The notes under the pieces were generated by a model. That model was given only the letters and a program-made list of their open reading frames with translations, was not told where the DNA came from and searched no databases. This document shows positions 1 to 64,000 of a stretch of 64,000 bases of DNA, piece by piece. How positions within the stretch are numbered: position 1 is the first letter of the stretch; each line of letters begins with the position of its first letter. Origin of the DNA: Alphaproteobacteria bacterium (GTDB lineage: Bacteria; Pseudomonadota; Alphaproteobacteria; SP197); NCBI GenBank assembly GCA_964291265.2, contig OZ219747.1, positions 3,936,001-4,000,000 of the forward strand, in the 5' to 3' direction. The position numbers were made by a program, and so were the translations under genes.

Positions 1-1
1 T

Positions 2-1423
2 GGTGCGGAGGTCGGCAACATCCTCAAGTTCGAAAAGGACTTTCCAGGAGCCACCGTCGTGCGCCTTGAGCGCAACTACCGCTCGACACCACGCATCCTT
101 GCTGCGGCGTCGAACCTCATTGCCCACAACCGCGCCCGGCTCGGCAAGACCCTGTGGACACCCGAAGGTGACGATGCCGGGGAACCCATCGTCGTCCGCG
201 GCGTGTGGAGTGGCGAGGACGAAGCCCATGCCGTGGGCGTCATGGTCGAGAATCTCCACAGGAAGAATCATCCGCTCAACGAGATGGCGGTTCTGGTGCG
301 GGCCGGCCACCAGACACGGCAGTTCGAGGAGCGCTTCATCACGCTGGGTGTGCCCTACCGCATCATTGGCGGCCTGAGATTCTACGAACGCCGGGAGATC
401 CGCGACGCCCTCGCCTACCTGCGGCTGGTGCGTCAGGACGACGACGACCTCGCATTCCAGAGGATCATAAATCTCCCCAAGCGCGGCCTCGGCGAGAAGT
501 CCCTGCTTCCTCTCCGTGACCATGCCCGCGAAACCCGCACCAGCCTGCTCGGCGCCGCGCGCCACGTCGTCAACTCCACGACTCTGCCACCGGCGCGGCG
601 ACGCACCCTGCGCCTCTTCGTCGAGAGCATCGACCGCTGGCGCGCCGAAGCCAGCCGCGCGGCCCCGGCTGAGACAGCCAAGATCATCCTCGATGAATCG
701 GGCTACACGGAGATGTGGCAGAAGGACAAGTCCATCCAGGCTCCGGCGAGACTCGAGAACCTTACGGAACTCGTTGTCGCGCTGGCCGATTTCGAGAACC
801 TCGAGGACTTCCTGGACCACGTGAGCCTGGTCACGGACGGGGATGCCGCCTTCGACGGCGACATGATCAGCATCATGACGCTCCACGCGGCCAAGGGCCT
901 CGAATTCGACACCGTCATCCTCCCTGGCTGGGAAGAAGACATCTTTCCCCACAAACGGGCCCTCGAGGAAAGCGGCAACAAGGGGCTCGAGGAGGAACGC
1001 CGGCTTGCCTACGTCGCTCTCACCCGGGCCCGCCATCGCATTGCCATCTTCCATGCGGCCACCCGGCGGATATACAGGCACACCATGTCCAACCTTCCCT
1101 CACGCTTCCTTGCCGAACTTCCGGGCGAACATGTCCATGTGGACGAGTCCCCCCTCGTCGGCTACCGTCACCAGTCGGAGTTCGGGCACGTCGTCACCGA
1201 CAGCAACTTCTCGCGCACCCTCACCAAACGCCAGCAGCAGTTCCCTTCCCAGGGCGTCCCCTCAACACCCGGCGCCAGCGCTCCGCCACAACCCAACACC
1301 CGCATCTTCCATCAGAAATTCGGATATGGCCGGGTCCTCAGGACCGACGGCGAGAAGCTCGATGTCGATTTCGACAAGGCCGGCCGCAAGAAGATCATGG
1401 CAGCCTTCGTCACGCCGGCATGA
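2..1423 (+). CDS. uvrD: UvrD/PcrA superfamily 1 DNA helicase, 5' truncated by window edge
   Basis: Frame open from base 2 (GAEVGNILKFEKDFPGATVVRLERNYRS); SF1 motifs LERNYRS, MTLHAAKGLEF, EEERRLAYVALTRA; C-terminal HQKFGYG Tudor-like tail. Confidence 0.93.
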   Translation, partial: GAEVGNILKFEKDFPGATVVRLERNYRSTPRILAAASNLIAHNRARLGKTLWTPEGDDAGEPIVVRGVWSGEDEAHAVGVMVENLHRKNHPLNEMAVLVRAGHQTRQFEERFITLGVPYRIIGGLRFYERREIRDALAYLRLVRQDDDDLAFQRIINLPKRGLGEKSLLPLRDHARETRTSLLGAARHVVNSTTLPPARRRTLRLFVESIDRWRAEASRAAPAETAKIILDESGYTEMWQKDKSIQAPARLENLTELVVALADFENLEDFLDHVSLVTDGDAAFDGDMISIMTLHAAKGLEFDTVILPGWEEDIFPHKRALEESGNKGLEEERRLAYVALTRARHRIAIFHAATRRIYRHTMSNLPSRFLAELPGEHVHVDESPLVGYRHQSEFGHVVTDSNFSRTLTKRQQQFPSQGVPSTPGASAPPQPNTRIFHQKFGYGRVLRTDGEKLDVDFDKAGRKKIMAAFVTPA

Positions 1424-2211
1424 CCTGGCAGCTCGAGGCGGAAGACGAGCGGGCACACGACCTCCTCGACGAGTTCGAGCCCCTGTCCCTTTCCCTCTTC
1501 GGCACTCACGTCCAGGCCCTCTTCGCCAGCCGCGAGGAGGCCAGACGCGCACACCGACACCTCGAGGCACGCCTCGGCCTCACACCGTCCCTTCATGAAC
1601 TACCGGCAAGGGACTGGGTCGCGGAGAATGCCCGCTCCTTTGAGCCCCTTGTCATCGGGCCCTTCACCATCGTCCATGACGACCTCCCGGCGAATTCCTG
1701 TACGCGCCTCATCCGCATGAAGGCCGGGGCCGGTTTCGGGACCGGCGAGCACCCGAGCACCGCCGGCTGCATCCAGGCCCTCTCCGCTCTCGATACTGCG
1801 CCCCGCACCGTCCTCGACATGGGATGCGGGTCGGCCATTCTCTCGATCGCTGCCGCCCTCCTTTGGGACTGCGACGTCATCGCCGTGGACAACGATCCCC
1901 TCGCCCTTTCCTTTGCTCAACGCCAGATCTCTGAGAACGGCCTCGCCCATCGTATCCACCTCGTCTGCGCACACGCCTTCAGCGCCTTCTCGAGGGCGCC
2001 CTTCGACCTCCTCGTCGCCAACATCCTGGCACGCCCCCTCATCGACATGGCTCCCGCCATCCACGCTACCAACATCATCCTCTCTGGATTCCTCGAAGAC
2101 CAGTCCGCCTCCGTTCTCGACGCCTTCCGCCAGGCGGGCCATGCGCCACGCGCCACCACTTCCGTCGACGGCTGGACCACGTTCACTCTCACGGCCGATC
2201 ACTCGTGGTAG
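1420..2211 (+). CDS. prmA: Ribosomal protein L11 methyltransferase
   Basis: ATG at 1420 overlaps uvrD stop (ATGA); motifs GFGTGEHPST, VLDMGCGSAILS, FDLLVANILA. Confidence 0.9.
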   Translation: MTWQLEAEDERAHDLLDEFEPLSLSLFGTHVQALFASREEARRAHRHLEARLGLTPSLHELPARDWVAENARSFEPLVIGPFTIVHDDLPANSCTRLIRMKAGAGFGTGEHPSTAGCIQALSALDTAPRTVLDMGCGSAILSIAAALLWDCDVIAVDNDPLALSFAQRQISENGLAHRIHLVCAHAFSAFSRAPFDLLVANILARPLIDMAPAIHATNIILSGFLEDQSASVLDAFRQAGHAPRATTSVDGWTTFTLTADHSW

Positions 2212-2683
2212 ACCTCGCATCTTTCCACGGCGACCGGGAGGACCCACCCCGGCTTGATGGTTCGAATGTCGGAAGAAGCAGTGCTGATGATGAATGACAG
2301 GGAGTCGACACTGACAGAATGCTGCGGCGACCGGCCAGGCACCACAGGATGTTCCCATCGGATCTGTTCACGAAAAGACACTCGTTCACAATCAATGAAC
2401 AGGTTCCGGTATAGAGAGACGGAATCTGACATTGCCGAAACGGGCAGAGGCCCTGTGACGTACCTTTGTCTCGGCAGTGTCAGCAAGTGCAGGCTACGCT
2501 CCCGCGATACAGGATTTTGGTCGCGGCGGGGTCGATGTTCAGGGGGTCCAGTGGTGCGATACGCCCGAGCCTGGTCATCAACTCAAGACGACTGCGCCGC
2601 CAGGCAGGGGCAGGAGCCATGAGGGTGTCGCCTTCGCTCGCTCGCAGGTCACGCCGATGACCGTGCTGGTGCTTCAAGCGACC

Positions 2684-2990
2684 GTTAGCGCTGCTGTCGC
2701 AGCAAGGTGTTCACCAGCACGATGAGCTTGCGTGTCACGGGGACAATCGCGACCTTGTGGGGCCTTGCCGACGGTCTTGAGGCGTTCGAACACGCTTGCC
2801 AGGTCGGCGTTGAAGCGCGCCGCCACGACCATGAACGGGAGATCGCACGGCCTTGTTGCGTCCGCCACGGATACGCCGGGCACCGTGGTGCTGGCCGCTG
2901 TCGGCGGCCATCGGCGCCAACCCGATCGAGACTGCCGAGTTCGGGAATCCGGCAAGGAAGGAGTGCGTCGGCCTGAAGGAGCGATGGAGC
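2684..2990 (-). pseudogene. IS110-family transposase C-terminal remnant, frameshifted
   Basis: Fragments in several frames: GLAPMAADSGQHHGARRIRGGR, AARFNADLASVFERLKTVGK, KVAIVPVTRKLIVLVNTLLRQQR*. Confidence 0.7.
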
Positions 2991-3201
2991 AACGTTGCAG
3001 GCCTGACGTTGAGCGGGTCAAGGAGCGGTCCTCCCTTCCGAAACGAGACCCGCACTGCGGTACAGGCTTTCATGTTTCGGGACAGCCGTGAATGACGTAC
3101 TGTCACCGTTCCCGACGAATTCGGGCATGTCGGACCCATATCGCCCGAACCGAAATGCAACGCGGGAGCACCTTGGAAAGGGGCGACCGCAGGGGGATTC
3201 C

Positions 3202-3975
3202 ATGGCCGAAACCCGCAGAACGAAGAGCCTCGCCATCCTGATCGATGCGGACAACACCAGCGCGAAACACGCCCAACCGATCTTCGACGAGATCGTCAAA
3301 CTGGGCGAGGCCAACGTGCGCCGCATCTACGGCGACTTCTCGGCGGGCCGCCTTTCCGGCTGGGACGGGGCGATCAAGTCCCTGGCAATCCTGCAGCATC
3401 AGCAGCGCAGCAACTCGAAGGGCAAGAATGCGTCCGACATAGCGCTGGTGATCGATGCCATGGATCTCATGTACAAGCGCACCCTCGACGGAGTCGTGCT
3501 GGTGAGTTCGGACAGCGACTTCACGCGACTTGCCCAGCGTCTGCGCGAGGAAGGCCTTGAAGTGTATGGCTTCGGCGAGCGCAAGGCAGTCGAGGCCTTC
3601 CGCAACGCCTGCAACCGCTTCATCTATGTCGAGAACCTTCTGGATGCCGAACCGGAAGAGAAGAAGGTTGGAGCGACACCGGCCAAGACCGCGGCACAGA
3701 AAAAGGATCCTCCGAGCAAGGCCAGAAAGATCATAGTGGACGCGATCGGAGAACCGGATGCCGACGGATGGGAGAATCTGTCCAGCGTCGGGAGTCGCAT
3801 TCAGGGCGCGCATCCCGACTTCGACCCGCGCAGTTACGGATGCGCCAATCTGAGCACGCTGGTAGAAAAGTCGGGCCAGTTCGACATTAGAAAAGACCAG
3901 GGCACCGTCCATGTCCGTCAAAAACAAGATACCGCGCGAAAACGTTCGAGCACCGGGAGGACATCAGCGGCCTGA
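3202..3975 (+). CDS. NYN-domain (PIN-like) protein with C-terminal OST-HTH/LOTUS domain
   Basis: LIDADN, RRIYGDF, KNASDIALVIDAMD, LVSSDSDF; C-terminal FDPRSYGCANLSTLV. Confidence 0.88.
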   Translation: MAETRRTKSLAILIDADNTSAKHAQPIFDEIVKLGEANVRRIYGDFSAGRLSGWDGAIKSLAILQHQQRSNSKGKNASDIALVIDAMDLMYKRTLDGVVLVSSDSDFTRLAQRLREEGLEVYGFGERKAVEAFRNACNRFIYVENLLDAEPEEKKVGATPAKTAAQKKDPPSKARKIIVDAIGEPDADGWENLSSVGSRIQGAHPDFDPRSYGCANLSTLVEKSGQFDIRKDQGTVHVRQKQDTARKRSSTGRTSAA

Positions 3976-3990
3976 TCTCGGCTGGGTTCT

Positions 3991-4440
3991 CCAAGAGTCT
4001 GTTTGGTGACGGCCGGAGTGCCGTCGCCAAGCAGGTTTGGACGAAGGCCGCGCCGTCACGGTGTCACCATGCAGAATGTGTGAAGGAGGTGTTGGTCAAG
4101 GACGCGCGAGGAGTCATGATGTTCGGCCGACGACGAAGGCTGCCGGGCCTGCGGTGCGCGGGCGGTCGCCCCTGGCCAGAGGGGCACGTTCTCCCCTCCT
4201 TCCGCACCGAAGTCACGTCATGAGCACCAGGCAGCCCTCCTCGATGTGCAGAAACTGCGCGATCCTCTCCTGGCGCTCCAGGAGCCAGTCCATGGCGCCA
4301 TGGAGCGCGTCCTCGCTGAGCCCCGCATCAAGGACCCCGCCCAAGGTTCTCACCGCCGCCGCCTCGGCCAGTCCTCATGCCGTGGCGAGTTCGAGGCGGG
4401 CTCCATGAGCCTCGCGGTTATCATGGCCAGCACCTGATCG
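3991..4440 (-). mobile_element. IS1634-family transposase remnant plus probable element end
   Basis: Minus-strand fragments VLAMITARLMEPAS, EDALHGAMDWLLERQERI, DVTSVRKEGRTCP; 3991-4095 is homologous to 12203-12307 in inverted orientation. Confidence 0.65.
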
Positions 4441-4909
4441 CGCCTTGTCGAGGGCTTCGGGCCGATCAGCTTCATGGGGCGGCATGGCACCGGTTTGCGC
4501 ACTCAAGGAGCACAGGCGATCAAGGGCCGAGGACATCGCGACGCTGATCGATCCGTCGCAGGAAAAGCGGAGAAGCGATGGCTGAACACCACCTGCGCGA
4601 GACGAAAATGGCCAGGCCCCTGACGCCTCGGCCGTGCGGAAATTCTCGTTGCTGACCCCCGACGACGACAGTTTCGATGACAACTGCGACGCCGCAGAGG
4701 ACTGCTCGTCTGACGGCTGAGCCACCATACCCTACCTCTCCCCGAGAGTCTCCACGCTTGTCGGTCGACAGCCAAGGATGGCGTCATGTACCCCCGCTTT
4801 GTCGAACACCTGATCCGCCAGGCCTGGCGAACATCAAGATCGGTTCTGATCTGTGGCTCCCGGCGATCGGCGAAGCTCGCAAAGCAATCTCCGGTTCGCA
4901 GGCGATACC

Positions 4910-6994
4910 TCAACCTGTCTGATCCAGTCCGAACAGGCCCATGAGCTCGTCACGGTTGAGACGTGTCGACAGATTGAGCGACACGTCATCGATCAGATCG
5001 TCGAACAAGGCCTGCTTTTGCTGAAGGATGGTGTCGATGCGCTCCTCGATTGTGTCTTCGCAGGTGTACTTGATCACATTGACCTTGACGGTCTGGCCCA
5101 TGCGGTGACTCCGGTCCTCGGCCTGCCGCTCCACGGCGGGATTCCACCATCGGTCGAGATGAAACACGTAGGACGCTTCCTGAAGGTTGAGACCAACACC
5201 CCCGGCACGCAACGAAATGATCAGGGCCTTGTGCCGCTCGCTCTCCTTGAACTTCTCGATGAGATCCATGCGTTCGGCAGGGGGCACCGCGCCGGTCAGG
5301 CACAGCGGATGAAACTCCCGCAGGTGATGTGCCGCGGCCGCGACGCCCGATGTGTTCCCGGTGTACTGCGAAAAGATCAGCGCCTTGTGCCCCTGCGCGG
5401 TCAGCTTGCCGAGCCTGTCATGGATGTCGTCGAGCTTGCTGGATGCTCCCGTTCTGGGATCGACATTGCAGATTTGCTTGAGACGCGTGATCAGCTCCAG
5501 AACATGATGGATCGTCGCCTCCCTGCCCAGCGACCTCAGATAGACAACACCGTCATGCTCGGCCTGATCGTAGCTCTTTCTCTGCTGTGGTTCGAGCGGG
5601 ATCCTGAGTTTGATCTCCAGCTTGGGAGGCAGGTCAACAAGCACATCGGCCTTCCGCCGCCGAAGCTGAAGTTCGCGGTGACGCTTCAACAACGAGGCGT
5701 CGGGACACAGGCGAACATCAACGTCGTCGGCGTCGTGATCGACAAACTCCATGATCGACGCCAGTTCATCGATGTTGTTCTCGATCGGAGTACCCGTCAG
5801 TGCCCATGAACGCGCTCTCGGCAGGTCTTTCGCCGCAGCGCTCGTCGGGTTGCGATTCTTGATCTTCTGCGCTTCGTCGAGAACGACCACGTCCCACGTC
5901 CTGCGTACCGGTCCCAGGTTGCGAAGGACATCGGCATCCATGCGCAGCACATCATAACTCACGAGAAGCACATCCTTGCGCGCTCGCCACTGCCATATGC
6001 GGTTGTCGGCCGAGCCGCGTATGATCATGGCGCTGATATCCGGCGCCCAACGTTCGATTTCCCGGCGCCATTGATCCAGAACACCGGCAGGGGCAACCAC
6101 GAGAGCCGATCTCAAGTCACCCTTCGCCTTGAGTATTCTCAAGGCGGCAATGGTCTGGACGGTCTTTCCAAGACCCATGTCATCCGACAACAGCAGCCTG
6201 TCCATCGTGACAAGCGTCTCGACACCCTGACGCTGGAAGGGCATCAGTTCACCCGACCATTTCAGACCGCCTTCCGGAAGGGCAACGGGGGCTGACCGGA
6301 CCCTTCGGGCGAGAACCATCCACAGTCGTTCGGCCAGACCGCGCACGGGCTCGTCCGCTTCTGGCGAGCCCGGCACAGATGAAGAAGACAATCCCCGCTG
6401 GCGCGACATCTCTCTCCACTTGTCGATGGCGCGGGGCGTGAGCGACATCAGCGCCACCACGCCCTGGATGTCGTTGGCAGTGCGGATCCGGGAGTCAGCG
6501 TAGGCCTCCAGAAGAGCCATCGTCACTCTCTCCAAGGGTTCGAACGGCTCGTCCGCATCCACGATATCGTCGATGAGTGAACCGGGAAGAGAAGGTGTTG
6601 CCGGTGGATCCGTCACCCACTGCAACCACTCTTGGGCGCCGGTGGCTCGGGGCTCCGGCGAGCGTCCCGAAGGAGGCATGATGAAGCAACAGGGTATGCC
6701 GAGGTTGAGGCTCCCGAGAAAGAATGGCGGTTCATCTTCCGAGGAGACAATGAGCAATGCGGGAGTAGTCGTGGTGGCCTCGAAGAGAGCACGACTCAAG
6801 GATACGAGGGCGTCGTTCCAGTCATCGTCCTGGTACGCCATTCGGACAAAACCGAACCCTAGTGGTTCACCTTGCGGCGAGGCTTCGAACAGTCCTGCAA
6901 GAACTCCGTCACCCGCCGGGTCGACGATGATCTGCAACCAGGCAATGGACGATGGATGGTTGTCCGGAACCGTGTTGCGAAAGGGAATGGGCAC
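4910..6994 (-). CDS. SNF2-family helicase/ATPase with uncharacterised N-terminal region
   Basis: LSDDMGLGKT, VVLDEAQKIKN, LTGTPIEN, GGVGLNLQEA, DRWWNPAVERQAEDRSHRMGQ; GTG 6994 chosen as start to avoid overlap with the upstream gene (uncertain). Confidence 0.9.
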   Translation of the reverse strand: MPIPFRNTVPDNHPSSIAWLQIIVDPAGDGVLAGLFEASPQGEPLGFGFVRMAYQDDDWNDALVSLSRALFEATTTTPALLIVSSEDEPPFFLGSLNLGIPCCFIMPPSGRSPEPRATGAQEWLQWVTDPPATPSLPGSLIDDIVDADEPFEPLERVTMALLEAYADSRIRTANDIQGVVALMSLTPRAIDKWREMSRQRGLSSSSVPGSPEADEPVRGLAERLWMVLARRVRSAPVALPEGGLKWSGELMPFQRQGVETLVTMDRLLLSDDMGLGKTVQTIAALRILKAKGDLRSALVVAPAGVLDQWRREIERWAPDISAMIIRGSADNRIWQWRARKDVLLVSYDVLRMDADVLRNLGPVRRTWDVVVLDEAQKIKNRNPTSAAAKDLPRARSWALTGTPIENNIDELASIMEFVDHDADDVDVRLCPDASLLKRHRELQLRRRKADVLVDLPPKLEIKLRIPLEPQQRKSYDQAEHDGVVYLRSLGREATIHHVLELITRLKQICNVDPRTGASSKLDDIHDRLGKLTAQGHKALIFSQYTGNTSGVAAAAHHLREFHPLCLTGAVPPAERMDLIEKFKESERHKALIISLRAGGVGLNLQEASYVFHLDRWWNPAVERQAEDRSHRMGQTVKVNVIKYTCEDTIEERIDTILQQKQALFDDLIDDVSLNLSTRLNRDELMGLFGLDQTG

Positions 6995-7029
6995 GGCGGC
7001 TTCTGTACGAATTCTGCCTTCGGAAAAAT

Positions 7030-8295
7030 CTACACCGACCCGTCTCCGGGGTCGTGTTCCACGGTGGTGTCCTCGCCATAGGAAGTGCTGTGCGCCAGGA
7101 ATTCCGTGTCGGGAAGGTCTGCGATATGCAGACGCCTCAGATCCCATTCATTGATTGCGGCGCGGACCTTGTAGCGCATGCGTCCCATGAACCCGGCACC
7201 CCCTGCTGTTGTCTGCGATGGCGGTGGCTCCCAGCCATAAGCCCGCTGGTAGAGGTGGCGCAGGGATTCCATGGTCGCCTTCACATAGTCGTTGTCCGGA
7301 ACAGCGAGTGCCACGCACTCGCGCTCAAGCAGACGCATACCTGTTTCTGCGCGACTCGAGATGTCACGGTAACGTACATTCTGCTCCAACCTTGGAGGCA
7401 CATAGTCCCTGTCCTTGCGCTGCCCGTCCGGACTGATGATGGCGGAGGCAAAGTCCGACGTGACGGCTCCCACCACGACAAGGCCAGGGTAGATCTCTCC
7501 ACGGGCGCGGCCCATCCAGCGGGCCATCTCGGCATAAGCCCGGCCACGCTGCAAGATCGAGTACGACCCGATCAGTTCAAGCTCGTCGAGCAACACCACC
7601 CATCCATTGTAACCGGCGCACTTGATCAACTCCACCATGAACCGCAGTCGCTGGGGCATCAGGGCAGCCGCCCCTGGCGCACGCAAGCTGTAGCTACCCT
7701 GTTCACCAACCTCTCGCAGCCCGCGCTTGACCTTGCCAATCACAATTCGTTCCCCTGCCCAGAATGACTCGATATCTGCGCGCAGAGCGTTGTCTTCAAG
7801 TTTCTCGTACACGCTCAGGCTTGCCGGAAGGAGAGGGCTCAGGACACCACGGGACGCTTCCTGATCGGCCCACCCGGAAAAATCACCGTATTCACTGGAC
7901 TTCCAGTCGATCGCATGACAGAGCTTTTCGATGAAACGGCCCCTGCCGTCCGGTGTCCGGCCGTTTTCCATGGCAGACGTGAACACCTTCCCGAGATCAT
8001 AGAACGGCGTTTCCTTGCTGATCGACACCTTGCTGCACACAAATCCCCGAGATAGTGCGAGGTGTTCCAGATGCTCCAGAAGGTGCGATTTCCCGGTTCC
8101 GAAATCCCCGGAAACAAGCATGCCGCCGGATACTTCCGCCTGGTTCTCTGTCGCCTGCAGCAACTCCAGAAATCGATTCTCGACAGCCGGCTGACTGCAG
8201 CCCAGCTCCCGAACCGCAGCCCTGTTGGGAACACCGTTGCGCAGGGCTTCCACCGCCATCCGGGCATCAAGAGTACCGCTTCCATCGATCGCCAT
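7030..8295 (-). CDS. DUF2791 / BrxD-like P-loop ATPase, intact motifs
   Basis: N-terminal VEALRNGVP, Walker A GDFGTGKS, Walker B VVLLDELE, VVGAVT; GAGAGGG RBS before ATG 8295. Confidence 0.8.
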   Translation of the reverse strand: MAIDGSGTLDARMAVEALRNGVPNRAAVRELGCSQPAVENRFLELLQATENQAEVSGGMLVSGDFGTGKSHLLEHLEHLALSRGFVCSKVSISKETPFYDLGKVFTSAMENGRTPDGRGRFIEKLCHAIDWKSSEYGDFSGWADQEASRGVLSPLLPASLSVYEKLEDNALRADIESFWAGERIVIGKVKRGLREVGEQGSYSLRAPGAAALMPQRLRFMVELIKCAGYNGWVVLLDELELIGSYSILQRGRAYAEMARWMGRARGEIYPGLVVVGAVTSDFASAIISPDGQRKDRDYVPPRLEQNVRYRDISSRAETGMRLLERECVALAVPDNDYVKATMESLRHLYQRAYGWEPPPSQTTAGGAGFMGRMRYKVRAAINEWDLRRLHIADLPDTEFLAHSTSYGEDTTVEHDPGDGSV

Positions 8296-8309
8296 GACAG
8301 ATGTCCCTC

Positions 8310-9260
8310 TCAGGAAAGCCTGACTAGGGCGGCGACCGGGTTGACGACATTGCGGTCGCGAACATCGTCCATCACCCGGGTGCGCAGGGCGCTGTAGATG
8401 CCCCAACCCCTCTGGGCATTCTCGTCCACGAACGTCTCGTCCGTCACCACAGCCAGCAAGCACGCCTGCAACCGGTCAGTGTTGTCGATGAACTCCCGCA
8501 GCACTTCGTAGTGATCGACGGTCATCGCCCTGGTGTAGTAGCGCAGACCGTCACGCGGATTGCGCGCCACCAACACCCGGGCGTTGTCGAGAAGAATGAC
8601 CGTTCCGGCGTGGCCGGCAAGGCGGATCCAGTAGAGTGCCGACTCGATGAAGTAGCGGGCGGTGGTCCGGTTGATGGGCGTGTACACTTCGAAGTGCCGG
8701 ACATTCCCGATGCGGGTGTTGGTCCCGGTCAACCAGTCGATGAGTGGTTGCCCTTCATCCCCGCTTCGATTTCGGGTCATCACGCACAGATGGTTCATCG
8801 CAACACGGAAGGCCCGGACCATGTCCGGGTTCCGCTGGACCCTGTCATGGAGAACGGGCCGCAGTTCTGTCAGGACATCCGACGGCTCAAGACCACTCGA
8901 CTCGGCAACGCCACCGACAACATCCAGAACATGCCGAGGGTCAATGCCGTCGACACGAAAGCCCCTTTCGCGCAGGATTCCCAAGGTAACGCGACGCGCC
9001 AAAAGAGGCCAGTCGAGTTGCGACGCGACGGCGAAGAAGATGTCCTGAGGCATGTGGACCCGGCAGCTCGCTGCATCAACCTTGACGAACACGTGCCCGC
9101 GTTCACCACAGCGCTCGCCAAGAGCCGTCGCAAGGGCCGGCCTTCGATCCTCTCGGGCGATGGCAACCTTGACAGCCGCGCCTCCTTCGCCGATCAAAGA
9201 TGACAGGTATTCGCGATCGATGACGTCGAGCCACTCATCGATCGTGATCGTGTCCGTCAT
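8310..9260 (-). CDS. DUF2791 / BrxD-like paralog with degenerate ATPase motifs
   Basis: EWLDVIDREYL..GGAAVK start with no GxxGxGK; Walker B-like VILLDN; YEVLREFIDNTD and GIYSALRTRV typical of the family. Confidence 0.7.
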   Translation of the reverse strand: MTDTITIDEWLDVIDREYLSSLIGEGGAAVKVAIAREDRRPALATALGERCGERGHVFVKVDAASCRVHMPQDIFFAVASQLDWPLLARRVTLGILRERGFRVDGIDPRHVLDVVGGVAESSGLEPSDVLTELRPVLHDRVQRNPDMVRAFRVAMNHLCVMTRNRSGDEGQPLIDWLTGTNTRIGNVRHFEVYTPINRTTARYFIESALYWIRLAGHAGTVILLDNARVLVARNPRDGLRYYTRAMTVDHYEVLREFIDNTDRLQACLLAVVTDETFVDENAQRGWGIYSALRTRVMDDVRDRNVVNPVAALVRLS

Positions 9261-10051
9261 CGTCGCGCCCCGGTGAAGCTGATGCCGTAGTATTCGGCAC
9301 TGTCTCCCTCGGGCCCGACAAACGTGAAGACATCCGACGAACGTCGGCGTGTTCCCGTTGACGACGGAAAGGACACCTCGGCGCCCTTCCTGGTCCGATG
9401 GGGGCCTTCAGACTGGAGGATGTAGAGGTCCCGCGCAAAGTCACTGCGGCCATATTCACGCGCCGCTCCCGGCAACGCCGTCATCAGTCTGTACAGTCTC
9501 ATCAAGGGCACCACGTGTGGGCTCAACAGGTCACGGGGTTCATCGCTCGTGACATCGCGATAGACGTTGTACAGCGACTCGAGAAACCGCGCCGACTGGA
9601 AGCTGGCCGTCTTCTGCTGTTCCTTCAGAAGGTGCTCCACCAGAAAGGACGGCCGTACCGTCGACACCTTCTTCCTGTCCACCCTGACGGCCCGCTCCGA
9701 AGCCAGCACCCGAAGGATCGATGGATAGCACATGAACAGACCATCGCGTTCATGGAGTTTCAGGCCGCCCTTCACGGCAGCTACCCTGAATTCCTCGGCA
9801 AACCGCTTCTCGAAGTACTCCCGTTCTTCCTCCTCTCCATACACCCAGCTCTCGCAGGCATCCGCAGCCCTATCCGCCAACTCCGCCACCGCATCATCAA
9901 GGTTGCTCCCGGCTCGCCTGACACCGGCGATGTTCCCTGTCTGCGCGGCCTTCACCAGGGCCCGAACCTGCGACAGCACCCCCTTGGCAGCCTTCTCCGC
10001 CACCCCGGCAGCCTCTTCCGTCTCGCGCAACGCCTCTTCCAGACTCTCCAC
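9257..10051 (-). CDS. Hypothetical protein, first gene of the ATPase/SNF2 operon
   Basis: 264 aa, helical N-terminus, C-terminal FLESLYNVY...EYGRSDFARDLY; ATGA coupling to the next gene. Confidence 0.75.
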   Translation of the reverse strand: MESLEEALRETEEAAGVAEKAAKGVLSQVRALVKAAQTGNIAGVRRAGSNLDDAVAELADRAADACESWVYGEEEEREYFEKRFAEEFRVAAVKGGLKLHERDGLFMCYPSILRVLASERAVRVDRKKVSTVRPSFLVEHLLKEQQKTASFQSARFLESLYNVYRDVTSDEPRDLLSPHVVPLMRLYRLMTALPGAAREYGRSDFARDLYILQSEGPHRTRKGAEVSFPSSTGTRRRSSDVFTFVGPEGDSAEYYGISFTGARR

Positions 10052-10246
10052 GTCACAATCACCCCTTTGCCGCCCCCGGAGACTACAGCGACCGCCCCGG
10101 CCTACGCAACACCGACCACAGTTCGGGGTGTACGTCGGGATTGTGAGATTTGAACAAAGCGTGCGGTCTGCGGTCGTTTTTGGGTATTGTTCTGACAGTG
10201 TATTAGGCTTTCAGAATGGAGGCCCCGATGACACTGCCCCCCCGAA

Positions 10247-10648
10247 TTGTCCGAGCTCAACCTCAGGCGCCGCGACATCCAGAACCAGCTTGCCGACCTT
10301 GGCGACCTGCGCCCCGGCTCGCTGACGCCGCGTTTCCGCAAGTGCGGCAAGCCCACCTGCCACTGTGCCGCCCAGGGAGACCCCGGTCACGGACCGAGCT
10401 GGTCGTTGACCTGGTCTGTCGAGGGCAAGACCCAAACCCGGATCATCCCCGCCGAGGCGGTCGAGGAAACCCAGGCGCAGATGGCCGAGTATCAGCGCGC
10501 CCGTGCTCTTATGCGTGAACTGTTCGAGGTCAGCACCCGGATGTGCGACGCGCAACTCGACGCCATCAAGACGATTCCAAAAAACACTTCGTCGCGGCGC
10601 TCGAACCGGAAGTCCGCCACGAGATCGTCAGCGAAGCGGCGAGCCTGA
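10247..10648 (+). CDS. ISKra4 accessory ORF (DUF6788-like)
   Basis: GSL..RFRKCGKPTCHC..GHGP motif; start uncertain; A6C slippery run near 10579 at the junction with the transposase frame. Confidence 0.7.
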   Translation: MSELNLRRRDIQNQLADLGDLRPGSLTPRFRKCGKPTCHCAAQGDPGHGPSWSLTWSVEGKTQTRIIPAEAVEETQAQMAEYQRARALMRELFEVSTRMCDAQLDAIKTIPKNTSSRRSNRKSATRSSAKRRA

Positions 10649-11926
10649 TCGGTGTCGGCGTGCTTGACGACTTCCAGGCGATCGAGACTGAGGCCCGGCG
10701 GGTGGCATGGCAGATCATGGGGCAGGCGGTCGCCGCGAAGCTCAACGCCGATCATGCCGACGATCAGGGCCCCTGCCTGTGCGGGTGCGGCGGCAAAGCT
10801 CGCTTCGCCGGCCGCCGGCCCAAGACCTTCATCACCGCCTTGGGCCCGATGACGCTGGAACGGGCCTGGTATCACTGCGACGGCTGTCACTCAGGCTTCA
10901 GCCCGCGCGACCGCGCTCTTGGCATGGAGAACACCTTCCTGTCGCCGGCGTCGCTGCGCATGATCGGCATCGCTGCCGCCAGGATCAGCTTCGAGGGCTC
11001 CAGCGCCCTGTTGCGCGAGTTGGCCGGCCTCGCCGTCGCACCGAAGACGGTGGAACGCCACGCCGAGGCTCTCGGACGTGAGATCGCAGGCGACGAACAC
11101 CGCGTCATCGAACCCGAGTTCGGCGATGCCCCCATCCTCTACCTCGGTCTCGATGGCACCGGCGTGCCGGCACGCAAGACCGAAGTCGCGGGGCGTGCGG
11201 GCAAGCAGCCCGACGGCGGCGCCAAGACCCGAGAGGCCAAGCTCGCGGTGGTGTGGTCGGCGGAAACCACCGACCAGGACGGCCGCCCCGTGCGCGATCC
11301 CGGTTCCTCCAGCGACAACGCGGCCATCGAAACCATCGCCTGCCGGGATACCGACGCCGAGCCCGCGCCCTTCGCACGGCGTATCCTGCGCGAGGCCCAG
11401 CGCCGCGGCTTCGACAGCGCAGCGCGCCAGGTCCTGCTCGGCGACGGTGCGCCATGGATAGGGAACTTCGCCAACGAGCACTTCCCCGACGCTGTCCAGA
11501 TCGTCGACATCTTCCACGCCAAGGGCCATCTGTTCGATGTCGCCAAGGCGATCTACAACACACAGCAGCGAGATCGGCGAACGATGGGCCAGAAAGCGGC
11601 GCGAGGAGCTTGATGAGGGCCGCGTCGACGACGTGATCGCCGCCCTGCTGAGCCATGCCGCAAGCTGCGAGGAAGCCCGCAAGAACGCCGAGTACTTCGC
11701 CACCAACCGGGAGCGAATGAACTATCCGAGGTTCAGGGCGATGGGCCTGTGCGCTGCCTCCGGCGTGGTCGAGGGAGGCTGCAAGAACATCGTCGGCACC
11801 CGCCTCAAGCAAGGCGGCATGCACTGGACCGTCGACGGCGCCAACGCCATCATCGCCCTGCGCTGCGCCGTCGAAAGCAACCGCTTCGACGACTTCTGGG
11901 AACGGCGCGCCAGCGCAAGAGCATGA
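10580..11926 (+). pseudogene. ISKra4 transposase with a frameshift near 11560
   Basis: LDGTG, LGDGAPWI, DIFHA in frame 10543..11613; SGVVEGGCK, RLKQGGMHW in frame 11537..11926; shift at ACAACACACAG. Confidence 0.8.
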
Positions 11927-12202
11927 ATCTCACAAATCAGACGTACACCCCACAGTTCGTCACCGACCTTACCCGAACCATGTGATTCGATGTCGCCACC
12001 ACCGATCCCATCATCCGTGCAGGTGACTGCCGCAGCCTCACTCCACACTTTCAAGGAATGTGCTCTCAAATGGAAGGGGAAGAGTCCCAAGGCCGGTCAT
12101 CAGGGTGACGACATGACCTTCGTTCTCTCTCCAGCCGCCACGACGCCCATGTTCCTTGCAAAGCCGGCTGAAGACCCTGGCGACATTCCCCGGCAACATT
12201 CC

Positions 12203-12307
12203 AACAGGTTTTTTCACACTTTCTGCATGTCGACACCGGAGCGGCGCGGCCTTCGTCCAAACCCGCTTAGTGACGGCCCTCCGGCCGTCACTCAGCAGAT
12301 CTTTGGG
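12203..12307 (+). repeat. Second, inverted copy of the ~105-bp IS1634-like end containing a GTGACGGCCGGAG(T/G)GCCGTC hairpin
   Basis: Reverse complement aligns by eye with 3991-4095 (about 80% identity); a shorter third copy lies at ~37007-37042. Confidence 0.8.
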
Positions 12308-12575
12308 ACTCGATGTTCTTCACGCCCACGAAGCAAAGCCCCACCGCAGCAGAGTCGTCTGGATCAAGCCCTTGGCAATCCATCTCAAAGAGATCACCCA
12401 GCTTTACGATCGGAAAGCTCACTCCCCCACCGCTTCCTGCACCGCTCCGGCAAGGTTGTTCATCTTTGCAAGAATTTTGGTCTCAATACCGCGCAGTTTC
12501 TCCAGACTCTCCAACGTGTCGTGGTGCTCCATCGTGGCACGGTTCGGTGGCCGATGGCGTTTGGTCCTGGAGAAA
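12308..12575 (-). pseudogene. Type I RM relic: hsdM 3' end plus hsdS 5' start
   Basis: KRHRPPNRATMEHHDTLESLEKLRGIETKILAKMNNL* overlaps by GTGA with MSFPIVKLGDLFEMD..FVGVKNIES, which is cut by the IS-end repeat. Confidence 0.6.
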
Positions 12576-12590
12576 AGCGGGAACCCCACA

Positions 12591-12815
12591 CTAATTGCGT
12601 TGCCCCACAACGTCTGGGTTAGAGTTTTCCAATTCAGCGATTCGGTCAAGAGCTTCGTCCAGATCCGCCGCAAGACTATCCATCCGGCTAGAAAATCGCC
12701 GGGAAACGTAAAATCCGACCAGTGCAATAGCCACTGGAATGACAATGGCAACTATTCCGATCAGCAGTGACAAGCCTTGCAGGTACAACGCAACAGGTAC
12801 GCCTTCGCACATCAT
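12591..12815 (-). CDS. Small single-pass membrane protein with coiled-coil tail
   Basis: Hydrophobic LSLLIGIVAIVIPVAIALVGFYV followed by MDSLAADLDEALDRIAELE; starts 4 nt after the GIY-YIG stop. Confidence 0.5.
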   Translation of the reverse strand: MMCEGVPVALYLQGLSLLIGIVAIVIPVAIALVGFYVSRRFSSRMDSLAADLDEALDRIAELENSNPDVVGQRN

Positions 12816-12819
12816 TTGA

Positions 12820-13032
12820 TCACCGGCGCCGGGTAGGACGGCCTTTCGCAGCCTGTTCGCGCTCCCACTTGAGGGCGGCATCTCTGGTCGTCGCGTGCCC
12901 GACTTTTTCGATATCGCCACTACCGAAATCGTTTCTATGCTCGGTTTCCCGACGCTCAAGATCATTCGTGATGCCCGTGTGAACGATCCTTCGGTTCCGT
13001 TTGAAGTGATATTTGTAAGTGTCGCGCGCCAT
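12820..13032 (-). CDS. Minimal (70 aa) GIY-YIG nuclease-like protein
   Basis: TYKY..IVHTGITNDLERRETEH..ALKWE; GGAGG RBS before ATG 13032. Confidence 0.7.
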   Translation of the reverse strand: MARDTYKYHFKRNRRIVHTGITNDLERRETEHRNDFGSGDIEKVGHATTRDAALKWEREQAAKGRPTRRR

Positions 13033-13061
13033 GATCAGTACCTCCAATACCAGTAGTAACC

Positions 13062-13262
13062 TTAATAGTGGCATGGAGTCAAAATGTCAAGTCCCCGCAT
13101 CGCGTCTCCCAATTCGTCGATCTGGCCGAGGATTTGGGTCTCGATGCCGCGCAGTTCATCCAGAATCTCAAGCGGGTCGCGGTACACGACATTGGCGCGG
13201 CTCGGTGGCCGGTGGCGTTTGCCGCTGAGGTTGAAGTCGGCGGCACAGATGGCGTCGTCCAC
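13062..13262 (-). pseudogene. Second hsdM 3'-end remnant
   Basis: AADFNLSGKRHRPPSRANVVYRDPLEILDELRGIETQILGQIDELG, paralogous to 12419-12575. Confidence 0.6.
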
Positions 13263-14419
13263 GGCGAACCATCAGTACACGGTCCGGTCCTCGTTCGGGT
13301 CGCGTCCCTGCCATTGTGCTTACCGCGCGTCGGTCGCAGAACGCTTAGACGAGGCAGGGCATGTGTAAGCGTTCGGCCGTTCGGTGATGGCTGATTTTGG
13401 TTGGTTTGGGTCTTGCTGACTATCGTCTGAGAAAGTGCTGGTAAACTCGTTTGGTCTCGATTATGGTCGAGGCCATGAAGACTTTTGCCGAGACGCGCGG
13501 AGCGACACAGCAGCTGACGGGAGGTGGTGACGGCCTATGTCGGGCGTCAGTGGCCTTGTCATGCGAGGCGCCTGACTGGCGTGCGCTCTATGAGGCGGAG
13601 CGGGTTCGTGCGGATGCGGCGGAAGCGCGTATGCGTGACCTGCGCCGTGCGAAGAATTCTGCCCGTGCCCGTGCGGGCACATTCAAGTTTCATCTCGACC
13701 GCACTCGTGATCAGCTCAAGGAGGCTCGCCGGGAGGTGAAGCGTGGACAGGCCCGAGCGGAGGCGCTGGAGCGGGAAAGGGACGCTCTGAAGCTCAAGAA
13801 CGCTGAACAGGCGAGCGAGCTGAGGAATCTCCGCGGGACGCGTGCCAAGCACGCGACGGCGCGCTTCGGGTCGAAGAGCGAGAAACGGAAGAAGAAGGAA
13901 GGCACCGGGAACAAGCGGGGTCAGCAACCCGGCAAGAGCGGCCACGGGCGCACTCCGCGTCCGAAGCTCAAGGAGAAGCACGAACGCCATGATCCACCGG
14001 CATCGCAGCGCACGTGCCCGTGTTGCGGCGAGCCCTATGTGGCCAACGGCAGCCACGAGACCTCGATCATGGAGGTCCATGTCAAGGCTCATATCCGGCG
14101 GATTGAACGTGGGCGTTGGCGCCGTGGTTGTCAGTGTTCGTCGGCGCCTGCGGAGATCATCGCGCCGCCACCTTTGCGCTTGCTTGCGAATACCCCCTTC
14201 GGCATCAGTGTCTGGGAATGCGTGCTCTATGAGCGCTTCGCCTGCTTGCGTCCCCTGCGCCGGGTCTCGCGATGGCTGGAAGACCAGGGACTGCCGATGG
14301 CGCCGGGAACGATCGCTGGCGGCATGAAGAAGATGACGCCGATGTTCGCGCCTCTCGCTCAGGCCATCCTCGATCATCAGAACCGGCTGACGGTGCGCCA
14401 CGGCGACGAGACCAGCTGG

Positions 14420-16338
14420 GTCGCGGTAGGGATGCGCATTGCTGCGCACCCCCCGCACAGATCCGGACATGGACGTTAATCCATCCGGCTCCTACCTCGG
14501 GTGCTTGACGGTAAACCGCTGGTCCGGCCATGGGTGGCGGATGGAGACGCGCGGCCAAAGAAGCTCGGTCATGCGCTCCAATCGCTTCCAGTCAAAGCAG
14601 TGGCGCTGGGAGCGGCGGCGGATCGCTCGCAGCCATAGGCGTTGCAGCCTTTGGCGGAACGTGCGCAGCCATCGGGTCGACCCCGGAACGGCGAAGTAGT
14701 TGGACCAGCCATTGACAACTCGCCCAAGCCACATGCCGACCTCCCATATGTCGTGATGCCGTCGATTGCGAAGCACCTCCTCGATGCGCGCCAGGGTCCT
14801 TGCGACCCGTTTTGCGACCGGCTTGCGACCAAGCCTGAAGCGTCCTCTCCGGGTCTCCGTGCAGAAGTGCGTGAAGCCCAGGAAGTCGAACGTCTCCGGC
14901 CTGCCCGCCCCGCGAGATCGCCGGTTCGCCTTGGCAAACCGTCCAAACTCAACGAGACGGGTCTTGTCCGGGTGAAGGGTGAGACCAAAGCGGTCCAGCC
15001 TCTCCCGAACGTCGCGAAGGTATGTCTCCGCATCCCGCTTATGCTGGAACCCGACCACAATATCGTCCGCGTAGCGGACAATGATCGCTTTACCGTTCGG
15101 AACCTTCGGACGCCATGCCTTGTGAAACCACAGATCGAGCACGTAGTGCAGAAACACGTTCGCCAGGCAGGGGCTGACAATGGCGCCCTGAGGCGTGCCC
15201 GCACCGGTGTCGCTCCATGATCCGTCGGTCATGACGCCAGCGTTCAGCCACTTGCGGATCAGACGGATCACCCGCCTGTCGCCAATGCGATGCTCCAGGA
15301 ACTTGATCAACCAATCCCTCGGGATTGTGTCGAAGTACCCCTGAATGTCCGCGTCGACTATCCAGTTGACCTTGCGCCGCTCGATCCCGAACGCCAGGGC
15401 GTCGAGAGCGTCATGCGCCCCTCGGCCCGGTCGGAACCCGTAGCTGAAGCCAAGGAACTCCACCTCATAAATCGGTGTCAGGATCACATCCACAACCGCC
15501 TTCTGGACGATCTTGTCCTCCAGTGCGGCAATCCCGAGCGGTCGTGTCCCGCCGTCCGGCTTGGGTATCTCAACCCGCCGAACCGGCGGCGCCCGGTACG
15601 CTCCCCCACGATGCAGGCGCGAGTGCAGATCAAGCAAGCGCTCGTCCAGACCCTCGCCATACGCCGCCCACGTCACGCCGTCGACACCTGCCGAGGCTTC
15701 CTTCTTCAAACCGAAGTAGGCCGCCCGGAGCGCGTCCGGCGTAATGTGATGGAAGAGTGCAGTGAGACGCTCCTTCGGGTTCCTCTCTGCAGCTTCCCGT
15801 ATCCGGTCCGCCGCCTGTGGCACACTTGCCCGACACTGCGTTCGGTGCGTGCTTTGGCGTCCCGGATTCCCCTTGGTTGAGGCCCTTTCCTCCAGCGACT
15901 CCGCAGAAGCTGACGCTCCCTTGTTCGCCGCCTTCACCGGTCTTACGGCCCCATCCGACTTCTTCAAACCGTTCCTCATAGGCTTCGGCTTTCTCCTTTC
16001 CCTACACGGTCCCGCCACGACAGGCGGGATAGTTCGAAGACCTCCCAGGGTCCCAACAGAAGGCGTGCGGACGTGCATGGGTTCTCCGACACCGCGGGGC
16101 TCGCCGACATCTCACCAAATCGATGCCTGCGATGTTGCCTTCGACCGATGCGAAAGCCTCGGCACCCCGAACAACGGACTTTTCGGTGCTCATTAGCCCT
16201 GCCCATCCGTACCGCTACCGACGCTTCGCCTGCCCCCTCGCGGGAACCGACGCACGGCTCGCGGAGAAACGTGGTTTGGTTACTCCTTCGTTTCAGGGGA
16301 CTTTCACCCCCTACCTTCCGCCAGTTCGCCTGGCACAC
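14420..16338 (-). mobile_element. Group II intron, full length, antisense to the IS66 transposase
   Basis: 5' GTGTGCC; domain V GAGCCGGATGGATTAACGTCCATGTCCGGATC; DVI hairpin ending CCCTACCGCGAC; putative EBS1 CGCAUC (16147-16152) pairs with IBS1 GATGCG (16339-16344). Confidence 0.92.
14492..15979 (-). CDS. ltrA: Group II intron reverse transcriptase/maturase without En domain
   Basis: IPKPDGGTRPLGI, SYGFRPGR, GTPQG, VRYADD, FDFLGF, X domain; stop abuts domain V; start uncertain. Confidence 0.92.
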   Translation of the reverse strand: MRNGLKKSDGAVRPVKAANKGASASAESLEERASTKGNPGRQSTHRTQCRASVPQAADRIREAAERNPKERLTALFHHITPDALRAAYFGLKKEASAGVDGVTWAAYGEGLDERLLDLHSRLHRGGAYRAPPVRRVEIPKPDGGTRPLGIAALEDKIVQKAVVDVILTPIYEVEFLGFSYGFRPGRGAHDALDALAFGIERRKVNWIVDADIQGYFDTIPRDWLIKFLEHRIGDRRVIRLIRKWLNAGVMTDGSWSDTGAGTPQGAIVSPCLANVFLHYVLDLWFHKAWRPKVPNGKAIIVRYADDIVVGFQHKRDAETYLRDVRERLDRFGLTLHPDKTRLVEFGRFAKANRRSRGAGRPETFDFLGFTHFCTETRRGRFRLGRKPVAKRVARTLARIEEVLRNRRHHDIWEVGMWLGRVVNGWSNYFAVPGSTRWLRTFRQRLQRLWLRAIRRRSQRHCFDWKRLERMTELLWPRVSIRHPWPDQRFTVKHPR

Positions 16339-17162
16339 CGCATCCAGTCCCTCAAGGCCTCGGGGCGCTCGCAGAAGGCCTGGCTGTGGACCGCGGTCAG
16401 CGCCGACTCCGTCTTCTTCCTTATCGACCCGTCACGCAGCACCCGGGTGGCCATGGTGCTGTTCGCCTCCACCGAAGGCACCGTCTTCCTTGTCTGCGAT
16501 CGCTACGCGGTCTACAGGAAACTGGAGCGTGAGCTTGATGGCAAGGTGATCCTCTGCCTTTGCTGGGCGCACTCCAGGCGCGATGTGATCGAGGCTGCGG
16601 CAGGCCAGGAGGGGCTGGAAGAGTGGTGCGACAAGTGGCTCGACAGGATCGCGCTGATCTACACACTGAATGGGCAACGGCTGAAGCACTACGATCCCGC
16701 ACGCAAGCGTCAGTCAGCGAGGTTCAATGCCCTGCAGAAGGACCTTCGTGCGGCTGTCGAGGCGCTGTTCAGGCAGGCTCAGGAGGAACTCGACGCCTTG
16801 CCCGAGGGTGCACGCGAAGCGAAGCCCTTGCGTTCCCTGATCCGTCACCGCGAGGGACTGTGCGTCTTTGTCGACCATCCCCAGGTGCCCATGGACAACA
16901 ACTTTGCCGAGAGAGCCCTCCGGGGTGCGGTGACCGCGAGAAAGCTGAGCTTCGGCTCCGACAGCGAGGAAGGCGCCGCCTTCACCGCCATCATGTACTC
17001 GGTCATCGGCACCCTTGCCATGAACAACATCAATGTTCGGCGCTGGCTTCATGAGTGGCTTGAGGCCTGCGCGCAGAACGGCGGCAAGCCGCCGGATGAC
17101 CTCGACCCGTGGCTGCCATGGTCGATGACCCCGGAGCGCCGACGGGACCTCATGGAACCGGG

Positions 17163-17507
17163 GTGATCGAGTGCCGTTACGACGGCCGTGACTTCACCGC
17201 GCACGAGATGGCGCTGCGCTCCCTGATCACCCAGCACCCCACCCGTGCGGCCATCGCCCGCGCCTTCTGCCGCAAGACCGGCTGGTACAAGCCCGACGGC
17301 GGCCTCAAGAACATGATGGCGAGTGTCACCTTCCTGGCCATGCACCGCGCTACACAGGCGCCGTCTACAAGGCGTCGGGTTGGATCCATGTCGGCACCAC
17401 CAAGGGGCGCGGACGCTACGATACGCACAGGAAACTCGACAAACCAAAAAAAGGACATCTGGCTGAGGCCTCTCCGCAAAGACTGGAAACTCATCCTCAA
17501 CCGGTGA
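17163..17507 (+). pseudogene. DUF4338-like passenger gene of the IS66, internally deleted
   Basis: RYDGRDFT..WYKPDGGLK N-terminus joined to TKGRGRYD..KKDIWLRPLRKDWK C-terminus. Confidence 0.6.
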
Positions 17508-17559
17508 ATATCACCAACAATCACTGCGCGACCGAACGCTTACGGCCATGGAAGAGGTC

Positions 17560-18400
17560 GCCTCAGGCCATGTTCTCGCGCTGGGTTCAGGAGAACTTCT
17601 TCAAGGACATGCGTGACGCCTGGAACCTTGACGCTCTGCCTGAGCATGGCTTCGAGACGCTCGATGACGACACCCTCGTGGTCAATCCGCACATGAGGAC
17701 CGTGGGCAAGGACATCCGTGAAGAACCAGGCGCGCCTCGCTCAGCTGCATGTGCGGATCGCCAGGGGGCAAGACAACGGACGCTCTCGCTGCCGAGGTCG
17801 GCGCCATCGAGGAGGACCTCGCCGAACTCAAGGAGCGCCGCTCGACCCTGGCCAGCCATGCCCGTCTCGGCGAACGTGCCGGCAGCAACAGGCCCGACAC
17901 CCTGCCACGAACTCAACACACCTCCTCATCGATCTCGTCCGCATGATCTGCCATCGCGCCGAAACCCGCATGATGGCCCCCGTGATCCGGGGAAAGGCGC
18001 GACCCAACACCGCGGTTCGCCGGCATCTCACCATAGCGATGCCTGCGATGTTGCCTTCGACCGTCGCGAAAGCCTCGGCACCCCGAACAACGAGCTTTTC
18101 GGTGCTCATGAGCCCTGCCCATCCGTACCGCTACCGACGCTTCGCCTGCCCCCTCGCGGGAACCGACGCACGGCTCGCGGAGAAACGTGGTTTGGTTACT
18201 CCTTCGTTCCGGGGGACTTTCACCCCCAACCTTCCGCCAGTTTGCCTTGTATGACCAGGCGCTTGCTTGCCCACGGGTGGCGGATGCTGGCCTTGGGCCG
18301 GTGGGCTGCGATAAGGTTCCTTCAGGCAATCCGAAAACGGTTGTCTCCGCCCGCCGCAGAAACCCATGACGATCCCGGCGCTCCCCCTTGAGGTCAAGTG
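17560..18400 (+). pseudogene. Degraded transposase of unassigned family, interrupted by an intron fragment
   Basis: MFSRWVQENFFKDMR..NLDAL..VVNP and LIDLVRMICHRAETRM in different frames. Confidence 0.5.
18004..18255 (-). mobile_element. Group II intron 5' fragment (domain I only)
   Basis: Close copy of 16086-16338 with no RT, DV or DVI. Confidence 0.85.
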
Positions 18401-18449
18401 CCCGTGCCCTCCCGTGCCGTGCGCGAACCTCGCCGTCAGTCGGAGAGGC

Positions 18450-20033
18450 TCAGCACGGCAACGTACGGGCTCTTGAACTGCGTGTTTCCGGTGGGAGCCC
18501 GAACGCCTCGCCATAGATGCGCTCGATGCGTTGCGTTTCCTCATCCGTCAGCATCTTGAATTCTCCCTCGCGCGCCCGCCTCGAAAGGCGCCCGGCATTT
18601 TGATGCAGAAACCGAAACAGAAGGTCGGCGGTGCGATCAGGCATGTCGGCGACCCCTTGAAGGTGCCCCGTGAAATGGTCATGGCGCATGAGAAAATCAG
18701 CTTCGTTCGGCAGTTCTTCCTCGATTGTCCTCTTCACGCATTCGAACAGATATTCCGCATGGGGTGTTGCATCGAAAAAGCGATAGAAGTCCGCCGTGTC
18801 GTTGAGCACCCGGACATTGCCGCGCTCCGTCTGCTCCCAGTCGATGAATGGCAGGAGCCGCCGCGAGTGGTCTTTCAGGATCGCGCCATAGGCCTCGATC
18901 CGATCCAGGATTGCAACGGATACCGGGAACACGACCCCCCCGGGGTTGAAGCCCCGCTGTGCCAGGACGTGATGAATGAGATAGCGATGGATGCGCCCGT
19001 TTCCGTCGGCGAAGGGGTGGATGTACACGAAACCAAAGGCCAGTACGGTCGCTGCGATGACAGGATCGAGAGCGGTTGCAGGACCCCGGTCGAAGGCGAC
19101 CATGCCAGCGATCAGGGACGCGAGGTCCTCGTGCCGTGCGCTGATGTGGTCAGGGAGAGGTGTACCCGTGTTCCGCTCGTGCTGGCCTACGAATCCGCCT
19201 TCGGTGCGCAAGCCAAGTGGCACGAACCGATCGTCGCCGATGACGATCTTCTGCAGCCGCAGCAGTTCATCGAGGGTGATGGGTTGCCGGCCGGCCTCAC
19301 CTATGGCCCGGCCCCACCGCTGAATGCGGTTCTGCGGCGGGCGTTCGCCCTCGATCGCGTAGCTCGACCTGGAATCCTTCAGCAGCAGGAAGGCGGCCGC
19401 ACGAGCCAGCAAGTCTGCCGGGACCGCGGCAACGACCGCCCGGGCCCGCTCCGCGAGATCGTGGTTCACCAACTCTTCGAGTGCCTCCGTGTGGCGGACC
19501 AGCGGACAGAAATCCGCTGTGCCCGGCATGTTGTTCCTGACGCGATGCCGTGCAGAGTTCTCGCCCCGGACCGCCCACTGCTGCCGCGGATTGACGGCCG
19601 GGACGTAGTCGCCCCTTGTGGCATCCGGAAGGTTCAGGCGTCGCCCGGTGAGCCACTCATAGAGAAACCAGAGTCGCCGGGCATAGCTGCCCGTGGGCGT
19701 TCTCCGGACGATGGATTCCATCTCGGCCGCATCCACCGCAAGGAAGAGGCGCTTCAGAACCGCAAGATCGAGTCCCTCATACTTGAGCGCGAAGGTCAGG
19801 TGCGCTTCCAGCGTGGGGCGTGGGGCATGGCGGGGGGTGAGAAGGCGCCATCCTCCCCCCTCCCGGATCCTGTGCCGCTCACCCGTGGCGGACAATGTCC
19901 GTGGCAGGGGAACGTGCAGGCTGCAGGCATCGATCAGGGCGGCATAGCCGACCGGCGTCGCCCGTTCCGGCAACCGCCTGTCCTGAAGAACCGTGATCGG
20001 CCCTGAAAAGCGATGTCGCATCGCGTCACTCAT
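18450..20033 (-). CDS. Fic-family protein with extended N-terminal domain
   Basis: Fic motif HPFADGNGRIHR; FALKYEG, RRLWFLYEWLTG and SSYAIEGE segments. Confidence 0.88.
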   Translation of the reverse strand: MSDAMRHRFSGPITVLQDRRLPERATPVGYAALIDACSLHVPLPRTLSATGERHRIREGGGWRLLTPRHAPRPTLEAHLTFALKYEGLDLAVLKRLFLAVDAAEMESIVRRTPTGSYARRLWFLYEWLTGRRLNLPDATRGDYVPAVNPRQQWAVRGENSARHRVRNNMPGTADFCPLVRHTEALEELVNHDLAERARAVVAAVPADLLARAAAFLLLKDSRSSYAIEGERPPQNRIQRWGRAIGEAGRQPITLDELLRLQKIVIGDDRFVPLGLRTEGGFVGQHERNTGTPLPDHISARHEDLASLIAGMVAFDRGPATALDPVIAATVLAFGFVYIHPFADGNGRIHRYLIHHVLAQRGFNPGGVVFPVSVAILDRIEAYGAILKDHSRRLLPFIDWEQTERGNVRVLNDTADFYRFFDATPHAEYLFECVKRTIEEELPNEADFLMRHDHFTGHLQGVADMPDRTADLLFRFLHQNAGRLSRRAREGEFKMLTDEETQRIERIYGEAFGLPPETRSSRARTLPC

Positions 20034-20452
20034 GAATTTCGACGGCGATGGTCCCCTGTATCTGGCAATTTCATGATAGGGAGTGCAAGACGCCTGTGCA
20101 AGGGCTGTCTGTGACTCTCTTGTTGCTCGCCAGATCGTCATGTGAGTGACTTTGACTCTTGCGCGTCTGGGACGGGCTCGACGATCGTCAGGCAGAGGGG
20201 CGCCGTGCACTCCTTCCAGTTCAACGACGTCAGGCATGCGAAGGTCCTGACCGTATTGATCCGGATGCTGGCGTGGAATGGTTCTCTTGACGGTGTTCCT
20301 GAGGTGGCAGCCCGATTGCCAGCAATTTGGGATCAGGTCATCGCCTGATTCGTTCACCCCTGCAATCATGGCCGAACCTGATGATCCGTCATGGTTGAGG
20401 GCCTGCGGTTCAATCCCGGATTCGGGCTTGTTCCCGATCAGGAGATGACGTG

Positions 20453-22645
20453 TCAGGGCGAGGTGCCCAAGGACGGCAGAATGCCAGCGAGGCGCGTCCA
20501 GCGATGGCTGCCTGCGGAATCACGGACGGCGATGGCGATGGCCTTGTGCTGGCCGACGAGGACCACCAGTTGGCGGCCGCGGGTGATGCCGGTGTAGAGA
20601 AGATTGCGGCGCAACATGGCGTAATGCTGGGTAAGGATGGGGATGACGACCACGGGGTACTCGGATCCCTGGCTCTTGTGAATGGTGACAGCATAGGCAG
20701 GTACCAGCGCGTCGAGGTCGGCTGGACCGTAGGTCACGAGGCGGCCATCGAAGGCCACGGTGACTGTCCCCTCTTCCTGTGACACGTGGTCGACATGACC
20801 GATGTCGCCATTGTAGACTTCCCTGTCATAGTCATTCTCGATCTGCATCACCTTGTCCCCGGGCGCGAAGGAGCGGCCGAACTTCTCGACGATGCTGGAT
20901 CTCGCTGGATTGAGAGCGCGCTGCAGTTCGGTGTTGAGCGACACGGCGCCAACGGCACCGCGGTTCATGGGGCACAGGACCTGGATATCGCGAACCGGGT
21001 CGGCGCCGAACCGCTTGGGGATGCGGTGGCAGACAATCTTCACGATGCGATCGACCGCGATGGCAGGATCCTCCGCAGGCACAAAGTAGAAGTCGCTGGC
21101 GCTGGCGGGGGCACCAAGATCAGGCATGTCCCCATCGTTCACCCTGTGAGCGTTCATGACGATGCGGCTCTGTGCCGCCTGGCGAAACACCTCATGAAGG
21201 CGCGTCACCGGAATGCTGCCACTGGCTATCATGTCTCCCAGAACCTGGCCGGGTCCCACTGACGGCAACTGGTCGACGTCACCGACTGCCAGGAATGCAG
21301 AGTCCCTTGGCAAGGCAGACAGAAGGGCATGCATCAAGGGCACATCGACCATGGACATCTCGTCAACGACAAGAAGGGTGCATTCGAGAGGGTTGTCGAC
21401 ATTGCGCCGGAATCTGCCGTGTCGAGGATCGACTTCGAGGAGGCGGTGAATGGTCTTCGCCTCCATGCCCGTTGCCTCGCTCATGCGTTTGGCCGCTCGC
21501 CCGGTCGGAGCGGCCAGCAACACCTTCACCTTTCTGACAGCAAGGATGGCGAGGATGGCATTGACAATCGTCGTCTTGCCGACACCCGGACCGCCGGTGA
21601 TGACCATGATTTTCGCTGCGAGCGCAGCTGTCACTGCCTCCTTCTGGCTTGCCGCCAGTTCAATGCCAATACGCCCCTCCACCCAGGGGATCGCCTTGCC
21701 GGCATCGATGGCCGGCCATGGAGGAGGATGCTGACGAAGGGCTCCAAGCATTCGTGCAATTCCCGTCTCGGCGTGATGGAGACCGGCGGGAAAGACACAG
21801 TCACTCTCCCCGATCCGATCCAGGACAGCCGTCCCCTCCGCAAGCTCAAGATCGAGCGCCTCGCGAACCTGGGGCTCGGAACACTCGAGAAGCTGCACGG
21901 TCATCGACACCAGTTCGTCGAGAGGAAGCCCGCAATGTCCTTCACTTGCGGCTTCCGAAAGCCCGTAGTTCACGCCGGCGCGAAGTCGCACCATGGCGTC
22001 CGGACGGATGCCGAGCTTCATCGCGATCGTGTCGGCCGTCATGAATCCAATGCCGCGGATGTCGTAGACGAGCCGGTAGGGGTTTTGCGACATGACCTGC
22101 AGCGCATCGTTCCCGTAGGTCTTGTAGATGCGAACCGCCCGGGTGGTGCCGATTCCGTGGCTGTGAAGGAACACCATGATCTCCCGGACCGCCTTCTGTT
22201 CGGCCCACGCCTCGATGATTCGCTCCACGCGCTTTGGCCCGATGCCAGCAACATCCCTGAGACGCTCCGGCTCCGTTTCGATGATGTCGAACAGTTGATC
22301 GCCGAATGCACGAACCAGCTTGCGGGCATAGACCTGGCCAATCCCTCTCACCATCCCGGAAGCGAAGTACCTCTCGATGCCGTCAACCGTGGTCGGGGGA
22401 GACAGTCTCATGAATCGGGCGCGGAACTGCCGACCATAGTTGCGGTCATTCTCCCACGCACCGCTTGCGGTCAGCCATTCGCCGGGTGCGACCGAGGCAG
22501 CCCGGCCAACGATGGTGACAGGATGACGAATGCCCCGGACCTTGGAACGCAGGACGCAAAACCCGCTGTCTTCATTGTGGAAGGCAACATGCTCGATCAC
22601 GCCGGCAATGACGGCTTCCTCGAATTCCTGATCCCGTCCGTTCAT
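20453..22645 (-). CDS. recD2: ATP-dependent RecD2-like helicase
   Basis: N-terminal FHNEDSGFCVL, HhH repeats GIG, Walker A GGPGVGKT, VVDEMSM, GDVDQLPSVGPG, TIHKSQGSEY, YTGITRG. Confidence 0.92.
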   Translation of the reverse strand: MNGRDQEFEEAVIAGVIEHVAFHNEDSGFCVLRSKVRGIRHPVTIVGRAASVAPGEWLTASGAWENDRNYGRQFRARFMRLSPPTTVDGIERYFASGMVRGIGQVYARKLVRAFGDQLFDIIETEPERLRDVAGIGPKRVERIIEAWAEQKAVREIMVFLHSHGIGTTRAVRIYKTYGNDALQVMSQNPYRLVYDIRGIGFMTADTIAMKLGIRPDAMVRLRAGVNYGLSEAASEGHCGLPLDELVSMTVQLLECSEPQVREALDLELAEGTAVLDRIGESDCVFPAGLHHAETGIARMLGALRQHPPPWPAIDAGKAIPWVEGRIGIELAASQKEAVTAALAAKIMVITGGPGVGKTTIVNAILAILAVRKVKVLLAAPTGRAAKRMSEATGMEAKTIHRLLEVDPRHGRFRRNVDNPLECTLLVVDEMSMVDVPLMHALLSALPRDSAFLAVGDVDQLPSVGPGQVLGDMIASGSIPVTRLHEVFRQAAQSRIVMNAHRVNDGDMPDLGAPASASDFYFVPAEDPAIAVDRIVKIVCHRIPKRFGADPVRDIQVLCPMNRGAVGAVSLNTELQRALNPARSSIVEKFGRSFAPGDKVMQIENDYDREVYNGDIGHVDHVSQEEGTVTVAFDGRLVTYGPADLDALVPAYAVTIHKSQGSEYPVVVIPILTQHYAMLRRNLLYTGITRGRQLVVLVGQHKAIAIAVRDSAGSHRWTRLAGILPSLGTSP

Positions 22646-22679
22646 CAGCTGCCCCCCGGATCTCCCCTCATGGAACGGC

Positions 22680-23170
22680 TTGCGAAAAGCACCTTGTGAA
22701 CAGAAGCGGCGCAACTGACAACACCACGTCTCGCGGGAGCAGGCGGGCTTGAACGGTCGTCGTGGAAGATCCGAAGACCGCCGACATGACGCGGAGTGCA
22801 AAGGGCACGGTCGAGCATTCCGGAACGCACGTGAAGGCGAGGTCCGGGCTGAACCGCGGTATCCTCGCCACGAGCCGGGGTGAGTTGCGGACGACGCTTG
22901 CCTGCAAGGCTCCGCGCCTCGTCGCGGTGAACGCCGCGCATGACAGCCAGACGTGTGCGGCGTGCGGCACGGCTGACGCCGCCTCGCGTCCGGTGCAGAG
23001 GGCATTCACATGGGTGGCCTGAAGCCATGCGGACCTGAATGCGGCCCGCAACATCAGGCATCGGGGACTGGCGCATCTGCACGGGGATGGAGCGTTGCCG
23101 CCAGGCACTCCGATGATCCGTCAAACGGACCGCAGACTGGCGGCATGAGCCGTTCAGTCAACGATACAAG
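22680..23170 (+). mobile_element. 3' remnant of a tnpB element (RuvC-II/zinc finger/RuvC-III region, predicted omegaRNA, right end)
   Basis: VVED.KTADMTRSAKGTVE, SQTCAACG, ADLNAARNI; closely similar to 36540-37010. Confidence 0.8.
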
Positions 23171-23500
23171 TTCCAAACTCAGCCCCAAGCCGATACTGGC
23201 GGACTTCTTGATGGGCGCGTCGGGAACAGCGACTTGCAATGTGTTACCAAGTCCGCAGGCAAGAACGGTGACATTCGACAACTTCCTGAAGGCCTTCACG
23301 GTACGCAGGATCATGGTTCAAAGGCAAACACACGGCCCTGTGGGACCATCGTGGCAAAGGGTTTCGTGAACTGTCCGGCGCAGGCGCCCACATCGAGCGC
23401 GACACCATCTGTCGGAATGAAGGGCCGGGTCCGGGAGCACAGGTCCCGGTGATGCTGCCCTGCAGGAGCCTTCCAGAGATGGGCGAACCTAGTCATCCCT
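23171..23500 (-). pseudogene. FkbM-family methyltransferase fragment truncated at the tnpB right end
   Basis: VALDVGACAGQF..GRVFAFEP, then shifted-frame NVTVLACGLG. Confidence 0.6.
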
Positions 23501-23612
23501 TGCCACAAGGCAGGCTGGGGTACATCCGTCATTCAATCGAGGCCCTGTTGCCAGTTCATCCGGGTCCCCACTATTCTCGGTGAAGATCCTGGACACCACA
23601 CCGCACCATACC

Positions 23613-25670
23613 ATGATGACTTCATCCGTGACTGCCATTGATCCAGCCCGCTATCTGGGCGACAGCCACCTTGCCCGGCTGCTGGCGCAGGGGCGCACCG
23701 GGAAATCCGTCGCCGACGTCCGCGGCGTGATCGCCGGTGTCCTGGCCGCACCGAAGGACATCGATGAGGATCTCTGGCTTCGCCTTGTGACGGAGGCGCC
23801 GGGTGGTGAATTGGCTGAGCAACTCCAGGCGCTGAAGGGAACACTGGAAGAAAGAACTTCCTACGGTCTCGAGGTCCCTGCGCCAAGGTGGCGCCTGAGG
23901 GCCTTGCGCGACGAGCTGAAGCGACTCGGTCTGGACGGGTTCATCGTCCCTCATGCCGATGAGCATCAGGGCGAGATGCTCCCCGTCCGCAGCAAACGAC
24001 TGGCCTGGCTGACGGGATTCAACGGATCGGCGGGCGTTGCCGTGATTCTGAACGACGAGGCCGCGATCTTCGTCGACGGACGCTACACGCTCCAGGTCAG
24101 AATGCAGGTGAACGAAACCGATTTCGCTTTCCTTCACCTGATGAACGAGCCTCCGCGCGACTGGATCGCAAGCCGGCTCTCAGGGAGAAAGCTGGGATAC
24201 GATCCGTGGTTGCACGGCAAGACTGAAGTGGAGGCCTTGCGAAAGGCGGCGGAAGGCGCCGATGGCTCTCTGGTTCCCTGCGACAGCAATCCCGTCGATC
24301 AGATCTGGTTCAACCAGCCCCCACCTCCACTGTCCCCTGTCCGTCCCCACGTTCTCGAGCATGCCGGCGAAACCTCCTCGTCGAAGATCGACAGGATCGC
24401 TGCATCACTTGCCGAGAAGGGCCACGGCGGTGCAGTGATCTCCGATCCGACGTCCATTGCCTGGCTGCTCAACATCCGCGGGGGTGACCTCCCGGGAACG
24501 CCGGTGTGTCTCGGCTATGCCATCGCCAGCAAGGAGGGTTCGGTCACTCTCTTCACCGACCAGAGGAAGTTCACGCCGCAGGCGCTCTCCTGGCTGCCCG
24601 ACAATGTCTCTGTCCGACCTCGAGATGAACTGATTGCGGGACTTGCCCATCTTGCGTCGGACGGCGCAACGATCGTGGTGGACCGCCAGTCCGGCGCCGC
24701 GTGGCTTCAGGAACGCATCGAGGCAGCCGGTGGTGCGGTCCTGGTTGAGCAGGATCCATGCGCCCTCCCCCGGGCCATCAAGAATGCTGCCGAAGTCGCC
24801 GGCATGATCAACTGTCACGTTCGTGACGGCGCGGCGCTTGCCACCTTCCTGTGCTGGCTCGACCAGTCCACCCGTCCTGGAAGCAACGTGACGGTTGACG
24901 AGATGACGGCCGAAAGGATGCTTGAGCAATGCCGGCGGCGCGTTGACGGTTACAGGGGATACAGCTTCGAGACCATATCGGGATTCGGCCCCAACGGCGC
25001 GATCGTGCACTACCGGTCCAGCAACGCCACCAACCGCGCTTTCGAACCCGGTTCTCTCTACCTCGTCGATTCGGGCGGGCAGTATCCAGATGGCACGACC
25101 GACGTCACGCGCACCATCGCCATCGGCGAACCGGACGAGGAACACAAGCGTCACTTCACGGCGGTGCTCAAGGGGCATATCGCGATTGCCACCGTACGCT
25201 TTCCCAGGGGCACCAATGGGGCGGCCATCGATGCCCTGGCTCGACTGCCGCTCTGGAAACTCGGCGCCGATTACGATCACGGCACGGGTCATGGCGTCGG
25301 CAGCCATCTCGGGGTCCACGAGGGTCCGCAGAACATCTCCAAACGCGGCCACACCGCACTGGAACCCGGCATGATCCTCTCGAACGAACCCGGCTACTAC
25401 CGTGCCGGCGCCTGGGGTATCAGGATCGAGAATCTCGTCGTGTTGGAAGAAGACCGCCAGCCGGGAGAGCGCCCCATGCTTCGCTTCTCGACACTCACCC
25501 GGGCACCGATTGACCGGCGGCTGGTGAACACCGGCGACCTGAGCGACGAGGAAGCCGACTGGCTCGATGCCTATCACGCGGACGTTCGCGATTCCCTGAG
25601 ACCTCTGGTCGACGCCGAGACAGCCGCCTGGCTGGACGATGTCACACGGCCGATACGCGATGGGTCCTGA
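23613..25670 (+). CDS. Aminopeptidase P (M24B) family protein with N-terminal extension
   Basis: WLTGFNGSAG, FVDGRY, DSGGQYPDGTTDVTRT, HGTGHGVG, SNEPGYY, GIRIEN. Confidence 0.92.
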   Translation: MMTSSVTAIDPARYLGDSHLARLLAQGRTGKSVADVRGVIAGVLAAPKDIDEDLWLRLVTEAPGGELAEQLQALKGTLEERTSYGLEVPAPRWRLRALRDELKRLGLDGFIVPHADEHQGEMLPVRSKRLAWLTGFNGSAGVAVILNDEAAIFVDGRYTLQVRMQVNETDFAFLHLMNEPPRDWIASRLSGRKLGYDPWLHGKTEVEALRKAAEGADGSLVPCDSNPVDQIWFNQPPPPLSPVRPHVLEHAGETSSSKIDRIAASLAEKGHGGAVISDPTSIAWLLNIRGGDLPGTPVCLGYAIASKEGSVTLFTDQRKFTPQALSWLPDNVSVRPRDELIAGLAHLASDGATIVVDRQSGAAWLQERIEAAGGAVLVEQDPCALPRAIKNAAEVAGMINCHVRDGAALATFLCWLDQSTRPGSNVTVDEMTAERMLEQCRRRVDGYRGYSFETISGFGPNGAIVHYRSSNATNRAFEPGSLYLVDSGGQYPDGTTDVTRTIAIGEPDEEHKRHFTAVLKGHIAIATVRFPRGTNGAAIDALARLPLWKLGADYDHGTGHGVGSHLGVHEGPQNISKRGHTALEPGMILSNEPGYYRAGAWGIRIENLVVLEEDRQPGERPMLRFSTLTRAPIDRRLVNTGDLSDEEADWLDAYHADVRDSLRPLVDAETAAWLDDVTRPIRDGS

Positions 25671-25717
25671 GCCCCTGGCCAACTGCAGGTGTCGGCACTG
25701 ACGAAAGGACCACATCC

Positions 25718-26854
25718 GTGACTTCCCCCCTTCTTGCCACGCCCTCCGGAAAACCACGGGCCCGGGCGCTGGGAATCCCCTTCGACGGTTTTCCGGGACC
25801 GTTCAACGCCATCACCGACGTTGCTGGCGTCGAGGTCGGTTACGCAACCCTCATTCGAGGTGACGGCGGTCCTCTTGTTGTCGGCTCAGGCCCCGTGCGC
25901 ACGGGAGTCACGGCCATCATTCCGCGAGGCAGGGCCAGGGCCAGTCTTCCGGTCTGGACCGGCCAGTTCAGCCTCAACGGCAACGGCGAACTCACGGGAA
26001 GCTGGTGGATTGACGAAGCCGGGCACTGTGACGGTCCGGTCACCATCACCAACACCCACTCCTGTGGTGTCGCCCGCGACGCCACGATCGAGTGGCTGAA
26101 CCACCAATTCGATGCCTACGGAGAAGGCGCCGACTGGGGACTGCCAGTCGCCGGAGAGACCTGGGACGGCTGGCTGAATGACATCAACGGATTTCACGTC
26201 AAGCGGGAGCATGTCTTCGAGGCGATTGACTCGGCGGCGGGAGGGCCCCTCGAGGAGGGCAGTGTCGGAGGCGGCACCGGCATGATGCTCTATGGAATGA
26301 AGGGCGGCTCGGGAACAGCCTCCCGCAAGGTGATTCACGAGGGTCGCTCCTACACCGTCGGAGCTTTCGTTCAGGCGAACTTCGGCCTCAGATCCCAACT
26401 CGTCATTGCCGGCATCCCGATGGCCGAGCACCTCCCGGGCCCGGATCCCTATGCAATGGAAGCGGGTTCGATCATCGGCGTGGTGGCGACCGATGCGCCG
26501 CTGGTCTCCCACCAGCTCAAGAGACTTGCCCGACGCGTGTCACTGGGCGTGGGTCGCGGCGGTTCGATCTCCGGTCATGGATCGGGAGACATCTTTCTCG
26601 CCTTCACGACGGCGGGATCCGATGCCCTGGGACGAGACACTCCCTACCTCGAACTCGCCATCATTCCCGATCACCGACTCGACCCCTTCTTCGAGGCCGT
26701 CATCCAGGCGGTCGACGAAGCCATCATGAATGTCCTGGCGGTCAGTGAGGAAATGGTGGGTGTCGACGGACACACGGCACCGGCCCTCGACAGGGGCAAG
26801 GTGACAGCCGTGCTGAAGAGGTTCGGCCGCTACCGTGAACCCCCCGGCCTCTGA
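25718..26854 (+). CDS. DmpA/P1-family aminopeptidase (peptidase S58)
   Basis: NAITDVAGVEVG, NGNGELTG, ETWDGWLND, GSII autoproteolysis site, SGDIFLAF. Confidence 0.9.
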   Translation: MTSPLLATPSGKPRARALGIPFDGFPGPFNAITDVAGVEVGYATLIRGDGGPLVVGSGPVRTGVTAIIPRGRARASLPVWTGQFSLNGNGELTGSWWIDEAGHCDGPVTITNTHSCGVARDATIEWLNHQFDAYGEGADWGLPVAGETWDGWLNDINGFHVKREHVFEAIDSAAGGPLEEGSVGGGTGMMLYGMKGGSGTASRKVIHEGRSYTVGAFVQANFGLRSQLVIAGIPMAEHLPGPDPYAMEAGSIIGVVATDAPLVSHQLKRLARRVSLGVGRGGSISGHGSGDIFLAFTTAGSDALGRDTPYLELAIIPDHRLDPFFEAVIQAVDEAIMNVLAVSEEMVGVDGHTAPALDRGKVTAVLKRFGRYREPPGL

Positions 26855-26919
26855 GATCTTGTCCGCAGCGCCGCCGACATGAGAGTATTCGACACGACAA
26901 CGGCAGGGGAGATTCCCAC

Positions 26920-27582
26920 ATGGGCCGCATGATCAGTTTTTCACGACCGGATGGCGGTTCCACCAGGGGTTGGCTGGCCGAAGCAGGTCATGACCGCCCG
27001 GGTGTCATTGTCCTCCAGGAGTGGTGGGGTCTCAACGATCAGATCTGTGGCATCGCGGACCGTTTCGCGCGTCACGGCTACAACGCCCTTGCTCCCGACC
27101 TCTACGAGGGACGGGTGACCGGGGATGCGGACGAGGCCGGACACATGATGGAGGGGCTCGATTTCCCGGGCGCAACCCACCAGGACATCAGGGGCGCTGC
27201 CCGCCACCTCAAGTCCGTGTCGAACGGCCGCATCGCCGTCATGGGATTCTGCATGGGCGGGGCGCTCACCATCGCGGCCGCCGTCCATGTCGCCGAATGC
27301 GATGTGGCCGTCGCCTTCTACGGCATTCCTCCGAAGGAGTTCGCCGACGCATCGAACATCAGCATCCCGTTCCAGGGCCATTTCGCCAACACCGATGACT
27401 GGTGCACGCCCGAAGCCGTCGACAGCCTGGTGGATGACCTCAACGCCGGTGGCGTCGCCCACGAACTCTACCGGTACAACGCCGAACACGCCTTCTTCAA
27501 CGAAGTGAGCGATGCCTATGATGTCGCCAGCGCCCGCACGTCCTGGACCCGCATGATGGAGTTCCTGTCGAACACGCTGTGA
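26920..27582 (+). CDS. Dienelactone hydrolase family protein
   Basis: QEWWG, APDLY, GFCMGG nucleophile, HAFFN. Confidence 0.92.
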   Translation: MGRMISFSRPDGGSTRGWLAEAGHDRPGVIVLQEWWGLNDQICGIADRFARHGYNALAPDLYEGRVTGDADEAGHMMEGLDFPGATHQDIRGAARHLKSVSNGRIAVMGFCMGGALTIAAAVHVAECDVAVAFYGIPPKEFADASNISIPFQGHFANTDDWCTPEAVDSLVDDLNAGGVAHELYRYNAEHAFFNEVSDAYDVASARTSWTRMMEFLSNTL

Positions 27583-27847
27583 TGATCGGTCTGCCGTGGG
27601 GGATTCGCTTCGTTGATGCTGCCAACCGGCGCCACGCCGGTACCGGATGTGCTTCAATCAACGTTGCACATCTGCTCAAGCCCATGCCGGGCAAGCCCGG
27701 CGTTCGGCGACGCGGTTTGAACGAGGGACTGACGATGTCACGTCACGATCAGCCAGCAAGGTGCTCGCGAAAGCGACCAGACTGTCCCGTCTCGCGCCCT
27801 GGCAATTTCCGCACCAGACAGGGCCTTCATCCAGTGTGGACGTCTGA

Positions 27848-28900
27848 TCACGCAGTCCTGACAGCCGTCAGGAGACGGTCGATGTCGCAGCAAGAGGTGT
27901 TGAAGGACGTGACGAGACGCACGGTGCCGGTGTCCTTGCCTGTGGGCCGGATGGGATAGAATCCAAACCCGGTGCTCTTGAGTCGCTCGAAAACGGCGAG
28001 GGGCATTTCGAGAAAGAGCTCGTTGACGTCCACGGGGTGGAGGAGACGGACACCCTCGATCTCCTGGAGACCGTCGGCCAGCCTGGTTGCCTGAGTGTTG
28101 GCGTTGCGCGCCCATGCCAGCCAGTTTCCCTTCTCAAGATAGGCTTCGAGCTGAACCGACAGGAAACGCATCTTGGAAAACAGCTGACCAGCCCTCTTGT
28201 GGTGGCGGCGCAGGATGGGTACATCCTCTCGCCTGTCCCCGAAGACAACGATGGCCTCTGCCGCCATGCAGCCATTCTTGGTGGCGCCGAAGGAAAGCAC
28301 GTCAACACCGGCCCTCCAGGTCAGGTCGGCAGGCCGGCAATCGAGCGCGGCAACCGCGTTGGCAAAGCGGGCTCCATCCATGTGGACGGCAAGACCGAGG
28401 TCGCGCGCCGTGTCGCCGAGGGCGTGTATGTCGTCCGGAGAATAGAGTGTACCGCATTCGCTTGCCTGGGTGATGGACAATACCGATGGCCTGGGATGGT
28501 GGACGTCATCGGCATCCATCGGCGCTGCCCTGCGACGCACGGCATCCGGGTGAAGGCGCCCGTGGACGCCCTCGAGGCCAATCAGCTTGGCGCCGCCTGT
28601 GAAGAACTCCGGCGCATTCGCCTCGTCGACGACGATGTGGGCCTCCTCATGGCAGAAGACAGCGCCCCAGGGCGGGGTGAGGAACGCCAGCGACAGGGCA
28701 TTGGCGATGGTCCCCGTCCCCACCGGCAAGACGGAGACATCGGTCTCGAAGATCTCGCCGAATCTCTGATCGAGGGCAAGGGTCTGCCCGTCGCCGCCAT
28801 AGGAATCGACGCCGCCGACACTCGACCGGACGAGGGCCTCGATGATCTCCGGCGCCATGCCGGAGGCGTTGTCGCTGCCGAAATGAGGCTGATGCATCAC
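27848..28900 (-). CDS. ltaE: Low-specificity L-threonine aldolase
   Basis: FGSDN, GTIANAL, HMDGARFANA, SFGATKNG (PLP lysine). Confidence 0.88.
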   Translation of the reverse strand: MMHQPHFGSDNASGMAPEIIEALVRSSVGGVDSYGGDGQTLALDQRFGEIFETDVSVLPVGTGTIANALSLAFLTPPWGAVFCHEEAHIVVDEANAPEFFTGGAKLIGLEGVHGRLHPDAVRRRAAPMDADDVHHPRPSVLSITQASECGTLYSPDDIHALGDTARDLGLAVHMDGARFANAVAALDCRPADLTWRAGVDVLSFGATKNGCMAAEAIVVFGDRREDVPILRRHHKRAGQLFSKMRFLSVQLEAYLEKGNWLAWARNANTQATRLADGLQEIEGVRLLHPVDVNELFLEMPLAVFERLKSTGFGFYPIRPTGKDTGTVRLVTSFNTSCCDIDRLLTAVRTA

Positions 28901-28911
28901 GAATCCTGTGG

Positions 28912-29439
28912 CTACCCGTCACCCAGGAGCGCGTCGATGCGCTCCATGAGATCAGACTGTTGGCGTTCGAGACGCCGTGCCTCGACGTCATTGATCCCTC
29001 CTTCCCGACTGAGCGCCTCCAGCTCGCTCGCCAGTTCCTGTTCGCGTCTCAGAACGTCGTCGAGAGCCAGATGATCGACCTCCTGGCCTGCCCTTGCCTC
29101 TTCAAGACGGTCGAGAGCATCAGCCTGCCTGGCATTGAGGCCGGCAAGGCGCCGGGCGGCCTCGGCGCGTTCCCCCTCGAGCGCCTCCGCTTCCGCTTCG
29201 AGACGGTCGGCCTCGCCCCGAAGAACCCTGGCGCTCAGACGAGCTCGGGCCAGGTCGTCGCGAAGGTTGTCAAGGCAGGCGTCGTAGGTTCCCGACAGGG
29301 AATTGTCGAGAAGCGAGACGAGGTCGACATTCCGTTCAGCATCGGCGCACCGGTCGCCGGAAGACGCCATGCAGGCGGAGAGAAACGAGGCTGCCACCGG
29401 AACGGCAAGGATGCGGCGGAGCAGACCAGCGTCCATCAC
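28912..29439 (-). CDS. Predicted coiled-coil lipoprotein
   Basis: Signal peptide with lipobox FLSAC; long helical C-terminus; GTGA overlap with the upstream gene. Confidence 0.65.
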   Translation of the reverse strand: MMDAGLLRRILAVPVAASFLSACMASSGDRCADAERNVDLVSLLDNSLSGTYDACLDNLRDDLARARLSARVLRGEADRLEAEAEALEGERAEAARRLAGLNARQADALDRLEEARAGQEVDHLALDDVLRREQELASELEALSREGGINDVEARRLERQQSDLMERIDALLGDG

Positions 29440-30194
29440 ACCGATGGCCTCTCGACACCATCGGGTGTGCCGGCAATCAGCGTGACCATGGCGTCCTCGA
29501 TCGCTTCGAGTCTGGCAATGTGCTGGCGCTGTGCCAATTGCGCCGCGTCAAGGCGGGAGGTGTCGTACCCTGCGCGTCGGTACCTGGAGATGCTCCGGTT
29601 GAGAGTGACGATGCGCTTTCTCGTGACATCAATCATCGAACGCACGCTGCTGCGATCCCTTTCGATCTCCAGGAGCGCCCTCTCGTACTCCTGATTGCCG
29701 AGGACACCGACCTCATACTCCTTGTTGAGACGGTCCATGTCCCGCTTCTGCCAAGCGAGTGCGGCTTGCGCCACGGCAATGTTCTTGCGGGATTCTCGCG
29801 TCAATTCCTCGGCAACGGCGATGTCCTCATCGAGTGACTCCCGCGAGGCTTGGAACTCCGAATGATCGCGCGTCAGGTAGGAGCCGCCGATGTATCCGGC
29901 AACCCCGCCTGCTGTGGCACCAAGCAACGCCCCCTCCCCGTCTCCGGCAGCATAGCCGATGATGCCACCGATGATGGCGCCGGCGACGGCAGACGTAATC
30001 CGAGCCTCGGCATAGTCGTTGTAGGAGTCGGCCTGATCGCGCAAGGCCCCCTGCTGCTCCGACACGTCGCTTTTCGACAGGATGGTTCCCAGGTCGCCGA
30101 AGATGTTGGCTGTGCTGCCATCTTCGTTGGTGGCGCACCCGGCACCCAGGATGAAGGCGCCAACCACGGCCAGGAGTCGAGCATGCATCACCAT
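29436..30194 (-). CDS. Predicted lipoprotein with glycine zipper and coiled coil
   Basis: Lipobox LGAGC; GAIIGGIIGYAAG..GALLGATAGGVAGYIGG. Confidence 0.75.
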   Translation of the reverse strand: MVMHARLLAVVGAFILGAGCATNEDGSTANIFGDLGTILSKSDVSEQQGALRDQADSYNDYAEARITSAVAGAIIGGIIGYAAGDGEGALLGATAGGVAGYIGGSYLTRDHSEFQASRESLDEDIAVAEELTRESRKNIAVAQAALAWQKRDMDRLNKEYEVGVLGNQEYERALLEIERDRSSVRSMIDVTRKRIVTLNRSISRYRRAGYDTSRLDAAQLAQRQHIARLEAIEDAMVTLIAGTPDGVERPSV

Positions 30195-30477
30195 TCCATT
30201 TCCTCATTCAGAACACCGGAACAGGCGCACGATCATGGTGCAATCCCTGGCTCCAGACAACCGCAGGCGGTGAGGGGGTCGTGTCTCTGCAGTTCTCCAG
30301 CGCATACTGAGAGAAGGATCCGTGCTGCACACGAAGAGCGTCTCCCCATGGGATTGGTTGGGTGATTGTATCGTTGACTGAAAGGCGATGTTGCGGGATG
30401 TGTTGCGGGATGATGCGCGTGTGGTTTGGGGCCGCCTGCTCCGCCTCACTAAACGGCCAATGGAGGGCCGACCGCGC

Positions 30478-31186
30478 ATGACGGACGATACCGAACACCG
30501 GCAGATTGTCTATCGGCTGCTTCCCGGGTCCCGGGAGAAGGCACGCAAGTTGGCTGCCCTTACGGACGCTTGCCGCTTCGTCTGGAACGCCATGCTCGAC
30601 CGGCTTCGAGCAACTCGTTGCCGCGGCGAGACTGGCGGGAGCGGAACGGCTGCCGAGCGTTTCGTTCTTCACGCTCGGCAAGGCATTCACACGGCTTCGC
30701 CGGTTTGCGCCGTGGTTGCAGGGGATGCCGTGTGCGCTTGAGCGCTCTGTCCTCCAGTACCAGGCGGGTGCGTGGCAACGATGTTTCAGGGGGCTGAGGC
30801 GGCCGCCCGAAATGCAAGCGGCGCGGGCATGACAGCGTGACGCTCCCGGACGCCATCCGCATCCTTCAGACGGCACGCTCCACGTTCAGGAAGATCGGGC
30901 CGATGACGCTGCGCCGCAGGGGAGGGAACCCATGCTCCGACGGCGTATCGGTCCGCGCCGTCATCAATCAGGCGGATTGACGGCACGTGGCATGCGATCC
31001 GCCCGCTGCAGGATGGCGGCTGTCGCGCACCGGCGACGATGGCGCCGTGACCGGCATCGACATGAACGTGGGCCAGGTGGCCACCAGCTTCATGCACCGG
31101 TGACGGACCGCCTCGAAGCGCGATGCCAGCGGTGGCAGCGCAGGATGTCGCGCGGCAGCAGGCGGCGTGAACGCACCCGCCGCCGC
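30478..31186 (+). pseudogene. tnpB: tnpB 5' part, frameshifted
   Basis: YRLLPGSREKARKLAALTDACRFVWN, SFFTLGKAFTRLR, RuvC-I VTGIDMNVGQ. Confidence 0.78.
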
Positions 31187-31254
31187 TGTTGATGGCTGCA
31201 TAGAACGGCGGGATTTCGGCGATTTGCCGCGCTTTGTCAGGGTCGTGTTTCTTC

Positions 31255-31293
31255 CCTGTTGTCAGGTCCTATTGTCACGTCCTGTTGTCGTGG
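31255..31293 (+). repeat. Three 13-bp-period tandem repeats CCT(A/G)TTGTC
   Basis: cctgttgtcaggt / cctattgtcacgt / cctgttgtcgtgg; a further copy at ~31339. Confidence 0.7.
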
Positions 31294-31540
31294 TTTGAGT
31301 GTTCGGCTGGTTGTCTCCCCGAGCGCCGCCCGTCTTTTCCTATTGTCGTTTTGGTCCGGTTCGGGTTGTTCCGTCGGCCTCTGCTTCGGTCTTGGTGACG
31401 GTTGCCGGGAGGGTTCCGGTTCCGAGGCACTCGCGGGATCGTCTGTCTTCCCTGTGGTCTGGGTCGCGTTGTCCGGTCCCGGGGCGGCGACTTTGCCGCC
31501 GCCCCGGGTGGATGCTAGATCGGCATCGAAAGAAAGAGCG

Positions 31541-32149
31541 ATGCGATGCCGGGCAGAGTTTTACCGACGCCCCCCGGCGCAGCACCCGGACGAGCCGGTC
31601 ACGGGGGACCGAACTCCCGTGTATTGTCGAGCCATTTTGCGTCCGGGTCCACCCCCGCTCTCGAGACGGATCGTGTGCACGACGGGACGACTGTTCAACT
31701 GCAAGCGGTGTCAGCGGCAGGTTGTTCTCTGCCGGTCGTGTGACCGGGGGCATGTGTATTGCTCCGATGAGTGCAGGGAATCGTCCCAGAGCGAGCAGCA
31801 CCGCGTGTCGCAGCGTCGCTATCAGAGCACGCCGAAGGGCTGTGAGGCGGGCCGTCGCCGTCAGGAGCGTTATCGGCGCCGCCAGGGGGACCGGGCGCGT
31901 GCGTTGAAGGCCATGGCGACGATGGTTGCCGAGATCATGGACACGCAGACGTCTGCTGTGGTGCTGCTTGGCGACGTTCCGGCGGTGTCTGGAGACGCCG
32001 GTTCCGAAGAAATCGTTACTGATCACCCTTCCCGACTGCTGCCGACCTCCCTACCTGCGGTTGTGAAGGCGCGAGAGCGGCGCGAATCGCCGCTTCGGTG
32101 CGCCCGGTGCGGACGGGTCGTGACGCATGTGGTGCTGAGGGACCCGTGA
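31541..32149 (+). CDS. Cys-rich (zinc-finger-like) hypothetical protein upstream of istA
   Basis: CKRC..CRSCDRGHVYCSDEC, basic helix, C-terminal CARC; start uncertain. Confidence 0.65.
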   Translation: MRCRAEFYRRPPAQHPDEPVTGDRTPVYCRAILRPGPPPLSRRIVCTTGRLFNCKRCQRQVVLCRSCDRGHVYCSDECRESSQSEQHRVSQRRYQSTPKGCEAGRRRQERYRRRQGDRARALKAMATMVAEIMDTQTSAVVLLGDVPAVSGDAGSEEIVTDHPSRLLPTSLPAVVKARERRESPLRCARCGRVVTHVVLRDP

Positions 32150-32181
32150 TGCGGCGTTGAGGAACCAGAGGGAGGGAGTTC

Positions 32182-33675
32182 ATGGCGATCGACGAGGACA
32201 CGCGGGCGACGATCGTGCGGCTGTCGCGGGCCGAGGGCTGGGCTGTGGGGACGATTGCCCGGCATCTCGGCGTGCACCACGGCACGGTGACGCGGGCGCT
32301 CAAGGCGTCGGGGCAGGAGCGGCGGCCGCGGGCCAAGCTCATCGACCCCTTCGTTGCCTTCCTCGGGGAGCGTCTTGAGGCGTCGCCGGACCTTCCGGCC
32401 AGCACGCTCTGGCGACAGGTCGTGGCCCTGGGCTACCGCGGCGGCGAGGATCACTTCCGTCACGACCTGCGCCGCCTCGGGCTGAGGCCGGTGAAGAGGC
32501 CCGAGCCGTCGCTGCGGCTGAGCTTCCTTCCGGGCGAGCAGGCGCAGGTTGACTGGGCCGAGTTCGGGAAGGTCCGCATTGGCCGGGCGGAGCGCAGGCT
32601 CATGGGGCTTCTCGTCACCCTCAGCTACTCGCGCCAGACTGTCCTGAGCCTGTTCCACGACGCGCGGATGGCCAGCTTCCTGCAAGGCCATGTCGAGGCT
32701 TTCGCGGCATTCGGGGGTGTGCCGCGGAGGCTTCTGTACGACAACCTGAAGAGTGCCGTGGTGACGCGCCGCGGCAAGGCGGTCACCTATCATCCGATGC
32801 TGCTCGGCCTTGCGGCCCACTATGCCTTCGAACCGAGCGCCGCCTGGCCCAGGAGCCCGCAGGAGAAGGGCCGCGTGGAACGCCGTGTGCGCTTCGCGCG
32901 CACCGGGTTCTTCGCCGGGCGCGACATCACGGTCCCGCTCGGCGAGCTCAACGCCGCAGTTCGGGAGTGGTGCTTCGGCGCCGCCGCGGAGCGGCCCTGG
33001 CCGGACGACGACAGTCTCCTGGTGCGGGACGCCTTCGCCCGGGAGAGGGAGCACCTGATCGTCCTTCCCGTCGACCCCTTCCCGCATCACGAGGTCCGCC
33101 CGGTGCGCATCGACAAGACCTGCCACGCCCGCTTCGACACCAACGACTACAGCGTTCCGGGTAGCTTCTCCAAGGCCCTGCTGACGCTGGTCGCCGACCG
33201 CGACGAGGTTCGCATCCTCGACGGCGCCGACGAGGTCGCGCGCCACCGACGCTCCTACGACAGGAAGCAGGCCGTCACCGATCCGGAGCATGCCAGGGCG
33301 ATCGCCGCGGGCAAGCGGCGGGCCCGCTCCATGAGCGTCCGCGACCGGGTCCTGCGCACCGTGCCGCGGGCCGAGGAGATGCTGGCGCGCGCCGGGACCA
33401 ACGGGCGCAACGTGGCCTCCTGCGCCCGGATGCTGGAGACGCTTCTCAACGCGCACGGCGCCGACGCTCTCGACCGGGCTGTCGCCACGGCGCTGGAGCG
33501 CGGCTCGTGCCACCCCGAAACCGTGCGCGTCATCATCGAGGAGCGCCGCCGGGAGCAGGGCCTGCCGCCCCTCAGCATCGCCGACGACGGCCGCGGCGGC
33601 CGTGGCACGACGCCGCGGGGGACCGCTCTCGACGCCTACGACAGGCCCGAAGCCAGCGCCAGGAACAAGACATGA
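32182..33675 (+). CDS. istA: IS21-family transposase IstA
   Basis: N-terminal HTH; DDE at QVDW, YDNLKS, EKGRVE; GGAG RBS. Confidence 0.93.
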   Translation: MAIDEDTRATIVRLSRAEGWAVGTIARHLGVHHGTVTRALKASGQERRPRAKLIDPFVAFLGERLEASPDLPASTLWRQVVALGYRGGEDHFRHDLRRLGLRPVKRPEPSLRLSFLPGEQAQVDWAEFGKVRIGRAERRLMGLLVTLSYSRQTVLSLFHDARMASFLQGHVEAFAAFGGVPRRLLYDNLKSAVVTRRGKAVTYHPMLLGLAAHYAFEPSAAWPRSPQEKGRVERRVRFARTGFFAGRDITVPLGELNAAVREWCFGAAAERPWPDDDSLLVRDAFAREREHLIVLPVDPFPHHEVRPVRIDKTCHARFDTNDYSVPGSFSKALLTLVADRDEVRILDGADEVARHRRSYDRKQAVTDPEHARAIAAGKRRARSMSVRDRVLRTVPRAEEMLARAGTNGRNVASCARMLETLLNAHGADALDRAVATALERGSCHPETVRVIIEERRREQGLPPLSIADDGRGGRGTTPRGTALDAYDRPEASARNKT

Positions 33676-34373
33676 GCGAGCTCAGGGAGCGTGCCCGGGC
33701 GCTCGGCCTCCACGGGCTCGTCGAACGCTGGGACGAGGTCGCCGGGACCGCATGGATCGAGGAGGTGGTCAGCGGCGAGGAACAGGCCCGCAGGGCCCGC
33801 AGCCACGAGCGCCGCCGCGCCGCGGCGCGGCTGCCCGCCTTCAAGCCCCTGGCGGACTTCGACTGGACATGGCCGCGCGACATCAGCCGGGCTCATGTCG
33901 AAGCGCTCCTCGGCCTCGGCTTCGTCGACCGTGCGGACAACGCCGTGCTCGTCGGCGGGCAGGGCACCGGAAAGACCATGATCGCCGCCAACGTGGCGCA
34001 CCAGGCCCTGCTGCACGGCCACACCGTCCGCTTCGAGAAGGCGCCGGAACTGCTCGAGGCACTCGCCGAGACCGTCTCGCGCAGCGAGCTGCGCCGCCGC
34101 CTCGCGATCCTCGCCAGGCCCCGCCTGCTCATCCTCGACGAAATCGGCTACGTGACCCTCGAAAGCCACCATGCCGACATCCTCTACGCCATCGTCTCGC
34201 GGCGCTATCAGCGCCGCTCGACCATGGTCACGACAAGCCTCGCCTTCGCCCAGTGGGACCGCGTCTTCCCCAGCGCCTCCGGCATCGCCGGCACCGTCGA
34301 CCGGCTCATGCACGACGCAACCCTCATCTCCATCGACAGCGACTCCTGGCGGCTCAGGCGTGAAACCCGATAA
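33672..34373 (+). CDS. istB: IS21-family helper ATPase IstB
   Basis: DFDW, Walker A GGQGTGKT, Walker B LILDEIGY, DRLMH; ATGA coupling to istA. Confidence 0.92.
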   Translation: MSELRERARALGLHGLVERWDEVAGTAWIEEVVSGEEQARRARSHERRRAAARLPAFKPLADFDWTWPRDISRAHVEALLGLGFVDRADNAVLVGGQGTGKTMIAANVAHQALLHGHTVRFEKAPELLEALAETVSRSELRRRLAILARPRLLILDEIGYVTLESHHADILYAIVSRRYQRRSTMVTTSLAFAQWDRVFPSASGIAGTVDRLMHDATLISIDSDSWRLRRETR

Positions 34374-35253
34374 ACCCCGCCGCGTCGACTTCGACGCCGT
34401 CAAGCGCATGCCGTTCGAACGCATCGCCGCCGACTGGGGATACGTCCGCGACGAACAGGCCTCGACACGCGCCAACCCCGTCCTGTGCGCACCCGGCCTG
34501 CCGAAGCTCGTCACGAAGTGCCTCAACAACGGACACTGGGTCTACTTCAACACCCAGAACGATGAAGACAACGGAACCGTCATCGACTTCATGCTCAACC
34601 GCGGACTGGCCTTCGCCGACATCTGCACCCGCTTCACAGCACCCGACACCGCGCCACGCGACTTCCGCAGCCTCTGGGCCGCGGCAACGCCCGATGCGGC
34701 CCCGGACTGGCTCACCGGGCGCGGCATCCTCCCGGAGACCCTCGACACCTGCCGCCCCCTGGTCCGCCGCGACCACAACGGACGCGTCCTCTTCGCCCAT
34801 CGCAACAGGAAGCGAAAGCTCACCGGCTTCGAGATCGGTCCCCCCGACGGACCGAAACGCTTCGCCACCGGTGGAACCCGAAGCCTGTTCGCCGTCCGCG
34901 CCGGAACCGCCGCGGACCTCGAGGCCCTCGTCATCACCGAAAGCGCCGTCGACGCCCTCAGCCTGGCCCAGATCGACCAATGTCCCCCCAGCCACGCCTT
35001 CCTCTCCACCGCCGGGGCACCCTCGCGAAGACAGCACGAACAGATCAGCCTCGCCGCAAGCAGCCTGCCCAACGTCAGGACCATCGTCCTCGCCCAGGAC
35101 CACGACGAGGCCGGAGAGCGACAGGCCGAAACCCTGCGCAAAAAGATGAAGCTCCCCTCCCACGTCTCGTTCCACAGACGCAGACCGCCGGAAAACGCCG
35201 ACTGGAACGACGTCGTCAACGCCAGGACCAAAGAACCACAAGCGAGATCATGA
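34360..35253 (+). CDS. DUF3991-TOPRIM primase-like protein
   Basis: YFN..DNGTVIDF, WLTGRGI, ITESAVDALS (catalytic E), AQDHDEAG (DxD), DWND. Confidence 0.8.
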   Translation: MKPDKPRRVDFDAVKRMPFERIAADWGYVRDEQASTRANPVLCAPGLPKLVTKCLNNGHWVYFNTQNDEDNGTVIDFMLNRGLAFADICTRFTAPDTAPRDFRSLWAAATPDAAPDWLTGRGILPETLDTCRPLVRRDHNGRVLFAHRNRKRKLTGFEIGPPDGPKRFATGGTRSLFAVRAGTAADLEALVITESAVDALSLAQIDQCPPSHAFLSTAGAPSRRQHEQISLAASSLPNVRTIVLAQDHDEAGERQAETLRKKMKLPSHVSFHRRRPPENADWNDVVNARTKEPQARS

Positions 35254-35570
35254 CCACGTCCGTCACAAGGAGACCACTCATGCCCCTCACGCCCGCCGAA
35301 AAGCAGCGGCGATACCGGGAACGGCGCAAGGCCGGCATCCCTCCCGTCCACACCCCAAAGCACCGTGACCGGCGCTCGCGACCGCAACGCTGGAACGACG
35401 CCGTGGCCGAACTGCGCGCCCTGCAGGACGAATGGCGTGACCGCCTCGACAGCATCCCCGAAAGCCTCCGTGACACGCCTTACGGAGAACGCCTGCAGAG
35501 CGTCGCCGATGCCGACATCGAGGCCCTCGAGGACATCGAACCGCCACGCGGCTACGGAAGGGATACGTGA
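35250..35570 (+). CDS. Small basic/helical hypothetical protein
   Basis: LTPAEKQRRYRER..RSRPQRW..PPRGYGRD; ATGA coupling to the TOPRIM gene. Confidence 0.7.
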   Translation: MTTSVTRRPLMPLTPAEKQRRYRERRKAGIPPVHTPKHRDRRSRPQRWNDAVAELRALQDEWRDRLDSIPESLRDTPYGERLQSVADADIEALEDIEPPRGYGRDT

Positions 35571-36140
35571 TCCCGCAAGACCCTTGAACGCGGTCACGCG
35601 TTACCATCCAGGAATGAGAACGTCTCACCCCGACGCGCCGCTCAGCCTCCCCGGGAAACTCCCGGGCCGTCCAAACGACACCGCATCACGAGACTGCCGC
35701 AGCCGCTGGCCGGACTGGCTTACAGGTCGCAGCATCCGCCCGAAAACACTCGACGCCTGCCGCACCCTGCAGGACGAATGGCGTGACCGCCTCGACAGCA
35801 TCCCCGAAACCCTCCGTGACACGCCTTACGGAGAACGCCTGCAGATCGTCGCCGATGCCGACATCGAGGCCCTCGAGGACATCGAACCGCCACGCGGCTA
35901 CGGAAGGGATACGTGATCCCGCAAGACCCTTGAACGCGGTCACGCGTTACCATCCAGGAATGAGAACGTCTCACCCCGACGCGCCGCTCAGCCTCCCCGG
36001 GAAACACCCAGGCCGTCCAAGCGACACCGCATCACGAGACTGCCGCAGCCTCTGAGCCGCAGAAACGCCCGATCCGCCGCCGGGCTGGCTCACAGGTCGC
36101 AGCATCCGCCCGAAAACACTCGACGCCTGCCGCACCCTGC
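35421..36140 (+). repeat. Near-identical tandem duplication, period 346 bp, running into a degenerate partial copy of the TOPRIM gene (to ~36320)
   Basis: CTGCAGGACGAATGG.. starts at 35421 and 35767; 36020-36320 resembles parts of 34640-35200. Confidence 0.85.
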
Positions 36141-36510
36141 GCCGCCGCCACCGCAACGCACGCAGCCTCTTCGCCCAGCGCAACAGAAACCGTCAGCTCT
36201 CCAGCCTCGAGATCGTCCCGCCCGACGAACCACGACGAGGACGGAGAACGCCAGAACAAGACCCCGCGCAAAAGCCTGAAGCTCCCCTCCCACATCACGT
36301 TCCACAAACGCCGACCGAAACGACATCGTCACAACGTCAACGTCAACGCAAGACCAATGGGATCCAACAATAGGCAGAAAGCAAAGACCGGGCGGACCTT
36401 CGTCCAATGCCGCACGTTCTCCTGTCGTGATCACCCACTCACACGATCAGCGCTCAAAAGAGCGGTTCTCCGCCAATATCCCGCCGTTCTAAATCGCCGC
36501 CGACAGCCGC

Positions 36511-36988
36511 CATGCCCGGACGGTGTGCAGGATGGCCATGAAACGGTGCAACCGGCAGCACCACGTCTCGCGGAAGCTGGCCGGCGGAACGGTCGTCGTG
36601 GAAGGTCCGAAGACCGCCAACATGACCAGGAGTGCAAAGGGCACGGTCGAGCATCCCGGGACGAACGTGAAGGCGAAGTCCGGGCTGAACCGCGGGATCC
36701 TCACCACCGTCTGGTGTTGAGTTGCGGGCGATGCTCGCCTGCAAGGCTCCACGCCTCGTCTGAGGTGAACGCGGCGCATGTCAGCCAGACGTGTGCGGAG
36801 TGCAACAACGACTTGACGCCGCCTCGCGTCCGTCGCAGGCGACATTCACATGCGTGGCCTCATGCCATGCGGACCTGAATGCGGCCCGCAACATCAGGCG
36901 CCGGGGACTGGCGCATCTGCACGGGGATGGAGCGTTGCCGCCAGGCACTCCGATGATCCGTGACACGGATCGCAGACTGGCGGCATGA
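36511..36988 (+). pseudogene. tnpB: tnpB 3' part with overlapping predicted omegaRNA
   Basis: HHVSRKL..VVEG.KTANMTRSAKGTVE, SQTCAEC, ADLNAARNIRRRG in shifting frames. Confidence 0.8.
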
Positions 36989-37065
36989 GCCTTTCAGTCA
37001 ACGATACAAGCTTCTGGTCAGTGACGGCCGGAGTGCCGTCAGCATGTGATCCACGTGCCGGATTT

Positions 37066-37980
37066 CTAGTGAGGCCGTTCGCCTTCGATGACGATGCGTC
37101 TCAGGTGGCGGCGGTGGCCGGGATAGTCGCTGTGGGCGTAGTGGAGGCAGCAGCGGTTGTCCCAGATCGCCAGGGACTTCGGTTTCCAGTTCAGGCGGCA
37201 GGTGAATTCAGGAACGATGGAGTGCTTCCAGAGCCGGCGCAGCAAGGGGAGACTCTCCTGTTGCGACCTGCCCTCGAAGCGGGCGGTGAAGGAGTCGCAG
37301 GTATAGAGTGCCTTGCGGCCCGTGACCGGGTGCGTTCGACAGATCGGGTGCAGGACCTCGTTGAACTGGCCCTCGGAATAGAGAATGGGCGTTGCCGTGT
37401 TGTTGGTCACTTCCTGATCAGTCGACGTGGTGCCATACCCCAACGCCGAGGAATTGACGCAGCGGACGCTGGCGAGTTCGGTCTTCAGCGCCTCGTCGAG
37501 CGTTTCCCAGGCGAGGTACTGGTTGGAGAAGGCCGTGTCCCCTCCGACCGGCGGACAGGAGACGGCGTAGGCCATCGTGTACTTCGGCGGACGCTCGAAG
37601 TTGCATGAATCCGAATGCCAACTGCTGCCGAAGGCGTACTTGTCTTGAGGCTCCTGGATGAGTTCGGTGATCTCCGGATAGTCCTCCATCTTCCGCGCAT
37701 AGGGCCACGGCAGCGGCCTACCGAGACGCCGCGCCAGCTTCACCTGGTCCGATGGTTCGAGATCCTGGTCGCGAATCATCAGCGCGATGTGATCGATGAG
37801 CGCCCGTTCGAGTTCACCGACCGCCTCGTCGGAGACGTTCGACAGATCGATGCCCTCGATCACCGCACCGATCGCACCGGTGGCCGGTGTCACGGTGAAG
37901 TGACGGTAAGATCCGGGAGAGAACTGCGGCGCATGGGATACCGCAGCCTGGTAGGAGAATGTGGCGACGTATCCCGTCAT
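37066..37980 (-). CDS. TauD/TfdA-family Fe(II)/2-oxoglutarate dioxygenase
   Basis: WHSD (HxD), GGDTAF, HPVTGRKALY, WDNRCCLH. Confidence 0.9.
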   Translation of the reverse strand: MTGYVATFSYQAAVSHAPQFSPGSYRHFTVTPATGAIGAVIEGIDLSNVSDEAVGELERALIDHIALMIRDQDLEPSDQVKLARRLGRPLPWPYARKMEDYPEITELIQEPQDKYAFGSSWHSDSCNFERPPKYTMAYAVSCPPVGGDTAFSNQYLAWETLDEALKTELASVRCVNSSALGYGTTSTDQEVTNNTATPILYSEGQFNEVLHPICRTHPVTGRKALYTCDSFTARFEGRSQQESLPLLRRLWKHSIVPEFTCRLNWKPKSLAIWDNRCCLHYAHSDYPGHRRHLRRIVIEGERPH

Positions 37981-38154
37981 GACCCGACACTCCCTTCATC
38001 ATCGCGAGCCGGAACCCACTATAGGCTCGCCGGAGGCTTCGCTCCATCGCTTAGGGCGTTGATCCATCGCCAGCCCGATCCGCTCGATTGGCCGGCGATT
38101 TCGTGGCGTCTATACTGCATCTTCTCAGGGTTCCCGGGAGTGTGGGTTGCGGTC

Positions 38155-39198
38155 ATGGACGACATCTCCAGACACACCTTGGACCCCGCCTCTCTCACCA
38201 CACCCCTTGATGCGGCGCGCGAGGTTCTGAGCGAAGCGGCTGCGTGTCTCGACGCGGCGGCAGACGCGATCGGTCCGGACTTCCTTGCCACGGCCGAGGC
38301 ACTCGGCGCGGCGGAGAGCCGCACGGTGGTGCTCGGCGTCGGAAAGTCCGGCCATATCGGCACCAAGTTCGTCGCCAGCCTGGTATCGACCGGCCATCGT
38401 GCCGCCTTCATCCATCCCCAGGAAGCGCTTCACGGTGATCTCGGGCAGGCACGGGATGCGACACTCGCCGTCCTGCTCACCCATTCGGGCGCGACCGACG
38501 AACTGCGCATCCTCACCCCCTACCTGAAGGACTTCGGTGCATGCATTGCCACTGTCACGGCCTTCCGGAACTGCCTCCTCGCCGAACACAGCGACTGGGT
38601 GATCGAGACCAGAGTAACCGACGAGGCGGGACTGCACCGTTTGGCGCCCACCTCCTCTTCGACCACCACGCTGTCGCTCTGCGATGCGCTGATGATTGCC
38701 AGTCTCACCATTCGCGGGTTCACCCGCGAACAGTTCCGTGGCCTTCATCCAGGAGGTCATCTCGGCCGCGGCCTGATGACGGTTCGCGACGTCATGCTGA
38801 AGGCGCCCACACTGCCCTGGGTGAAACCCGGTTCCTCGATCTGGGAGGTGCTCGATGTCATCACGACCGGTGCCCGGGGCTTTGCCGTGGTGTGCGAGAC
38901 CGACCCAGCCGCCCTGCCGCCGGTCGGTTCGGTCGGCGTCATCTCCGATGGCGATATCCGCCGGGCGCTGGCCGATCGTACCGGATTCGACGCTCTGACC
39001 GCGGATTCCATCATGACCGCCTCTCCCATAGCGATCGCATGCGATGCGCTGATGTTCGATGCCCTGCGGCTGATGGAGGAAAACCGCTTCACCTTCCTCG
39101 TGTGCGAGGATGAAGGCCGCCTCCAGGGCGCCGTTCACATGCACGAGATCCTGGCTCGTGATCTCGGTGTTCCGGTGCGTGGTGACCGCCTGCCCTGA
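38155..39198 (+). CDS. KpsF/GutQ-family sugar-phosphate isomerase (SIS plus CBS)
   Basis: GVGKSGHIG, EALHGDLG, APTSSSTT, HPGGHLG, SDGDIRR. Confidence 0.88.
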   Translation: MDDISRHTLDPASLTTPLDAAREVLSEAAACLDAAADAIGPDFLATAEALGAAESRTVVLGVGKSGHIGTKFVASLVSTGHRAAFIHPQEALHGDLGQARDATLAVLLTHSGATDELRILTPYLKDFGACIATVTAFRNCLLAEHSDWVIETRVTDEAGLHRLAPTSSSTTTLSLCDALMIASLTIRGFTREQFRGLHPGGHLGRGLMTVRDVMLKAPTLPWVKPGSSIWEVLDVITTGARGFAVVCETDPAALPPVGSVGVISDGDIRRALADRTGFDALTADSIMTASPIAIACDALMFDALRLMEENRFTFLVCEDEGRLQGAVHMHEILARDLGVPVRGDRLP

Positions 39199-39206
39199 CG
39201 AGCGGG

Positions 39207-39689
39207 TCAGTTGTTCTCGGTTTCCTTGGCCTGCTCCTGCCGGGCGAGGGCGTGCTGGCGATAGAGTCCGACAAAGTCGACCGGCTCCATGAGGAGCGGC
39301 GGGAAACCGCCATCGCGCACGACATCGGCAATGATCCGTCTGGCAAAGGGAAAGAGCATCCTCGGACCCTCGATGAGGAGCATGGGCGCCCGCGCCTGCT
39401 CATCGACATCGACCAGCGAGAACACACCCCGATAGTCGAGCTCGACCAGGAACCAGGGTTCTTCGCCCCTTGTCGCATTGACCATGATCCTCAACGCGAC
39501 CTCGTAGAACGCTTCCTGGACCTGGTGCGAGTCGATGTTGAGGTTGACCTCGATCTCGGGCTTGCTGTCAGCCGCCGCAGCAACGCTCGCCGCACCCCGC
39601 GGACTCTCGAACGAGAGGTCCCGCAGGAACTGCGTGTGCAGCCGAAGCTTCGCCTCTACCGGTTCCGCGGCAGCAGTTTCCTCAGCCAT
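39207..39689 (-). CDS. secB: Protein-export chaperone SecB
   Basis: QFLRDLSFESP, LLIEGPRMLFPFARRII, GGFPPLLMEPVDF. Confidence 0.95.
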   Translation of the reverse strand: MAEETAAAEPVEAKLRLHTQFLRDLSFESPRGAASVAAAADSKPEIEVNLNIDSHQVQEAFYEVALRIMVNATRGEEPWFLVELDYRGVFSLVDVDEQARAPMLLIEGPRMLFPFARRIIADVVRDGGFPPLLMEPVDFVGLYRQHALARQEQAKETENN

Positions 39690-39794
39690 GCATGGATGCT
39701 CCCCGTTGCGTCAAGGTCCCGTTCATAACTGATTGTTGACCACTGTGCGACATGGGTCGTACGGGTCCGGGATGACGCACCCCAATCCACGGCG

Positions 39795-40430
39795 ATGTTG
39801 AGGCCAGTGGAATGGGTCGGTTCGAACAAGGCGGATCTGAAGCCTTGTCCCCGACCCGGTGCACCGTTCAAGGGGCTCAAGGGGCTTGGCTGCAGTGCGC
39901 CGGAACTCGTCTCGCGTCACGACGGCGATACGTTCAGGGCTGTCCACACGGTCCGGTTCGAGATCGCCGTCCATGTCCTCTACGCCTTTGAAGAAGAAGG
40001 CCCGGCGGGGCATCGCCACACCGCAGCGGGAACTCGACCTGGTGCGCCAGCGCCTTCGGGCCGCCGAGCGGCACTACCGTGCCCTCCCATCGTGGAGGCT
40101 GACGGCATGGAATCCAGCGACATCCCCGTCGAGCGCAGCAGCGGCAACGTCTTCGCCGGCCTCAACCTTCCCGATGCGGATGCGCACCTGGTCAAGGCTG
40201 AACTCGTCAGCCGCATCGACGATATCGTCCTCGCTCGCGGTATCACCCAGACCGAGGCCGCGCGGCTGCTCGGTCTCTCCCGGCTGCTGCACGGCGACTT
40301 CCGCGAATACTCGCTGGAGCGCCTGTTCCGCCTGCTGACCACACATCGGCCGGACCATCGAGATCGTCATCCGGCAGCCGCGCTCGGCCTGCGGAGGCAA
40401 GCTCCGCATTGCCGTCGCCGAAACCGTCTG
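39795..40430 (+). pseudogene. Decayed RelE/HigB-like toxin and XRE-HTH antitoxin pair
   Basis: RPVEWVGS..DTFRAV.TVRF..VHVLYAF / GIATPQRELDLVRQRL, then SSGNVFAGL..TQTEAARLLG..YSLERLFRLL, with deletions and frameshifts. Confidence 0.75.
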
Positions 40431-40518
40431 ACCGCGCCCGCGTGTCCCGACCACCTGCTCTCGGTTGCCGGTGACGGTGTGCCGATCCGATCGAATCCTC
40501 CGGATCTTTCCAGGGGCA

Positions 40519-41745
40519 TCAGAGCAGTCCGGCCGGGATGGCGAAGACATCTCGAGTCAGTCTGGTCCAGGTTTCCTTCAGGCAAACCACCGCTCCCGTT
40601 CCGAGGGGCCTGTCCAGTCTCGTCAGGGATGAAAGGTTCCTCGCGGCGGCGAGTCCCGGGGACGCCGCCTTCTTGAATTCAACGGGGTGAATTCGGTTGT
40701 CACGCTCGATCAGCAGGTCCACCTCCCGGTGGTCCCGATCCCGGTAAAAGTGGATGGCGGCCTGCAGTCCGTTATGCCAGTAACTCTTGAGAATCTCGGC
40801 GAACATCCAGGACTCCAGGATTGCGCCGGACATCGCACCGGCTTCCAGCGTCTGTGGCGAGGACCATCCGGTCAGATAGGCACACAGACCGGTATCCAGG
40901 AAGTAGAGTTTCGGGGACTTTGTCAGCCGTTTGGTGAGATTGCTGTGCCAGGGGCGCAGCAGGTACACAAGACCCGCCGTCTCCAGTATCGAGAGCCACG
41001 CCTTTGCAGTCTTCTGATCGATATCAACGTCCCTGGCCATGTCGGCGAAGTTGACCATCTGGCCCGTGCGGGCGGCCGCGGCGCGCAGCATCCGGTAGAA
41101 GGCCAGTTCGTCGCCGACGCGGGAAAGCGCACGCACATCCCGTTGGATGTAGGTCTGGATGTACGAACTATAGAAGATGTCCCGCAGGTCTTCGTTGCCG
41201 AGAACCAGGCGGGGAAAGGACCCGAGCCAGATGCGGTGATAGATGTCCATCAGTCTCGTGGGCCGCTCCTTGCCGGCCTTGTCGTCGGTCAGCCATTCCT
41301 CGGTCGGCACAAACGCCCGAGAGCAAAGGGCCCGCCCGTCCAGTTCCGCCTGGGACAAGCCCAACAGATCGATGATGGCCACGCGCCCGGCAAGCGTTTC
41401 GGTGATGCCGTGCATCAACTGGAACTTCTGCGATCCGGTCAGCCAGTACATGCCGGGACGTCTGGCCGTGTCCACGGCAAGCTTCAGATGGCTGAACAGC
41501 TGGGGGGCGTGCTGCACTTCATCGATGGTGGCCGGCGCGGGGTGCATCTGCAGGAACAGGGCTGGATCAGTGCGGGCGATTTCACGTTGTTCCAGGTCAT
41601 CAAGCGTCACATAGCGGCGGTTGCAGTCACCGCAGTGTTCGAGAAGCGTGGTCTTTCCCACCTGCCGGGGACCGGTGAGCAAGAGCACCGGAAAGGCATC
41701 GGAAATGCGGGGAATGGTTCGAGACAGGGTGCGTTGAAGGTACAT
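40519..41745 (-). CDS. AAA_14 ATPase with DUF4143 domain
   Basis: GPRQVGKTT, IDEVQ, LTGSQ, KLYFLDTGL, EVDLLIE..PVEFK. Confidence 0.9.
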   Translation of the reverse strand: MYLQRTLSRTIPRISDAFPVLLLTGPRQVGKTTLLEHCGDCNRRYVTLDDLEQREIARTDPALFLQMHPAPATIDEVQHAPQLFSHLKLAVDTARRPGMYWLTGSQKFQLMHGITETLAGRVAIIDLLGLSQAELDGRALCSRAFVPTEEWLTDDKAGKERPTRLMDIYHRIWLGSFPRLVLGNEDLRDIFYSSYIQTYIQRDVRALSRVGDELAFYRMLRAAAARTGQMVNFADMARDVDIDQKTAKAWLSILETAGLVYLLRPWHSNLTKRLTKSPKLYFLDTGLCAYLTGWSSPQTLEAGAMSGAILESWMFAEILKSYWHNGLQAAIHFYRDRDHREVDLLIERDNRIHPVEFKKAASPGLAAARNLSSLTRLDRPLGTGAVVCLKETWTRLTRDVFAIPAGLL

Positions 41746-41994
41746 GATCTCGGCAATTCTGGCATTTCACTCCATATTAGCCGAACTTCGGAATCCATTC
41801 GAGTGAAACCGTACCCGAGTCGAGCACCGCTTCCGGTGCACGCGGAACGGGCTTACACCCGAAATCGTCCGGGTCCTTCACCACGATGTGCGGTTCTGCT
41901 GGTCCTCATCCCACGGAGTTCGAACAATCCATGGTGAGCATCGGGAAGTGCTGGCTGCATGATCCTGGAACAGTTCGATCATCGAGTTGACGAA

Positions 41995-42420
41995 TCAAGG
42001 CATGGAGGTCGTCTTGATGAATCCCGGTGAGGGGATCACTGCGGGTTCACGGTCAGGTCGAGGGGCGAGGCGGCTGATGAACTCATCCACGACTATCTCA
42101 ATGCCGCCATGGCAACGCGTGTCGGTCAGCACCACATCGAGGAACATGGTCATGGTCACTTCACCGAGCACTCCCATGATCTCGCCCCCCGGGATGTGCT
42201 CGAAGCCGTGGATATCGTCGATCCCGTAACGCTCATGGCCCAGGGCCATTCCTGCGACGAGATCATCGCCGATATCCAGGAAAGGACGATCGTCACGTTC
42301 GACGGGATCAAGGCCGGCTTCCGAGGATAACGAGTGGAGATGCCGGCGTCTCCACTCATCCAGTCGGACATCCGTGTCCTGGTGGCTGACCGACTCCGCA
42401 ATCACGACCTCGCAGTGCAC
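41995..42420 (-). CDS. Hypothetical protein; strand ambiguous
   Basis: 141-aa ORF overlapping the amidohydrolase stop; the opposite strand is also largely open. Confidence 0.3.
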   Translation of the reverse strand: MHCEVVIAESVSHQDTDVRLDEWRRRHLHSLSSEAGLDPVERDDRPFLDIGDDLVAGMALGHERYGIDDIHGFEHIPGGEIMGVLGEVTMTMFLDVVLTDTRCHGGIEIVVDEFISRLAPRPDREPAVIPSPGFIKTTSMP

Positions 42421-43631
42421 GACATCTGTGGCGCCGGCTGTCGGGCGGCGTGGCGCATGACCTCGTCGCGAGTCTCCTGGAGAAGGTCGAGATCGAAACC
42501 GAAGAGTTCCGCGGCATTGGCACAGAGAACCCGGTGTGCCGACTCGGCATCGAGTTCCTCACGAATCCGATCGATGATGGGCCGGCTTTCCGGCCAGGAT
42601 CCCTCGTCGTGGGGATAGTCATTGCCCCACATCAGGACGTTGCTGCCCGTGAACGTCACGTTGTTGAGAGCCACGGGATCGTCGGTGATGGTGATGGCGC
42701 CCTGGCGCAGGAAGTACTCGCTGGGGCGCAGGTCCAGTTTCTTCATGCCGAGGTGACGCTGTCGCTGCATCTGGTCCATGGCGTGGAGGACCCATGCCAG
42801 CCAACCGCACTCCGCCTCCGTGACGACGATCCTGAGGCCCGGATGATTCTCGAGGATGCCGGCACCCGTCAGCTCGACGATTGGCGCCATGCCCGCCGCC
42901 ATGCCCAGCACCGTGGAACTGAGCATCTCCGGCCAGTCGCGCTGTCGTTCGACGACGCCGGAGTAGGCAGCGAAACGGTCCGTGTCCATGGCGCCGAGAT
43001 CGGCGAAGTCCGCATGCAGGCCAAGGTTGCCGCTGAAGACGTGGAAGTTGAGGGGAATTCCCGCTTCCTCGGCCAGTGACCACAGGGGCTCGTAGTCGGG
43101 CATGCGATAGGGCCGCCAGGGAACGTTGGCCGGCAGGAAGAGCGTGCAGAACTCGAGTCTGATGGCGCGTTCGGCTTCCTTCATCATTTCGTCGATATCG
43201 TCGATTGCAATCATGGCGACGGGCTTGAGGCGGTGCCGCCAGGGACCGAAGGTGTCGCGCACGAAATCGTTCCACGCCCTGGCCCAGGCGTGGTGGAATG
43301 CGGTGGGCCCCCTGCCACCGGAGAAGGAAAGGCCGATGTTGGGAAAGAGCACGGCGGCATCGACACCCTCCAGCGCCATGTCCGACAGGCGTCTGTCAAT
43401 GTCCGTGCCTTGCGAAGGATCGGTGCGAAACTCCTTCATGAGGTCGATCTCGCCGAGTGACGCGGCGGTGGAGTTCCTCAGGTCCTCGCCGGCCAGCGTC
43501 ACCTTGAAATCGCCGTTCACATCGCCTTCGAGGCGCGGCAACAGATCATGATAGCGTTGCGGAAGCCGCTCCCGCATGGCGTCGGGTTCACCCACGTGGG
43601 CATCGGCTGAAATGACCACATCATGGAGCAT
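42402..43631 (-). CDS. Amidohydrolase_2 family metallo-hydrolase
   Basis: ISADAH, PLNFH, EAECGW, WGNDYPH. Confidence 0.88.
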   Translation of the reverse strand: MLHDVVISADAHVGEPDAMRERLPQRYHDLLPRLEGDVNGDFKVTLAGEDLRNSTAASLGEIDLMKEFRTDPSQGTDIDRRLSDMALEGVDAAVLFPNIGLSFSGGRGPTAFHHAWARAWNDFVRDTFGPWRHRLKPVAMIAIDDIDEMMKEAERAIRLEFCTLFLPANVPWRPYRMPDYEPLWSLAEEAGIPLNFHVFSGNLGLHADFADLGAMDTDRFAAYSGVVERQRDWPEMLSSTVLGMAAGMAPIVELTGAGILENHPGLRIVVTEAECGWLAWVLHAMDQMQRQRHLGMKKLDLRPSEYFLRQGAITITDDPVALNNVTFTGSNVLMWGNDYPHDEGSWPESRPIIDRIREELDAESAHRVLCANAAELFGFDLDLLQETRDEVMRHAARQPAPQMSCTARS

Positions 43632-43754
43632 GAGACGATTGACCTTCCATGTGTCATCGCCATTCTCGCATCAGATCGGCACCGGACAAAACACTGTCGG
43701 TCCGTCCACGAGACACTATAGTGGCGGCCGGTGAGCCCGATGACCGGAGGAGAC

Positions 43755-44537
43755 ATGTCGAAGAGTGGACTGCTGGCCGAAAGACGGGCTCTCGTGACCG
43801 GTGCGGCAAGGGGAATCGGTCTTGCCATCGCCAGGGCCTTCCATGACGAGGGGGCAAGGGTGGCGTTGAGCGATATCGATGGAGGAGCAGCCGTCACCAT
43901 GGCCGCGGACCTCGGATCACGGGCTCGCGGCTATGCCCTCGACGTCACCGATGCCGGTGCCACCGAGCGGGTCTTCAACGAAGCGACGCGGTGGCTGGGC
44001 GGCCTCGATCTCGTTGCCGCCAATGCCGGCATCTCCACCATGCGTGCCGTCAGGGACCTGACGGAAGAGGATTGGGACGCCAACATGGACGTCAACGCCA
44101 AGGGTGTTTTCCTCACCAACCGGCAGGCAGTTCGACATTTTCTCGCAACGGACACCACCGGAGTCATCGTCAATACCGCCTCGCTCGCCGCCAAGACCGG
44201 CGCGCCTTACCTTGCCCATTACGCCGCCAGCAAGTTTGCCGTCGTCGGTTTCACGCAGTCATTGGCGAGGGAGGTCGCTTCCCACGGCATCCGTGTCAAT
44301 GCCGTGTGCCCCGGTTACGTCAGGACGTCGATGCAGGAGCGGGAAATCGAATGGGAAGGCAGGTTGCGCGGCATGGCGTCCGAGGCCGTGCGCGACGAGT
44401 ACGTTGCCGCGACGCCGCTGGGCCGTCTCGAGGAGCCTGACGATGTCGCCTCGATCGCCGTCTTCCTGGCGAGTGACCTTTCCCGGTTCCTGACCGGGGA
44501 ATCGATCAACGCCAGCGGTGGCGTACTGATGGACTGA
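43755..44537 (+). CDS. SDR-family oxidoreductase
   Basis: TGAARGIG, NAG, YAASK, CPGYV; GGAGG RBS. Confidence 0.92.
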   Translation: MSKSGLLAERRALVTGAARGIGLAIARAFHDEGARVALSDIDGGAAVTMAADLGSRARGYALDVTDAGATERVFNEATRWLGGLDLVAANAGISTMRAVRDLTEEDWDANMDVNAKGVFLTNRQAVRHFLATDTTGVIVNTASLAAKTGAPYLAHYAASKFAVVGFTQSLAREVASHGIRVNAVCPGYVRTSMQEREIEWEGRLRGMASEAVRDEYVAATPLGRLEEPDDVASIAVFLASDLSRFLTGESINASGGVLMD

Positions 44538-44558
44538 ACCTCTCCGGGAGAGAAGGGT

Positions 44559-45368
44559 ATGGAATGGCTTGCGAAGCACCTGGGAACCAAGAAGCCGGTG
44601 ATCGCCATGGCGCATCTTCCGGCGTTGCCGGGATCACCGCTGCATGACGCCGCGGGAGGCATGGCCGCCATCATCGATCACGTGTCGCGGGACATCGACG
44701 CTCTTCAGGCGGGTGGTGTCGACTGCATCATGTTCGGCAACGAAGGAGACAGACCATACCTGCTCGAAGCCTCGCCGGAATCCCTTGCCGCCATGACTGC
44801 CGCCGTGGAGTCCGTCAAGGACTGCATCACCGTCCCCTTCGGTGTTGACTATCTGTGGGATCCGGTGGCAACCGTGGCCATTGCCGTGGCCACGGATGCC
44901 GCTTTCGCCAGGGAGATCTTTACCGGCGTCTACGATTCCGACATGGGTCTGTGGCAGCCGGATGCCGCTCGGGCACTCAGAATGCGTCACGATCTGGGGC
45001 GCGATGACCTGAAACTCCTCTTCAACATCAACGCGGAATTCGCATCGCCGGTGGGCGCCAGATCGATCGAGTTACGGGCCGAGAGCGCTGTCTTCTCATC
45101 GCTGGCCGACGCTGTCCTGGTCTCGGGCCCCATGACCGGACAACCTGTCAATGCATCCGAACTCGCGCGGGTCAAGGACGCTGTAGGCGAGACGCCGGTC
45201 CTTGCCAACACAGGCTGCACGGTAGCGAACATTGCCGACATCCTGTCCGTGGCCGACGGCTGTATCGTCGGCACGCACTTCAAGGTCGCAGGCGACACCT
45301 GGAACCCTGTCGATCCCGATCGGGTTGCCCAATTCATGGAGGTGGTTGTCAGGAACCGTTCCAGATGA
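44559..45368 (+). CDS. BtpA/SgcQ-family TIM-barrel protein
   Basis: AMAHLPALPGSP, FGNEGDRPY, VSGPMTG, ANTG, IVGTHFK. Confidence 0.9.
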   Translation: MEWLAKHLGTKKPVIAMAHLPALPGSPLHDAAGGMAAIIDHVSRDIDALQAGGVDCIMFGNEGDRPYLLEASPESLAAMTAAVESVKDCITVPFGVDYLWDPVATVAIAVATDAAFAREIFTGVYDSDMGLWQPDAARALRMRHDLGRDDLKLLFNINAEFASPVGARSIELRAESAVFSSLADAVLVSGPMTGQPVNASELARVKDAVGETPVLANTGCTVANIADILSVADGCIVGTHFKVAGDTWNPVDPDRVAQFMEVVVRNRSR

Positions 45369-46457
45369 GCTTGCTGCTCGGCCTCGACATCGGCACCACG
45401 TCAACCATCGGCATTCTTGTGGACTGCGGAGGCGGTGTCCTTGCGATCGCCTCAAGACCCAGTGAACTTCTGTCGCGTCACCCCAACTGGGCCGAGGAGG
45501 ACCCCGACCTGTGGTGGGCCAATGTCTGTGCCATCGTGCCCGAACTGATCAGCACGGGCGGCATAGGCGCGGGTGACATTGCCGGTGTCGGAGTGACGGG
45601 CATGGTTCCCACCCTCATCCTTGTCGATGACGATGATCAGGCAATACGTCATTCGATCCAGCAGAACGATGCGCGGGCGATCGAGGAGATCGGGACAATG
45701 GCACGGGACGTGGATGCCGACGCGTTCCTTGCCCTGACCGGTGGCAGCATCAACCAGCAGATCATTGCACCCAAGCTGCGCTGGCTGGAACGTCATGAAC
45801 CCGGCAACCGGAAGCGTACGCACACTATCACGGGTTCCTACAGCTATATCGCCGCCAGACTGTGCGGAAACCTCACCATTGAGCGGAACTGGGCCCTGGA
45901 AGCGGGATTCATGGACCTTGCTTCCGGAGCCCTTGATGACGGTCTGCTCGCCCACGCCGGCCTCGCACCGGGCAGTCTCCCGCCACTCCACGCCTCCCAC
46001 GACATTGTCGGTGAGGTGACATCCCATGCCGCATCGCAGACGGGACTCGCCGCCGGCACCCCCGTCGTGGCCGGGTGTGCCGATCACATCGCCTCCGCCT
46101 TCGCGGCAGGCGCATCACGGGACGGCGACCTGGTCGTCAAGTACGGCGGAGCAGGAGACATCCTGCTGTCGTGCACCACCCCGGTGACCGACCCCCGCAT
46201 GTTCATCGACTACCACATCGTCCCCGGCCTCCACTTCTCGAATGGTTGCATGGCCGCCAGTGGCAGCGTGCTGAACTGGATTGCCACCCACCTGGCGAAG
46301 GCCGAGGCAGACCAGGCAGCGCAGGAGGGGCGCCCCGTCCACGCCTCCCTTGACGCCAAGGCGGCGGACCTGCCCCCGGGGGCGGGCGGCGTTCTCCTGC
46401 TTCCCTATTTCCTGGGAGAGAAGACACCTCTCAACGATCCTCACGCGCGGGGTACCC

Positions 46458-48886
46458 CTGCCCTTTAGTCATAAATCGTGCTGGACAAGATGATTCGGAT
46501 GGTGCACCCTGCCCTGCATGGAAGCACACATTCCGATCAAACGTGTCCTTGAGGACCAGCTCGATCGCCTGCAGTCGATCGTCACCGAGAGCGGCGATAG
46601 TAGTCAAAACCGCCTGGCGCTGGAAGTGTGCCGGCACTTCGGCCTGCGGGACGCACGGGGACGCGAGCGGGTATCGAGCTGTGTCGTGGCCCTGAAGCAG
46701 CTGGCATCGCAGGGCAGGATCGAGGGCTTGCCGGAGCCCTCCGGTCAGCGGCGTCGGGCAACGCCCCGCCGGCTCGGCGAGGCGGTGGAGAAGCCGCGTG
46801 ATGTGCCGGCGAGCGTGGCGGCGATCCAGGGTCTGCGGATCCTGCTGGTGCGCACGGATGCCGAACGGGCGCTCTGGAACGAACTGATGGCGCGGGAGCA
46901 CTTTCTCGGCGCTCCCATTCTGGCCGGTCATCAGCTGCGCTATCTGGTGGATTCCGCTCACGGCTGTCTCGGCGGTTTCGGCTTTGCCGCAGCGGCGCTG
47001 AAGGTGGCGGATCGGGATGCCTGGATCGGCTGGGATGCCGACCGGCGTCGTGCGGAGCGACACCGGGTGCTGTCGATGAGCCGGTTTCTGATCCGGGTGC
47101 CGGTTGCGAACCTTGCGTCGAAGACGCTGTCGATGTGCCTGTCTCGCCTGGGCGCCGATGTTGCGCAGCGCTACGGGTTCCTGCCATGGCTGGTCGAGAC
47201 CTATGTCGACCCGACGCGCGACGGTGCGAGCCTGCGGGCGGCGAACTGGCAGCTCGTGGGGTTCACCCGGGGCCGAGGCCGTCAGGACCGCGCGCGCGAG
47301 ATGGCCGAGAGCGTCAAGGCCGTGTACATGTACGTTCTGGACCGGGACTGGCGGCACAAGCTGGGGGTGGCGGAGCCGATGCCGGCCCTGTCCCCGGGGG
47401 AGGGTCTGGACGCCTCGGCGTGGGCGCACCACGAGTTCGGGGGAGCGCCGATCGGCGACCGGCGTCTGAGTGCGCGCCTGGTGGAGATTGCACGAAGACA
47501 GGGAGAGAGTCCGATGTCGTCCTACAGCGGTCTGGCGCGCCCGGATCCTGCCGGTGTCCGGGCCTATTATCGGTTCCTGGATCAGCCGGAGACGTCGGCG
47601 GTGACCCCGGCGAACATCCTGGCGCCGCACCGTCAACGAACGGTGCAGCGGATGTGCGGCCAGCGGGTGGCGTTGTGCATTCAGGACGGGACGGACCTGA
47701 ACTTCGCGACCCGTCCGGGCTGCGACGGTCTGGGCATCATCGGCACGAACCAGACGGCCTCGCAGACCCTGGGCCTGCACCTGCACGCCAGCTACGTTGT
47801 CAGCGGCGAAGGCCTGCCGCTGGGGGTGGCGCGTCTTGCCTTCGACGCTCCTCCCCGCCCCCGGGCAAAGACCGGTTCGGGCGAGGATGTCGAGATGTCC
47901 CGGCGCAAGTCGCAGCGCTGGCTCGACGGTCTCGACGACATCGCGGACCTCGCGGCCCGGACGACCGGGGTGAAGGTCGTGTGCGTGATGGACCGGGAAG
48001 CGGACTTCTTCGAACTGTTCGACCGGTGCCGGCAGCATCGCCGTCTGTCGATGCTGGTGCGGGCTCGACATGACCGGGTTCTCAAGCGCGGGGCTGCGAA
48101 GCTGTTCACCCGACTACGTACGTCTGCCTGCCGCGGCACCATGCAGATCGACATACCCCGCCTGACGGCCCGGCCGAAGTCCTCGGGGCGCAAGAAGCAG
48201 CCCGGCCGCACTGCCCGGCGGAACGCGGTGCTGGAGTTGCGCTGGTTGTCGACCACGCTGCCGGCGACCGCTGGCTGCCCCGATGCCGCGCCCGTGGCCG
48301 TGACCGCGCTGCATCTCCTCGAGACGGCCCCGCCGGCCGGGGAAGCTCCGGTGGAATGGTTCCTGTTGACCGACCTTCCTGTGGACCACGCCGAAGCGGC
48401 CCAGGAGATCGTCGGCTGGTACGCGCTGCGCTGGCGGATCGAATGCTGGTTCCGGGTGCTGAAGTCCGGCTGCCGGGTGGAGCACCTGGCGACGCGCAAG
48501 GCCTGCCGCCTGGAACGGCAGATCACCATCCACGCCGTGATCGCCTGGCGTCTTGCCCTGATGACCCTGCTCGGGCGGGATGTGCCGACGATGAAGCCCG
48601 ACTGCCTGTTCTCGGACCTGGAACTCCGCTTCCTCGGCGACTATGCCCGGCGATACCGGCTGGACCCGCCCGACACGCTGGGGGCGGCGGTGAAGCTGGT
48701 GGCGATCCTCGGCGGGTATCTGGACCGCAAGCATGATCCGGCGCCGGGCAACCAGACGATGTGGCATGGCTATCCGCGACTGGCCACCGCTGCCCTGGCC
48801 TATGAATGCCTGCTCGAGGCCCTCGATCTGGATCCGACGTCGGAAGGACACGATCACGTCCTGCACGATTTGTGACTAATAGGTAG
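46458..48886 (+). mobile_element. IS4-family (IS50/Tn5-like) element
   Basis: IRs CTGCCCTTTAGTCATAAATCGTG / CACGATTTGTGACTAATAGGTAG; palindromic target duplication GGGTACCC (4-8 bp depending on end placement). Confidence 0.9.
46518..48875 (+). CDS. Transposase: N-terminal DUF4338 fused to a Tn5-like DDE domain
   Basis: SRFLIR..NLAS..LVETYVD..AANW (DUF4338); IQDGT, MDREAD, YALRWRIECWFRVLKSG (YREK motif). Confidence 0.9.
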   Translation: MEAHIPIKRVLEDQLDRLQSIVTESGDSSQNRLALEVCRHFGLRDARGRERVSSCVVALKQLASQGRIEGLPEPSGQRRRATPRRLGEAVEKPRDVPASVAAIQGLRILLVRTDAERALWNELMAREHFLGAPILAGHQLRYLVDSAHGCLGGFGFAAAALKVADRDAWIGWDADRRRAERHRVLSMSRFLIRVPVANLASKTLSMCLSRLGADVAQRYGFLPWLVETYVDPTRDGASLRAANWQLVGFTRGRGRQDRAREMAESVKAVYMYVLDRDWRHKLGVAEPMPALSPGEGLDASAWAHHEFGGAPIGDRRLSARLVEIARRQGESPMSSYSGLARPDPAGVRAYYRFLDQPETSAVTPANILAPHRQRTVQRMCGQRVALCIQDGTDLNFATRPGCDGLGIIGTNQTASQTLGLHLHASYVVSGEGLPLGVARLAFDAPPRPRAKTGSGEDVEMSRRKSQRWLDGLDDIADLAARTTGVKVVCVMDREADFFELFDRCRQHRRLSMLVRARHDRVLKRGAAKLFTRLRTSACRGTMQIDIPRLTARPKSSGRKKQPGRTARRNAVLELRWLSTTLPATAGCPDAAPVAVTALHLLETAPPAGEAPVEWFLLTDLPVDHAEAAQEIVGWYALRWRIECWFRVLKSGCRVEHLATRKACRLERQITIHAVIAWRLALMTLLGRDVPTMKPDCLFSDLELRFLGDYARRYRLDPPDTLGAAVKLVAILGGYLDRKHDPAPGNQTMWHGYPRLATAALAYECLLEALDLDPTSEGHDHVLHDL

Positions 48887-49340
48887 GGGTACCCTGACCG
48901 GCCTCGGCCTGCACCACGGCCTCGCTCATGTCTGGCGAGCGGCCCTTGAATCGGTGGCCTTCGGCTTCCGACACCATGTCGAGGTGTTCGACGACATGGG
49001 CCTGGAGATCACCCGGGTTGTCGCCTGCGATGGTGGTGCGGCAAGCGATCTGTGGGTTCAGATCACGGCCGATGTTCTCGAACGGCCCATCGAGAGGCTG
49101 CGTGATCACCCGGGATCATGTCTCGGCGCCGCCTTCGTCGCCGGCATGGGCGTCGGTGTCATCACCGACTGGACTGACATCAAGGCCTATGTCGGAACGG
49201 GCCGTGTCTTCGATCCGGATGGTGCCACGTCATCCGTCTACCGCGAGGCCTATGGTCTGTGCAGGGAACTCTATGAACGCCTGAAGTCCTTCTACCCCCG
49301 GATCGGCAGGCTTCCGTCGGGCTGACGCCTTGGCACTCGT

Positions 49341-50282
49341 TCAGTCGGCGCCGAGGGCGGCAATCGGAGAACCCGAGAGCAGCCTGGAGACGGTGCCGTC
49401 GATACCGCGTCGCGGCTCGCCCATCAGAGTGACACGGTACAGTCGCCGGTCGAAATCGAGATCGAAGATATCCGGTGTCGCGAAATGCAGACAGGACCGG
49501 TTGTCCCAGAAGGCCACGCTGCCCGGTTCCCACCTGAAACGCACCATGAACTCGGGTCTGAGGGCGTGTTCGTAGAGCAACTCGAGGAGTCGTTCGCTCT
49601 CGAAGGGCGACAGTCCGACCACATTCCGGACGAACTCCGGATTGACATAGAGGACGCGTCTGCCGGACTCTGGATGGATCACCACCATGGGGTGTTCGGC
49701 CATCAGTGCTGCACCTTCCACCCGCTGATCGTATTCGCGGCTGCGCTCGGCGCCCGAGTGCGGCTCGAACCGGTGGATGCAGCTCAAGTGGTCGACGAAC
49801 CCGCGGAGAACGGGGGACAGGGTCTCGTAGGCCCGGGTCATGTCGAGCCACAGGGTATCGCCACCGTGGGGAGGGATGATGTCGCCTCTCAGAATCGTGG
49901 CGAACGGCGGATTGACCGCCGGCGTGACGTCGGCATGCCAGCCCTTCCAGGCGCGGCGCGGCTTCTCGCCTCCCCTATTGATGGCCACGCGAAATTTTGT
50001 GACGGGATAGATTTCCGGGGGCAGGCCATCCTTCGTGCCAAACACCACGTGGGCTGGCGTCAGTTCGCCGAACTGCCTGGCAAAGCGGCTGTGTTGTGCA
50101 TGGTCCAGTGACTGGTTCCTGAAGAAGATCACCTTCCACTCAACAAGCGCCTTGCGTATCACCGTCACCGCGTCGTCGGCCAACGGCCGGGCGAGGTCGA
50201 CGCCGGCGATCTCCGCGCCAATGTGCGCCGTCATGGGACGAACGTCAGGCAGGATGGGCGGAGAGTGCCTGGGATGTGTCAC
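49341..50282 (-). CDS. TauD/AtsK-like Fe(II)/2-oxoglutarate dioxygenase
   Basis: WHADVT, GGDTLW, HPESGRRVLYVN, WDNRSCLH; GTGA coupling to the ABC ATPase. Confidence 0.9.
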   Translation of the reverse strand: MTHPRHSPPILPDVRPMTAHIGAEIAGVDLARPLADDAVTVIRKALVEWKVIFFRNQSLDHAQHSRFARQFGELTPAHVVFGTKDGLPPEIYPVTKFRVAINRGGEKPRRAWKGWHADVTPAVNPPFATILRGDIIPPHGGDTLWLDMTRAYETLSPVLRGFVDHLSCIHRFEPHSGAERSREYDQRVEGAALMAEHPMVVIHPESGRRVLYVNPEFVRNVVGLSPFESERLLELLYEHALRPEFMVRFRWEPGSVAFWDNRSCLHFATPDIFDLDFDRRLYRVTLMGEPRRGIDGTVSRLLSGSPIAALGAD

Positions 50283-51454
50283 GAGATTGCCCCCGGTGCG
50301 CCTTCCTTCAGACAGCTGCCGAGCTCCGGGCGAACCGGACCGCTGGCGCCGCCGTGGAGAATGGCAAGACCACTGCCGGCCTCGAACAAGTGAAGCTGCT
50401 CAAGATCGACGTAGAGAGGTATCCTGGCGCCGGCAACTGCCTGGAAGGTCGATCCCTGCCTCACCGAGATCTCCTGTCCACCGCCAAGGTCGGCAATGAG
50501 GATGACTTCCGGACCCAGGATCTCGACAGCAACCACGGTGCTATCGACCCTGTGATGGGCGCCCTCCGCGAGCTCCTCCGTGTGAACGTTCTCGGGACGG
50601 ATGCCGACAACCACCTCGGAACCGGCATGCCGTCTCAGAGGCGCCTGGCGGTGGCGCGGTATGGGCAGGCTGACTGCCGACAGGTCGACCTCGTTGACAC
50701 CGTGATGACCGGACAGCCTCCCCTTGAGAAGATTCATCGGCGGGCTGGCAAGGAATCCAGCGACAAACGAGTCCGCCGGATGGCGATAGACTTCGAGCGG
50801 CGGGCCGACCTGGATGACACGGCCTTCCCGCATGATGCAGATACGCTCTCCCATGGTCATGGCCTCGACCTGGTCATGGGTGACGTGCACGACGGTCTTG
50901 CCGAGCATGCGGTGAATCTTGATGAGTTCCGTGCGCATGGCGGCGCGCAGCTTGGCGTCGAGGTTGGACAGGGGCTCGTCGAGCAGGAACGCCTCGGGAT
51001 CACGGACCAGCGCTCTGCCCAGGGCTACCCGCTGTTGCTGGCCGCCACTGAGTTCACTGGGACGACGGTCCAGCAGGTTGTCGATGCCGAGCATGGCCGT
51101 GGTGTCGCGGATGCGCCTGTCGATGATCTCCTGCGGCGTCTTGCGAAGTTTCAGGCCGAAGGCAAGATTCCGTTCCACCGTCATGTGCGGATAGAGTGCG
51201 TAGTTCTGGAACACCACGGCAAGGTCGCGGTCTGCCGGATCGATGTCGTTGACGGTCTCGTCGTTGATCTTGAGGTTGCCCGACGTCACTTCCTCGAGGC
51301 CGGCAATCATCCTCAGCGTGGTTGACTTGCCGCAGCCGGAAGGACCCAGCAGGACCATGAACTCTCCTTCGCGGATCTCGAGGTCGATGTTGTCGACCGC
51401 GAGAATGTCCTGGCCGTAGACCTTGGTCACACCTTCAAGAACGATGCTCGCCAC
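50279..51454 (-). CDS. Sugar ABC transporter ATP-binding subunit (MalK/UgpC-like)
   Basis: GPSGCGKST, VFQNYALYPHM, LSGGQQQR, DEPLSNLD. Confidence 0.95.
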   Translation of the reverse strand: MASIVLEGVTKVYGQDILAVDNIDLEIREGEFMVLLGPSGCGKSTTLRMIAGLEEVTSGNLKINDETVNDIDPADRDLAVVFQNYALYPHMTVERNLAFGLKLRKTPQEIIDRRIRDTTAMLGIDNLLDRRPSELSGGQQQRVALGRALVRDPEAFLLDEPLSNLDAKLRAAMRTELIKIHRMLGKTVVHVTHDQVEAMTMGERICIMREGRVIQVGPPLEVYRHPADSFVAGFLASPPMNLLKGRLSGHHGVNEVDLSAVSLPIPRHRQAPLRRHAGSEVVVGIRPENVHTEELAEGAHHRVDSTVVAVEILGPEVILIADLGGGQEISVRQGSTFQAVAGARIPLYVDLEQLHLFEAGSGLAILHGGASGPVRPELGSCLKEGAPGAIS

Positions 51455-51466
51455 GCGCGGATCCTC

Positions 51467-52363
51467 CTATTTCAACGAATTCATGTACCGGTAGAGATAG
51501 GCCGTCAGGACCAGAATGATCACTAGGAGACCGGCAGCCATGGCGGAGGCGCGGCCGACATCGAGTCCGAAGAAGGCGGCACGGTAAATGTAGTAGCTGA
51601 TGAGATCGGTGGCCGTACCCGGGCCCCCCTTGGTCATGATGAAGATGATATCGAAGGTCTTGATGGCGAAGATCAGCCGCAACAGGATCGCCACCGCGAT
51701 CACCGGCCGCATCAGGGGCAAGGTGATGTGGATGAAGCAGCTGATGGTCGAAGCGCCATCCATACGCGCCGCTTCGTAGGGTTCCCGTGGCAGTGCGGCC
51801 AGGCCGGCGACCAGCAGGATGGCCATGAAGGAAACCTGGTGCCAGATATCGGTCAGCACCACGGTCCAGAAGGCGACATCGGCATCGCCGAGCCAGCTCA
51901 CCGGTGACATTCCAACGAGGCCAATGGCGTAGTTGACAATGCCGAGTTCCGAATGGAGCAGCATGCGCCACAGAAGACCGACGACGACGGGATTGATGAG
52001 AAGGGGCGCGAGCAGGATGAGGTAGTAGATCGATCCGAAGCGCCGGGTGGCATGGAGTGACAGGGCCACCGCAAAGCCGATGATGAATTCGATGACGATG
52101 GACGCCAGGACGAACTTCGTCGTCACCCAGAGCGAGCCCGGCAGATACTCCTCGTCAAGCGCCTCCTGGTAGTTCTCCACACCGACGAAGGTGTCGTAGT
52201 TGGGGGTCAAGAGCGTATAGTCGTGGACGCTCGTATAGAGCGTAAAGAATAGCGGAAACGTGATGACGATGAGAAGGGACAGGAGACCCGGCGCCGTGAG
52301 CAGGAGCCCAAAGCGCCGGTCTCTCCCGGCAAGTGTCAGTCCGTCGGCCGTGACCACGGACAT
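51467..52363 (-). CDS. Sugar ABC transporter permease (MalF-like)
   Basis: TM helices; EAARMDGAS; MTKGGPG. Confidence 0.92.
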   Translation of the reverse strand: MSVVTADGLTLAGRDRRFGLLLTAPGLLSLLIVITFPLFFTLYTSVHDYTLLTPNYDTFVGVENYQEALDEEYLPGSLWVTTKFVLASIVIEFIIGFAVALSLHATRRFGSIYYLILLAPLLINPVVVGLLWRMLLHSELGIVNYAIGLVGMSPVSWLGDADVAFWTVVLTDIWHQVSFMAILLVAGLAALPREPYEAARMDGASTISCFIHITLPLMRPVIAVAILLRLIFAIKTFDIIFIMTKGGPGTATDLISYYIYRAAFFGLDVGRASAMAAGLLVIILVLTAYLYRYMNSLK

Positions 52364-52379
52364 GACTCTTCGTTTATAC

Positions 52380-53660
52380 CTATTCCTCGATCTTGCCGTC
52401 CTTGACGAGCAAGGCGTGCAGCTTCTCCTGCGCTGCGGCCATCGCCTCAGCGACCGGTTTTTCGCCGGTGGCCGCAAGATTGAGTTCGAGACCCACCTGT
52501 TCGACGAACTCGGTGGTGTACGTGAACACCGGGAAATCCTTCGTTCCAGCGAGGATCTCCCCCAGGATCGGATAATAGGGCCGTGCCGTGACGACATCGG
52601 AATCGGTGAAGATCCGGGCCTGGGTCGGCGCGCCGCCGAGCATGGCCCGCTCCTTGGCCACCGCCGCCGACTCAGCCCACTTCATGAAGGTCCATGCGGC
52701 TTCCTTGTTCGGGCTGGAGTTGGGAATCGCCCAGCCCCATCCACCATTGAGGCCGCCACCCGGATTGGGCGCGATGCCGACCTTGCCGGCGACCTCGGAG
52801 GACTCAGGATCCTCGAAACCGGCATAGAGGATGTTGAAGGTGACGAAACTGTAGGCCCGGCCCTGCGCCATCACGTTGAAGGCCTCGTCAAAGCAATACG
52901 CTTCGGAACCGGCCGGGCTGTAGTTCTCGACGGCCTCCCGGTAATACTCCATTGCCCGGATGGCTTCCGGAGAATCGAGCAGCGGGTTCCAGTTCTCGTC
53001 GTGGTAGAGGCCGCCCTGTGAATAGAGGTAGTTGGCCCACTGCATCGAGATGCAGTCACCACGCTGCCCCTGAATGACCGTGCCGTAGAGGTCCCTGTTG
53101 CCGTCCCCGTCGGTGTCGCGGGTGAAGAACTCGACCTGCTTCCAGTATTCGTCCCAGGTCTGCGGCACACGGAGCTCCATGCCGTAGGCATCCTGGAAAG
53201 CCGCCTGTTCGTCGACATCGTCGATCAGATCCTGGCGATAGATGAGCGCCATGGAGTAGTTGTAGAAGGGCAGCATGTAGAGAACGCCGTCAACCCTTCC
53301 CACGAGGTCCATGAGCTTCGGCACATAGACGTCGACATCGACGCCGTCGCGTTCGACGAGTTCGTCAAGCGGCATCAGCCAGCCAGCCTTGGTGAACTCG
53401 CCGACCCAGTAGAAGTCGACCACGATAAGATCGTAGCTTCCTTCCGGAGCAATGAGCTGCGGCACCAGTTTCGAGTGCATGTCGATGTAGCTGATGGCCT
53501 CGATTTCGACATCGATGCCGGTTTCCTCCTCGAACTGAGGCAGCAGTTCCTGGATATAGCGGGTATCGGGAACCGTCTCCATGAGGATACGGATGGTCTG
53601 TGCCTGGGCAGCGCTGATACCGAGGGCCAGCGCAGCCGCGGCAGAAAGAAACAATCTCAT
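52380..53660 (-). CDS. Sugar ABC transporter substrate-binding protein
   Basis: Signal peptide AQA; FEEETGIDVE, PQTWDEY, GGWGWAI, EAAWTFMKW. Confidence 0.92.
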   Translation of the reverse strand: MRLFLSAAAALALGISAAQAQTIRILMETVPDTRYIQELLPQFEEETGIDVEIEAISYIDMHSKLVPQLIAPEGSYDLIVVDFYWVGEFTKAGWLMPLDELVERDGVDVDVYVPKLMDLVGRVDGVLYMLPFYNYSMALIYRQDLIDDVDEQAAFQDAYGMELRVPQTWDEYWKQVEFFTRDTDGDGNRDLYGTVIQGQRGDCISMQWANYLYSQGGLYHDENWNPLLDSPEAIRAMEYYREAVENYSPAGSEAYCFDEAFNVMAQGRAYSFVTFNILYAGFEDPESSEVAGKVGIAPNPGGGLNGGWGWAIPNSSPNKEAAWTFMKWAESAAVAKERAMLGGAPTQARIFTDSDVVTARPYYPILGEILAGTKDFPVFTYTTEFVEQVGLELNLAATGEKPVAEAMAAAQEKLHALLVKDGKIEE

Positions 53661-53724
53661 GATCTATCTCCCCTTGTGTTGAACAGTCATAGCGTCACTC
53701 AAATCTCCGTTCATCGATTGACGC

Positions 53725-54594
53725 CTACTTCAGTGCGCCCAAAGACAGGCCCTTGATGAGATAGCGGCGCAGGAAGGGCAGCAGCACCATGGCCGGAAGG
53801 ATGGCACAGATCGTCGCTGCCGACAGGAGCGCGATATCGACACCCCGGTGGGTCTGGAACGACGACAGACCCACCGGCAACGTATTCGTGTGCGGGCCGC
53901 TCAGGATGAGGGCATAGAGAAACTCGTTCCAGCTGAGCAGGAAGGCGAGAAGTCCGGCCGCCAGTATCCCCGGGGCCGCCACAGGCAAGGTGATGCGCAC
54001 CAGTGCCTGAAGGCGGGTGGCCCCGTCGGTGCGCGCCGCCTGCTCGAGCGTAGCCACCTCACCGTCGAAGAAGGCGACAAGCAGCCAGGCAAGAAAGGGC
54101 AGGCTGAGTGTCATGTGCGCCAGGATGAGGCCGGGGAGCGTGTTGATGAGCGACGCCTTGAGGAAGAGCGTGAAGAGCGGCAGAACAAGGATGACCGGCG
54201 GCAGCATCTGGCTCGACAGGACGAACAGACGCAGCGGCAGGCCTCCGGTGTTGTAGCGGGCAAAGGCGTAGGCCAGGCCCACCGCCAGCGGCAGGGCAAT
54301 GATCGTGGCGCCAAGGGCGACCGTGGTGCTGTTGAGGAAGTAGCTGAAGAACGGGTAGCCGGTGAAGATCTCGATGAAGTTGTCGAGATTCGCCTGACCC
54401 CACTCGGGCGGAATCCTGTAGGCCGTCGACTTGTCCGTCAGGGCGACCCGGAGCAGCCACACAAGGGGAAGCAGGATGACTGCGCTGAACACCACGAGGA
54501 TGCCGTGTGGCAACAGCCAGGACAGGGACTTCCAACGGCCCCGTTTCCGCATGGTACCGCGGCTGTTCGCAGTCATTCCCTCCTCGGCATCCAC
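53725..54594 (-). CDS. Sugar ABC transporter permease (MalG-like)
   Basis: FLNST, EQAARTDGAT, SWNEFLYAL, TLPVG. Confidence 0.92.
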   Translation of the reverse strand: MDAEEGMTANSRGTMRKRGRWKSLSWLLPHGILVVFSAVILLPLVWLLRVALTDKSTAYRIPPEWGQANLDNFIEIFTGYPFFSYFLNSTTVALGATIIALPLAVGLAYAFARYNTGGLPLRLFVLSSQMLPPVILVLPLFTLFLKASLINTLPGLILAHMTLSLPFLAWLLVAFFDGEVATLEQAARTDGATRLQALVRITLPVAAPGILAAGLLAFLLSWNEFLYALILSGPHTNTLPVGLSSFQTHRGVDIALLSAATICAILPAMVLLPFLRRYLIKGLSLGALK

Positions 54595-54779
54595 GCGCGC
54601 ACAGAAGCTCCCTCACGGCATCTCAGGCGCGAAGTCTGCGCCATGGCCACAGCTTCTTCAACAGCAATCCGGCCGTCTGGGGTCGCTCTTTCATGGGCAG
54701 CGGCGGCGCTCTCCGTGCTGGTCCCGGTTCAGAGGACTGTCGCCAAGGGTGACGGAAGCACTCGACAGCAGCCATGCGG

Positions 54780-55735
54780 TCGCACGCATCGAACCGGCAG
54801 GAAGCAGCGTGGTCGGTAGCCGCACAGCCTGATGATCTCGACCACGGCATCGGCTTCGTCCATGTCGCCGGTTCCGCTGGCTGCAGCGACCGGACTCGAT
54901 CAATGGTGCGGATTCGTCGGCATCGGCGTTGAGCTCCACTCGGGTCGAATTCTTCGACGATCCGTGTTGATCGTCGCGCTTGCCGCCCGCCCGGAGCCAG
55001 GGTACGCGTCTTTTGTGCAACGCCGGCGAGGCGGTCGAGAGGTGGCAACAGACGTATCCCGGCGACACGGCGGAATTCGGTGTCGTTCAGGGTGACCCGC
55101 GCCTCGCGGATGTCCTCAGCGATCTGTCCCGACTGATCCGAGAGACACGAAGCCGATTGGTGGGTGGTCTCGTCTCGTCGTGGGGCCGGTGACGGTCTGT
55201 CCCTGGCCTGGGTCGCCAGGGCGCTGACTCAGGTGTGTTCACTCCTCGATGAGTCCCCCGACGTCACGGGGGCCAACGGCAACGCGGTCCCAAGAACTGG
55301 ATGGGCTGGCCGGTGTTCGACGTACCCGGGGGCTGACCGGCCCGCCGACCCGGCGTCGCTCCACGTGGCTGTTGCCCGTTGCCGGTTCGGATGACGGAGC
55401 GCTTGTGGTCCGTAGCATCCTCGACCGCGCCATGCTGTCGGGAGGGCGCATCAGCCGTGGTGACGTACCGATTCTGCGTGTGCAGTACAATGAAGCCGCC
55501 GGAGCGGACCTGTGGCGCATGCTGCAATTCCTCGAGTCCCGGATGTACCGTCCTCTCGCCGGACCCTGTCTCGGCTGCCTTGCCCGCGGGCCGGACATAT
55601 TCGGCGCCGTCCATCGGAAGATGGAGATCGTTCACGATGTCATGGGCGGCGTGCGGTAGCCTGATCCTTCTCCAACGGGGACGTGACCGCCTCTGCGCCT
55701 GCACCGAGGTTCTCACCCTGTTGAGGGACGATTGA
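54780..55735 (+). pseudogene. FIST-domain sensory protein pseudogene
   Basis: Fragments WCGFVGIGV, FGVVQGDP..LVGGLVSS, LTQVCS, LPVAGSD, GCLARGPDIFG..MEIV across frames. Confidence 0.55.
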
Positions 55736-55741
55736 CCTCCA

Positions 55742-56776
<1,035 letters not shown>

Positions 56777-56979
56777 GATGTCGCGCTGTCCTTGTCTCGG
56801 CGGTGCAAGGCCGAACCTGGAGACGGGCGACCGTGGTCCGCTGCCCCTGATCGATGAGACCGCCGACAACCCGGTCGGTCGTCCAACCCGGATCACGATC
56901 AATCATGCACCGGCCTTCGGACAGGCCTCTCCCGGAAGACCACGGCATCAGGTGTTGCTCGGCCGGAGGATGTCATTGG

Positions 56980-58326
56980 TCATGAGGACGATGCCGGAAA
57001 GACGGTCCCCGGCGTGAAGGAGGCGATGGCCTCGTCGACAGTGCGCCGAAGGAGATCGACGATGGTATCGAGTTCGTCCATCGTCGCATTGTAGGGCGGC
57101 GCGATGATGATCTGATCGCCCCTGATGCCATCCACGTTGCCGCCGGTCGGATAGACGATGAGGCCCTTGTCGAATCCCGCCCGCATGATCCGTTGGAACA
57201 TGCGGGCATCGGGGCTGAAGGGTTCCGCCGTTTCCCGGTGCTCGACAATCTCGACGCCCTGGAAAAAACCCCGACCGCGGATGTCCCCGACATGGGGGTG
57301 CTGGCCGAGGGCTTCCTCGAGACGTGCACGCAGCACATCTCCCTTGGCCGCGACCCTGGCCACGAGGTCATCGCGCTCGATGATCCTCTGCACGGCGACG
57401 GCGGCGGCGCAGCAAGTGGTATGGGCGGTGAAGGTGTGGCCGGTGATCGGCAGACCGTCCACGGCGTAGATGGGTTCGGCGACCTTGGCAGAGAAGACAG
57501 CGGCGCCCAGGGGGAGGTAGCCGCCGCTCAGCCCCTTGGCGATGGACATGATATCGGGTTCCACGCCATCGTGTTCCAACGCTCGCCAAGTCCCGCAGCG
57601 CCCGACTCCGCACATCACCTCGTCGGCGATCATCAGCACCCCGGTCCTGTCACAGATCTCGCGGATAAGGCGCGCATAGCCGTCGGGCGCGGGAACCGCG
57701 CCTCCGGCGGCGCCGACAACCGGTTCGAAGATGAAGGCCGCGACATTCTCCGCTCCCAGACGAACGATCTCGTTCTCGAGTTCTCCGGCGCAGTATTCGG
57801 CAACGTCGCCGGGAGCGACCCCGGCCGGCGGCCTGTATGTGTTCACCGGCGAAAGACGGCTCGTTTCGATGAGCGAACCCCGGTAGGGACGCTGACGCTG
57901 GTGGAAGCCCGAGACGGAGAGGGCCCCCAGGGTGTTGCCATGCCATGAACGTTCGCGGCTGATGAAACGGACCCGCGAGGTCTCGCCCTGCGCCTGCTGG
58001 TACTGCAGTGCCAGCTTCAGGCAGCTCTCGACGGCCTCGGATCCGCCGGTGGTGAAGATGACGTGACCGAGGTCGCCTCCCGCCCGGCTTGTGATGATCT
58101 CCGTCAGTTCCTCGGCGGCGTCGCTGCGAAAGTGGAAACGATAGCCGAAGGCAATGTCGTCGAGCTGCATCCTGATCGCGTCATTCACCTCGCGGTTGCC
58201 GTGACCAATGCTGAAGGCGGCCGGCCCGCCCGATGCATCGATGTAGCGCCTGCCGTCGCGATCCCAGACGTGAATGCCCCGCCCGGATGCAATCTTGGGA
58301 AGCGTTGCAAGGGGGTCACTGATCAT
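56980..58326 (-). CDS. Class III PLP-dependent aminotransferase
   Basis: YIDASGG, GGSEAVE, SWHGNT, EPVVG, IADEVMCG, AKGLSGGY, GHTF; start may extend to 58425. Confidence 0.9.
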   Translation of the reverse strand: MISDPLATLPKIASGRGIHVWDRDGRRYIDASGGPAAFSIGHGNREVNDAIRMQLDDIAFGYRFHFRSDAAEELTEIITSRAGGDLGHVIFTTGGSEAVESCLKLALQYQQAQGETSRVRFISRERSWHGNTLGALSVSGFHQRQRPYRGSLIETSRLSPVNTYRPPAGVAPGDVAEYCAGELENEIVRLGAENVAAFIFEPVVGAAGGAVPAPDGYARLIREICDRTGVLMIADEVMCGVGRCGTWRALEHDGVEPDIMSIAKGLSGGYLPLGAAVFSAKVAEPIYAVDGLPITGHTFTAHTTCCAAAVAVQRIIERDDLVARVAAKGDVLRARLEEALGQHPHVGDIRGRGFFQGVEIVEHRETAEPFSPDARMFQRIMRAGFDKGLIVYPTGGNVDGIRGDQIIIAPPYNATMDELDTIVDLLRRTVDEAIASFTPGTVFPASSS

Positions 58327-58549
58327 GTCGGACCGTCCACTGGCTGCACCGCCGTCGATACAGCGGGCAGCCGCGGTGTTCAAGCGCATCGCCCAATCAA
58401 GGTGGCCGATGGTTGGATCGGGCACACCTGAGTAGCGTGCCTGATCCTCCCCGACGAAGAACCGGTCGACAGAAGGACCCGTCGCGACCGGGAGGTGCCA
58501 TCGACGCGGTGACTGCCAATCACCGGCCCGATGCCCTTCTGCCTTCCGG

Positions 58550-59146
58550 TCAAACGGCTTGCCGACGGATGCCGTGTCTCTTTATCTTCGTCAACTTCAG
58601 GTTGGCAAACGGGAAGGGGTAATCATCGGGACCGACCTGCGCTTTCGAGCGGGGAGAAACACGGGCGACAAACATCTCGATCAGACGACATTCGGTCGAT
58701 TTGGGTTGCGAGGACTCAGCGTAGTGAACATACAAATCTTCCAAGACAGAAAGCGTCCTGATCCAATGGCCGCCCCGGTGAGGACTTCTTCTTCCCAACT
58801 TATGCCTGTACAAATCACGGATTCGGCAAAACAGTGGCCCTTCTGTCTGGCCGATGTACAGGGTGCTTTCGTCGGTCAGCCAGTATTTCCGCAGGCGGTT
58901 TGCAACGGCATCCGGCGTCGGATTGGGGTCGTCGTCTATACCGAGTTCGGTTGCGTGTGCGAGCCAGACCTCTATCGCGCCTGAATCGAGCGGCGCGGCG
59001 TCCAGCAGCGGTGCGTTGTACCCCGGATCCGGCGAAAGCGCGACGACATAGACACCCGACTTCGTGCTCTGCACAGGCTCGCCCCAAGGGACAACGCCAC
59101 CATGCGAGACGCCAGCCGCCGAAAACAGCTGAGAAATAGTCGACAT
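58550..59146 (-). CDS. GIY-YIG-like hypothetical protein
   Basis: SGVYVV...TLYIGQT..RI...E..PFAN. Confidence 0.6.
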   Translation of the reverse strand: MSTISQLFSAAGVSHGGVVPWGEPVQSTKSGVYVVALSPDPGYNAPLLDAAPLDSGAIEVWLAHATELGIDDDPNPTPDAVANRLRKYWLTDESTLYIGQTEGPLFCRIRDLYRHKLGRRSPHRGGHWIRTLSVLEDLYVHYAESSQPKSTECRLIEMFVARVSPRSKAQVGPDDYPFPFANLKLTKIKRHGIRRQAV

Positions 59147-59306
59147 GCAGAAATTCTCCTTTTTGCCTTTGTTTCATGTGTCTGCGAGACCGCACGCAAA
59201 CTCCGCGGCTCTCCAGTTTTCCCACACTCTATTCAGTCACCGGGATCGATGGTGTTATCGAGGCCGCACCCAAGAAACGCTTGTCACGAGCCCAGTGGAC
59301 GTCTTG

Positions 59307-62138
59307 CTACGTAACGCGCCCGCCGCTTGATCTTCTGGTTCGTCCGGTCCGTGACTGCGCGATTCTGGAGGCGTCGAGCGGTGTACGCATCTTCTCGTAC
59401 CGCATGAACAGGTGTTCGATCCGGTCGCGCTCGGAGGTAAACGGCTTCTGCCGGTAGAGCCGGTCCACTGCCCGGTCGAGGCGCGTGTGGGCACGGCGGA
59501 GGGTTGGGGGCATCAGGTCGGTATCGTAGAGGTCGGCAAGAGTCGCCGCCGGATGATGGGCACGGGCATCGAGCACGGCCCAGGCCAGCGGCTCTAGATT
59601 CGACAGGTCCGCTTCGCCGGAAGCGAAGCCGCGCGGGGTCGGGAAGGTGTTGTAAACGAGACCAATGGAATAGCGGTAGCGGCTTTCCAGCCGCCCTCCG
59701 ACATGACGCAGCCACGTCATGTGCATCGCCGAGGTCAACAGTGCGAAATCCGCCAAGGTCGCGTTTTCCAGGACGCGAACCAAGTTGCTCGGAATGACCG
59801 GCGGTTCCAGCCAGCCGATGGGGGCGTATTCGCGTCGCTCCAAACTCACCTCGGGAATCACCAGGAACGGTGCGGTGGGGATGACTTCTACGTTGTAGCG
59901 CGTCGGGAAGTCGGCAATCGCCAGCGTGCTCTTGCGCTTGCTCTTCGCCCGAAAGCTGCGAACCGCTGCCATGCGCTCCCGGACGCGCGGGAGTTGCCTC
60001 AATGTCGCGGGCGCCGCCGCCTGCAAGGCCAGAATCCAACGCTCGCCGCCCTGCAGGTATTCGCGTGCACCGACATAGGGGCGCAAATATGGCACGGCGT
60101 CCGGTTCCGCTTCCAATAGTTCGGCGCGTTCTTCCGCATCGAAGATGTACTCGCCGTCATCAATGGGCTGGCTTCCGCTGATCAACCTTCCCATGCCATT
60201 GATCGGCGCACTTTCCTCCCGTACCACCAGATGCGGGTCCGACAGCCCGCCCGCATCGAACAGGTACGGCGACAGCGCTCCGTGGCGGCTTTCCTCCGGG
60301 TCGCCGTTGATGTCGGGATAGCTGAACAACCGCTTCTCCGCCCGCGCGGCCTCACGCCGGTCGAGACCGAGGATGACGACATGCACGTGCGCCCTGCCGC
60401 GCGCATCCGATCCCCATGCGAAGGTCCGGTGCGCGAACGCAATCTCCAAATTGCAGCGCCCGAACAACACCGGCCATAGCTGCGCGACCTGCTCGCCCTG
60501 GGTGATCGAGTTGGTCGCGACGAAGCCGATCCGGGCGCGGCCGCCCTGCACATACTCTCCTGCCTTGATGAACCATGCGGCGACATAATCGAGTGTGCCG
60601 CCGCTCTTGCCGAGGGCCGCGACCCCGCGCACCTGCGCGCGCTGGTCCGGCGTCTGGTACTTCGCACCGACGAACGGCGGATTGCCCAGCACGAATGAAC
60701 ACTCGCCCGGCGGCAGCAAGTCGGACCAGTCGGTTTCCAGCGCATCACCGTGGACGACATGCGGCGACATTTTAAGTGGGATACGCACATAGCTGTGGCC
60801 GAACTCCAAACTCAACCGGTTGTTCATGATGTGGTCCATCATCCACAACGCGGTCTCCGCGATACGGGCCGGGAACTCGCCAAGCTCGATCCCGTAGAAC
60901 TGGTCCACATCCACCACCGACTGCCACGCAGCATCGAGCTCCGCCTGCCCGGTCGCCGACATCGCCTTCCGAATCTCACGAATGATCTCGATTTCGAGCA
61001 GCCTCAATTCCCGGTAGGCGATGATGAGGAAGTTGCCGCAGCCGCACGCCGGGTCGAAGAATGTCAGGCGGCCAAGTCTGGCATGAAAGCGGTGAAGCCC
61101 GGCCAGACGCCGACTGTCTTTGCGGGTCTTCAACTGCTCGACCTCGGCGCGCAGCTCGTCCAGGAACAGCGGCTCGATGACCTTGAGGATGTTCTGCTCG
61201 GTCGTGTAGTGCGCACCCTGAGCGCGGCGTTCGGCAGGCTCCATCACCGACTGGAACAGTGCGCCGAAGATCGCGGGCGAGATGTTCGACCAGTCGAAGC
61301 GGCAGGCGTCGAGCAGGGCGGTGCGCATCGCCGCGTCGAACGCCGGGATCCGAAGCGCGCCCCGGAACAGGTCGCCATTGACATAGGGAAAGCGCGCCAG
61401 GTCCTCGTCGAGCGTGCGCTGGCGCCGGGCCTCCGGAGTGTTCAGTACTTGGAACAGCTGCGTGAGCCACAGGCCGAGGTCGGCGCCGTCCTCGCCGGTG
61501 CGCGCCTCGAGGAAGTCGAGGAACAGGTCGCGCGGCTCGAAGATGCCGGTGTCGTCGGCGAAGAGGCAGAAGACGGTCCGCACCAGGAAGCGCTCAAGAT
61601 CGTACCCCGCGTAGCCGGTCTCGCGGAGCGCGTCGTGAAGACGACCGACCAGCTCCGCAGCCTCGATGTTGGCCGGATCCTGATCGCGAAAGGCCCGGCG
61701 CTGCACGCCGAGGATGAAACCGAACGCTTCGACATGCTCCGGCAGATCGGCAAGCGCAAAGGCGATGGTCTCGTGTTCATCGAGGTCGTGAAGCTCGAAG
61801 GTCCGGAAGTCGCTCACCAGGATGTAGCGCGGGCGCTCGCGATCCGCCAGCGCGTCAAAGTACTCCCCGGCCTGTTCGTACGCCTTGCCGAGATCGCGCC
61901 CGGCGCTCTTCTGTTCGACGATGAGCACGCCCGGCCAGAACAGGTCGATGAAGCCCGAACGGTTGTCGAGCTTCGCGACGTGGGCCTCGTAGCGCGCAAC
62001 ACTCCGGCGCTGCACCCCGAACACGTCGAAGAAGGCGTTGTAGAAGCTCTGCGTCTCGCCCTTCTCGTAGGCCGCGTCCTTCCAGTCCTTGGCGAAGGCG
62101 GCAGCGCGAACCCGCACCTCGTTCCACGACAGGCGCAT
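59307..62138 (-). CDS. MmeI-like type IIL fused restriction-modification enzyme
   Basis: Nuclease IDLFWPG.LIVEQK; GAHYT; motif I FFDPACGCGNF; motif IV GNPPF; LADLYD..MP tail. Confidence 0.92.
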   Translation of the reverse strand: MRLSWNEVRVRAAAFAKDWKDAAYEKGETQSFYNAFFDVFGVQRRSVARYEAHVAKLDNRSGFIDLFWPGVLIVEQKSAGRDLGKAYEQAGEYFDALADRERPRYILVSDFRTFELHDLDEHETIAFALADLPEHVEAFGFILGVQRRAFRDQDPANIEAAELVGRLHDALRETGYAGYDLERFLVRTVFCLFADDTGIFEPRDLFLDFLEARTGEDGADLGLWLTQLFQVLNTPEARRQRTLDEDLARFPYVNGDLFRGALRIPAFDAAMRTALLDACRFDWSNISPAIFGALFQSVMEPAERRAQGAHYTTEQNILKVIEPLFLDELRAEVEQLKTRKDSRRLAGLHRFHARLGRLTFFDPACGCGNFLIIAYRELRLLEIEIIREIRKAMSATGQAELDAAWQSVVDVDQFYGIELGEFPARIAETALWMMDHIMNNRLSLEFGHSYVRIPLKMSPHVVHGDALETDWSDLLPPGECSFVLGNPPFVGAKYQTPDQRAQVRGVAALGKSGGTLDYVAAWFIKAGEYVQGGRARIGFVATNSITQGEQVAQLWPVLFGRCNLEIAFAHRTFAWGSDARGRAHVHVVILGLDRREAARAEKRLFSYPDINGDPEESRHGALSPYLFDAGGLSDPHLVVREESAPINGMGRLISGSQPIDDGEYIFDAEERAELLEAEPDAVPYLRPYVGAREYLQGGERWILALQAAAPATLRQLPRVRERMAAVRSFRAKSKRKSTLAIADFPTRYNVEVIPTAPFLVIPEVSLERREYAPIGWLEPPVIPSNLVRVLENATLADFALLTSAMHMTWLRHVGGRLESRYRYSIGLVYNTFPTPRGFASGEADLSNLEPLAWAVLDARAHHPAATLADLYDTDLMPPTLRRAHTRLDRAVDRLYRQKPFTSERDRIEHLFMRYEKMRTPLDASRIAQSRTGRTRRSSGGRVT

Positions 62139-62859
62139 CAGACGGCGGCACCCGGCCTAGCGCCCACAACCGGACGGTGCACCGCCGGTTCGAAACGGAC
62201 GGCCGACAGCCAGGAGGTCCGGACACCGTCCGACCGCACGGATGCAAGACCCTGTCATGCGTGCAACACGGCCACACGCGGTCCGGCGAAGCCTCGATCC
62301 TGGCGTGCCTGCACAGACTCGTCGCACACCCGCAACCGCATCCCCTGCTCGGCAGTCATCGCGCTCTTGCAGCAATCGCATTTCCTTGTGCCCGCGTGTC
62401 ATGATGGATTGTCGTGCCCCACGTTCCACACCGCAAGCGCCTGCCACGGTGCCAGTCCCAGCGGTCACGCTGCGGAGCAGAAATGAGCACGACGTTCGGT
62501 GGGACAGACACCGCGGGAACCGGTATCACCATGACCTTCGGTCAAGAGACTCCCAGGCTCGCGGAGGTTCTCCACAAGCCCCGGAAGCTGTCGCTTGTCG
62601 ATGACTGCAGGCGGCGGATCGCCTGATCCGCTACCCCCGGCTGTCCGGATTCTCCGCTCACGGCTTCGGCTGGACCTTTCCCGCTGGACGCGTCGGGAGA
62701 GAGCGCTCATGATCCGGTGCACGGACTGTGCGACAATGTCGCTCTGACGCAGAAACAGTGCTTTGACTTCGCATCGGGTCCTGTTGGCCGTGAACGGTCC
62801 AGTGCAGGATCCGGGATTGGATTGAGACGTGGTGTCGGTCGGACGTTCGCCGATCCCGC

Positions 62860-64000
62860 TCATGCGGTCTCGGCGCGGATGTCGAGGAGGTTGCGCGCCT
62901 CGCGCCCGCAGGCCACGCCGACGAGGTGGACCGGGCCGGCGTGGTCGCGGTAGGTCTCGGCATAGCCCCGCTCGCGCATCTGCGCCAGCGCCGCAGCGCC
63001 GTCCCCCTCGCCCTCGGCCATCTTGAACTCCAGCACGAAGACCTGACCGCCGAGGCGCACCACCATGTCCGCACGGCCGCGATGCGAGGCCTCCTCCACG
63101 CTCAAATTCACCCCGACCGAACGCAGGCATATGTAGAGAAGACTCGCATACCAGGCCTCGTAGCGCGCCAGGTCGCCCTGCGCATGCCACTGGTAGGGAA
63201 TGCCCGCAAGCCAGGCGCGGAGCTTCTCGCCGAAGCCAGCGAAGTCGTTCGCCTCCAGCAGGGCGCAGAACTCCCGGCCCCGCTCCAGCGGCTCGACCCC
63301 CTTCCTGCCCAGCCAGGCAAGCAGTCCGCGGTTCAGGCTGATGCGGACCTCGAGGTTGGGATAGTCCAGCCGGTAGAGAGCGTCGAACTCGTCCCGCTCC
63401 TCCCCCGCGATGGTCAGGTAGCCGGTCTGGAAGAGCAGGGCCTCGATGGCGATGTCGTCGACATCGAACTTGGAGACCAGGGACATGCCCGCCAGCCGCC
63501 CCTCCAGTTCCATCGGGCTCACCGACTTCTCCATCAGCATGCGGAACAGGAAGTCCGGCGATCCGGTCTCGAACCAGTAGGGGCGGAACTCGCGGCTGTC
63601 GAGCAGCAGAAGCACGTCATAAGGATTGTAGACCCGCTCCCCGCCCCGCCAGTGGTAGCCGTTGTACCAGGTGCGGACCTTCTCGCGGTCCAGACCGACA
63701 AACTCAGGCCCGAACACACGGTCGAGATCCTCCTCGCGGTAGCCGCAGATCGTGGCGAAGCGCGGATCGAGGCTGATGTCCTTCAGGTTGTTGAGACCCG
63801 AGAACAGGCTGACTTTCGAGAACATGCTGACACCGGTGACGAAGACGAAACGGACGTGTTCGGCGCTGTCCTTGACGATGCCGTAGAAGCCGCGCAGGTA
63901 GTCCCGGTTGGCCCTCGCGAGCTCGGGATCGTGGAGCACGTCGAGGATCGGCTTGTCGTACTCGTCCACCAGCACCACCACCTGCCGGCCGGCGGCGCCG
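62860..64000 (-). CDS. AAA-ATPase-like protein with C-terminal PD-(D/E)xK nuclease, 5' truncated by window edge
   Basis: VLVDEYDKP, FVTGVS..SLFSGLNN, WYNGY, QTGYLTI, GRADM..VLEFK. Confidence 0.9.
   Translation of the reverse strand, partial: GAAGRQVVVLVDEYDKPILDVLHDPELARANRDYLRGFYGIVKDSAEHVRFVFVTGVSMFSKVSLFSGLNNLKDISLDPRFATICGYREEDLDRVFGPEFVGLDREKVRTWYNGYHWRGGERVYNPYDVLLLLDSREFRPYWFETGSPDFLFRMLMEKSVSPMELEGRLAGMSLVSKFDVDDIAIEALLFQTGYLTIAGEERDEFDALYRLDYPNLEVRISLNRGLLAWLGRKGVEPLERGREFCALLEANDFAGFGEKLRAWLAGIPYQWHAQGDLARYEAWYASLLYICLRSVGVNLSVEEASHRGRADMVVRLGGQVFVLEFKMAEGEGDGAAALAQMRERGYAETYRDHAGPVHLVGVACGREARNLLDIRAETA

Follow-up and report, generated by a model that had tools for sequence, protein, structure and literature searches.

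The window, a 64,000-nucleotide stretch of alphaproteobacterial DNA, carries a compact cassette of four genes, A to D (Table 1), encoding a first protein A, a degenerate and an active BrxD-family ATPase (B and C) and an SNF2 translocase (D). We consider it probable that the cassette is an undescribed module defending against incoming phage or plasmid DNA. It represents a nuclease-less branch, cut down from a conserved operon that spreads between bacterial phyla.

All four frames are open and co-oriented on the minus strand. The initial annotation had described four intact, tightly packed genes, and re-reading confirms the coordinates, the ATGA overlap of A and B (9257-9260), the gaps of 14 nt between B and C and 35 nt between C and D, and the motifs. 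The frame of D is already open from an ATG at 7147; the GTG at 6994 is supported as the start because relatives start at the PIP motif. One contig of a public run covers positions 3900-10154 with zero differences to the window, all the runs being from one study and the best one possibly the source sample; a strain contig of roughly 98% identity covers 4268-10125. In GC content the cassette does not stand out; a search for promoter-like sites found none, and terminator counts are near chance. Of 80 loci in genomes of six phyla, 68 have the genes in the order A-B-C-D, more than chance would give, and all 23 long metagenome loci with room for the cassette share it. Conservation of the gene neighbourhood, a check proposed at the outset, is thus borne out.

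Table 1. Features of the cassette and its surroundings, in window positions
Feature	Position	Strand	Remarks
Gene A	9257-10051	-	264 aa; GTG start
Subregions of A			Predicted: residues 1-69 helical hairpin; 73-145 alpha/beta meander; 153-260 C-terminal domain
Gene B	8310-9260	-	316 aa
Gene C	7030-8295	-	421 aa
Walker A of C	8086-8109	-	GDFGTGKS; from sequence
Walker B of C	7582-7593	-	LLDELE; from sequence
Gene D	4910-6994	-	694 aa
N-terminal domain of D (E)	6461-6994	-	Residues 1-178; predicted RNase H fold, EndoV/UvrC/PIWI type
SNF2 translocase core of D	4910-6274	-	PF00176 1.6e-47; PF00271 3.3e-18
NYN gene	3088-3975	opposite to cassette	~1 kb away
N6-methylase C-terminal relic	13065-13271		Short; ~3 kb away
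Fic gene	18450-20369		PADLOC PDC-S24 6.6e-203; ~8 kb away

B and C both match the BrxC_BrxD family PF10923 over the cut-off (1.1e-9 and 3.9e-17, respectively) and score 31 and 52 bits against NF033438, for which the equivalog cut-off is 350. C also matches the PADLOC models for BrxD (4.2e-14) and SngB (2.3e-6, the latter only over residues 44-96), and BrxC models at the Walker A stretch only. Residues K69, D237, E238 and R374 of C are invariant (57/57), R374 being the likely sensor-2. B is a degenerate BrxD-family AAA+ domain with no Walker A motif, a Walker B altered to LLDN and no lid, in keeping with the original reading of the two as live and dead paralogues. In the Walker A column of B, GxxxxGK is absent from the 14 commonest patterns (131 sequences). 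B is a recent BrxD paralogue, distant relatives still possessing Walker A and Walker B; along the evolutionary series the first ATPase loses Walker B and later Walker A, the arginine finger being retained throughout. R295 of B (codon 8376-8378), at the arginine finger position, is invariant (59/59) and aligns with a YxALxxR motif found in five BrxD/SngB-type proteins that occur as single copies. In distant loci the first ATPase gene keeps this motif (5/5) and the second is without it (5/5).

The BrxB-BrxC pair of type-1 BREX likewise couples a dead AAA+ domain to a live neighbour, and there R182 of BrxB is described as completing the BrxC ATP pocket and raising the BrxC ATPase rate (PMC13326643). 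By analogy the arginine finger of B likely completes the ATP site of C, and we infer a B-C heteromer from the complementary retention of motifs and the BrxB-BrxC structure. The systems differ in that C is far shorter than BrxC, of about 1,200 aa, in the lack of a methylation module from the cassette and in the recent BrxD origin of B. When their profiles are compared, B and C show only a weak relation (probability 27%), and C may self-activate, since its own finger position, residue 302, is still K (59/114) or R (55/114).

D matches SNF2-rel_dom and Helicase_C with motifs intact at residues 271, 373, 400, 594 and 624, and its designation as an SNF2 protein stands. Its top PADLOC match, ZorD (4.7e-79), covers the helicase part, and with the NCBIfam ZorD model it scores 141 where 1,500 is the cut-off. 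D ends directly after the SNF2 core without an Mrr nuclease. The tail is likewise missing from all 67 complete D genes of the window's branch, and no Mrr match occurs in 80 loci; in a five-gene branch the nuclease is fused to SNF2 in 14 of 22 complete genes, a count that includes some near-duplicate loci, and missing in eight. These five-gene relatives share the SNF2-Mrr layout of ZorD (Zorya type I) and HmaA, SNF2 helicases with a C-terminal nuclease, whereas the nuclease-less D of the window does not; no match to ZorA, ZorB, ZorC, HmaB or HmaC was found among the four genes. SNF2-nuclease fusions are reported to act in defence in Hma (PMC11232893).

The N-terminal region of D, previously unassigned, is predicted by structural modelling to be a domain (E) of Endonuclease V/PIWI-like fold with an RNase H-like EndoV topology; in relatives it is a stand-alone gene. 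Neither form has a Pfam match, PF04493 (Endonuclease V) gave no match in the window genome, and sequence-level tests of the E-EndoV link failed, so that kinship to the EndoV/PIWI fold is a prediction from the models. The catalytic aspartates of EndoV, which we take to lie on strands 1 and 4, are apparently missing from E. In our own register, K or R occupies the strand-1 position in 97 of 105 (Q21 in the window) and L the strand-4 position in 83 of 105 (S84 in the window). The motifs VAGVD and LLIDGHG are present in L171. Acidic residues are kept at positions 43 (100/105), 87 (105/105) and 152 (103/105).

Protein A has no Pfam, PADLOC or NCBIfam match. One search gave 747 homologues and a separate one 816 representatives at 50% identity; matches in the Atlas are to unnamed clusters only. 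With a model of pLDDT 87, fold searches against the PDB were empty or filled by hairpin matches, and a viral structure library gave nothing under E 0.001; a PDB sequence search returned helical bundles only. Residues 70-264 had no informative fold match and we do not claim a new fold. The predicted order of helices and strands suggests that residues 153-260 form a winged helix, and A is likely a scaffold or a DNA sensor. No longer fused form of A was found, which is weak evidence. Comparison of A with a 363-aa gene ahead of another tandem BrxD pair in a congener did not show a link (hhalign P 0.056; HMM score below shuffled controls).

The cassette is patchily distributed. It occurs in eight of 22 congeners, at different sites and with flanks that differ in most. 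In the same phylum 400 other genomes gave no true match, and in two other phyla the counts are 24 and 10 of 351 genomes, each including the centre genome and weak matches. The phyla are interleaved in a tree of C, where the nuclease-less form is one well-supported branch of 75 rows from six phyla; in lineages such as Caldilineaceae retention is long and conservation high. Values of dN/dS are 0.09-0.32 for every part of the cassette, and all four genes are under purifying selection. Distant A-like genes sit ahead of two BrxD-family genes and an Lhr/BrxHI-type helicase (BrxHI 5.3e-103, SngC 1.4e-82). A Ski2/Lhr-type BrxHI helicase is present only in such distant relatives (L224, L226-L228), so the claim that the helicase partner is SNF2 rather than Ski2/Lhr holds for the window's branch but not for the wider family of A.

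Does the cassette belong to a system already described? The closest parallels are Shango and type-2 BREX (Pgl). BrxD-family ATPases occur in both, in a role given as uncharacterised in PMC12839542, which also notes a proposal that BrxD loads the BrxHI helicase in type-2 BREX; Shango, with one such ATPase and a helicase, is described as anti-phage (10.1101/2022.11.11.516204). Like Shango (SngA TerB-like, SngB ATPase, SngC DEAD/DEAH helicase), the cassette is a small stand-alone operon in which a non-enzymatic gene comes first and a PF10923 ATPase is joined by an SF2 helicase, and it has no methyltransferase; the SngB match of C, confined to residues 44-96, may add to the likeness, and the helicase of a distant relative matches SngC. 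It differs in a first gene from an unrelated family (A has no PADLOC match to SngA), in an ATPase duplicated into a dead and a live copy where Shango has one, and in a helicase of SNF2 type that carries an EndoV-like domain; the 25 PADLOC matches listed, of 43, do not include SngC. PF15615 (TerB_C) is absent from the window genome, the search having found it beside a single-copy BrxD-family gene in a positive control.

With type-2 BREX the cassette shares ORC/Cdc6-type ATPases of the BrxD family, as the PF10923 matches of B and C attest, closely linked to a helicase that is BrxHI-like in the distant relatives. It differs in having two ATPases, an SNF2 helicase and no BREX core gene. PglZ (PF08665) has no match in the window genome, which is 100% complete, in a search positive in two of 14 controls; PglX, PglY/BrxC and PglW are not among the four genes and do not recur among the neighbours of the 80 loci. 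The initial annotation's description of a stand-alone unit without the BREX core is therefore upheld. The replacement of SNF2 by a BrxHI/SngC-type helicase in distant relatives ties the cassette to both systems, and since the genome is without PglZ and TerB-C it is a member of neither. MANTIS (Gao_RL), in which an AAA+ ATPase and a co-regulator are reported alongside a helicase-nuclease (10.64898/2026.09.23.753747), and the DUF499 BREX-related systems resemble the cassette in having four genes of such kinds but are defined by an adenine methyltransferase that it lacks. The cassette fits no named system among those tested and, as first suggested, is a candidate new one: the literature searched has no description of the A-D gene set, although it may figure in large lists of predicted defence systems or among the gene neighbourhoods of PMC12839542.

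How might such a module act? A would bind or sense DNA, and C, the live ATPase, would borrow the arginine finger of B. Together B and C would load the SNF2 motor, EndoV-like domain included, or activate it. Where Mrr is present, the nuclease would travel along target DNA with the motor; the window's version may block or strip DNA without cutting, or employ a host nuclease, no effector having been identified in the window. Defence is favoured by the conserved order, patchiness, interleaved phyla, rarity and dN/dS values, by the Mrr fusion, the helicase swap and the YxALxxR split, and by the Shango, Hma and BrxB precedents. Against it stand the Mrr-less D, loci without D, the weak B-C profile, the R or K at the finger position of C and the flanks considered below. 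The cassette also has no methyltransferase or other evident self/non-self mark, and no methyltransferase family recurs among the neighbours of the 80 loci.

The main rival, which we think unlikely, is accessory DNA repair or genome maintenance, in which the EndoV-like domain would recognise DNA that is damaged, deaminated or branched and a remodelling helicase would be loaded by the two ATPases. The predicted EndoV/UvrC-type fold of E would suit such a role, as would the strong conservation, the long retention in some lineages and a dispensable nuclease. SNF2 and Lhr helicases serve in repair too. The NYN, methylase and Fic genes cited as neighbours are present, among IS and intron fragments, but the defence island drawn from them is not supported: strict defence genes lie in the flanks of three of 20 carrier loci and three of 20 control regions, or six and four when toxin-antitoxin genes are included. 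This also favours repair, with the caution that the test was small (20 carrier genomes, 115 genes per set), the gene calling incomplete and the background rich in defence genes. Repair is harder to reconcile with patchiness within one genus, rarity in the phylum and an optional Mrr fusion, and the nearest characterised ATPase-helicase dyads come from defence systems.

It is less likely still that the copy in the window, its Mrr effector lost, has become a non-autonomous remnant or helper, dependent on further defence proteins of the host or in slow decay. The uniform lack of Mrr in its branch and the unlinked Mrr-like genes in its genome would fit, as would A-B-C without D at 10 of 80 loci (no E homologue was found in the five such genomes searched, without a positive control), a transposase in place of B and C at L033 and frameshifts or stops at L008, L016, L035, L069 and L080; purifying selection on all parts and the well-supported branch across six phyla argue otherwise. 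That the genes serve a mobile element in its replication, segregation or transfer (an ORC/Cdc6-like initiator with a helicase) is largely disfavoured and very improbable: IS fragments lie on both sides in the window, and transposase or reverse-transcriptase genes flank four of 20 loci against none of 20 controls, two of which have relaxase-type genes, but A is matched by none of 72,556 plasmids and none of 50,697 phages, C has no match in plasmids, and an IMG/VR search found none, on which grounds we reject a plasmid or phage location, and the neighbours of the cassette at 80 loci include no recurrent integrase or relaxase family.

Returning to defence, a bolder proposal, to which we give little credence, is that A-B-C forms an ORC-like heteromer, self-sufficient and independent of methylation, that senses DNA and loads interchangeable motors (SNF2, SNF2-Mrr, Lhr and Lhr-Upf1-like), and that the EndoV/PIWI-fold domain of the nuclease-less branch, with relocated conserved acids E43, D87, E152 and E163, either cuts DNA as a nuclease of a new kind or reads modified bases of phages.

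The cassette reduces the BrxD module to three to five genes and adds two unannotated protein families. Its dead and live ATPases, with the evolutionary series, make the idea that BrxD loads a helicase testable by point mutants. If repair proves correct, this is still an unannotated operon across many uncultured phyla. If the cassette protects against phage without a methyltransferase or nuclease, it would represent a new mode of self/non-self discrimination, and were the bolder proposal correct, defence systems would gain a new class, and the action of BrxD a tractable model.

The initial annotation had proposed a stand-alone four-gene candidate defence system, and the arrangement it described, four co-oriented and tightly packed genes, holds: an ATGA overlap joins genes A and B, and gaps of 14 nt and 35 nt follow. 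The cassette is present once in the genome. A public-run contig spans positions 3900-10154 with 0 differences and that of a second strain 4268-10125 with 96, both from a single study, possibly the source. Compared with four to five close relatives, every part of the cassette falls within dN/dS 0.09-0.32.

Features of the window and of relatives' loci (L numbers, coordinates of the locus)
Feature	Position	Strand	Remarks
Gene A	9257-10051	minus	No match in Pfam, PADLOC or NCBIfam profile searches
Gene B	8310-9260	minus	PF10923 match
Gene C	7030-8295	minus	PF10923 match
Gene D	4910-6994	minus	SNF2 and Helicase_C matches
IS-like element	10247-11926		Directly upstream of A; multi-copy by read depth; 67% identical to L033 element
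ORF of 78-84 aa	12820-13074	minus	GIY-YIG-like by eye; no Pfam/NCBIfam match
Two similar short stretches flanking this ORF	~12419-12530; 13065-13271	minus	Upstream stretch matches C-terminus of N6 DNA methylases
Fic gene	18450-20369	minus	PADLOC candidate system PDC-S24 match, 6.6e-203; directly downstream of RecD2 gene
RecD2 helicase gene	20453-23005		L032 also has a RecD2 gene upstream of the cassette
Restriction region	58550-63981	minus	Its two genes (below) lie ~49 kb from the cassette
MmeI-type restriction-modification gene	59307-62138	minus
AAA-ATPase/PD-(D/E)XK gene	62860-63981	minus
L033 element	10993-12622		Replaces B and C
L199 (G006:C10) cassette	9601-15699	minus
L233 Mrr-matching gene after E	7647-8390
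L226 helicase region	7192-13086
L235 upstream genes	1-2894
L236 flanking genes	3-3159; 9907-10812
L113 insertion	7324-7967

Most homologous loci keep the gene order. Out of 202 genome loci, the top 80 comprise 68 that read A-B-C-D, ten with A-B-C and no D, one with a transposase in place of B and C, and one that stops at a contig edge. These 80 belong to Pseudomonadota, Chloroflexota, Acidobacteriota, Binatota, Gemmatimonadota and Thermodesulfobacteriota, and in a quick, midpoint-rooted tree of gene C alone (113 rows, partial genes left out) a starred 13-row branch mixes three phyla. Gene A has 747 homologues near full length and 816 representatives at 50% identity. It occurs in eight of 22 same-genus genomes (congeners); the uvrD-prmA flank of the window is common only to L004 among seven congener loci inspected. 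A search of 400 other genomes of the phylum gave no true match, and two other phyla gave matches in 24/351 and 10/351 genomes, counts that include centre genomes and weak matches. The carrier taxa are, we presume, associated with marine invertebrate microbiomes.

In all 57 sequences, gene C keeps K69, D237, E238 and R374. B is without Walker A and without a lid, both Walker motifs being lost in the window, and keeps R295 in 59 of 59. In a joint alignment with five single-copy BrxD/SngB-type proteins, R295 coincides with their YxALxxR motif, and from this position and established AAA+ anatomy we infer that it is an arginine finger. The same column in C holds lysine in 59 and arginine in 55 of 114 sequences. 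At five distant loci the first ATPase has Walker A and YxALxxR in every case, with Walker B also intact in three (L224, L226, L228) and altered in two (L223, L225); the second ATPase lacks YxALxxR in all five. Read along the alignments, the first ATPase shows graded decay with the putative arginine-finger motif kept throughout. A B-C heteromer is likely, because the two retain complementary motifs and because, according to the accessible part of PMC13326643, the inactive AAA+ subunit in the BrxB-BrxC crystal structure gives an arginine to the active one. The profile match between B and C is weak. A congener without gene A has a different tandem BrxD cassette (L199). It encodes a UvrD-like helicase of 809 aa, an unassigned protein of 363 aa and two PF10923 proteins of 430 and 487 aa; Walker A and B are present in both of the latter, YxALxxR only in the first. 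Comparison of the 363-aa gene with gene A gave no demonstrated kinship.

The N-terminal domain of D, with a predicted EndoV/PIWI-type fold, is termed E when encoded separately. It is fused to SNF2 in the window's branch, where an Mrr tail is found in none of 67 complete SNF2 genes (another two loci are broken or truncated). A more distant alignment, run against metagenomes, yielded 80 of 589 loci. The 23 that offer 4.5 kb or more of space all carry A-B-C-SNF2, sharing 30-55% identity with the window, and E, which has 720 homologues, is there a separate gene of 185-190 aa. Mrr nuclease stands at the SNF2 end in 14 of 22 complete genes and is absent in eight, several loci being near-duplicates and four more cut off. 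Twenty more regions, chosen by hand from 32 non-centre matches in two other phyla with the most divergent included, hold SNF2-Mrr (four), SNF2 without Mrr (six), an Lhr-type helicase (four), Mrr without SNF2 (one) or no downstream helicase (two), with three cut off. The Lhr-type helicase of L224 matches BrxHI at 5.3e-103 and SngC at 1.4e-82. Helicase and nuclease content varies among regions, so the core that stays constant is A with the two BrxD-family genes, and the motor and the nuclease can be swapped. In genomes without D, A and C are still under selection (dN/dS 0.18-0.34), and E is absent from the whole genome in 5/5 examined, by a search without a positive control.

At L233, E precedes a 248-aa gene that matches Mrr but lacks an SNF2 core; the nuclease can thus persist after motor loss. 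In L226, L227 and L228 the helicase is a protein of ~1,960 aa, DEAD/Lhr-type at its N-terminus and Upf1-like (AAA_11/AAA_12) at its C-terminus. At L235, A-B-C immediately follows a separate BrxD-like gene and an Lhr helicase, and D is missing after it. The L236 cassette is flanked by genes for a type I restriction subunit, an HNH protein and a canonical Mrr. In L113, C and E are separated by an inserted DUF433 gene and its partner.

Is the cassette a described system? No full match emerged, again as first supposed. It is not type-2 BREX, because PglZ is absent from the window's genome, nor Shango, as composed in the accessible part of 10.1101/2022.11.11.516204, because TerB-C is absent (a search with a positive control). 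It is not a member of Zorya, nor of MANTIS, which by its abstract requires a methyltransferase. The literature, mostly open-access main texts without supplements, and the accessible part of 10.1101/2025.09.30.679545 hold no account of this gene set.

The defence-island setting found no support in a small comparison. In 20 carrier genomes, 115 genes within ~5 kb of the cassette were compared with 115 from regions 1 Mb away. Strict defence genes occur in 3/20 flanks (CBASS cyclase; MmeI and GmrSD; AAA_21 ATPase) and 3/20 controls (MmeI; HsdR; GmrSD and HEPN), a small sample with classes assigned by eye, genes missed by the gene caller and one pair yielding none. Including toxin-antitoxin genes gives six flanks versus four controls. 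Transposases or reverse transcriptases occur in four flanks and no controls, relaxase-type genes in two controls. The neighbours cited in support exist but are loosely placed amid fragments of IS elements and group II introns: an NYN gene at 1 kb on the opposite strand, a short methylase relic at 3 kb and Fic at 8 kb. Single loci (L005, L146, L153, L236) adjoin restriction genes.

On balance we favour a module that defends against foreign DNA. Within it, A would sense or scaffold, while B and C would form an ORC-like ATP switch that loads the motor, as the accessible part of PMC12839542 proposes for BrxD and BrxHI; Mrr-bearing forms would act by cutting, in the manner of ZorD or HmaA as presented in the accessible parts of PMC11890865 and PMC11232893. 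No effector was found in the window's version. A repair module is unlikely. That the cassette is a helper or remnant seems more doubtful still. A mobile-element module is very improbable, and the cassette was not found in plasmid, phage and IMG/VR searches. The cassette is real, conserved and unnamed, its function putative, and by analogy it would act as a sister system to Shango and to the BrxD-BrxHI dyad.

Follow-up and report, generated by a model that had tools for sequence, protein, structure and literature searches.

The window, a 64,000-nucleotide stretch of an alphaproteobacterial genome, holds a decayed tnpB unit with IS1595-type ends (30361-37014), which is 1,330 bp long after removal of a 5,319-bp IS21 insert. 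In our preferred reading, to which we give a probability of about 0.7, this is a tnpB-only element that was mobilised in trans, with an omegaRNA at its right end, flanking DNA as guide and retention through TnpB. Its parts, and a second copy, are:

22695-23174 (+): second copy, comprising a tnpB 3′ fragment, the omegaRNA region and the right repeat (23149-23174)
30352-30360 (+): the 8 bases at the left-duplication position, ATTGGTTG, placed by the family pattern and preceded by a G at 30352 that probably belongs to the TAM
30361-30386 (+): left terminal inverted repeat (TIR), about 26 bp, IS1595 type, including the 21-mer 30366-30386
30478-31186 (+): 5′ part of the tnpB pseudogene, with several frameshifts and a HTH_OrfB_IS605 match
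31187-36505 (+): IS21-family element inside tnpB, flanked by a 5-bp duplication (GCCGC); its genes are istA (32182-33675), istB (33672-34373) and a Toprim-domain passenger ending at 35253
36506-36988 (+): 3′ part of the tnpB pseudogene, up to the stop codon
36898-37014 (+): predicted omegaRNA scaffold of ISDra2 architecture, with stem 1, stem 2 and a terminal pairing that is partly decayed
36989-37014 (-): right TIR, its outer five bases decayed; the family consensus end is CAAGTCCC on the + strand

The borders were largely as given in the preliminary description. The 21-mer at 30366-30386 (+) recurs as its exact reverse complement at 36989-37009, with any match found in 0 of 100 shuffles. The tnpB start, placed about 110 bp after the left 21-mer, is at 30478, 112 bp past 30366, and the ~1.3-kb unit left without the insert (1,330 bp) has no transposase inside. 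Perfect 21-bp TIRs do bound the window copy, but the repeat reaches a further 5 bp outward, ending at 30361 and at 37014 (23174 in the second copy). In the family as a whole the terminal repeat is about 26 bp, imperfect and begins with GG, the perfect 21 bp being peculiar to the window copy. Divergence of the flanks after CAAG was confirmed for the two window copies only; 32 of 44 right ends go on with CAAGTCCC. The second copy does have the right end with one mismatch (23149-23169), but consists of no more than a 3′ fragment of about 480 bp and lacks a left end.

As had been noted, tnpB is a pseudogene in both window copies. The window copy has no target duplication, again in line with the earlier account: 0 of 8 bases agree in register, and ATTGGTTG from its left side has no repeat at its right end. 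A search for its empty site in 14 genomes of the same genus found the left-flank gene in 9, and the right flank at none of these 9 loci. The exact 21-mer was found at one locus in a collection of genome contigs, and the contigs of four sequencing runs gave only loose ends at the element borders. The IS21 element is present in 30 full-length copies in this genome. All of its tnpB copies and both of its IS1595 transposases, which have methyltransferase-like ORFs downstream, are decayed, and the tnpB system appears to be extinct here.

In relatives of the window copy TnpB is intact, and the units have the same ends together with target duplications of 8 bp. Unit boundaries were set by a profile scan of the ends. 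Among 47 two-ended units the duplication was perfect in 19 and matched at 6 or more of 8 positions in 29; the 18 units below 6/8 include false pairings (L082 and L182). Empty sites are known for three insertions, with a single copy of the 8-mer at 5/5, 4/5 and 4/4 of the relatives' loci examined. At strict cut-offs the family was matched in 2 of 401 genomes of the class and 1 of 401 of the phylum (own genome counted), and a clear end lay beside tnpB in one of 51 metagenome loci (L082).

The protein was assigned to TnpB by NF040570 (190 bits, cut-off 100) and Pfam TnpB domains, the window copies being broken. The RuvC residues D, E and D were present in 36, 37 and 37 of 37 relatives. An arginine occupies the column of the ISDra2 TAM reader Q80 in 35 of 37, and at the column of K76, the residue with which ISDra2 TnpB reads the G of its TAM, conservation is lacking (C, V, Y or F). 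The TnpB tree was a quick one, in which three of the 37 TIR-bound rows are out of frame in part. TnpB subclades carry several different end subtypes, and therefore probably depend on several transposases.

The ends and the 8-bp duplication signature, both shared with IS1595, support the earlier proposal that a TIR-recognising enzyme mobilises this tnpB lineage in trans. Because the ends match, mobilisation in trans by an IS1595-family DDE transposase is the likely arrangement. A profile trained only on tnpB ends found the ends of IS1595 elements in the same genus, with scores up to 36.3 (training range 6-38) and no matches scoring at least 16 in 2 Mb of shuffled sequence; the best agreement was 22 of 23 bases. 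The partner transposase matches NF033547 (IS1595, E 1e-55), and the IS1595 transposases have DDE plus a K seven residues after the E. Duplication positions 2 and 7 are A/T in 29/29 and 28/29 tnpB units and in 21/22 and 22/22 IS1595 elements, and likewise in the ISEc69 experiment (PMC7835479). An 8-bp target duplication is reported for the IS1595 family (PMC8101967); the TIRs of the units resemble those of IS1595, and the duplication is found in family units and is lacking in the window copy. No unit carries a DDE_Tnp_IS1595 transposase, and none of the 22 delimited autonomous IS1595 elements carries tnpB. The two genes lie within 10 kb of each other only in L232, where they belong to separate units. 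Of 23 genomes of the genus, 17 have IS1595 transposases; at the same cut-off none was found in G016 and G012, two genomes with tnpB units.

Pairing counts support the suggestion that the right TIR doubles as the 3′ end of the omegaRNA. The loop of stem 1, GGGAC (36904-36908), would pair with the last five bases of the element, and the last five bases of the right repeat are predicted to close an ISDra2-like pseudoknot. The three predicted helices are 97.4% paired, with 20 cells changed on both sides, against 22-43% in slid controls. Covariation in the pseudoknot is thin, both sides having changed in 2 of 33 rows, and the RNA overlaps coding sequence. Ends starting with GGGAC made up 32/44 right ends, compared with 2/44 left ends and 3/44 IS1595 ends. 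An Rfam search of the predicted omegaRNA region gave no match.

The tnpB insertions also differ from IS1595 in their flanks. The base outside the left duplication (position -1) is G in 27 of 28 tnpB insertions and in 6 of 22 IS1595 elements (Fisher p about 2e-7, for insertions that stem from related genomes and so are not wholly independent of each other). This count leaves out the 18 of 47 units with less than a 6/8 duplication (including L082 and L182), as well as L183, which shares its site with L045. As controls, G was found at 12 of 44 IS1595 sides and at 12 of 28 on the mirror side of the tnpB insertions. The bias holds in two genera of different families (21/22 and 6/6), and over all 44 usable units G is present in 35. 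The exception is a T in the well-supported insertion L003/L051. The motif at this place is G, mostly TG, and the bias is likely the imprint of a TAM. By analogy with ISDra2, the TAM would consist of (T)G and the first one or two duplicated bases. Its register is predicted at -3 from the pseudoknot and at -2 from the arginine; the two disagree because K76 is not conserved.

We suggest that an IS1595 transposase would insert the unit at AT-edged 8-mers, indifferent to G, and that only copies landing beside a G would leave an empty site with a TAM for TnpB. The right end would act as omegaRNA scaffold, extending into the right duplication by one or two bases as in ISDra2, and the flanking host DNA would be the guide. 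TnpB would then cut empty alleles, either after precise loss between the duplications (the assumed source of empty sites) or in incoming DNA, and recombination after cutting would restore the element, so that copies without G would be lost faster. Retention driven by TnpB has been shown for IS200/IS605 (bioRxiv 2023.03.14.532601).

The same IS1595 shell could instead be guided at insertion, with TnpB and its RNA binding the TAM and steering a borrowed transposase to the next 8 bases. A bias as near to complete as 27/28 speaks for this, since under retention it demands strong loss of all other insertions, and so does the conserved arginine at the TAM-reading position. The dead copies of this genome, which share frameshifts (e.g. 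a +1 at five or six sites), are still flanked by G; retention would then require that selection acted through an intact copy in trans, or that gene conversion spread the lesions afterwards. However, both genes occur together in 0 of 22 elements, and a specific protein contact is hard to reconcile with several end subtypes and probably several transposases. The nuclease site is also intact, in contrast to the known targeting effectors, in which, to our knowledge, it is not. We regard steering as unlikely. If true, it would be a loose, plug-in form of nuclease-directed transposition working with several IS1595 end subtypes. Also unlikely is an explanation in which tnpB is near-neutral cargo and the G reflects a one-sided target preference, either of an IS1595 transposase that was not sampled or of the altered ends. 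It gains from the small comparison set (22 delimited IS1595 elements, four with the closest end type) and from the several positions at which tnpB ends depart from autonomous ends, but the bias persists over end subtypes and two families, and catalytic residues and RNA pairing are kept across 46-100% protein identity.

An ordinary non-autonomous IS200/IS605 or IS607 element, with inverted ends arising by chance or from a nested inverted copy, is extremely improbable. The TnpB is itself ordinary, and a non-TIR relative (L084, 36%) adjoins a Y1 TnpA-like ORF. Against this stand the 8-bp duplications, the empty sites and ends that match IS1595; IS200/IS605 and IS607 have neither TIRs nor target duplications (PMC13565253), and the duplications, with TIRs also present, refute such an identity. 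No Y1 TnpA was found, with 0 matches to PF01797 in this 100%-complete genome. Other members do have the inverted left end, and the left 21-mer does not come from a separate inverted element, as the leader that it heads is also present in intact relatives with perfect duplications. An IS607-type GG core was ruled out by the inversion of GG between the ends and by the 8-bp duplication.

In outline, a solo TnpB in a DDE shell is already in print. Altae-Tran et al. 2023 described DDE-associated TnpB branches, DDE-1 to DDE-6, with solo TnpBs that have the same ends (PMC10691335). As here, TnpB lies between inverted repeats with its 3′ end near the transposon end; solo copies are mobilised in trans, which is likely for the present units too. 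In DDE-5 a motif likewise lies 8 bp upstream of the predicted end (PMC10691335 supplement), although that motif is TA and not (T)G. The main text of that paper has no match to IS1595 as a TnpB partner and its supplement has IS1595 only in a profile list; a 2026 review lists ISL2, IS630 and IS1031 as DDE partners. A search of the published literature at listing level returned no report on IS1595 with TnpB. DDE-5 or another DDE branch may be this lineage, or an IS1595 one.

Passenger-carrying IS1595 elements, which we take to be the ISNwi1-like group, share the ends, the AT-edged 8-bp duplication and the habit of carrying passenger genes. Unlike IS1595 elements, the tnpB unit lacks a transposase, has its right end altered to GGGAC and has the one-sided flanking G. 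With ISDra2 (IS200/IS605) and IS1341-type elements it shares the TnpB domains, the RuvC triad and, probably, mobilisation in trans, and the ISDra2 omegaRNA likewise overlaps the 3′ end of the gene, with the stem 1, loop-to-3′-end pseudoknot and stem 2 that are predicted here. In IS200/IS605 a single TAM is recognised by both TnpA and TnpB, and excision leaves no scar (bioRxiv 2023.03.14.532601), whereas the likely transposase here shows no G preference and makes a duplication. Fanzor1 nucleases of eukaryotic DDE transposons also lie between TIRs, with the 5′ duplication in the TAM and the 3′ duplication in the scaffold (PMC13565253); the same is predicted for one or two bases of the present units. 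Unlike Fanzor1, this system is bacterial, with an ordinary 400-aa TnpB, a pseudoknot that is predicted to be kept and a variable 8-bp duplication.

The copy in the window is a dead relic. Its intact relatives of 400 aa, whose TAM is probably very short, are candidates for a screen for editors, and their transposon end would have been remodelled to act at once as TIR and as RNA scaffold, as happens in Fanzor elements. The tnpB units bear directly on the open question of why a DDE transposon keeps TnpB. Because a single motif serves both transposase and TnpB in IS200/IS605, selection by TnpB is unreadable from genomes there. Here the likely transposase is indifferent to the flanking G, and the units would thus be a natural record of TnpB acting on the survival or the landing of the element.

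The tnpB unit in the window is a dead copy of a tnpB cassette enclosed in terminal inverted repeats (TIRs) of IS1595, a DDE transposase family. The 21-bp inverted repeat of the preliminary description was recovered at 30366-30386 and, as an exact reverse complement, at 36989-37009; shuffled sequences yielded no match. The inverted repeats were thus upheld and their exact limits were not, as conservation in the alignment of genome matches extends 5 bases further outward on both sides. The features are as follows.

30361-37014: whole unit, 1,330 bp without the IS21 insert, from the alignment of end copies
30478 (start) to 36988 (stop): frameshifted tnpB between the 21-mer repeats, interrupted by an IS21 element
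31187-36505: IS21-family element inside tnpB, 5.3 kb, with a 5-bp duplication

The second right end reported at 23149-23169, with one mismatch to the 21-mer, was also found, and belongs to a tnpB copy reduced to about 480 bp of its 3′ part, with the left end missing. No target duplication flanks the window copy, and none of the nine relatives' loci examined contained its empty site. The IS21-family element carries a passenger with a Toprim domain as well as a small-ORF region with an internal duplication (about 35280-35916). It has recently been very active, since the genome holds 30 full-length copies at 97% identity or more. Elsewhere in the window, an ORF at 14492-16078 (minus strand), listed as lying inside the region 16123-18391, resembles a group II intron reverse transcriptase and is near IS66-like transposase fragments (labels assigned by eye).

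The window's genome (4.83 Mb, two contigs, C1 and C2, 100% complete) contained 24 matches to the 21-mer with up to 4 mismatches. A profile of the ends gave 35 matches of at least 16 bits, 23 of them adjoining tnpB remnants, and none in 2 Mb of shuffled sequence. Six units possessed both ends. All tnpB copies were broken, 72-95% alike, and had frameshifts in common in a mosaic pattern. Both IS1595 transposases (C2:943600-946341 and 926338-927099) had Asn in place of a catalytic Asp that 53 of 54 and 54 of 55 aligned homologs retain. No Y1 TnpA, the IS200/IS605 transposase, was found in the genome, where the tnpB/IS1595 system looks extinct. DNA methyltransferase-like passenger ORFs follow both IS1595 transposases. 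An orphan left TIR (C2:1326417, minus strand) is joined to a dispersed repeat of roughly 105 bp, which has about 45 copies at 71-87% identity and also flanks the copies at C1:279161 and C2:892897. Another repeated end, present in seven copies (C1:97200, C2:53636 and five others), fitted the TIR profile weakly.

Intact relatives were found elsewhere. A locus from an Alphaproteobacteria bacterium MAG (L001), identical to one in the same-genus genome G001 and present in part in sequencing runs labelled sponge metagenome, encodes an intact TnpB of 400 aa (P0001). Among 7,998 candidates scored, 1,698 proteins had E ≤1e-30. Within the genus, 12 of 23 genomes contained TnpB relatives, as did 6 of 12 genomes from a genus of a different family. 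The TIR-bound TnpBs, including that of locus L082, formed one group in a quick tree (support 98), and the RuvC triad was kept in 36/37, 37/37 and 37/37 rows. An unrelated TnpB without a TIR match (loci L254/L186, G004:C1 about 1199600-1200800; 33-38% to P0001) sits just past the ortholog of the gene at the left flank of the window copy; each of the nine relatives examined differs in this region.

Flanking 8-bp duplications were perfect in 19 of the 47 two-ended units, matched at 7/8 in 6 and 6/8 in 4, and were poorer in 18. For three insertions, empty sites with a single 8-mer were present in relatives (5/5, 4/5 and 4/4 loci examined). Two loci, L156 (G423) and L162 (G429), had the left flank in common and different right flanks. 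This suggests a rearrangement at the element's end, which may explain absent duplications such as that of the window copy.

The end profile, trained on tnpB ends only, recovered the ends of same-genus IS1595 transposase elements with scores close to the training maximum, the best identity between the two being 22/23 bases. Requiring matching ends and a duplication of at least 6/8, we delimited 22 IS1595 elements in the loci together with 40 longer stretches of sequence, 20 of them with a perfect duplication. They were 2.2-7.8 kb long, exceeding the transposase alone, and none of the 22 contained tnpB. Duplications of 8 bp are the family norm (PMC8101967). Positions 2 and 7 of the duplication were nearly always A/T in both tnpB units and IS1595 elements, as found experimentally for ISEc69 (PMC7835479). 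Distinct TnpB subclades paired with distinct IS1595 end subtypes: the inner TIRs at L045, L160, L165 and L012 each matched a different IS1595 element (L141, L214, L242 and L138). This suggests repeated end swapping or co-divergence. The proposal of mobilisation in trans by a TIR-recognising enzyme is supported by the matching ends and duplications, from which we infer that IS1595 transposase probably moves the tnpB units.

Altae-Tran et al. 2023 (PMC10691335) described TnpBs in six DDE-associated branches (DDE-1 to DDE-6) that have inverted repeats, together with solo TnpBs moved in trans; in DDE-5 a TA motif precedes the end by 8 bp. A 2026 review (PMC13565253) names ISL2, IS630 and IS1031 and leaves open what DDE elements gain. 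Neither text lists IS1595 as a TnpB partner, though Figure 4, Table S1 and Additional Files 10-11 of the former may bear on the point, and no report of IS1595 with TnpB was found in the literature our search covered. The window element is a variant on this known DDE-shelled arrangement.

The tnpB insertions and IS1595 elements differed in the base directly 5′ of the left duplication, which was G in 27 of 28 tnpB insertions (TG in 15) and in 6 of 22 IS1595 elements (Fisher p 2e-7, a value inflated by kinship). The bias was seen in both genera (21/22 and 6/6), and G stood there in 35 of 44 usable units of any duplication quality. At the mirror position of the tnpB insertions G occurred in 12/28, and beside the duplication on both IS1595 sides in 12/44. 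If the flank past the right end is the guide, this is where the TnpB recognition motif (TAM) of the empty site must lie.

An alignment of 33 right ends predicted an omegaRNA with three helices: columns 15-19/27-31 would form a hairpin, its loop GGGAC would pair with the five bases that end the element, and columns 37-41/75-79 would form a second stem. Pairing reached 97.4%, with 20 cells altered on both sides (slid controls, 22-43%). RNAalifold independently recovered the two nested stems, and in L007, a locus absent from the alignment, both partners of the terminal pairing were changed. There was no match in Rfam. GGGAC began 32/44 right ends of units, 2/44 left ends and 3/44 IS1595 ends, the excess predicted if the RNA constrains the right end as well. 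By analogy with the reference system ISDra2, where bases -5 to -3 form a pseudoknot with the stem 1 loop (PMC10097598), the first two duplicated bases would complete the scaffold, and the TAM would consist of nTG and two further bases, resembling TTGAT. Counting against this register, K76, which reads the TAM G in ISDra2, is not kept in the TnpB rows here, and at Q80, which reads position -2, 35 of 37 rows have Arg instead.

Steering of insertion by TnpB to G-flanked sites, in favour of which count the nearly complete G bias and the retention of G in dead copies with common lesions, appears unlikely. Most likely, G-flanked copies are retained by TnpB after unbiased insertion. The transposase would insert at AT-edged 8-mers, and next to a G, TnpB would cut the matching empty allele and recombination would copy the element back, as shown for IS200/IS605 (bioRxiv 2023.03.14.532601). 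The filled site would offer TnpB just 6-8 matching bases, and loss would be faster for copies lacking the G. As judged from these flanks, the live relatives of the window copy carry what reads as a clear, testable TAM imprint.

Follow-up and report, generated by a model that had tools for sequence, protein, structure and literature searches.

An active, mobile, multi-copy insertion sequence of the IS21 family, present in an alphaproteobacterial genome, carries behind istA and istB a conserved gene for a protein that folds as the core of the T7 and DnaG primases and keeps their catalytic acids, its enzymatic activity being putative. There is an even chance that this TOPRIM protein primes second-strand synthesis during IS21 copy-out transposition, as an accessory. 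IS21 is a structural model of ATPase-controlled transposition and has been described with two proteins, to which a conserved fourth operon gene is added here. Replication of the bridged copy-out intermediate to a circle has so far been credited to unnamed host factors, and an element-borne protein of primase shape makes this step testable by knockout of a single gene. A priming role, if true, would give the widespread DUF3991-TOPRIM family its first function, and such a protein may help to explain how the element reached 4% of its host genome and crossed between bacterial families. No IS21 element or other insertion sequence with a primase gene was found described in the freely readable papers that were searched.

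The IS21-family element

The window, that is, the whole 64,000-nucleotide stretch of DNA that was analysed, contains a copy of the element, inserted in a broken tnpB-like gene. This copy spans positions 31187 to 36505 (5,319 bp), with TG at the first and CA at the last position. Both these ends and the GCCGC duplication agree with an earlier note made from the letters alone. The features of the element are as follows.

31182-31186, no strand: target-site duplication, left copy, GCCGC, 5 bp
31187-31236, + strand: left terminal inverted repeat, beginning TGT, likely an IstA-binding end
31255-31289, + strand: three CCT(A/G)TTGTC repeats, starting at 31255, 31268 and 31281, 13-bp period
31339-31347, + strand: fourth copy of the CCT(A/G)TTGTC 9-mer
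31673-32149, + strand: ORF1, Cys-rich putative zinc-finger protein, probable start
32182-33675, + strand: istA, IS21 DDE transposase (D124, D187, E233)
33672-34373, + strand: istB, AAA+ helper ATPase
34360-35253, + strand: primase-like (TOPRIM) gene, 297 aa, overlapping istB by 14 nt
35250-35570, + strand: ORF5, 106 aa, coupled to the TOPRIM gene by ATGA
35571-36455, + strand: non-coding tail
36367-36374, - strand: one inverted occurrence of the core of the repeats, 132 nt inward of the right end
36456-36505, - strand: right terminal inverted repeat, ending ACA on the + strand
36506-36510, no strand: target-site duplication, right copy, GCCGC, 5 bp

The terminal inverted repeats are imperfect, about 50 bp long, and contain conserved, partly palindromic blocks that lack a clean 23-bp period, whereas IS21-family ends are described as two direct repeats spaced by about 23 bp (L1/L2 and R1/R2); binding of the left one by IstA is likely by analogy with IS5376 (PMC10122671). 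Terminal hairpins were discarded after a by-eye check, the arms showing no co-variation. The host genome holds 32 copies with paired ends, 27 of them with target duplications, which measure 5 bp in 22 copies, 6 bp in four and 7 bp in one (none in five). The copies are mosaic, and because five of the 32 lie within another copy of the same element, target immunity is not evident. A search for short non-autonomous derivatives that might reveal the necessary cis sites yielded only solo end fragments, and a promoter scan of the left end found no promoter.

Profile searches upheld the identities first given to istA and istB. IstA scores 222 bits against the NCBIfam IS21 transposase model NF033546 (cut-off 160), and its catalytic triad is invariant in 12/12 sequences. 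IstB, a relative of DnaA and DnaC, scores 172 bits against Pfam IstB_IS21 (PF01695, cut-off 24) and 192 bits against NCBIfam NF038214, 8 below the cut-off of 200. The istB gene lies directly behind istA, with an ATGA overlap. The Cys-rich ORF noted upstream is present, with its start shifted to what is probably a GTG at 31673, since upstream codons are stops in some copies and the alignments of most homologs begin near residues 44-50 of the frame opened at 31544. ORF1 also precedes istA in relatives without the TOPRIM gene.

IS21-family elements typically measure 2-2.5 kb. The present element shares with IS21 and IS5376 the TG..CA inverted repeats, the 5-bp target duplication without a strong target sequence, and the DDE transposase and AAA+ ATPase encoded in one operon; it differs from them in its length of 5.3 kb, its conserved ORF1, primase-like gene and ORF5, its internal 13-14-bp repeats and the lack of evident target immunity.

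The primase-like TOPRIM protein

The reported overlap with istB and the intact E and DxD motifs (E194, D247 and D249) of the TOPRIM gene were confirmed. Its designation as DUF3991-TOPRIM stood in one half, Toprim_2 matching at 50 bits, above the cut-off, while the DUF3991 score of 20.7 bits fell short of the required 24.5. The protein consists of an N-terminal domain devoid of cysteine ligands and a T7/DnaG-type RNA-polymerase (TOPRIM) domain. Its best Foldseek matches are DnaG and T7 primases; the fold compares with the T7 gp4 primase at Z 15.1, with an rmsd of 3.9 for 179 residues, and with the E. coli DnaG core at Z 13.0, and the profile match to T7 gp4 has an E of 2e-7. When compared alone, the N-terminal domain shows weak homology (E 0.005, probability 7%) and its fold gave no Foldseek match.

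With DnaG and T7 gp4 the protein shares the RNA-polymerase/TOPRIM core fold, in which its E, DxD and C-terminal D residues match theirs in position. The acidic metal-binding cluster comprises E194, D198, D247, D249 and D281; E194, D247 and D249, along with R121, R167 and R174, occur in 29/29 relatives, D281 occurs in 28/29, and D198 is replaced by Asn in 15/29. Unlike those primases, the protein has no zinc ligands, no counterpart of the Lys122/GGR basic residue and no C-terminal helicase or helicase-binding domain. The CPFH and CFGC words of the host DnaG, whose gene is intact, align with ligand-free words of the TOPRIM protein. T7 Lys122, essential for NTP binding (PMC2910064), aligns with E158, and the matching GGR arginine of the host DnaG aligns with G160, a position that is basic in 0/29 relatives. 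The invariant R167, close by, might stand in for this residue. The idea that ORF1 supplies a zinc domain in trans was weakened, ORF1 occurring without TOPRIM and TOPRIM without ORF1.

Conjugative plasmids and ICEs encode DUF3991-TOPRIM proteins that are 30-38% identical to the element's protein over most of its length, with the same motifs and a cysteine-free N-terminal domain. The element's gene differs in lying inside a transposon, coupled to an ATPase gene and without transfer genes; the function of both is putative.

Distribution and conservation of the gene

The TOPRIM gene is intact in 31/32 copies and is the least diverse gene among the 30 full-length ones (pi 0.0014, versus 0.0032 for istA). 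In related loci istB is immediately upstream of it in 62 of 66 cases (19/20 genomes), the four loci without an adjoining istB being TOPRIM fragments, and eight more multi-copy families with the gene are delimited by TG..CA ends. A reverse search from istB, covering 22 further genomes from the genus, found 8/8 clade-type istB copies preceding a TOPRIM gene, one of them truncated. Median dN/dS over 55 pairs from 11 elements is 0.42 for the TOPRIM gene, 0.36 for istA and 0.35 for istB, at protein identities of 50-87%; judged by these comparisons, purifying selection acts on the gene much as it does on istA and istB.

A second IS21 clade, with IstB about 30% alike, has the order istA-istB-TOPRIM in 21/80 metagenome loci, five of them inside inverted repeats. 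Because a single clade for all IS21 TOPRIMs was rejected on the TOPRIM tree (AU test, p=0.009), this second clade captured a relative of the gene independently, which makes at least two captures. The two TOPRIM clades are also separate on the IstB tree, where long branches still allow one origin, the TOPRIM tree settling the point. The gene occupies the same place in a 4.0-kb element with a DDE transposase and an ExeA-like ATPase, found in a genome with 15 TOPRIM matches, and loci in three other genomes (G013, G002 and G010) have the same arrangement. The E/DxD-type motifs are present in the second IS21 clade and the ExeA-type element as well. The nearest plasmid-borne IS21 relatives (IstB 47-51%), two of them with 5-bp target duplications, lack the gene, which is accessory because such close relatives without it exist.

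The synteny that the earlier note proposed to look for thus occurs inside IS21 ends across the whole clade and in the second one, and the one-off capture that it set against its own proposal is contradicted by the constant place behind istB and by capture elsewhere. A search of viral contigs yielded no relative.

Repeats near the left end

Three repeats with a 13-bp period had been described at the left end; they are real, but the fourth copy, at 31339, had been overlooked. At least three copies occurred in 0/20,000 simulated sequences. In 9/9 clade elements the core, CCYDTYGT, is located 54-160 nt inward of the left end, as repeats of 8-9 bp with a period of 13-14 bp; families differ in their number, which ranges from 1 to 8. 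The core was found at the ends of 0/5 elements of the second TOPRIM clade, and neither end of the ExeA-type element, or of three delimited ORF1-bearing relatives without TOPRIM, carries it. Ordinary IstA-binding sites, the other reading first offered, are a weak explanation: the motif lies inward of the terminal repeat, is unlike it in sequence, and recurs every 13-14 bp, the IstA repeats of IS5376 having a period of 23 bp (PMC10122671). The repeats contain GTC and were considered as T7-type primase sites; this was rejected, the final C not being conserved in relatives.

Proposed role in transposition and alternative explanations

Copy-out/paste-in transposition has been proposed for IS21 (PMC11208146; PMC3299598), and in copy-out elements a single-strand bridge joining the ends is turned by host replication into a double-stranded circle (PMC7780238). 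IS3/IS911, IS30 and IS256 form circles from bridged intermediates in this manner; unlike the present element, they use host replication alone, and none of them is described with a primase of its own in the sources consulted. A study of IS911 replication reportedly implicated DnaG. In the proposed role, replication through the bridged element would displace one strand, beginning at its 5' end, and the TOPRIM protein would lay a primer on the displaced strand, perhaps at the CCYDTYGT repeats or close to them. Priming of its own could raise the yield of circles or, in a new host, make the step independent of that host's primosome, and the protein would assist transposition and not be a requirement for it. 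The earlier suggestion that the element supplies its own priming is favoured by the primase-core fold and its acids, but the lack of zinc ligands and of one basic residue for NTP binding speaks against it, as do the absence of the gene from related IS21 elements and the intact dnaG of the host. As a tentative generalisation, ATPase-assisted DDE transposons (two IS21 clades and the ExeA-ATPase element) may repeatedly have taken over from conjugative elements a DnaG-type primase devoid of zinc, and could so prime themselves at element-specific sites, here CCYDTYGT, with no wait for the host primosome.

A rather unlikely alternative is that the protein is a non-priming DNA-binding adaptor on a primase scaffold, with catalysis secondary, which binds CCYDTYGT or the displaced strand and protects it, delivers it to the replisome of the host or acts as a regulator of the operon. 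The lost zinc ligands and basic residue and the frequent Asn at D198 would suit such an adaptor, as would a motif found at the left end throughout the clade and at neither end of the TOPRIM-less relatives. The invariance of E194, D247 and D249 and near-invariance of D281 argue instead for metal-dependent chemistry, as do the matching motifs of the ExeA-type element and second clade; CCYDTYGT is also absent from both of these other carriers of the gene.

It is improbable that the protein serves horizontal spread in the manner of plasmid primases, helping a recipient cell to convert single-stranded DNA that arrives with the element (or with a cointegrate), and has no role in copy-out. Its non-IS relatives do adjoin genes for coupling proteins, TrbI, RepA_C, TrfA, topoisomerase or integrase in 11/12 sampled loci, 85/119 plasmids with a match are typed conjugative, a DUF3991 gene of pLPU83a is co-induced with tra genes (PMC13055273), and members of the clade come from several groups of Alphaproteobacteria and from a single Acidimicrobiales bin; yet the element lacks both relaxase and transfer genes, and the TOPRIM gene is coupled to an ATPase gene in three element types.

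Equally doubtful is simple cargo, that is, a plasmid gene captured beside an insertion and kept by hitch-hiking or for a host benefit unrelated to transposition. Plasmids are a common place for IS21 and the TOPRIM partner, IS21 relatives manage without the gene, and ORF5 and other small genes likewise ride behind istB. These points are countered by dN/dS values near those of istA and istB, by the fixed position and overlap with istB, and by the repeated capture; a gene for an enzyme of DNA metabolism is also atypical as a host-benefit gene.

A self-replicating circle, on which the repeats would be iterons, IstB would initiate replication in the manner of DnaA and the TOPRIM protein would be the primase, would fit the short, regularly spaced direct repeats near an element end, the kinship of IstB with DnaA/DnaC and the mosaic copies that free copies might cause, but is very improbable: the iterons and circle maintenance first suggested found no support, profile searches detecting no Rep family or helicase gene among the five ORFs, repeat number varying widely between families, and no circle or tandem end-to-end junction appearing in the genome, the fetched loci or three contig sets from runs with the element deeply covered (contigs drop rare forms).

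G+T gradient, ORF5 and the tail

Strand displacement from the 5' end, as in the proposed priming role, would be consistent with a G+T gradient falling from each 5' end. At four-fold sites G+T drops through 0.60, 0.41, 0.28 and 0.18 along four same-strand gene stretches; in host ORFs it spans 0.31-0.63. Among rare recent changes a strand bias was not seen. As a mark of the primase the gradient was rejected, since IS21 elements of the genus that lack TOPRIM show it and the second TOPRIM clade does not.

The small ORF said to be coupled to the TOPRIM gene by ATGA is there, as ORF5. It is broken in 3/32 copies, and just one of the other delimited families was found to have it at full length. Behind istB in IS21 elements devoid of TOPRIM there are likewise homologs (44-78%), and ORF5 was for these reasons rejected as a partner of the TOPRIM protein. 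The final 900 bp or so of the element, its non-coding tail, consist of duplicated and degenerate fragments of ORF5 and the TOPRIM gene, 81-98% alike.

Structure of the element

The element belongs to the IS21 family, as judged by its transposase, ATPase, ends and target duplication. It runs from TG to CA, with inverted ends that match imperfectly over about 50 bp, and lies between copies of GCCGC; its five ORFs (ORF1, istA, istB, the TOPRIM gene and ORF5) are all on the same strand:

30388-31186, one part of a tnpB-like (IS605 OrfB) gene, already frameshifted, the insertion site
31187-36505, IS21 element
31255, 31268 and 31281, left-end 9-mer repeats with a 13-bp period
31339, fourth repeat
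31673 (+), probable start of ORF1, Cys-rich
34360-35253 (+), TOPRIM gene, 297 aa, overlapping istB by 14 nt
36511-36990, the other part of the tnpB-like gene

The ends, the duplication, the istA-istB-TOPRIM-ORF5 order, the 14-nt overlap and the ATGA joining ORF5 (106 aa) to the TOPRIM gene, all described in an earlier note, were recovered. Its DUF3991-TOPRIM label held for Toprim_2, which scored well over cut-off, and not for DUF3991, which fell under its own; its three repeats were confirmed, their count rising to four. The final 900 bp consist of pieces copied from ORF5 and the TOPRIM gene and rearranged.

Distribution and capture of the TOPRIM gene

The TOPRIM gene is part of the element itself. 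When one genome was scanned for each species, 66 TOPRIM loci were recovered from 20 assemblies, whose titles name Paracoccaceae, Rhodobacteraceae, Amylibacter, Rhodobacter, Alphaproteobacteria and, once, Acidimicrobiales. In 62 loci istB lay directly upstream, the other four being TOPRIM fragments. Eight further multi-copy families (4.0-4.7 kb) were delimited, all with the gene within TG..CA ends, so that the synteny sought by the earlier note does occur elsewhere. A reverse search started from istB guards against counting only what a TOPRIM query selects; across 22 further genomes of this genus it found eight clade-type istB copies (in G004, G009 and G016), each followed by the TOPRIM gene, once truncated. 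The istB counts of four other genomes (4, 5, 5 and 1) equalled their TOPRIM locus counts, and a fifth genome had 29 istB copies. The gene is thus clade-wide and not a one-off capture. The window clade, as we call these related elements, is itself rare (2 of 151 relatives of genome G061). Median dN/dS, by a simple counting method on 55 non-independent pairs from 11 elements, was 0.42 for TOPRIM, 0.36 for istA and 0.35 for istB.

More than one capture of the gene took place. A metagenome scan with an alignment of distant homologs confirmed 437 matches; among the 80 best of these, 21 have an istB upstream, of a lineage only about 30% alike to that of the window. This is a second clade, five loci of which show the gene inside inverted repeats, as a compact 3.6-kb element. 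On the TOPRIM tree its proteins nest among non-IS proteins, and a single group of all IS21-linked TOPRIMs was rejected (p-AU 0.009; AU test on 26 rows chosen from 53); the IstB tree also parts the two clades, but with long branches that would also allow a single origin. In these loci (L174 3474-7046, L176, L181, L183 and L204) the repeats start CCTCGGGG, not TG, and one of the five has an 8-bp flanking duplication.

A third element type, present in four of the genomes of this genus, pairs a DDE transposase with an ExeA-like ATPase and has the TOPRIM gene behind the ATPase. Since a long branch joins its TOPRIM to the window clade, an origin common to both is possible. This TG..CA element of 4.0 kb (L034 2647-6652 in genome G005; L038, L039, L040) encodes a Cys-rich ORF, a Mu/IS481-like DDE transposase, the ExeA-like AAA ATPase and a DUF3991-TOPRIM gene; G005 has 15 TOPRIM matches. 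At locus L177 a third IstA/IstB lineage holds a second-clade TOPRIM just within an IS21-like right end, and the gene therefore seems to move between IS21 lineages.

The G+T gradient

G+T falls steadily from each 5' end of the element, from 0.67 in the first 300 nt to 0.34 in the last 300; at four-fold sites it runs 0.60, 0.41, 0.28 and 0.18, host ORFs spanning 0.31-0.63. A strand that is displaced starting at its 5' end and undergoes deamination would be left with such a trace, which is a hint of a replicative step with single-stranded DNA in the window clade. The gradient was common to TOPRIM-less IS21 elements of the genus and, among other IS families of the source genome G000 (L229-L238), to three IS66 families, an ISKra4-like and an ISAs1-like element; it was weak or absent in two IS4 families and one IS1634 family, and absent from the second TOPRIM clade. 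It is therefore uninformative on the gene specifically, and was rejected as its mark. Recent rare changes showed no strand bias. The gradient may part replicative from cut-and-paste elements, the classes between which IS66, ISKra4-like, ISAs1-like, IS4 and IS1634 are divided; our literature search found no account of it as a mark of transposition mode. Multi-copy IS4 and ISAs1-like transposases of G000 (L234, L235, L236) bear an N-terminal DruA (Druantia) domain.

The TOPRIM protein and its possible role

The protein is primase-like. Its modelled structure (pLDDT 79) first matched DnaG and T7 gp4 primases in Foldseek and superposes on T7 gp4 primase (Z 15.1, rmsd 3.9, 179 residues); the family profile finds T7 gp4 by sequence (E 2e-7), and the alignment to host DnaG spans the full length (probability 94%). 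E194, D247, D249, R121, R167 and R174 are invariant in 29/29 clade proteins, and D281 in 28. The N-terminal domain modelled alone (pLDDT 89) had no Foldseek match, and by profile it resembled the zinc domain of DnaG only weakly. Several features speak against an active enzyme: Lys122 of T7 primase, without which catalysis is lost (PMC2910064), lines up with E158; the GGR arginine of DnaG lines up with G160; D198 is Asn in 15/29 clade proteins; and zinc ligands and a helicase or helicase-binding part are lacking. The protein thus departs from the DnaG-type primases in two of their features, the basic NTP-binding residue and the zinc ligands.

Copy-out/paste-in has been proposed for IS21 (PMC11208146; PMC3299598); in this mode the circle arises when the host replicates a single-strand bridge (PMC7780238). 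A putative primase would prime the displaced strand during this step, the simplest job for such a protein there, and we give this reading about even credence. The protein might instead be an adaptor without priming, which is rather unlikely. A role in conjugative spread is improbable; in its favour, 11 of 12 sampled non-IS TOPRIM loci lie close to a gene for a coupling protein, TrbI, RepA_C, TrfA, topoisomerase or integrase, and 85 of 119 plasmids with a TOPRIM match are typed conjugative, in agreement with DUF3991 accounts (PMC13055273; PMC4073490).

We rate just as low the chance that the gene is cargo. ORF1, a large family (1,724 representatives), also precedes istA in plasmid-borne relatives with a 60-70-aa ORF in TOPRIM's place, so this IS21 subgroup can move without the gene; ORF5 homologs follow istB in TOPRIM-less IS21 elements, and neither ORF is tied to TOPRIM. 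The host dnaG is intact.

That the element is an autonomous replicon is very unlikely. Neither the iteron-like reading of the repeats nor the maintained circle put forward earlier found support: the element has no Rep gene, and no circle junction was seen in the genome, in fetched loci or in contigs of three runs from one study, possibly including the source sample. Three or more repeats occurred in 0/20,000 simulated sequences, and their core, CCYDTYGT, is present in 1-8 copies near the left end of 9/9 clade elements, the first usually around position 69; five of the nine also carry it in inverted orientation close to the right end. It was not found at the ends of three delimited ORF1-bearing relatives without TOPRIM, of seven other IS21 controls (except one copy in two near-identical ones), of any of the five second-clade elements or of the ExeA-type element of G005. 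The core is a cis site conserved within the window clade. The alternative of ordinary IstA sites is weak: the repeats lie inward of the conserved terminal 50 bp, whereas the two repeats bound by IstA in IS5376 are terminal and spaced by 23 bp (PMC10122671).

The element is a member of the known IS21 family with an accessory primase-like gene, of which a search of the open-access literature found no description. What it contributes is a version with the acids intact, a test of independent capture, and the control elements described here.

Copies in the source genome

The element is active. In the 4.8-Mb genome (two contigs) 32 copies with paired ends were counted; they are about 98% alike and element DNA makes up 4.1% of the genome. 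The target duplication is 5 bp long in 22 copies, 6 bp in four and 7 bp in one, and five copies have none. Intact genes number 32/32 for istA and istB, 31/32 for TOPRIM and 29/32 for ORF5, and among 30 full-length copies TOPRIM has the lowest diversity of any element gene.

These full-length copies are mosaics, with 22 haplotypes, at least 34 recombination intervals and 52% of distant site pairs incompatible; the 22 copies of genome G062 gave 23 intervals. Variation clusters near the element ends. Possible causes of the mosaicism are gene conversion among the copies and polishing of the assembly. At G000:C2:4237410-4258494 the flank CGTGC is common to one copy's left end and another's right end, a pattern that either a 21-kb composite transposon or recombination between copies would leave, and five of the 32 copies are nested within another.
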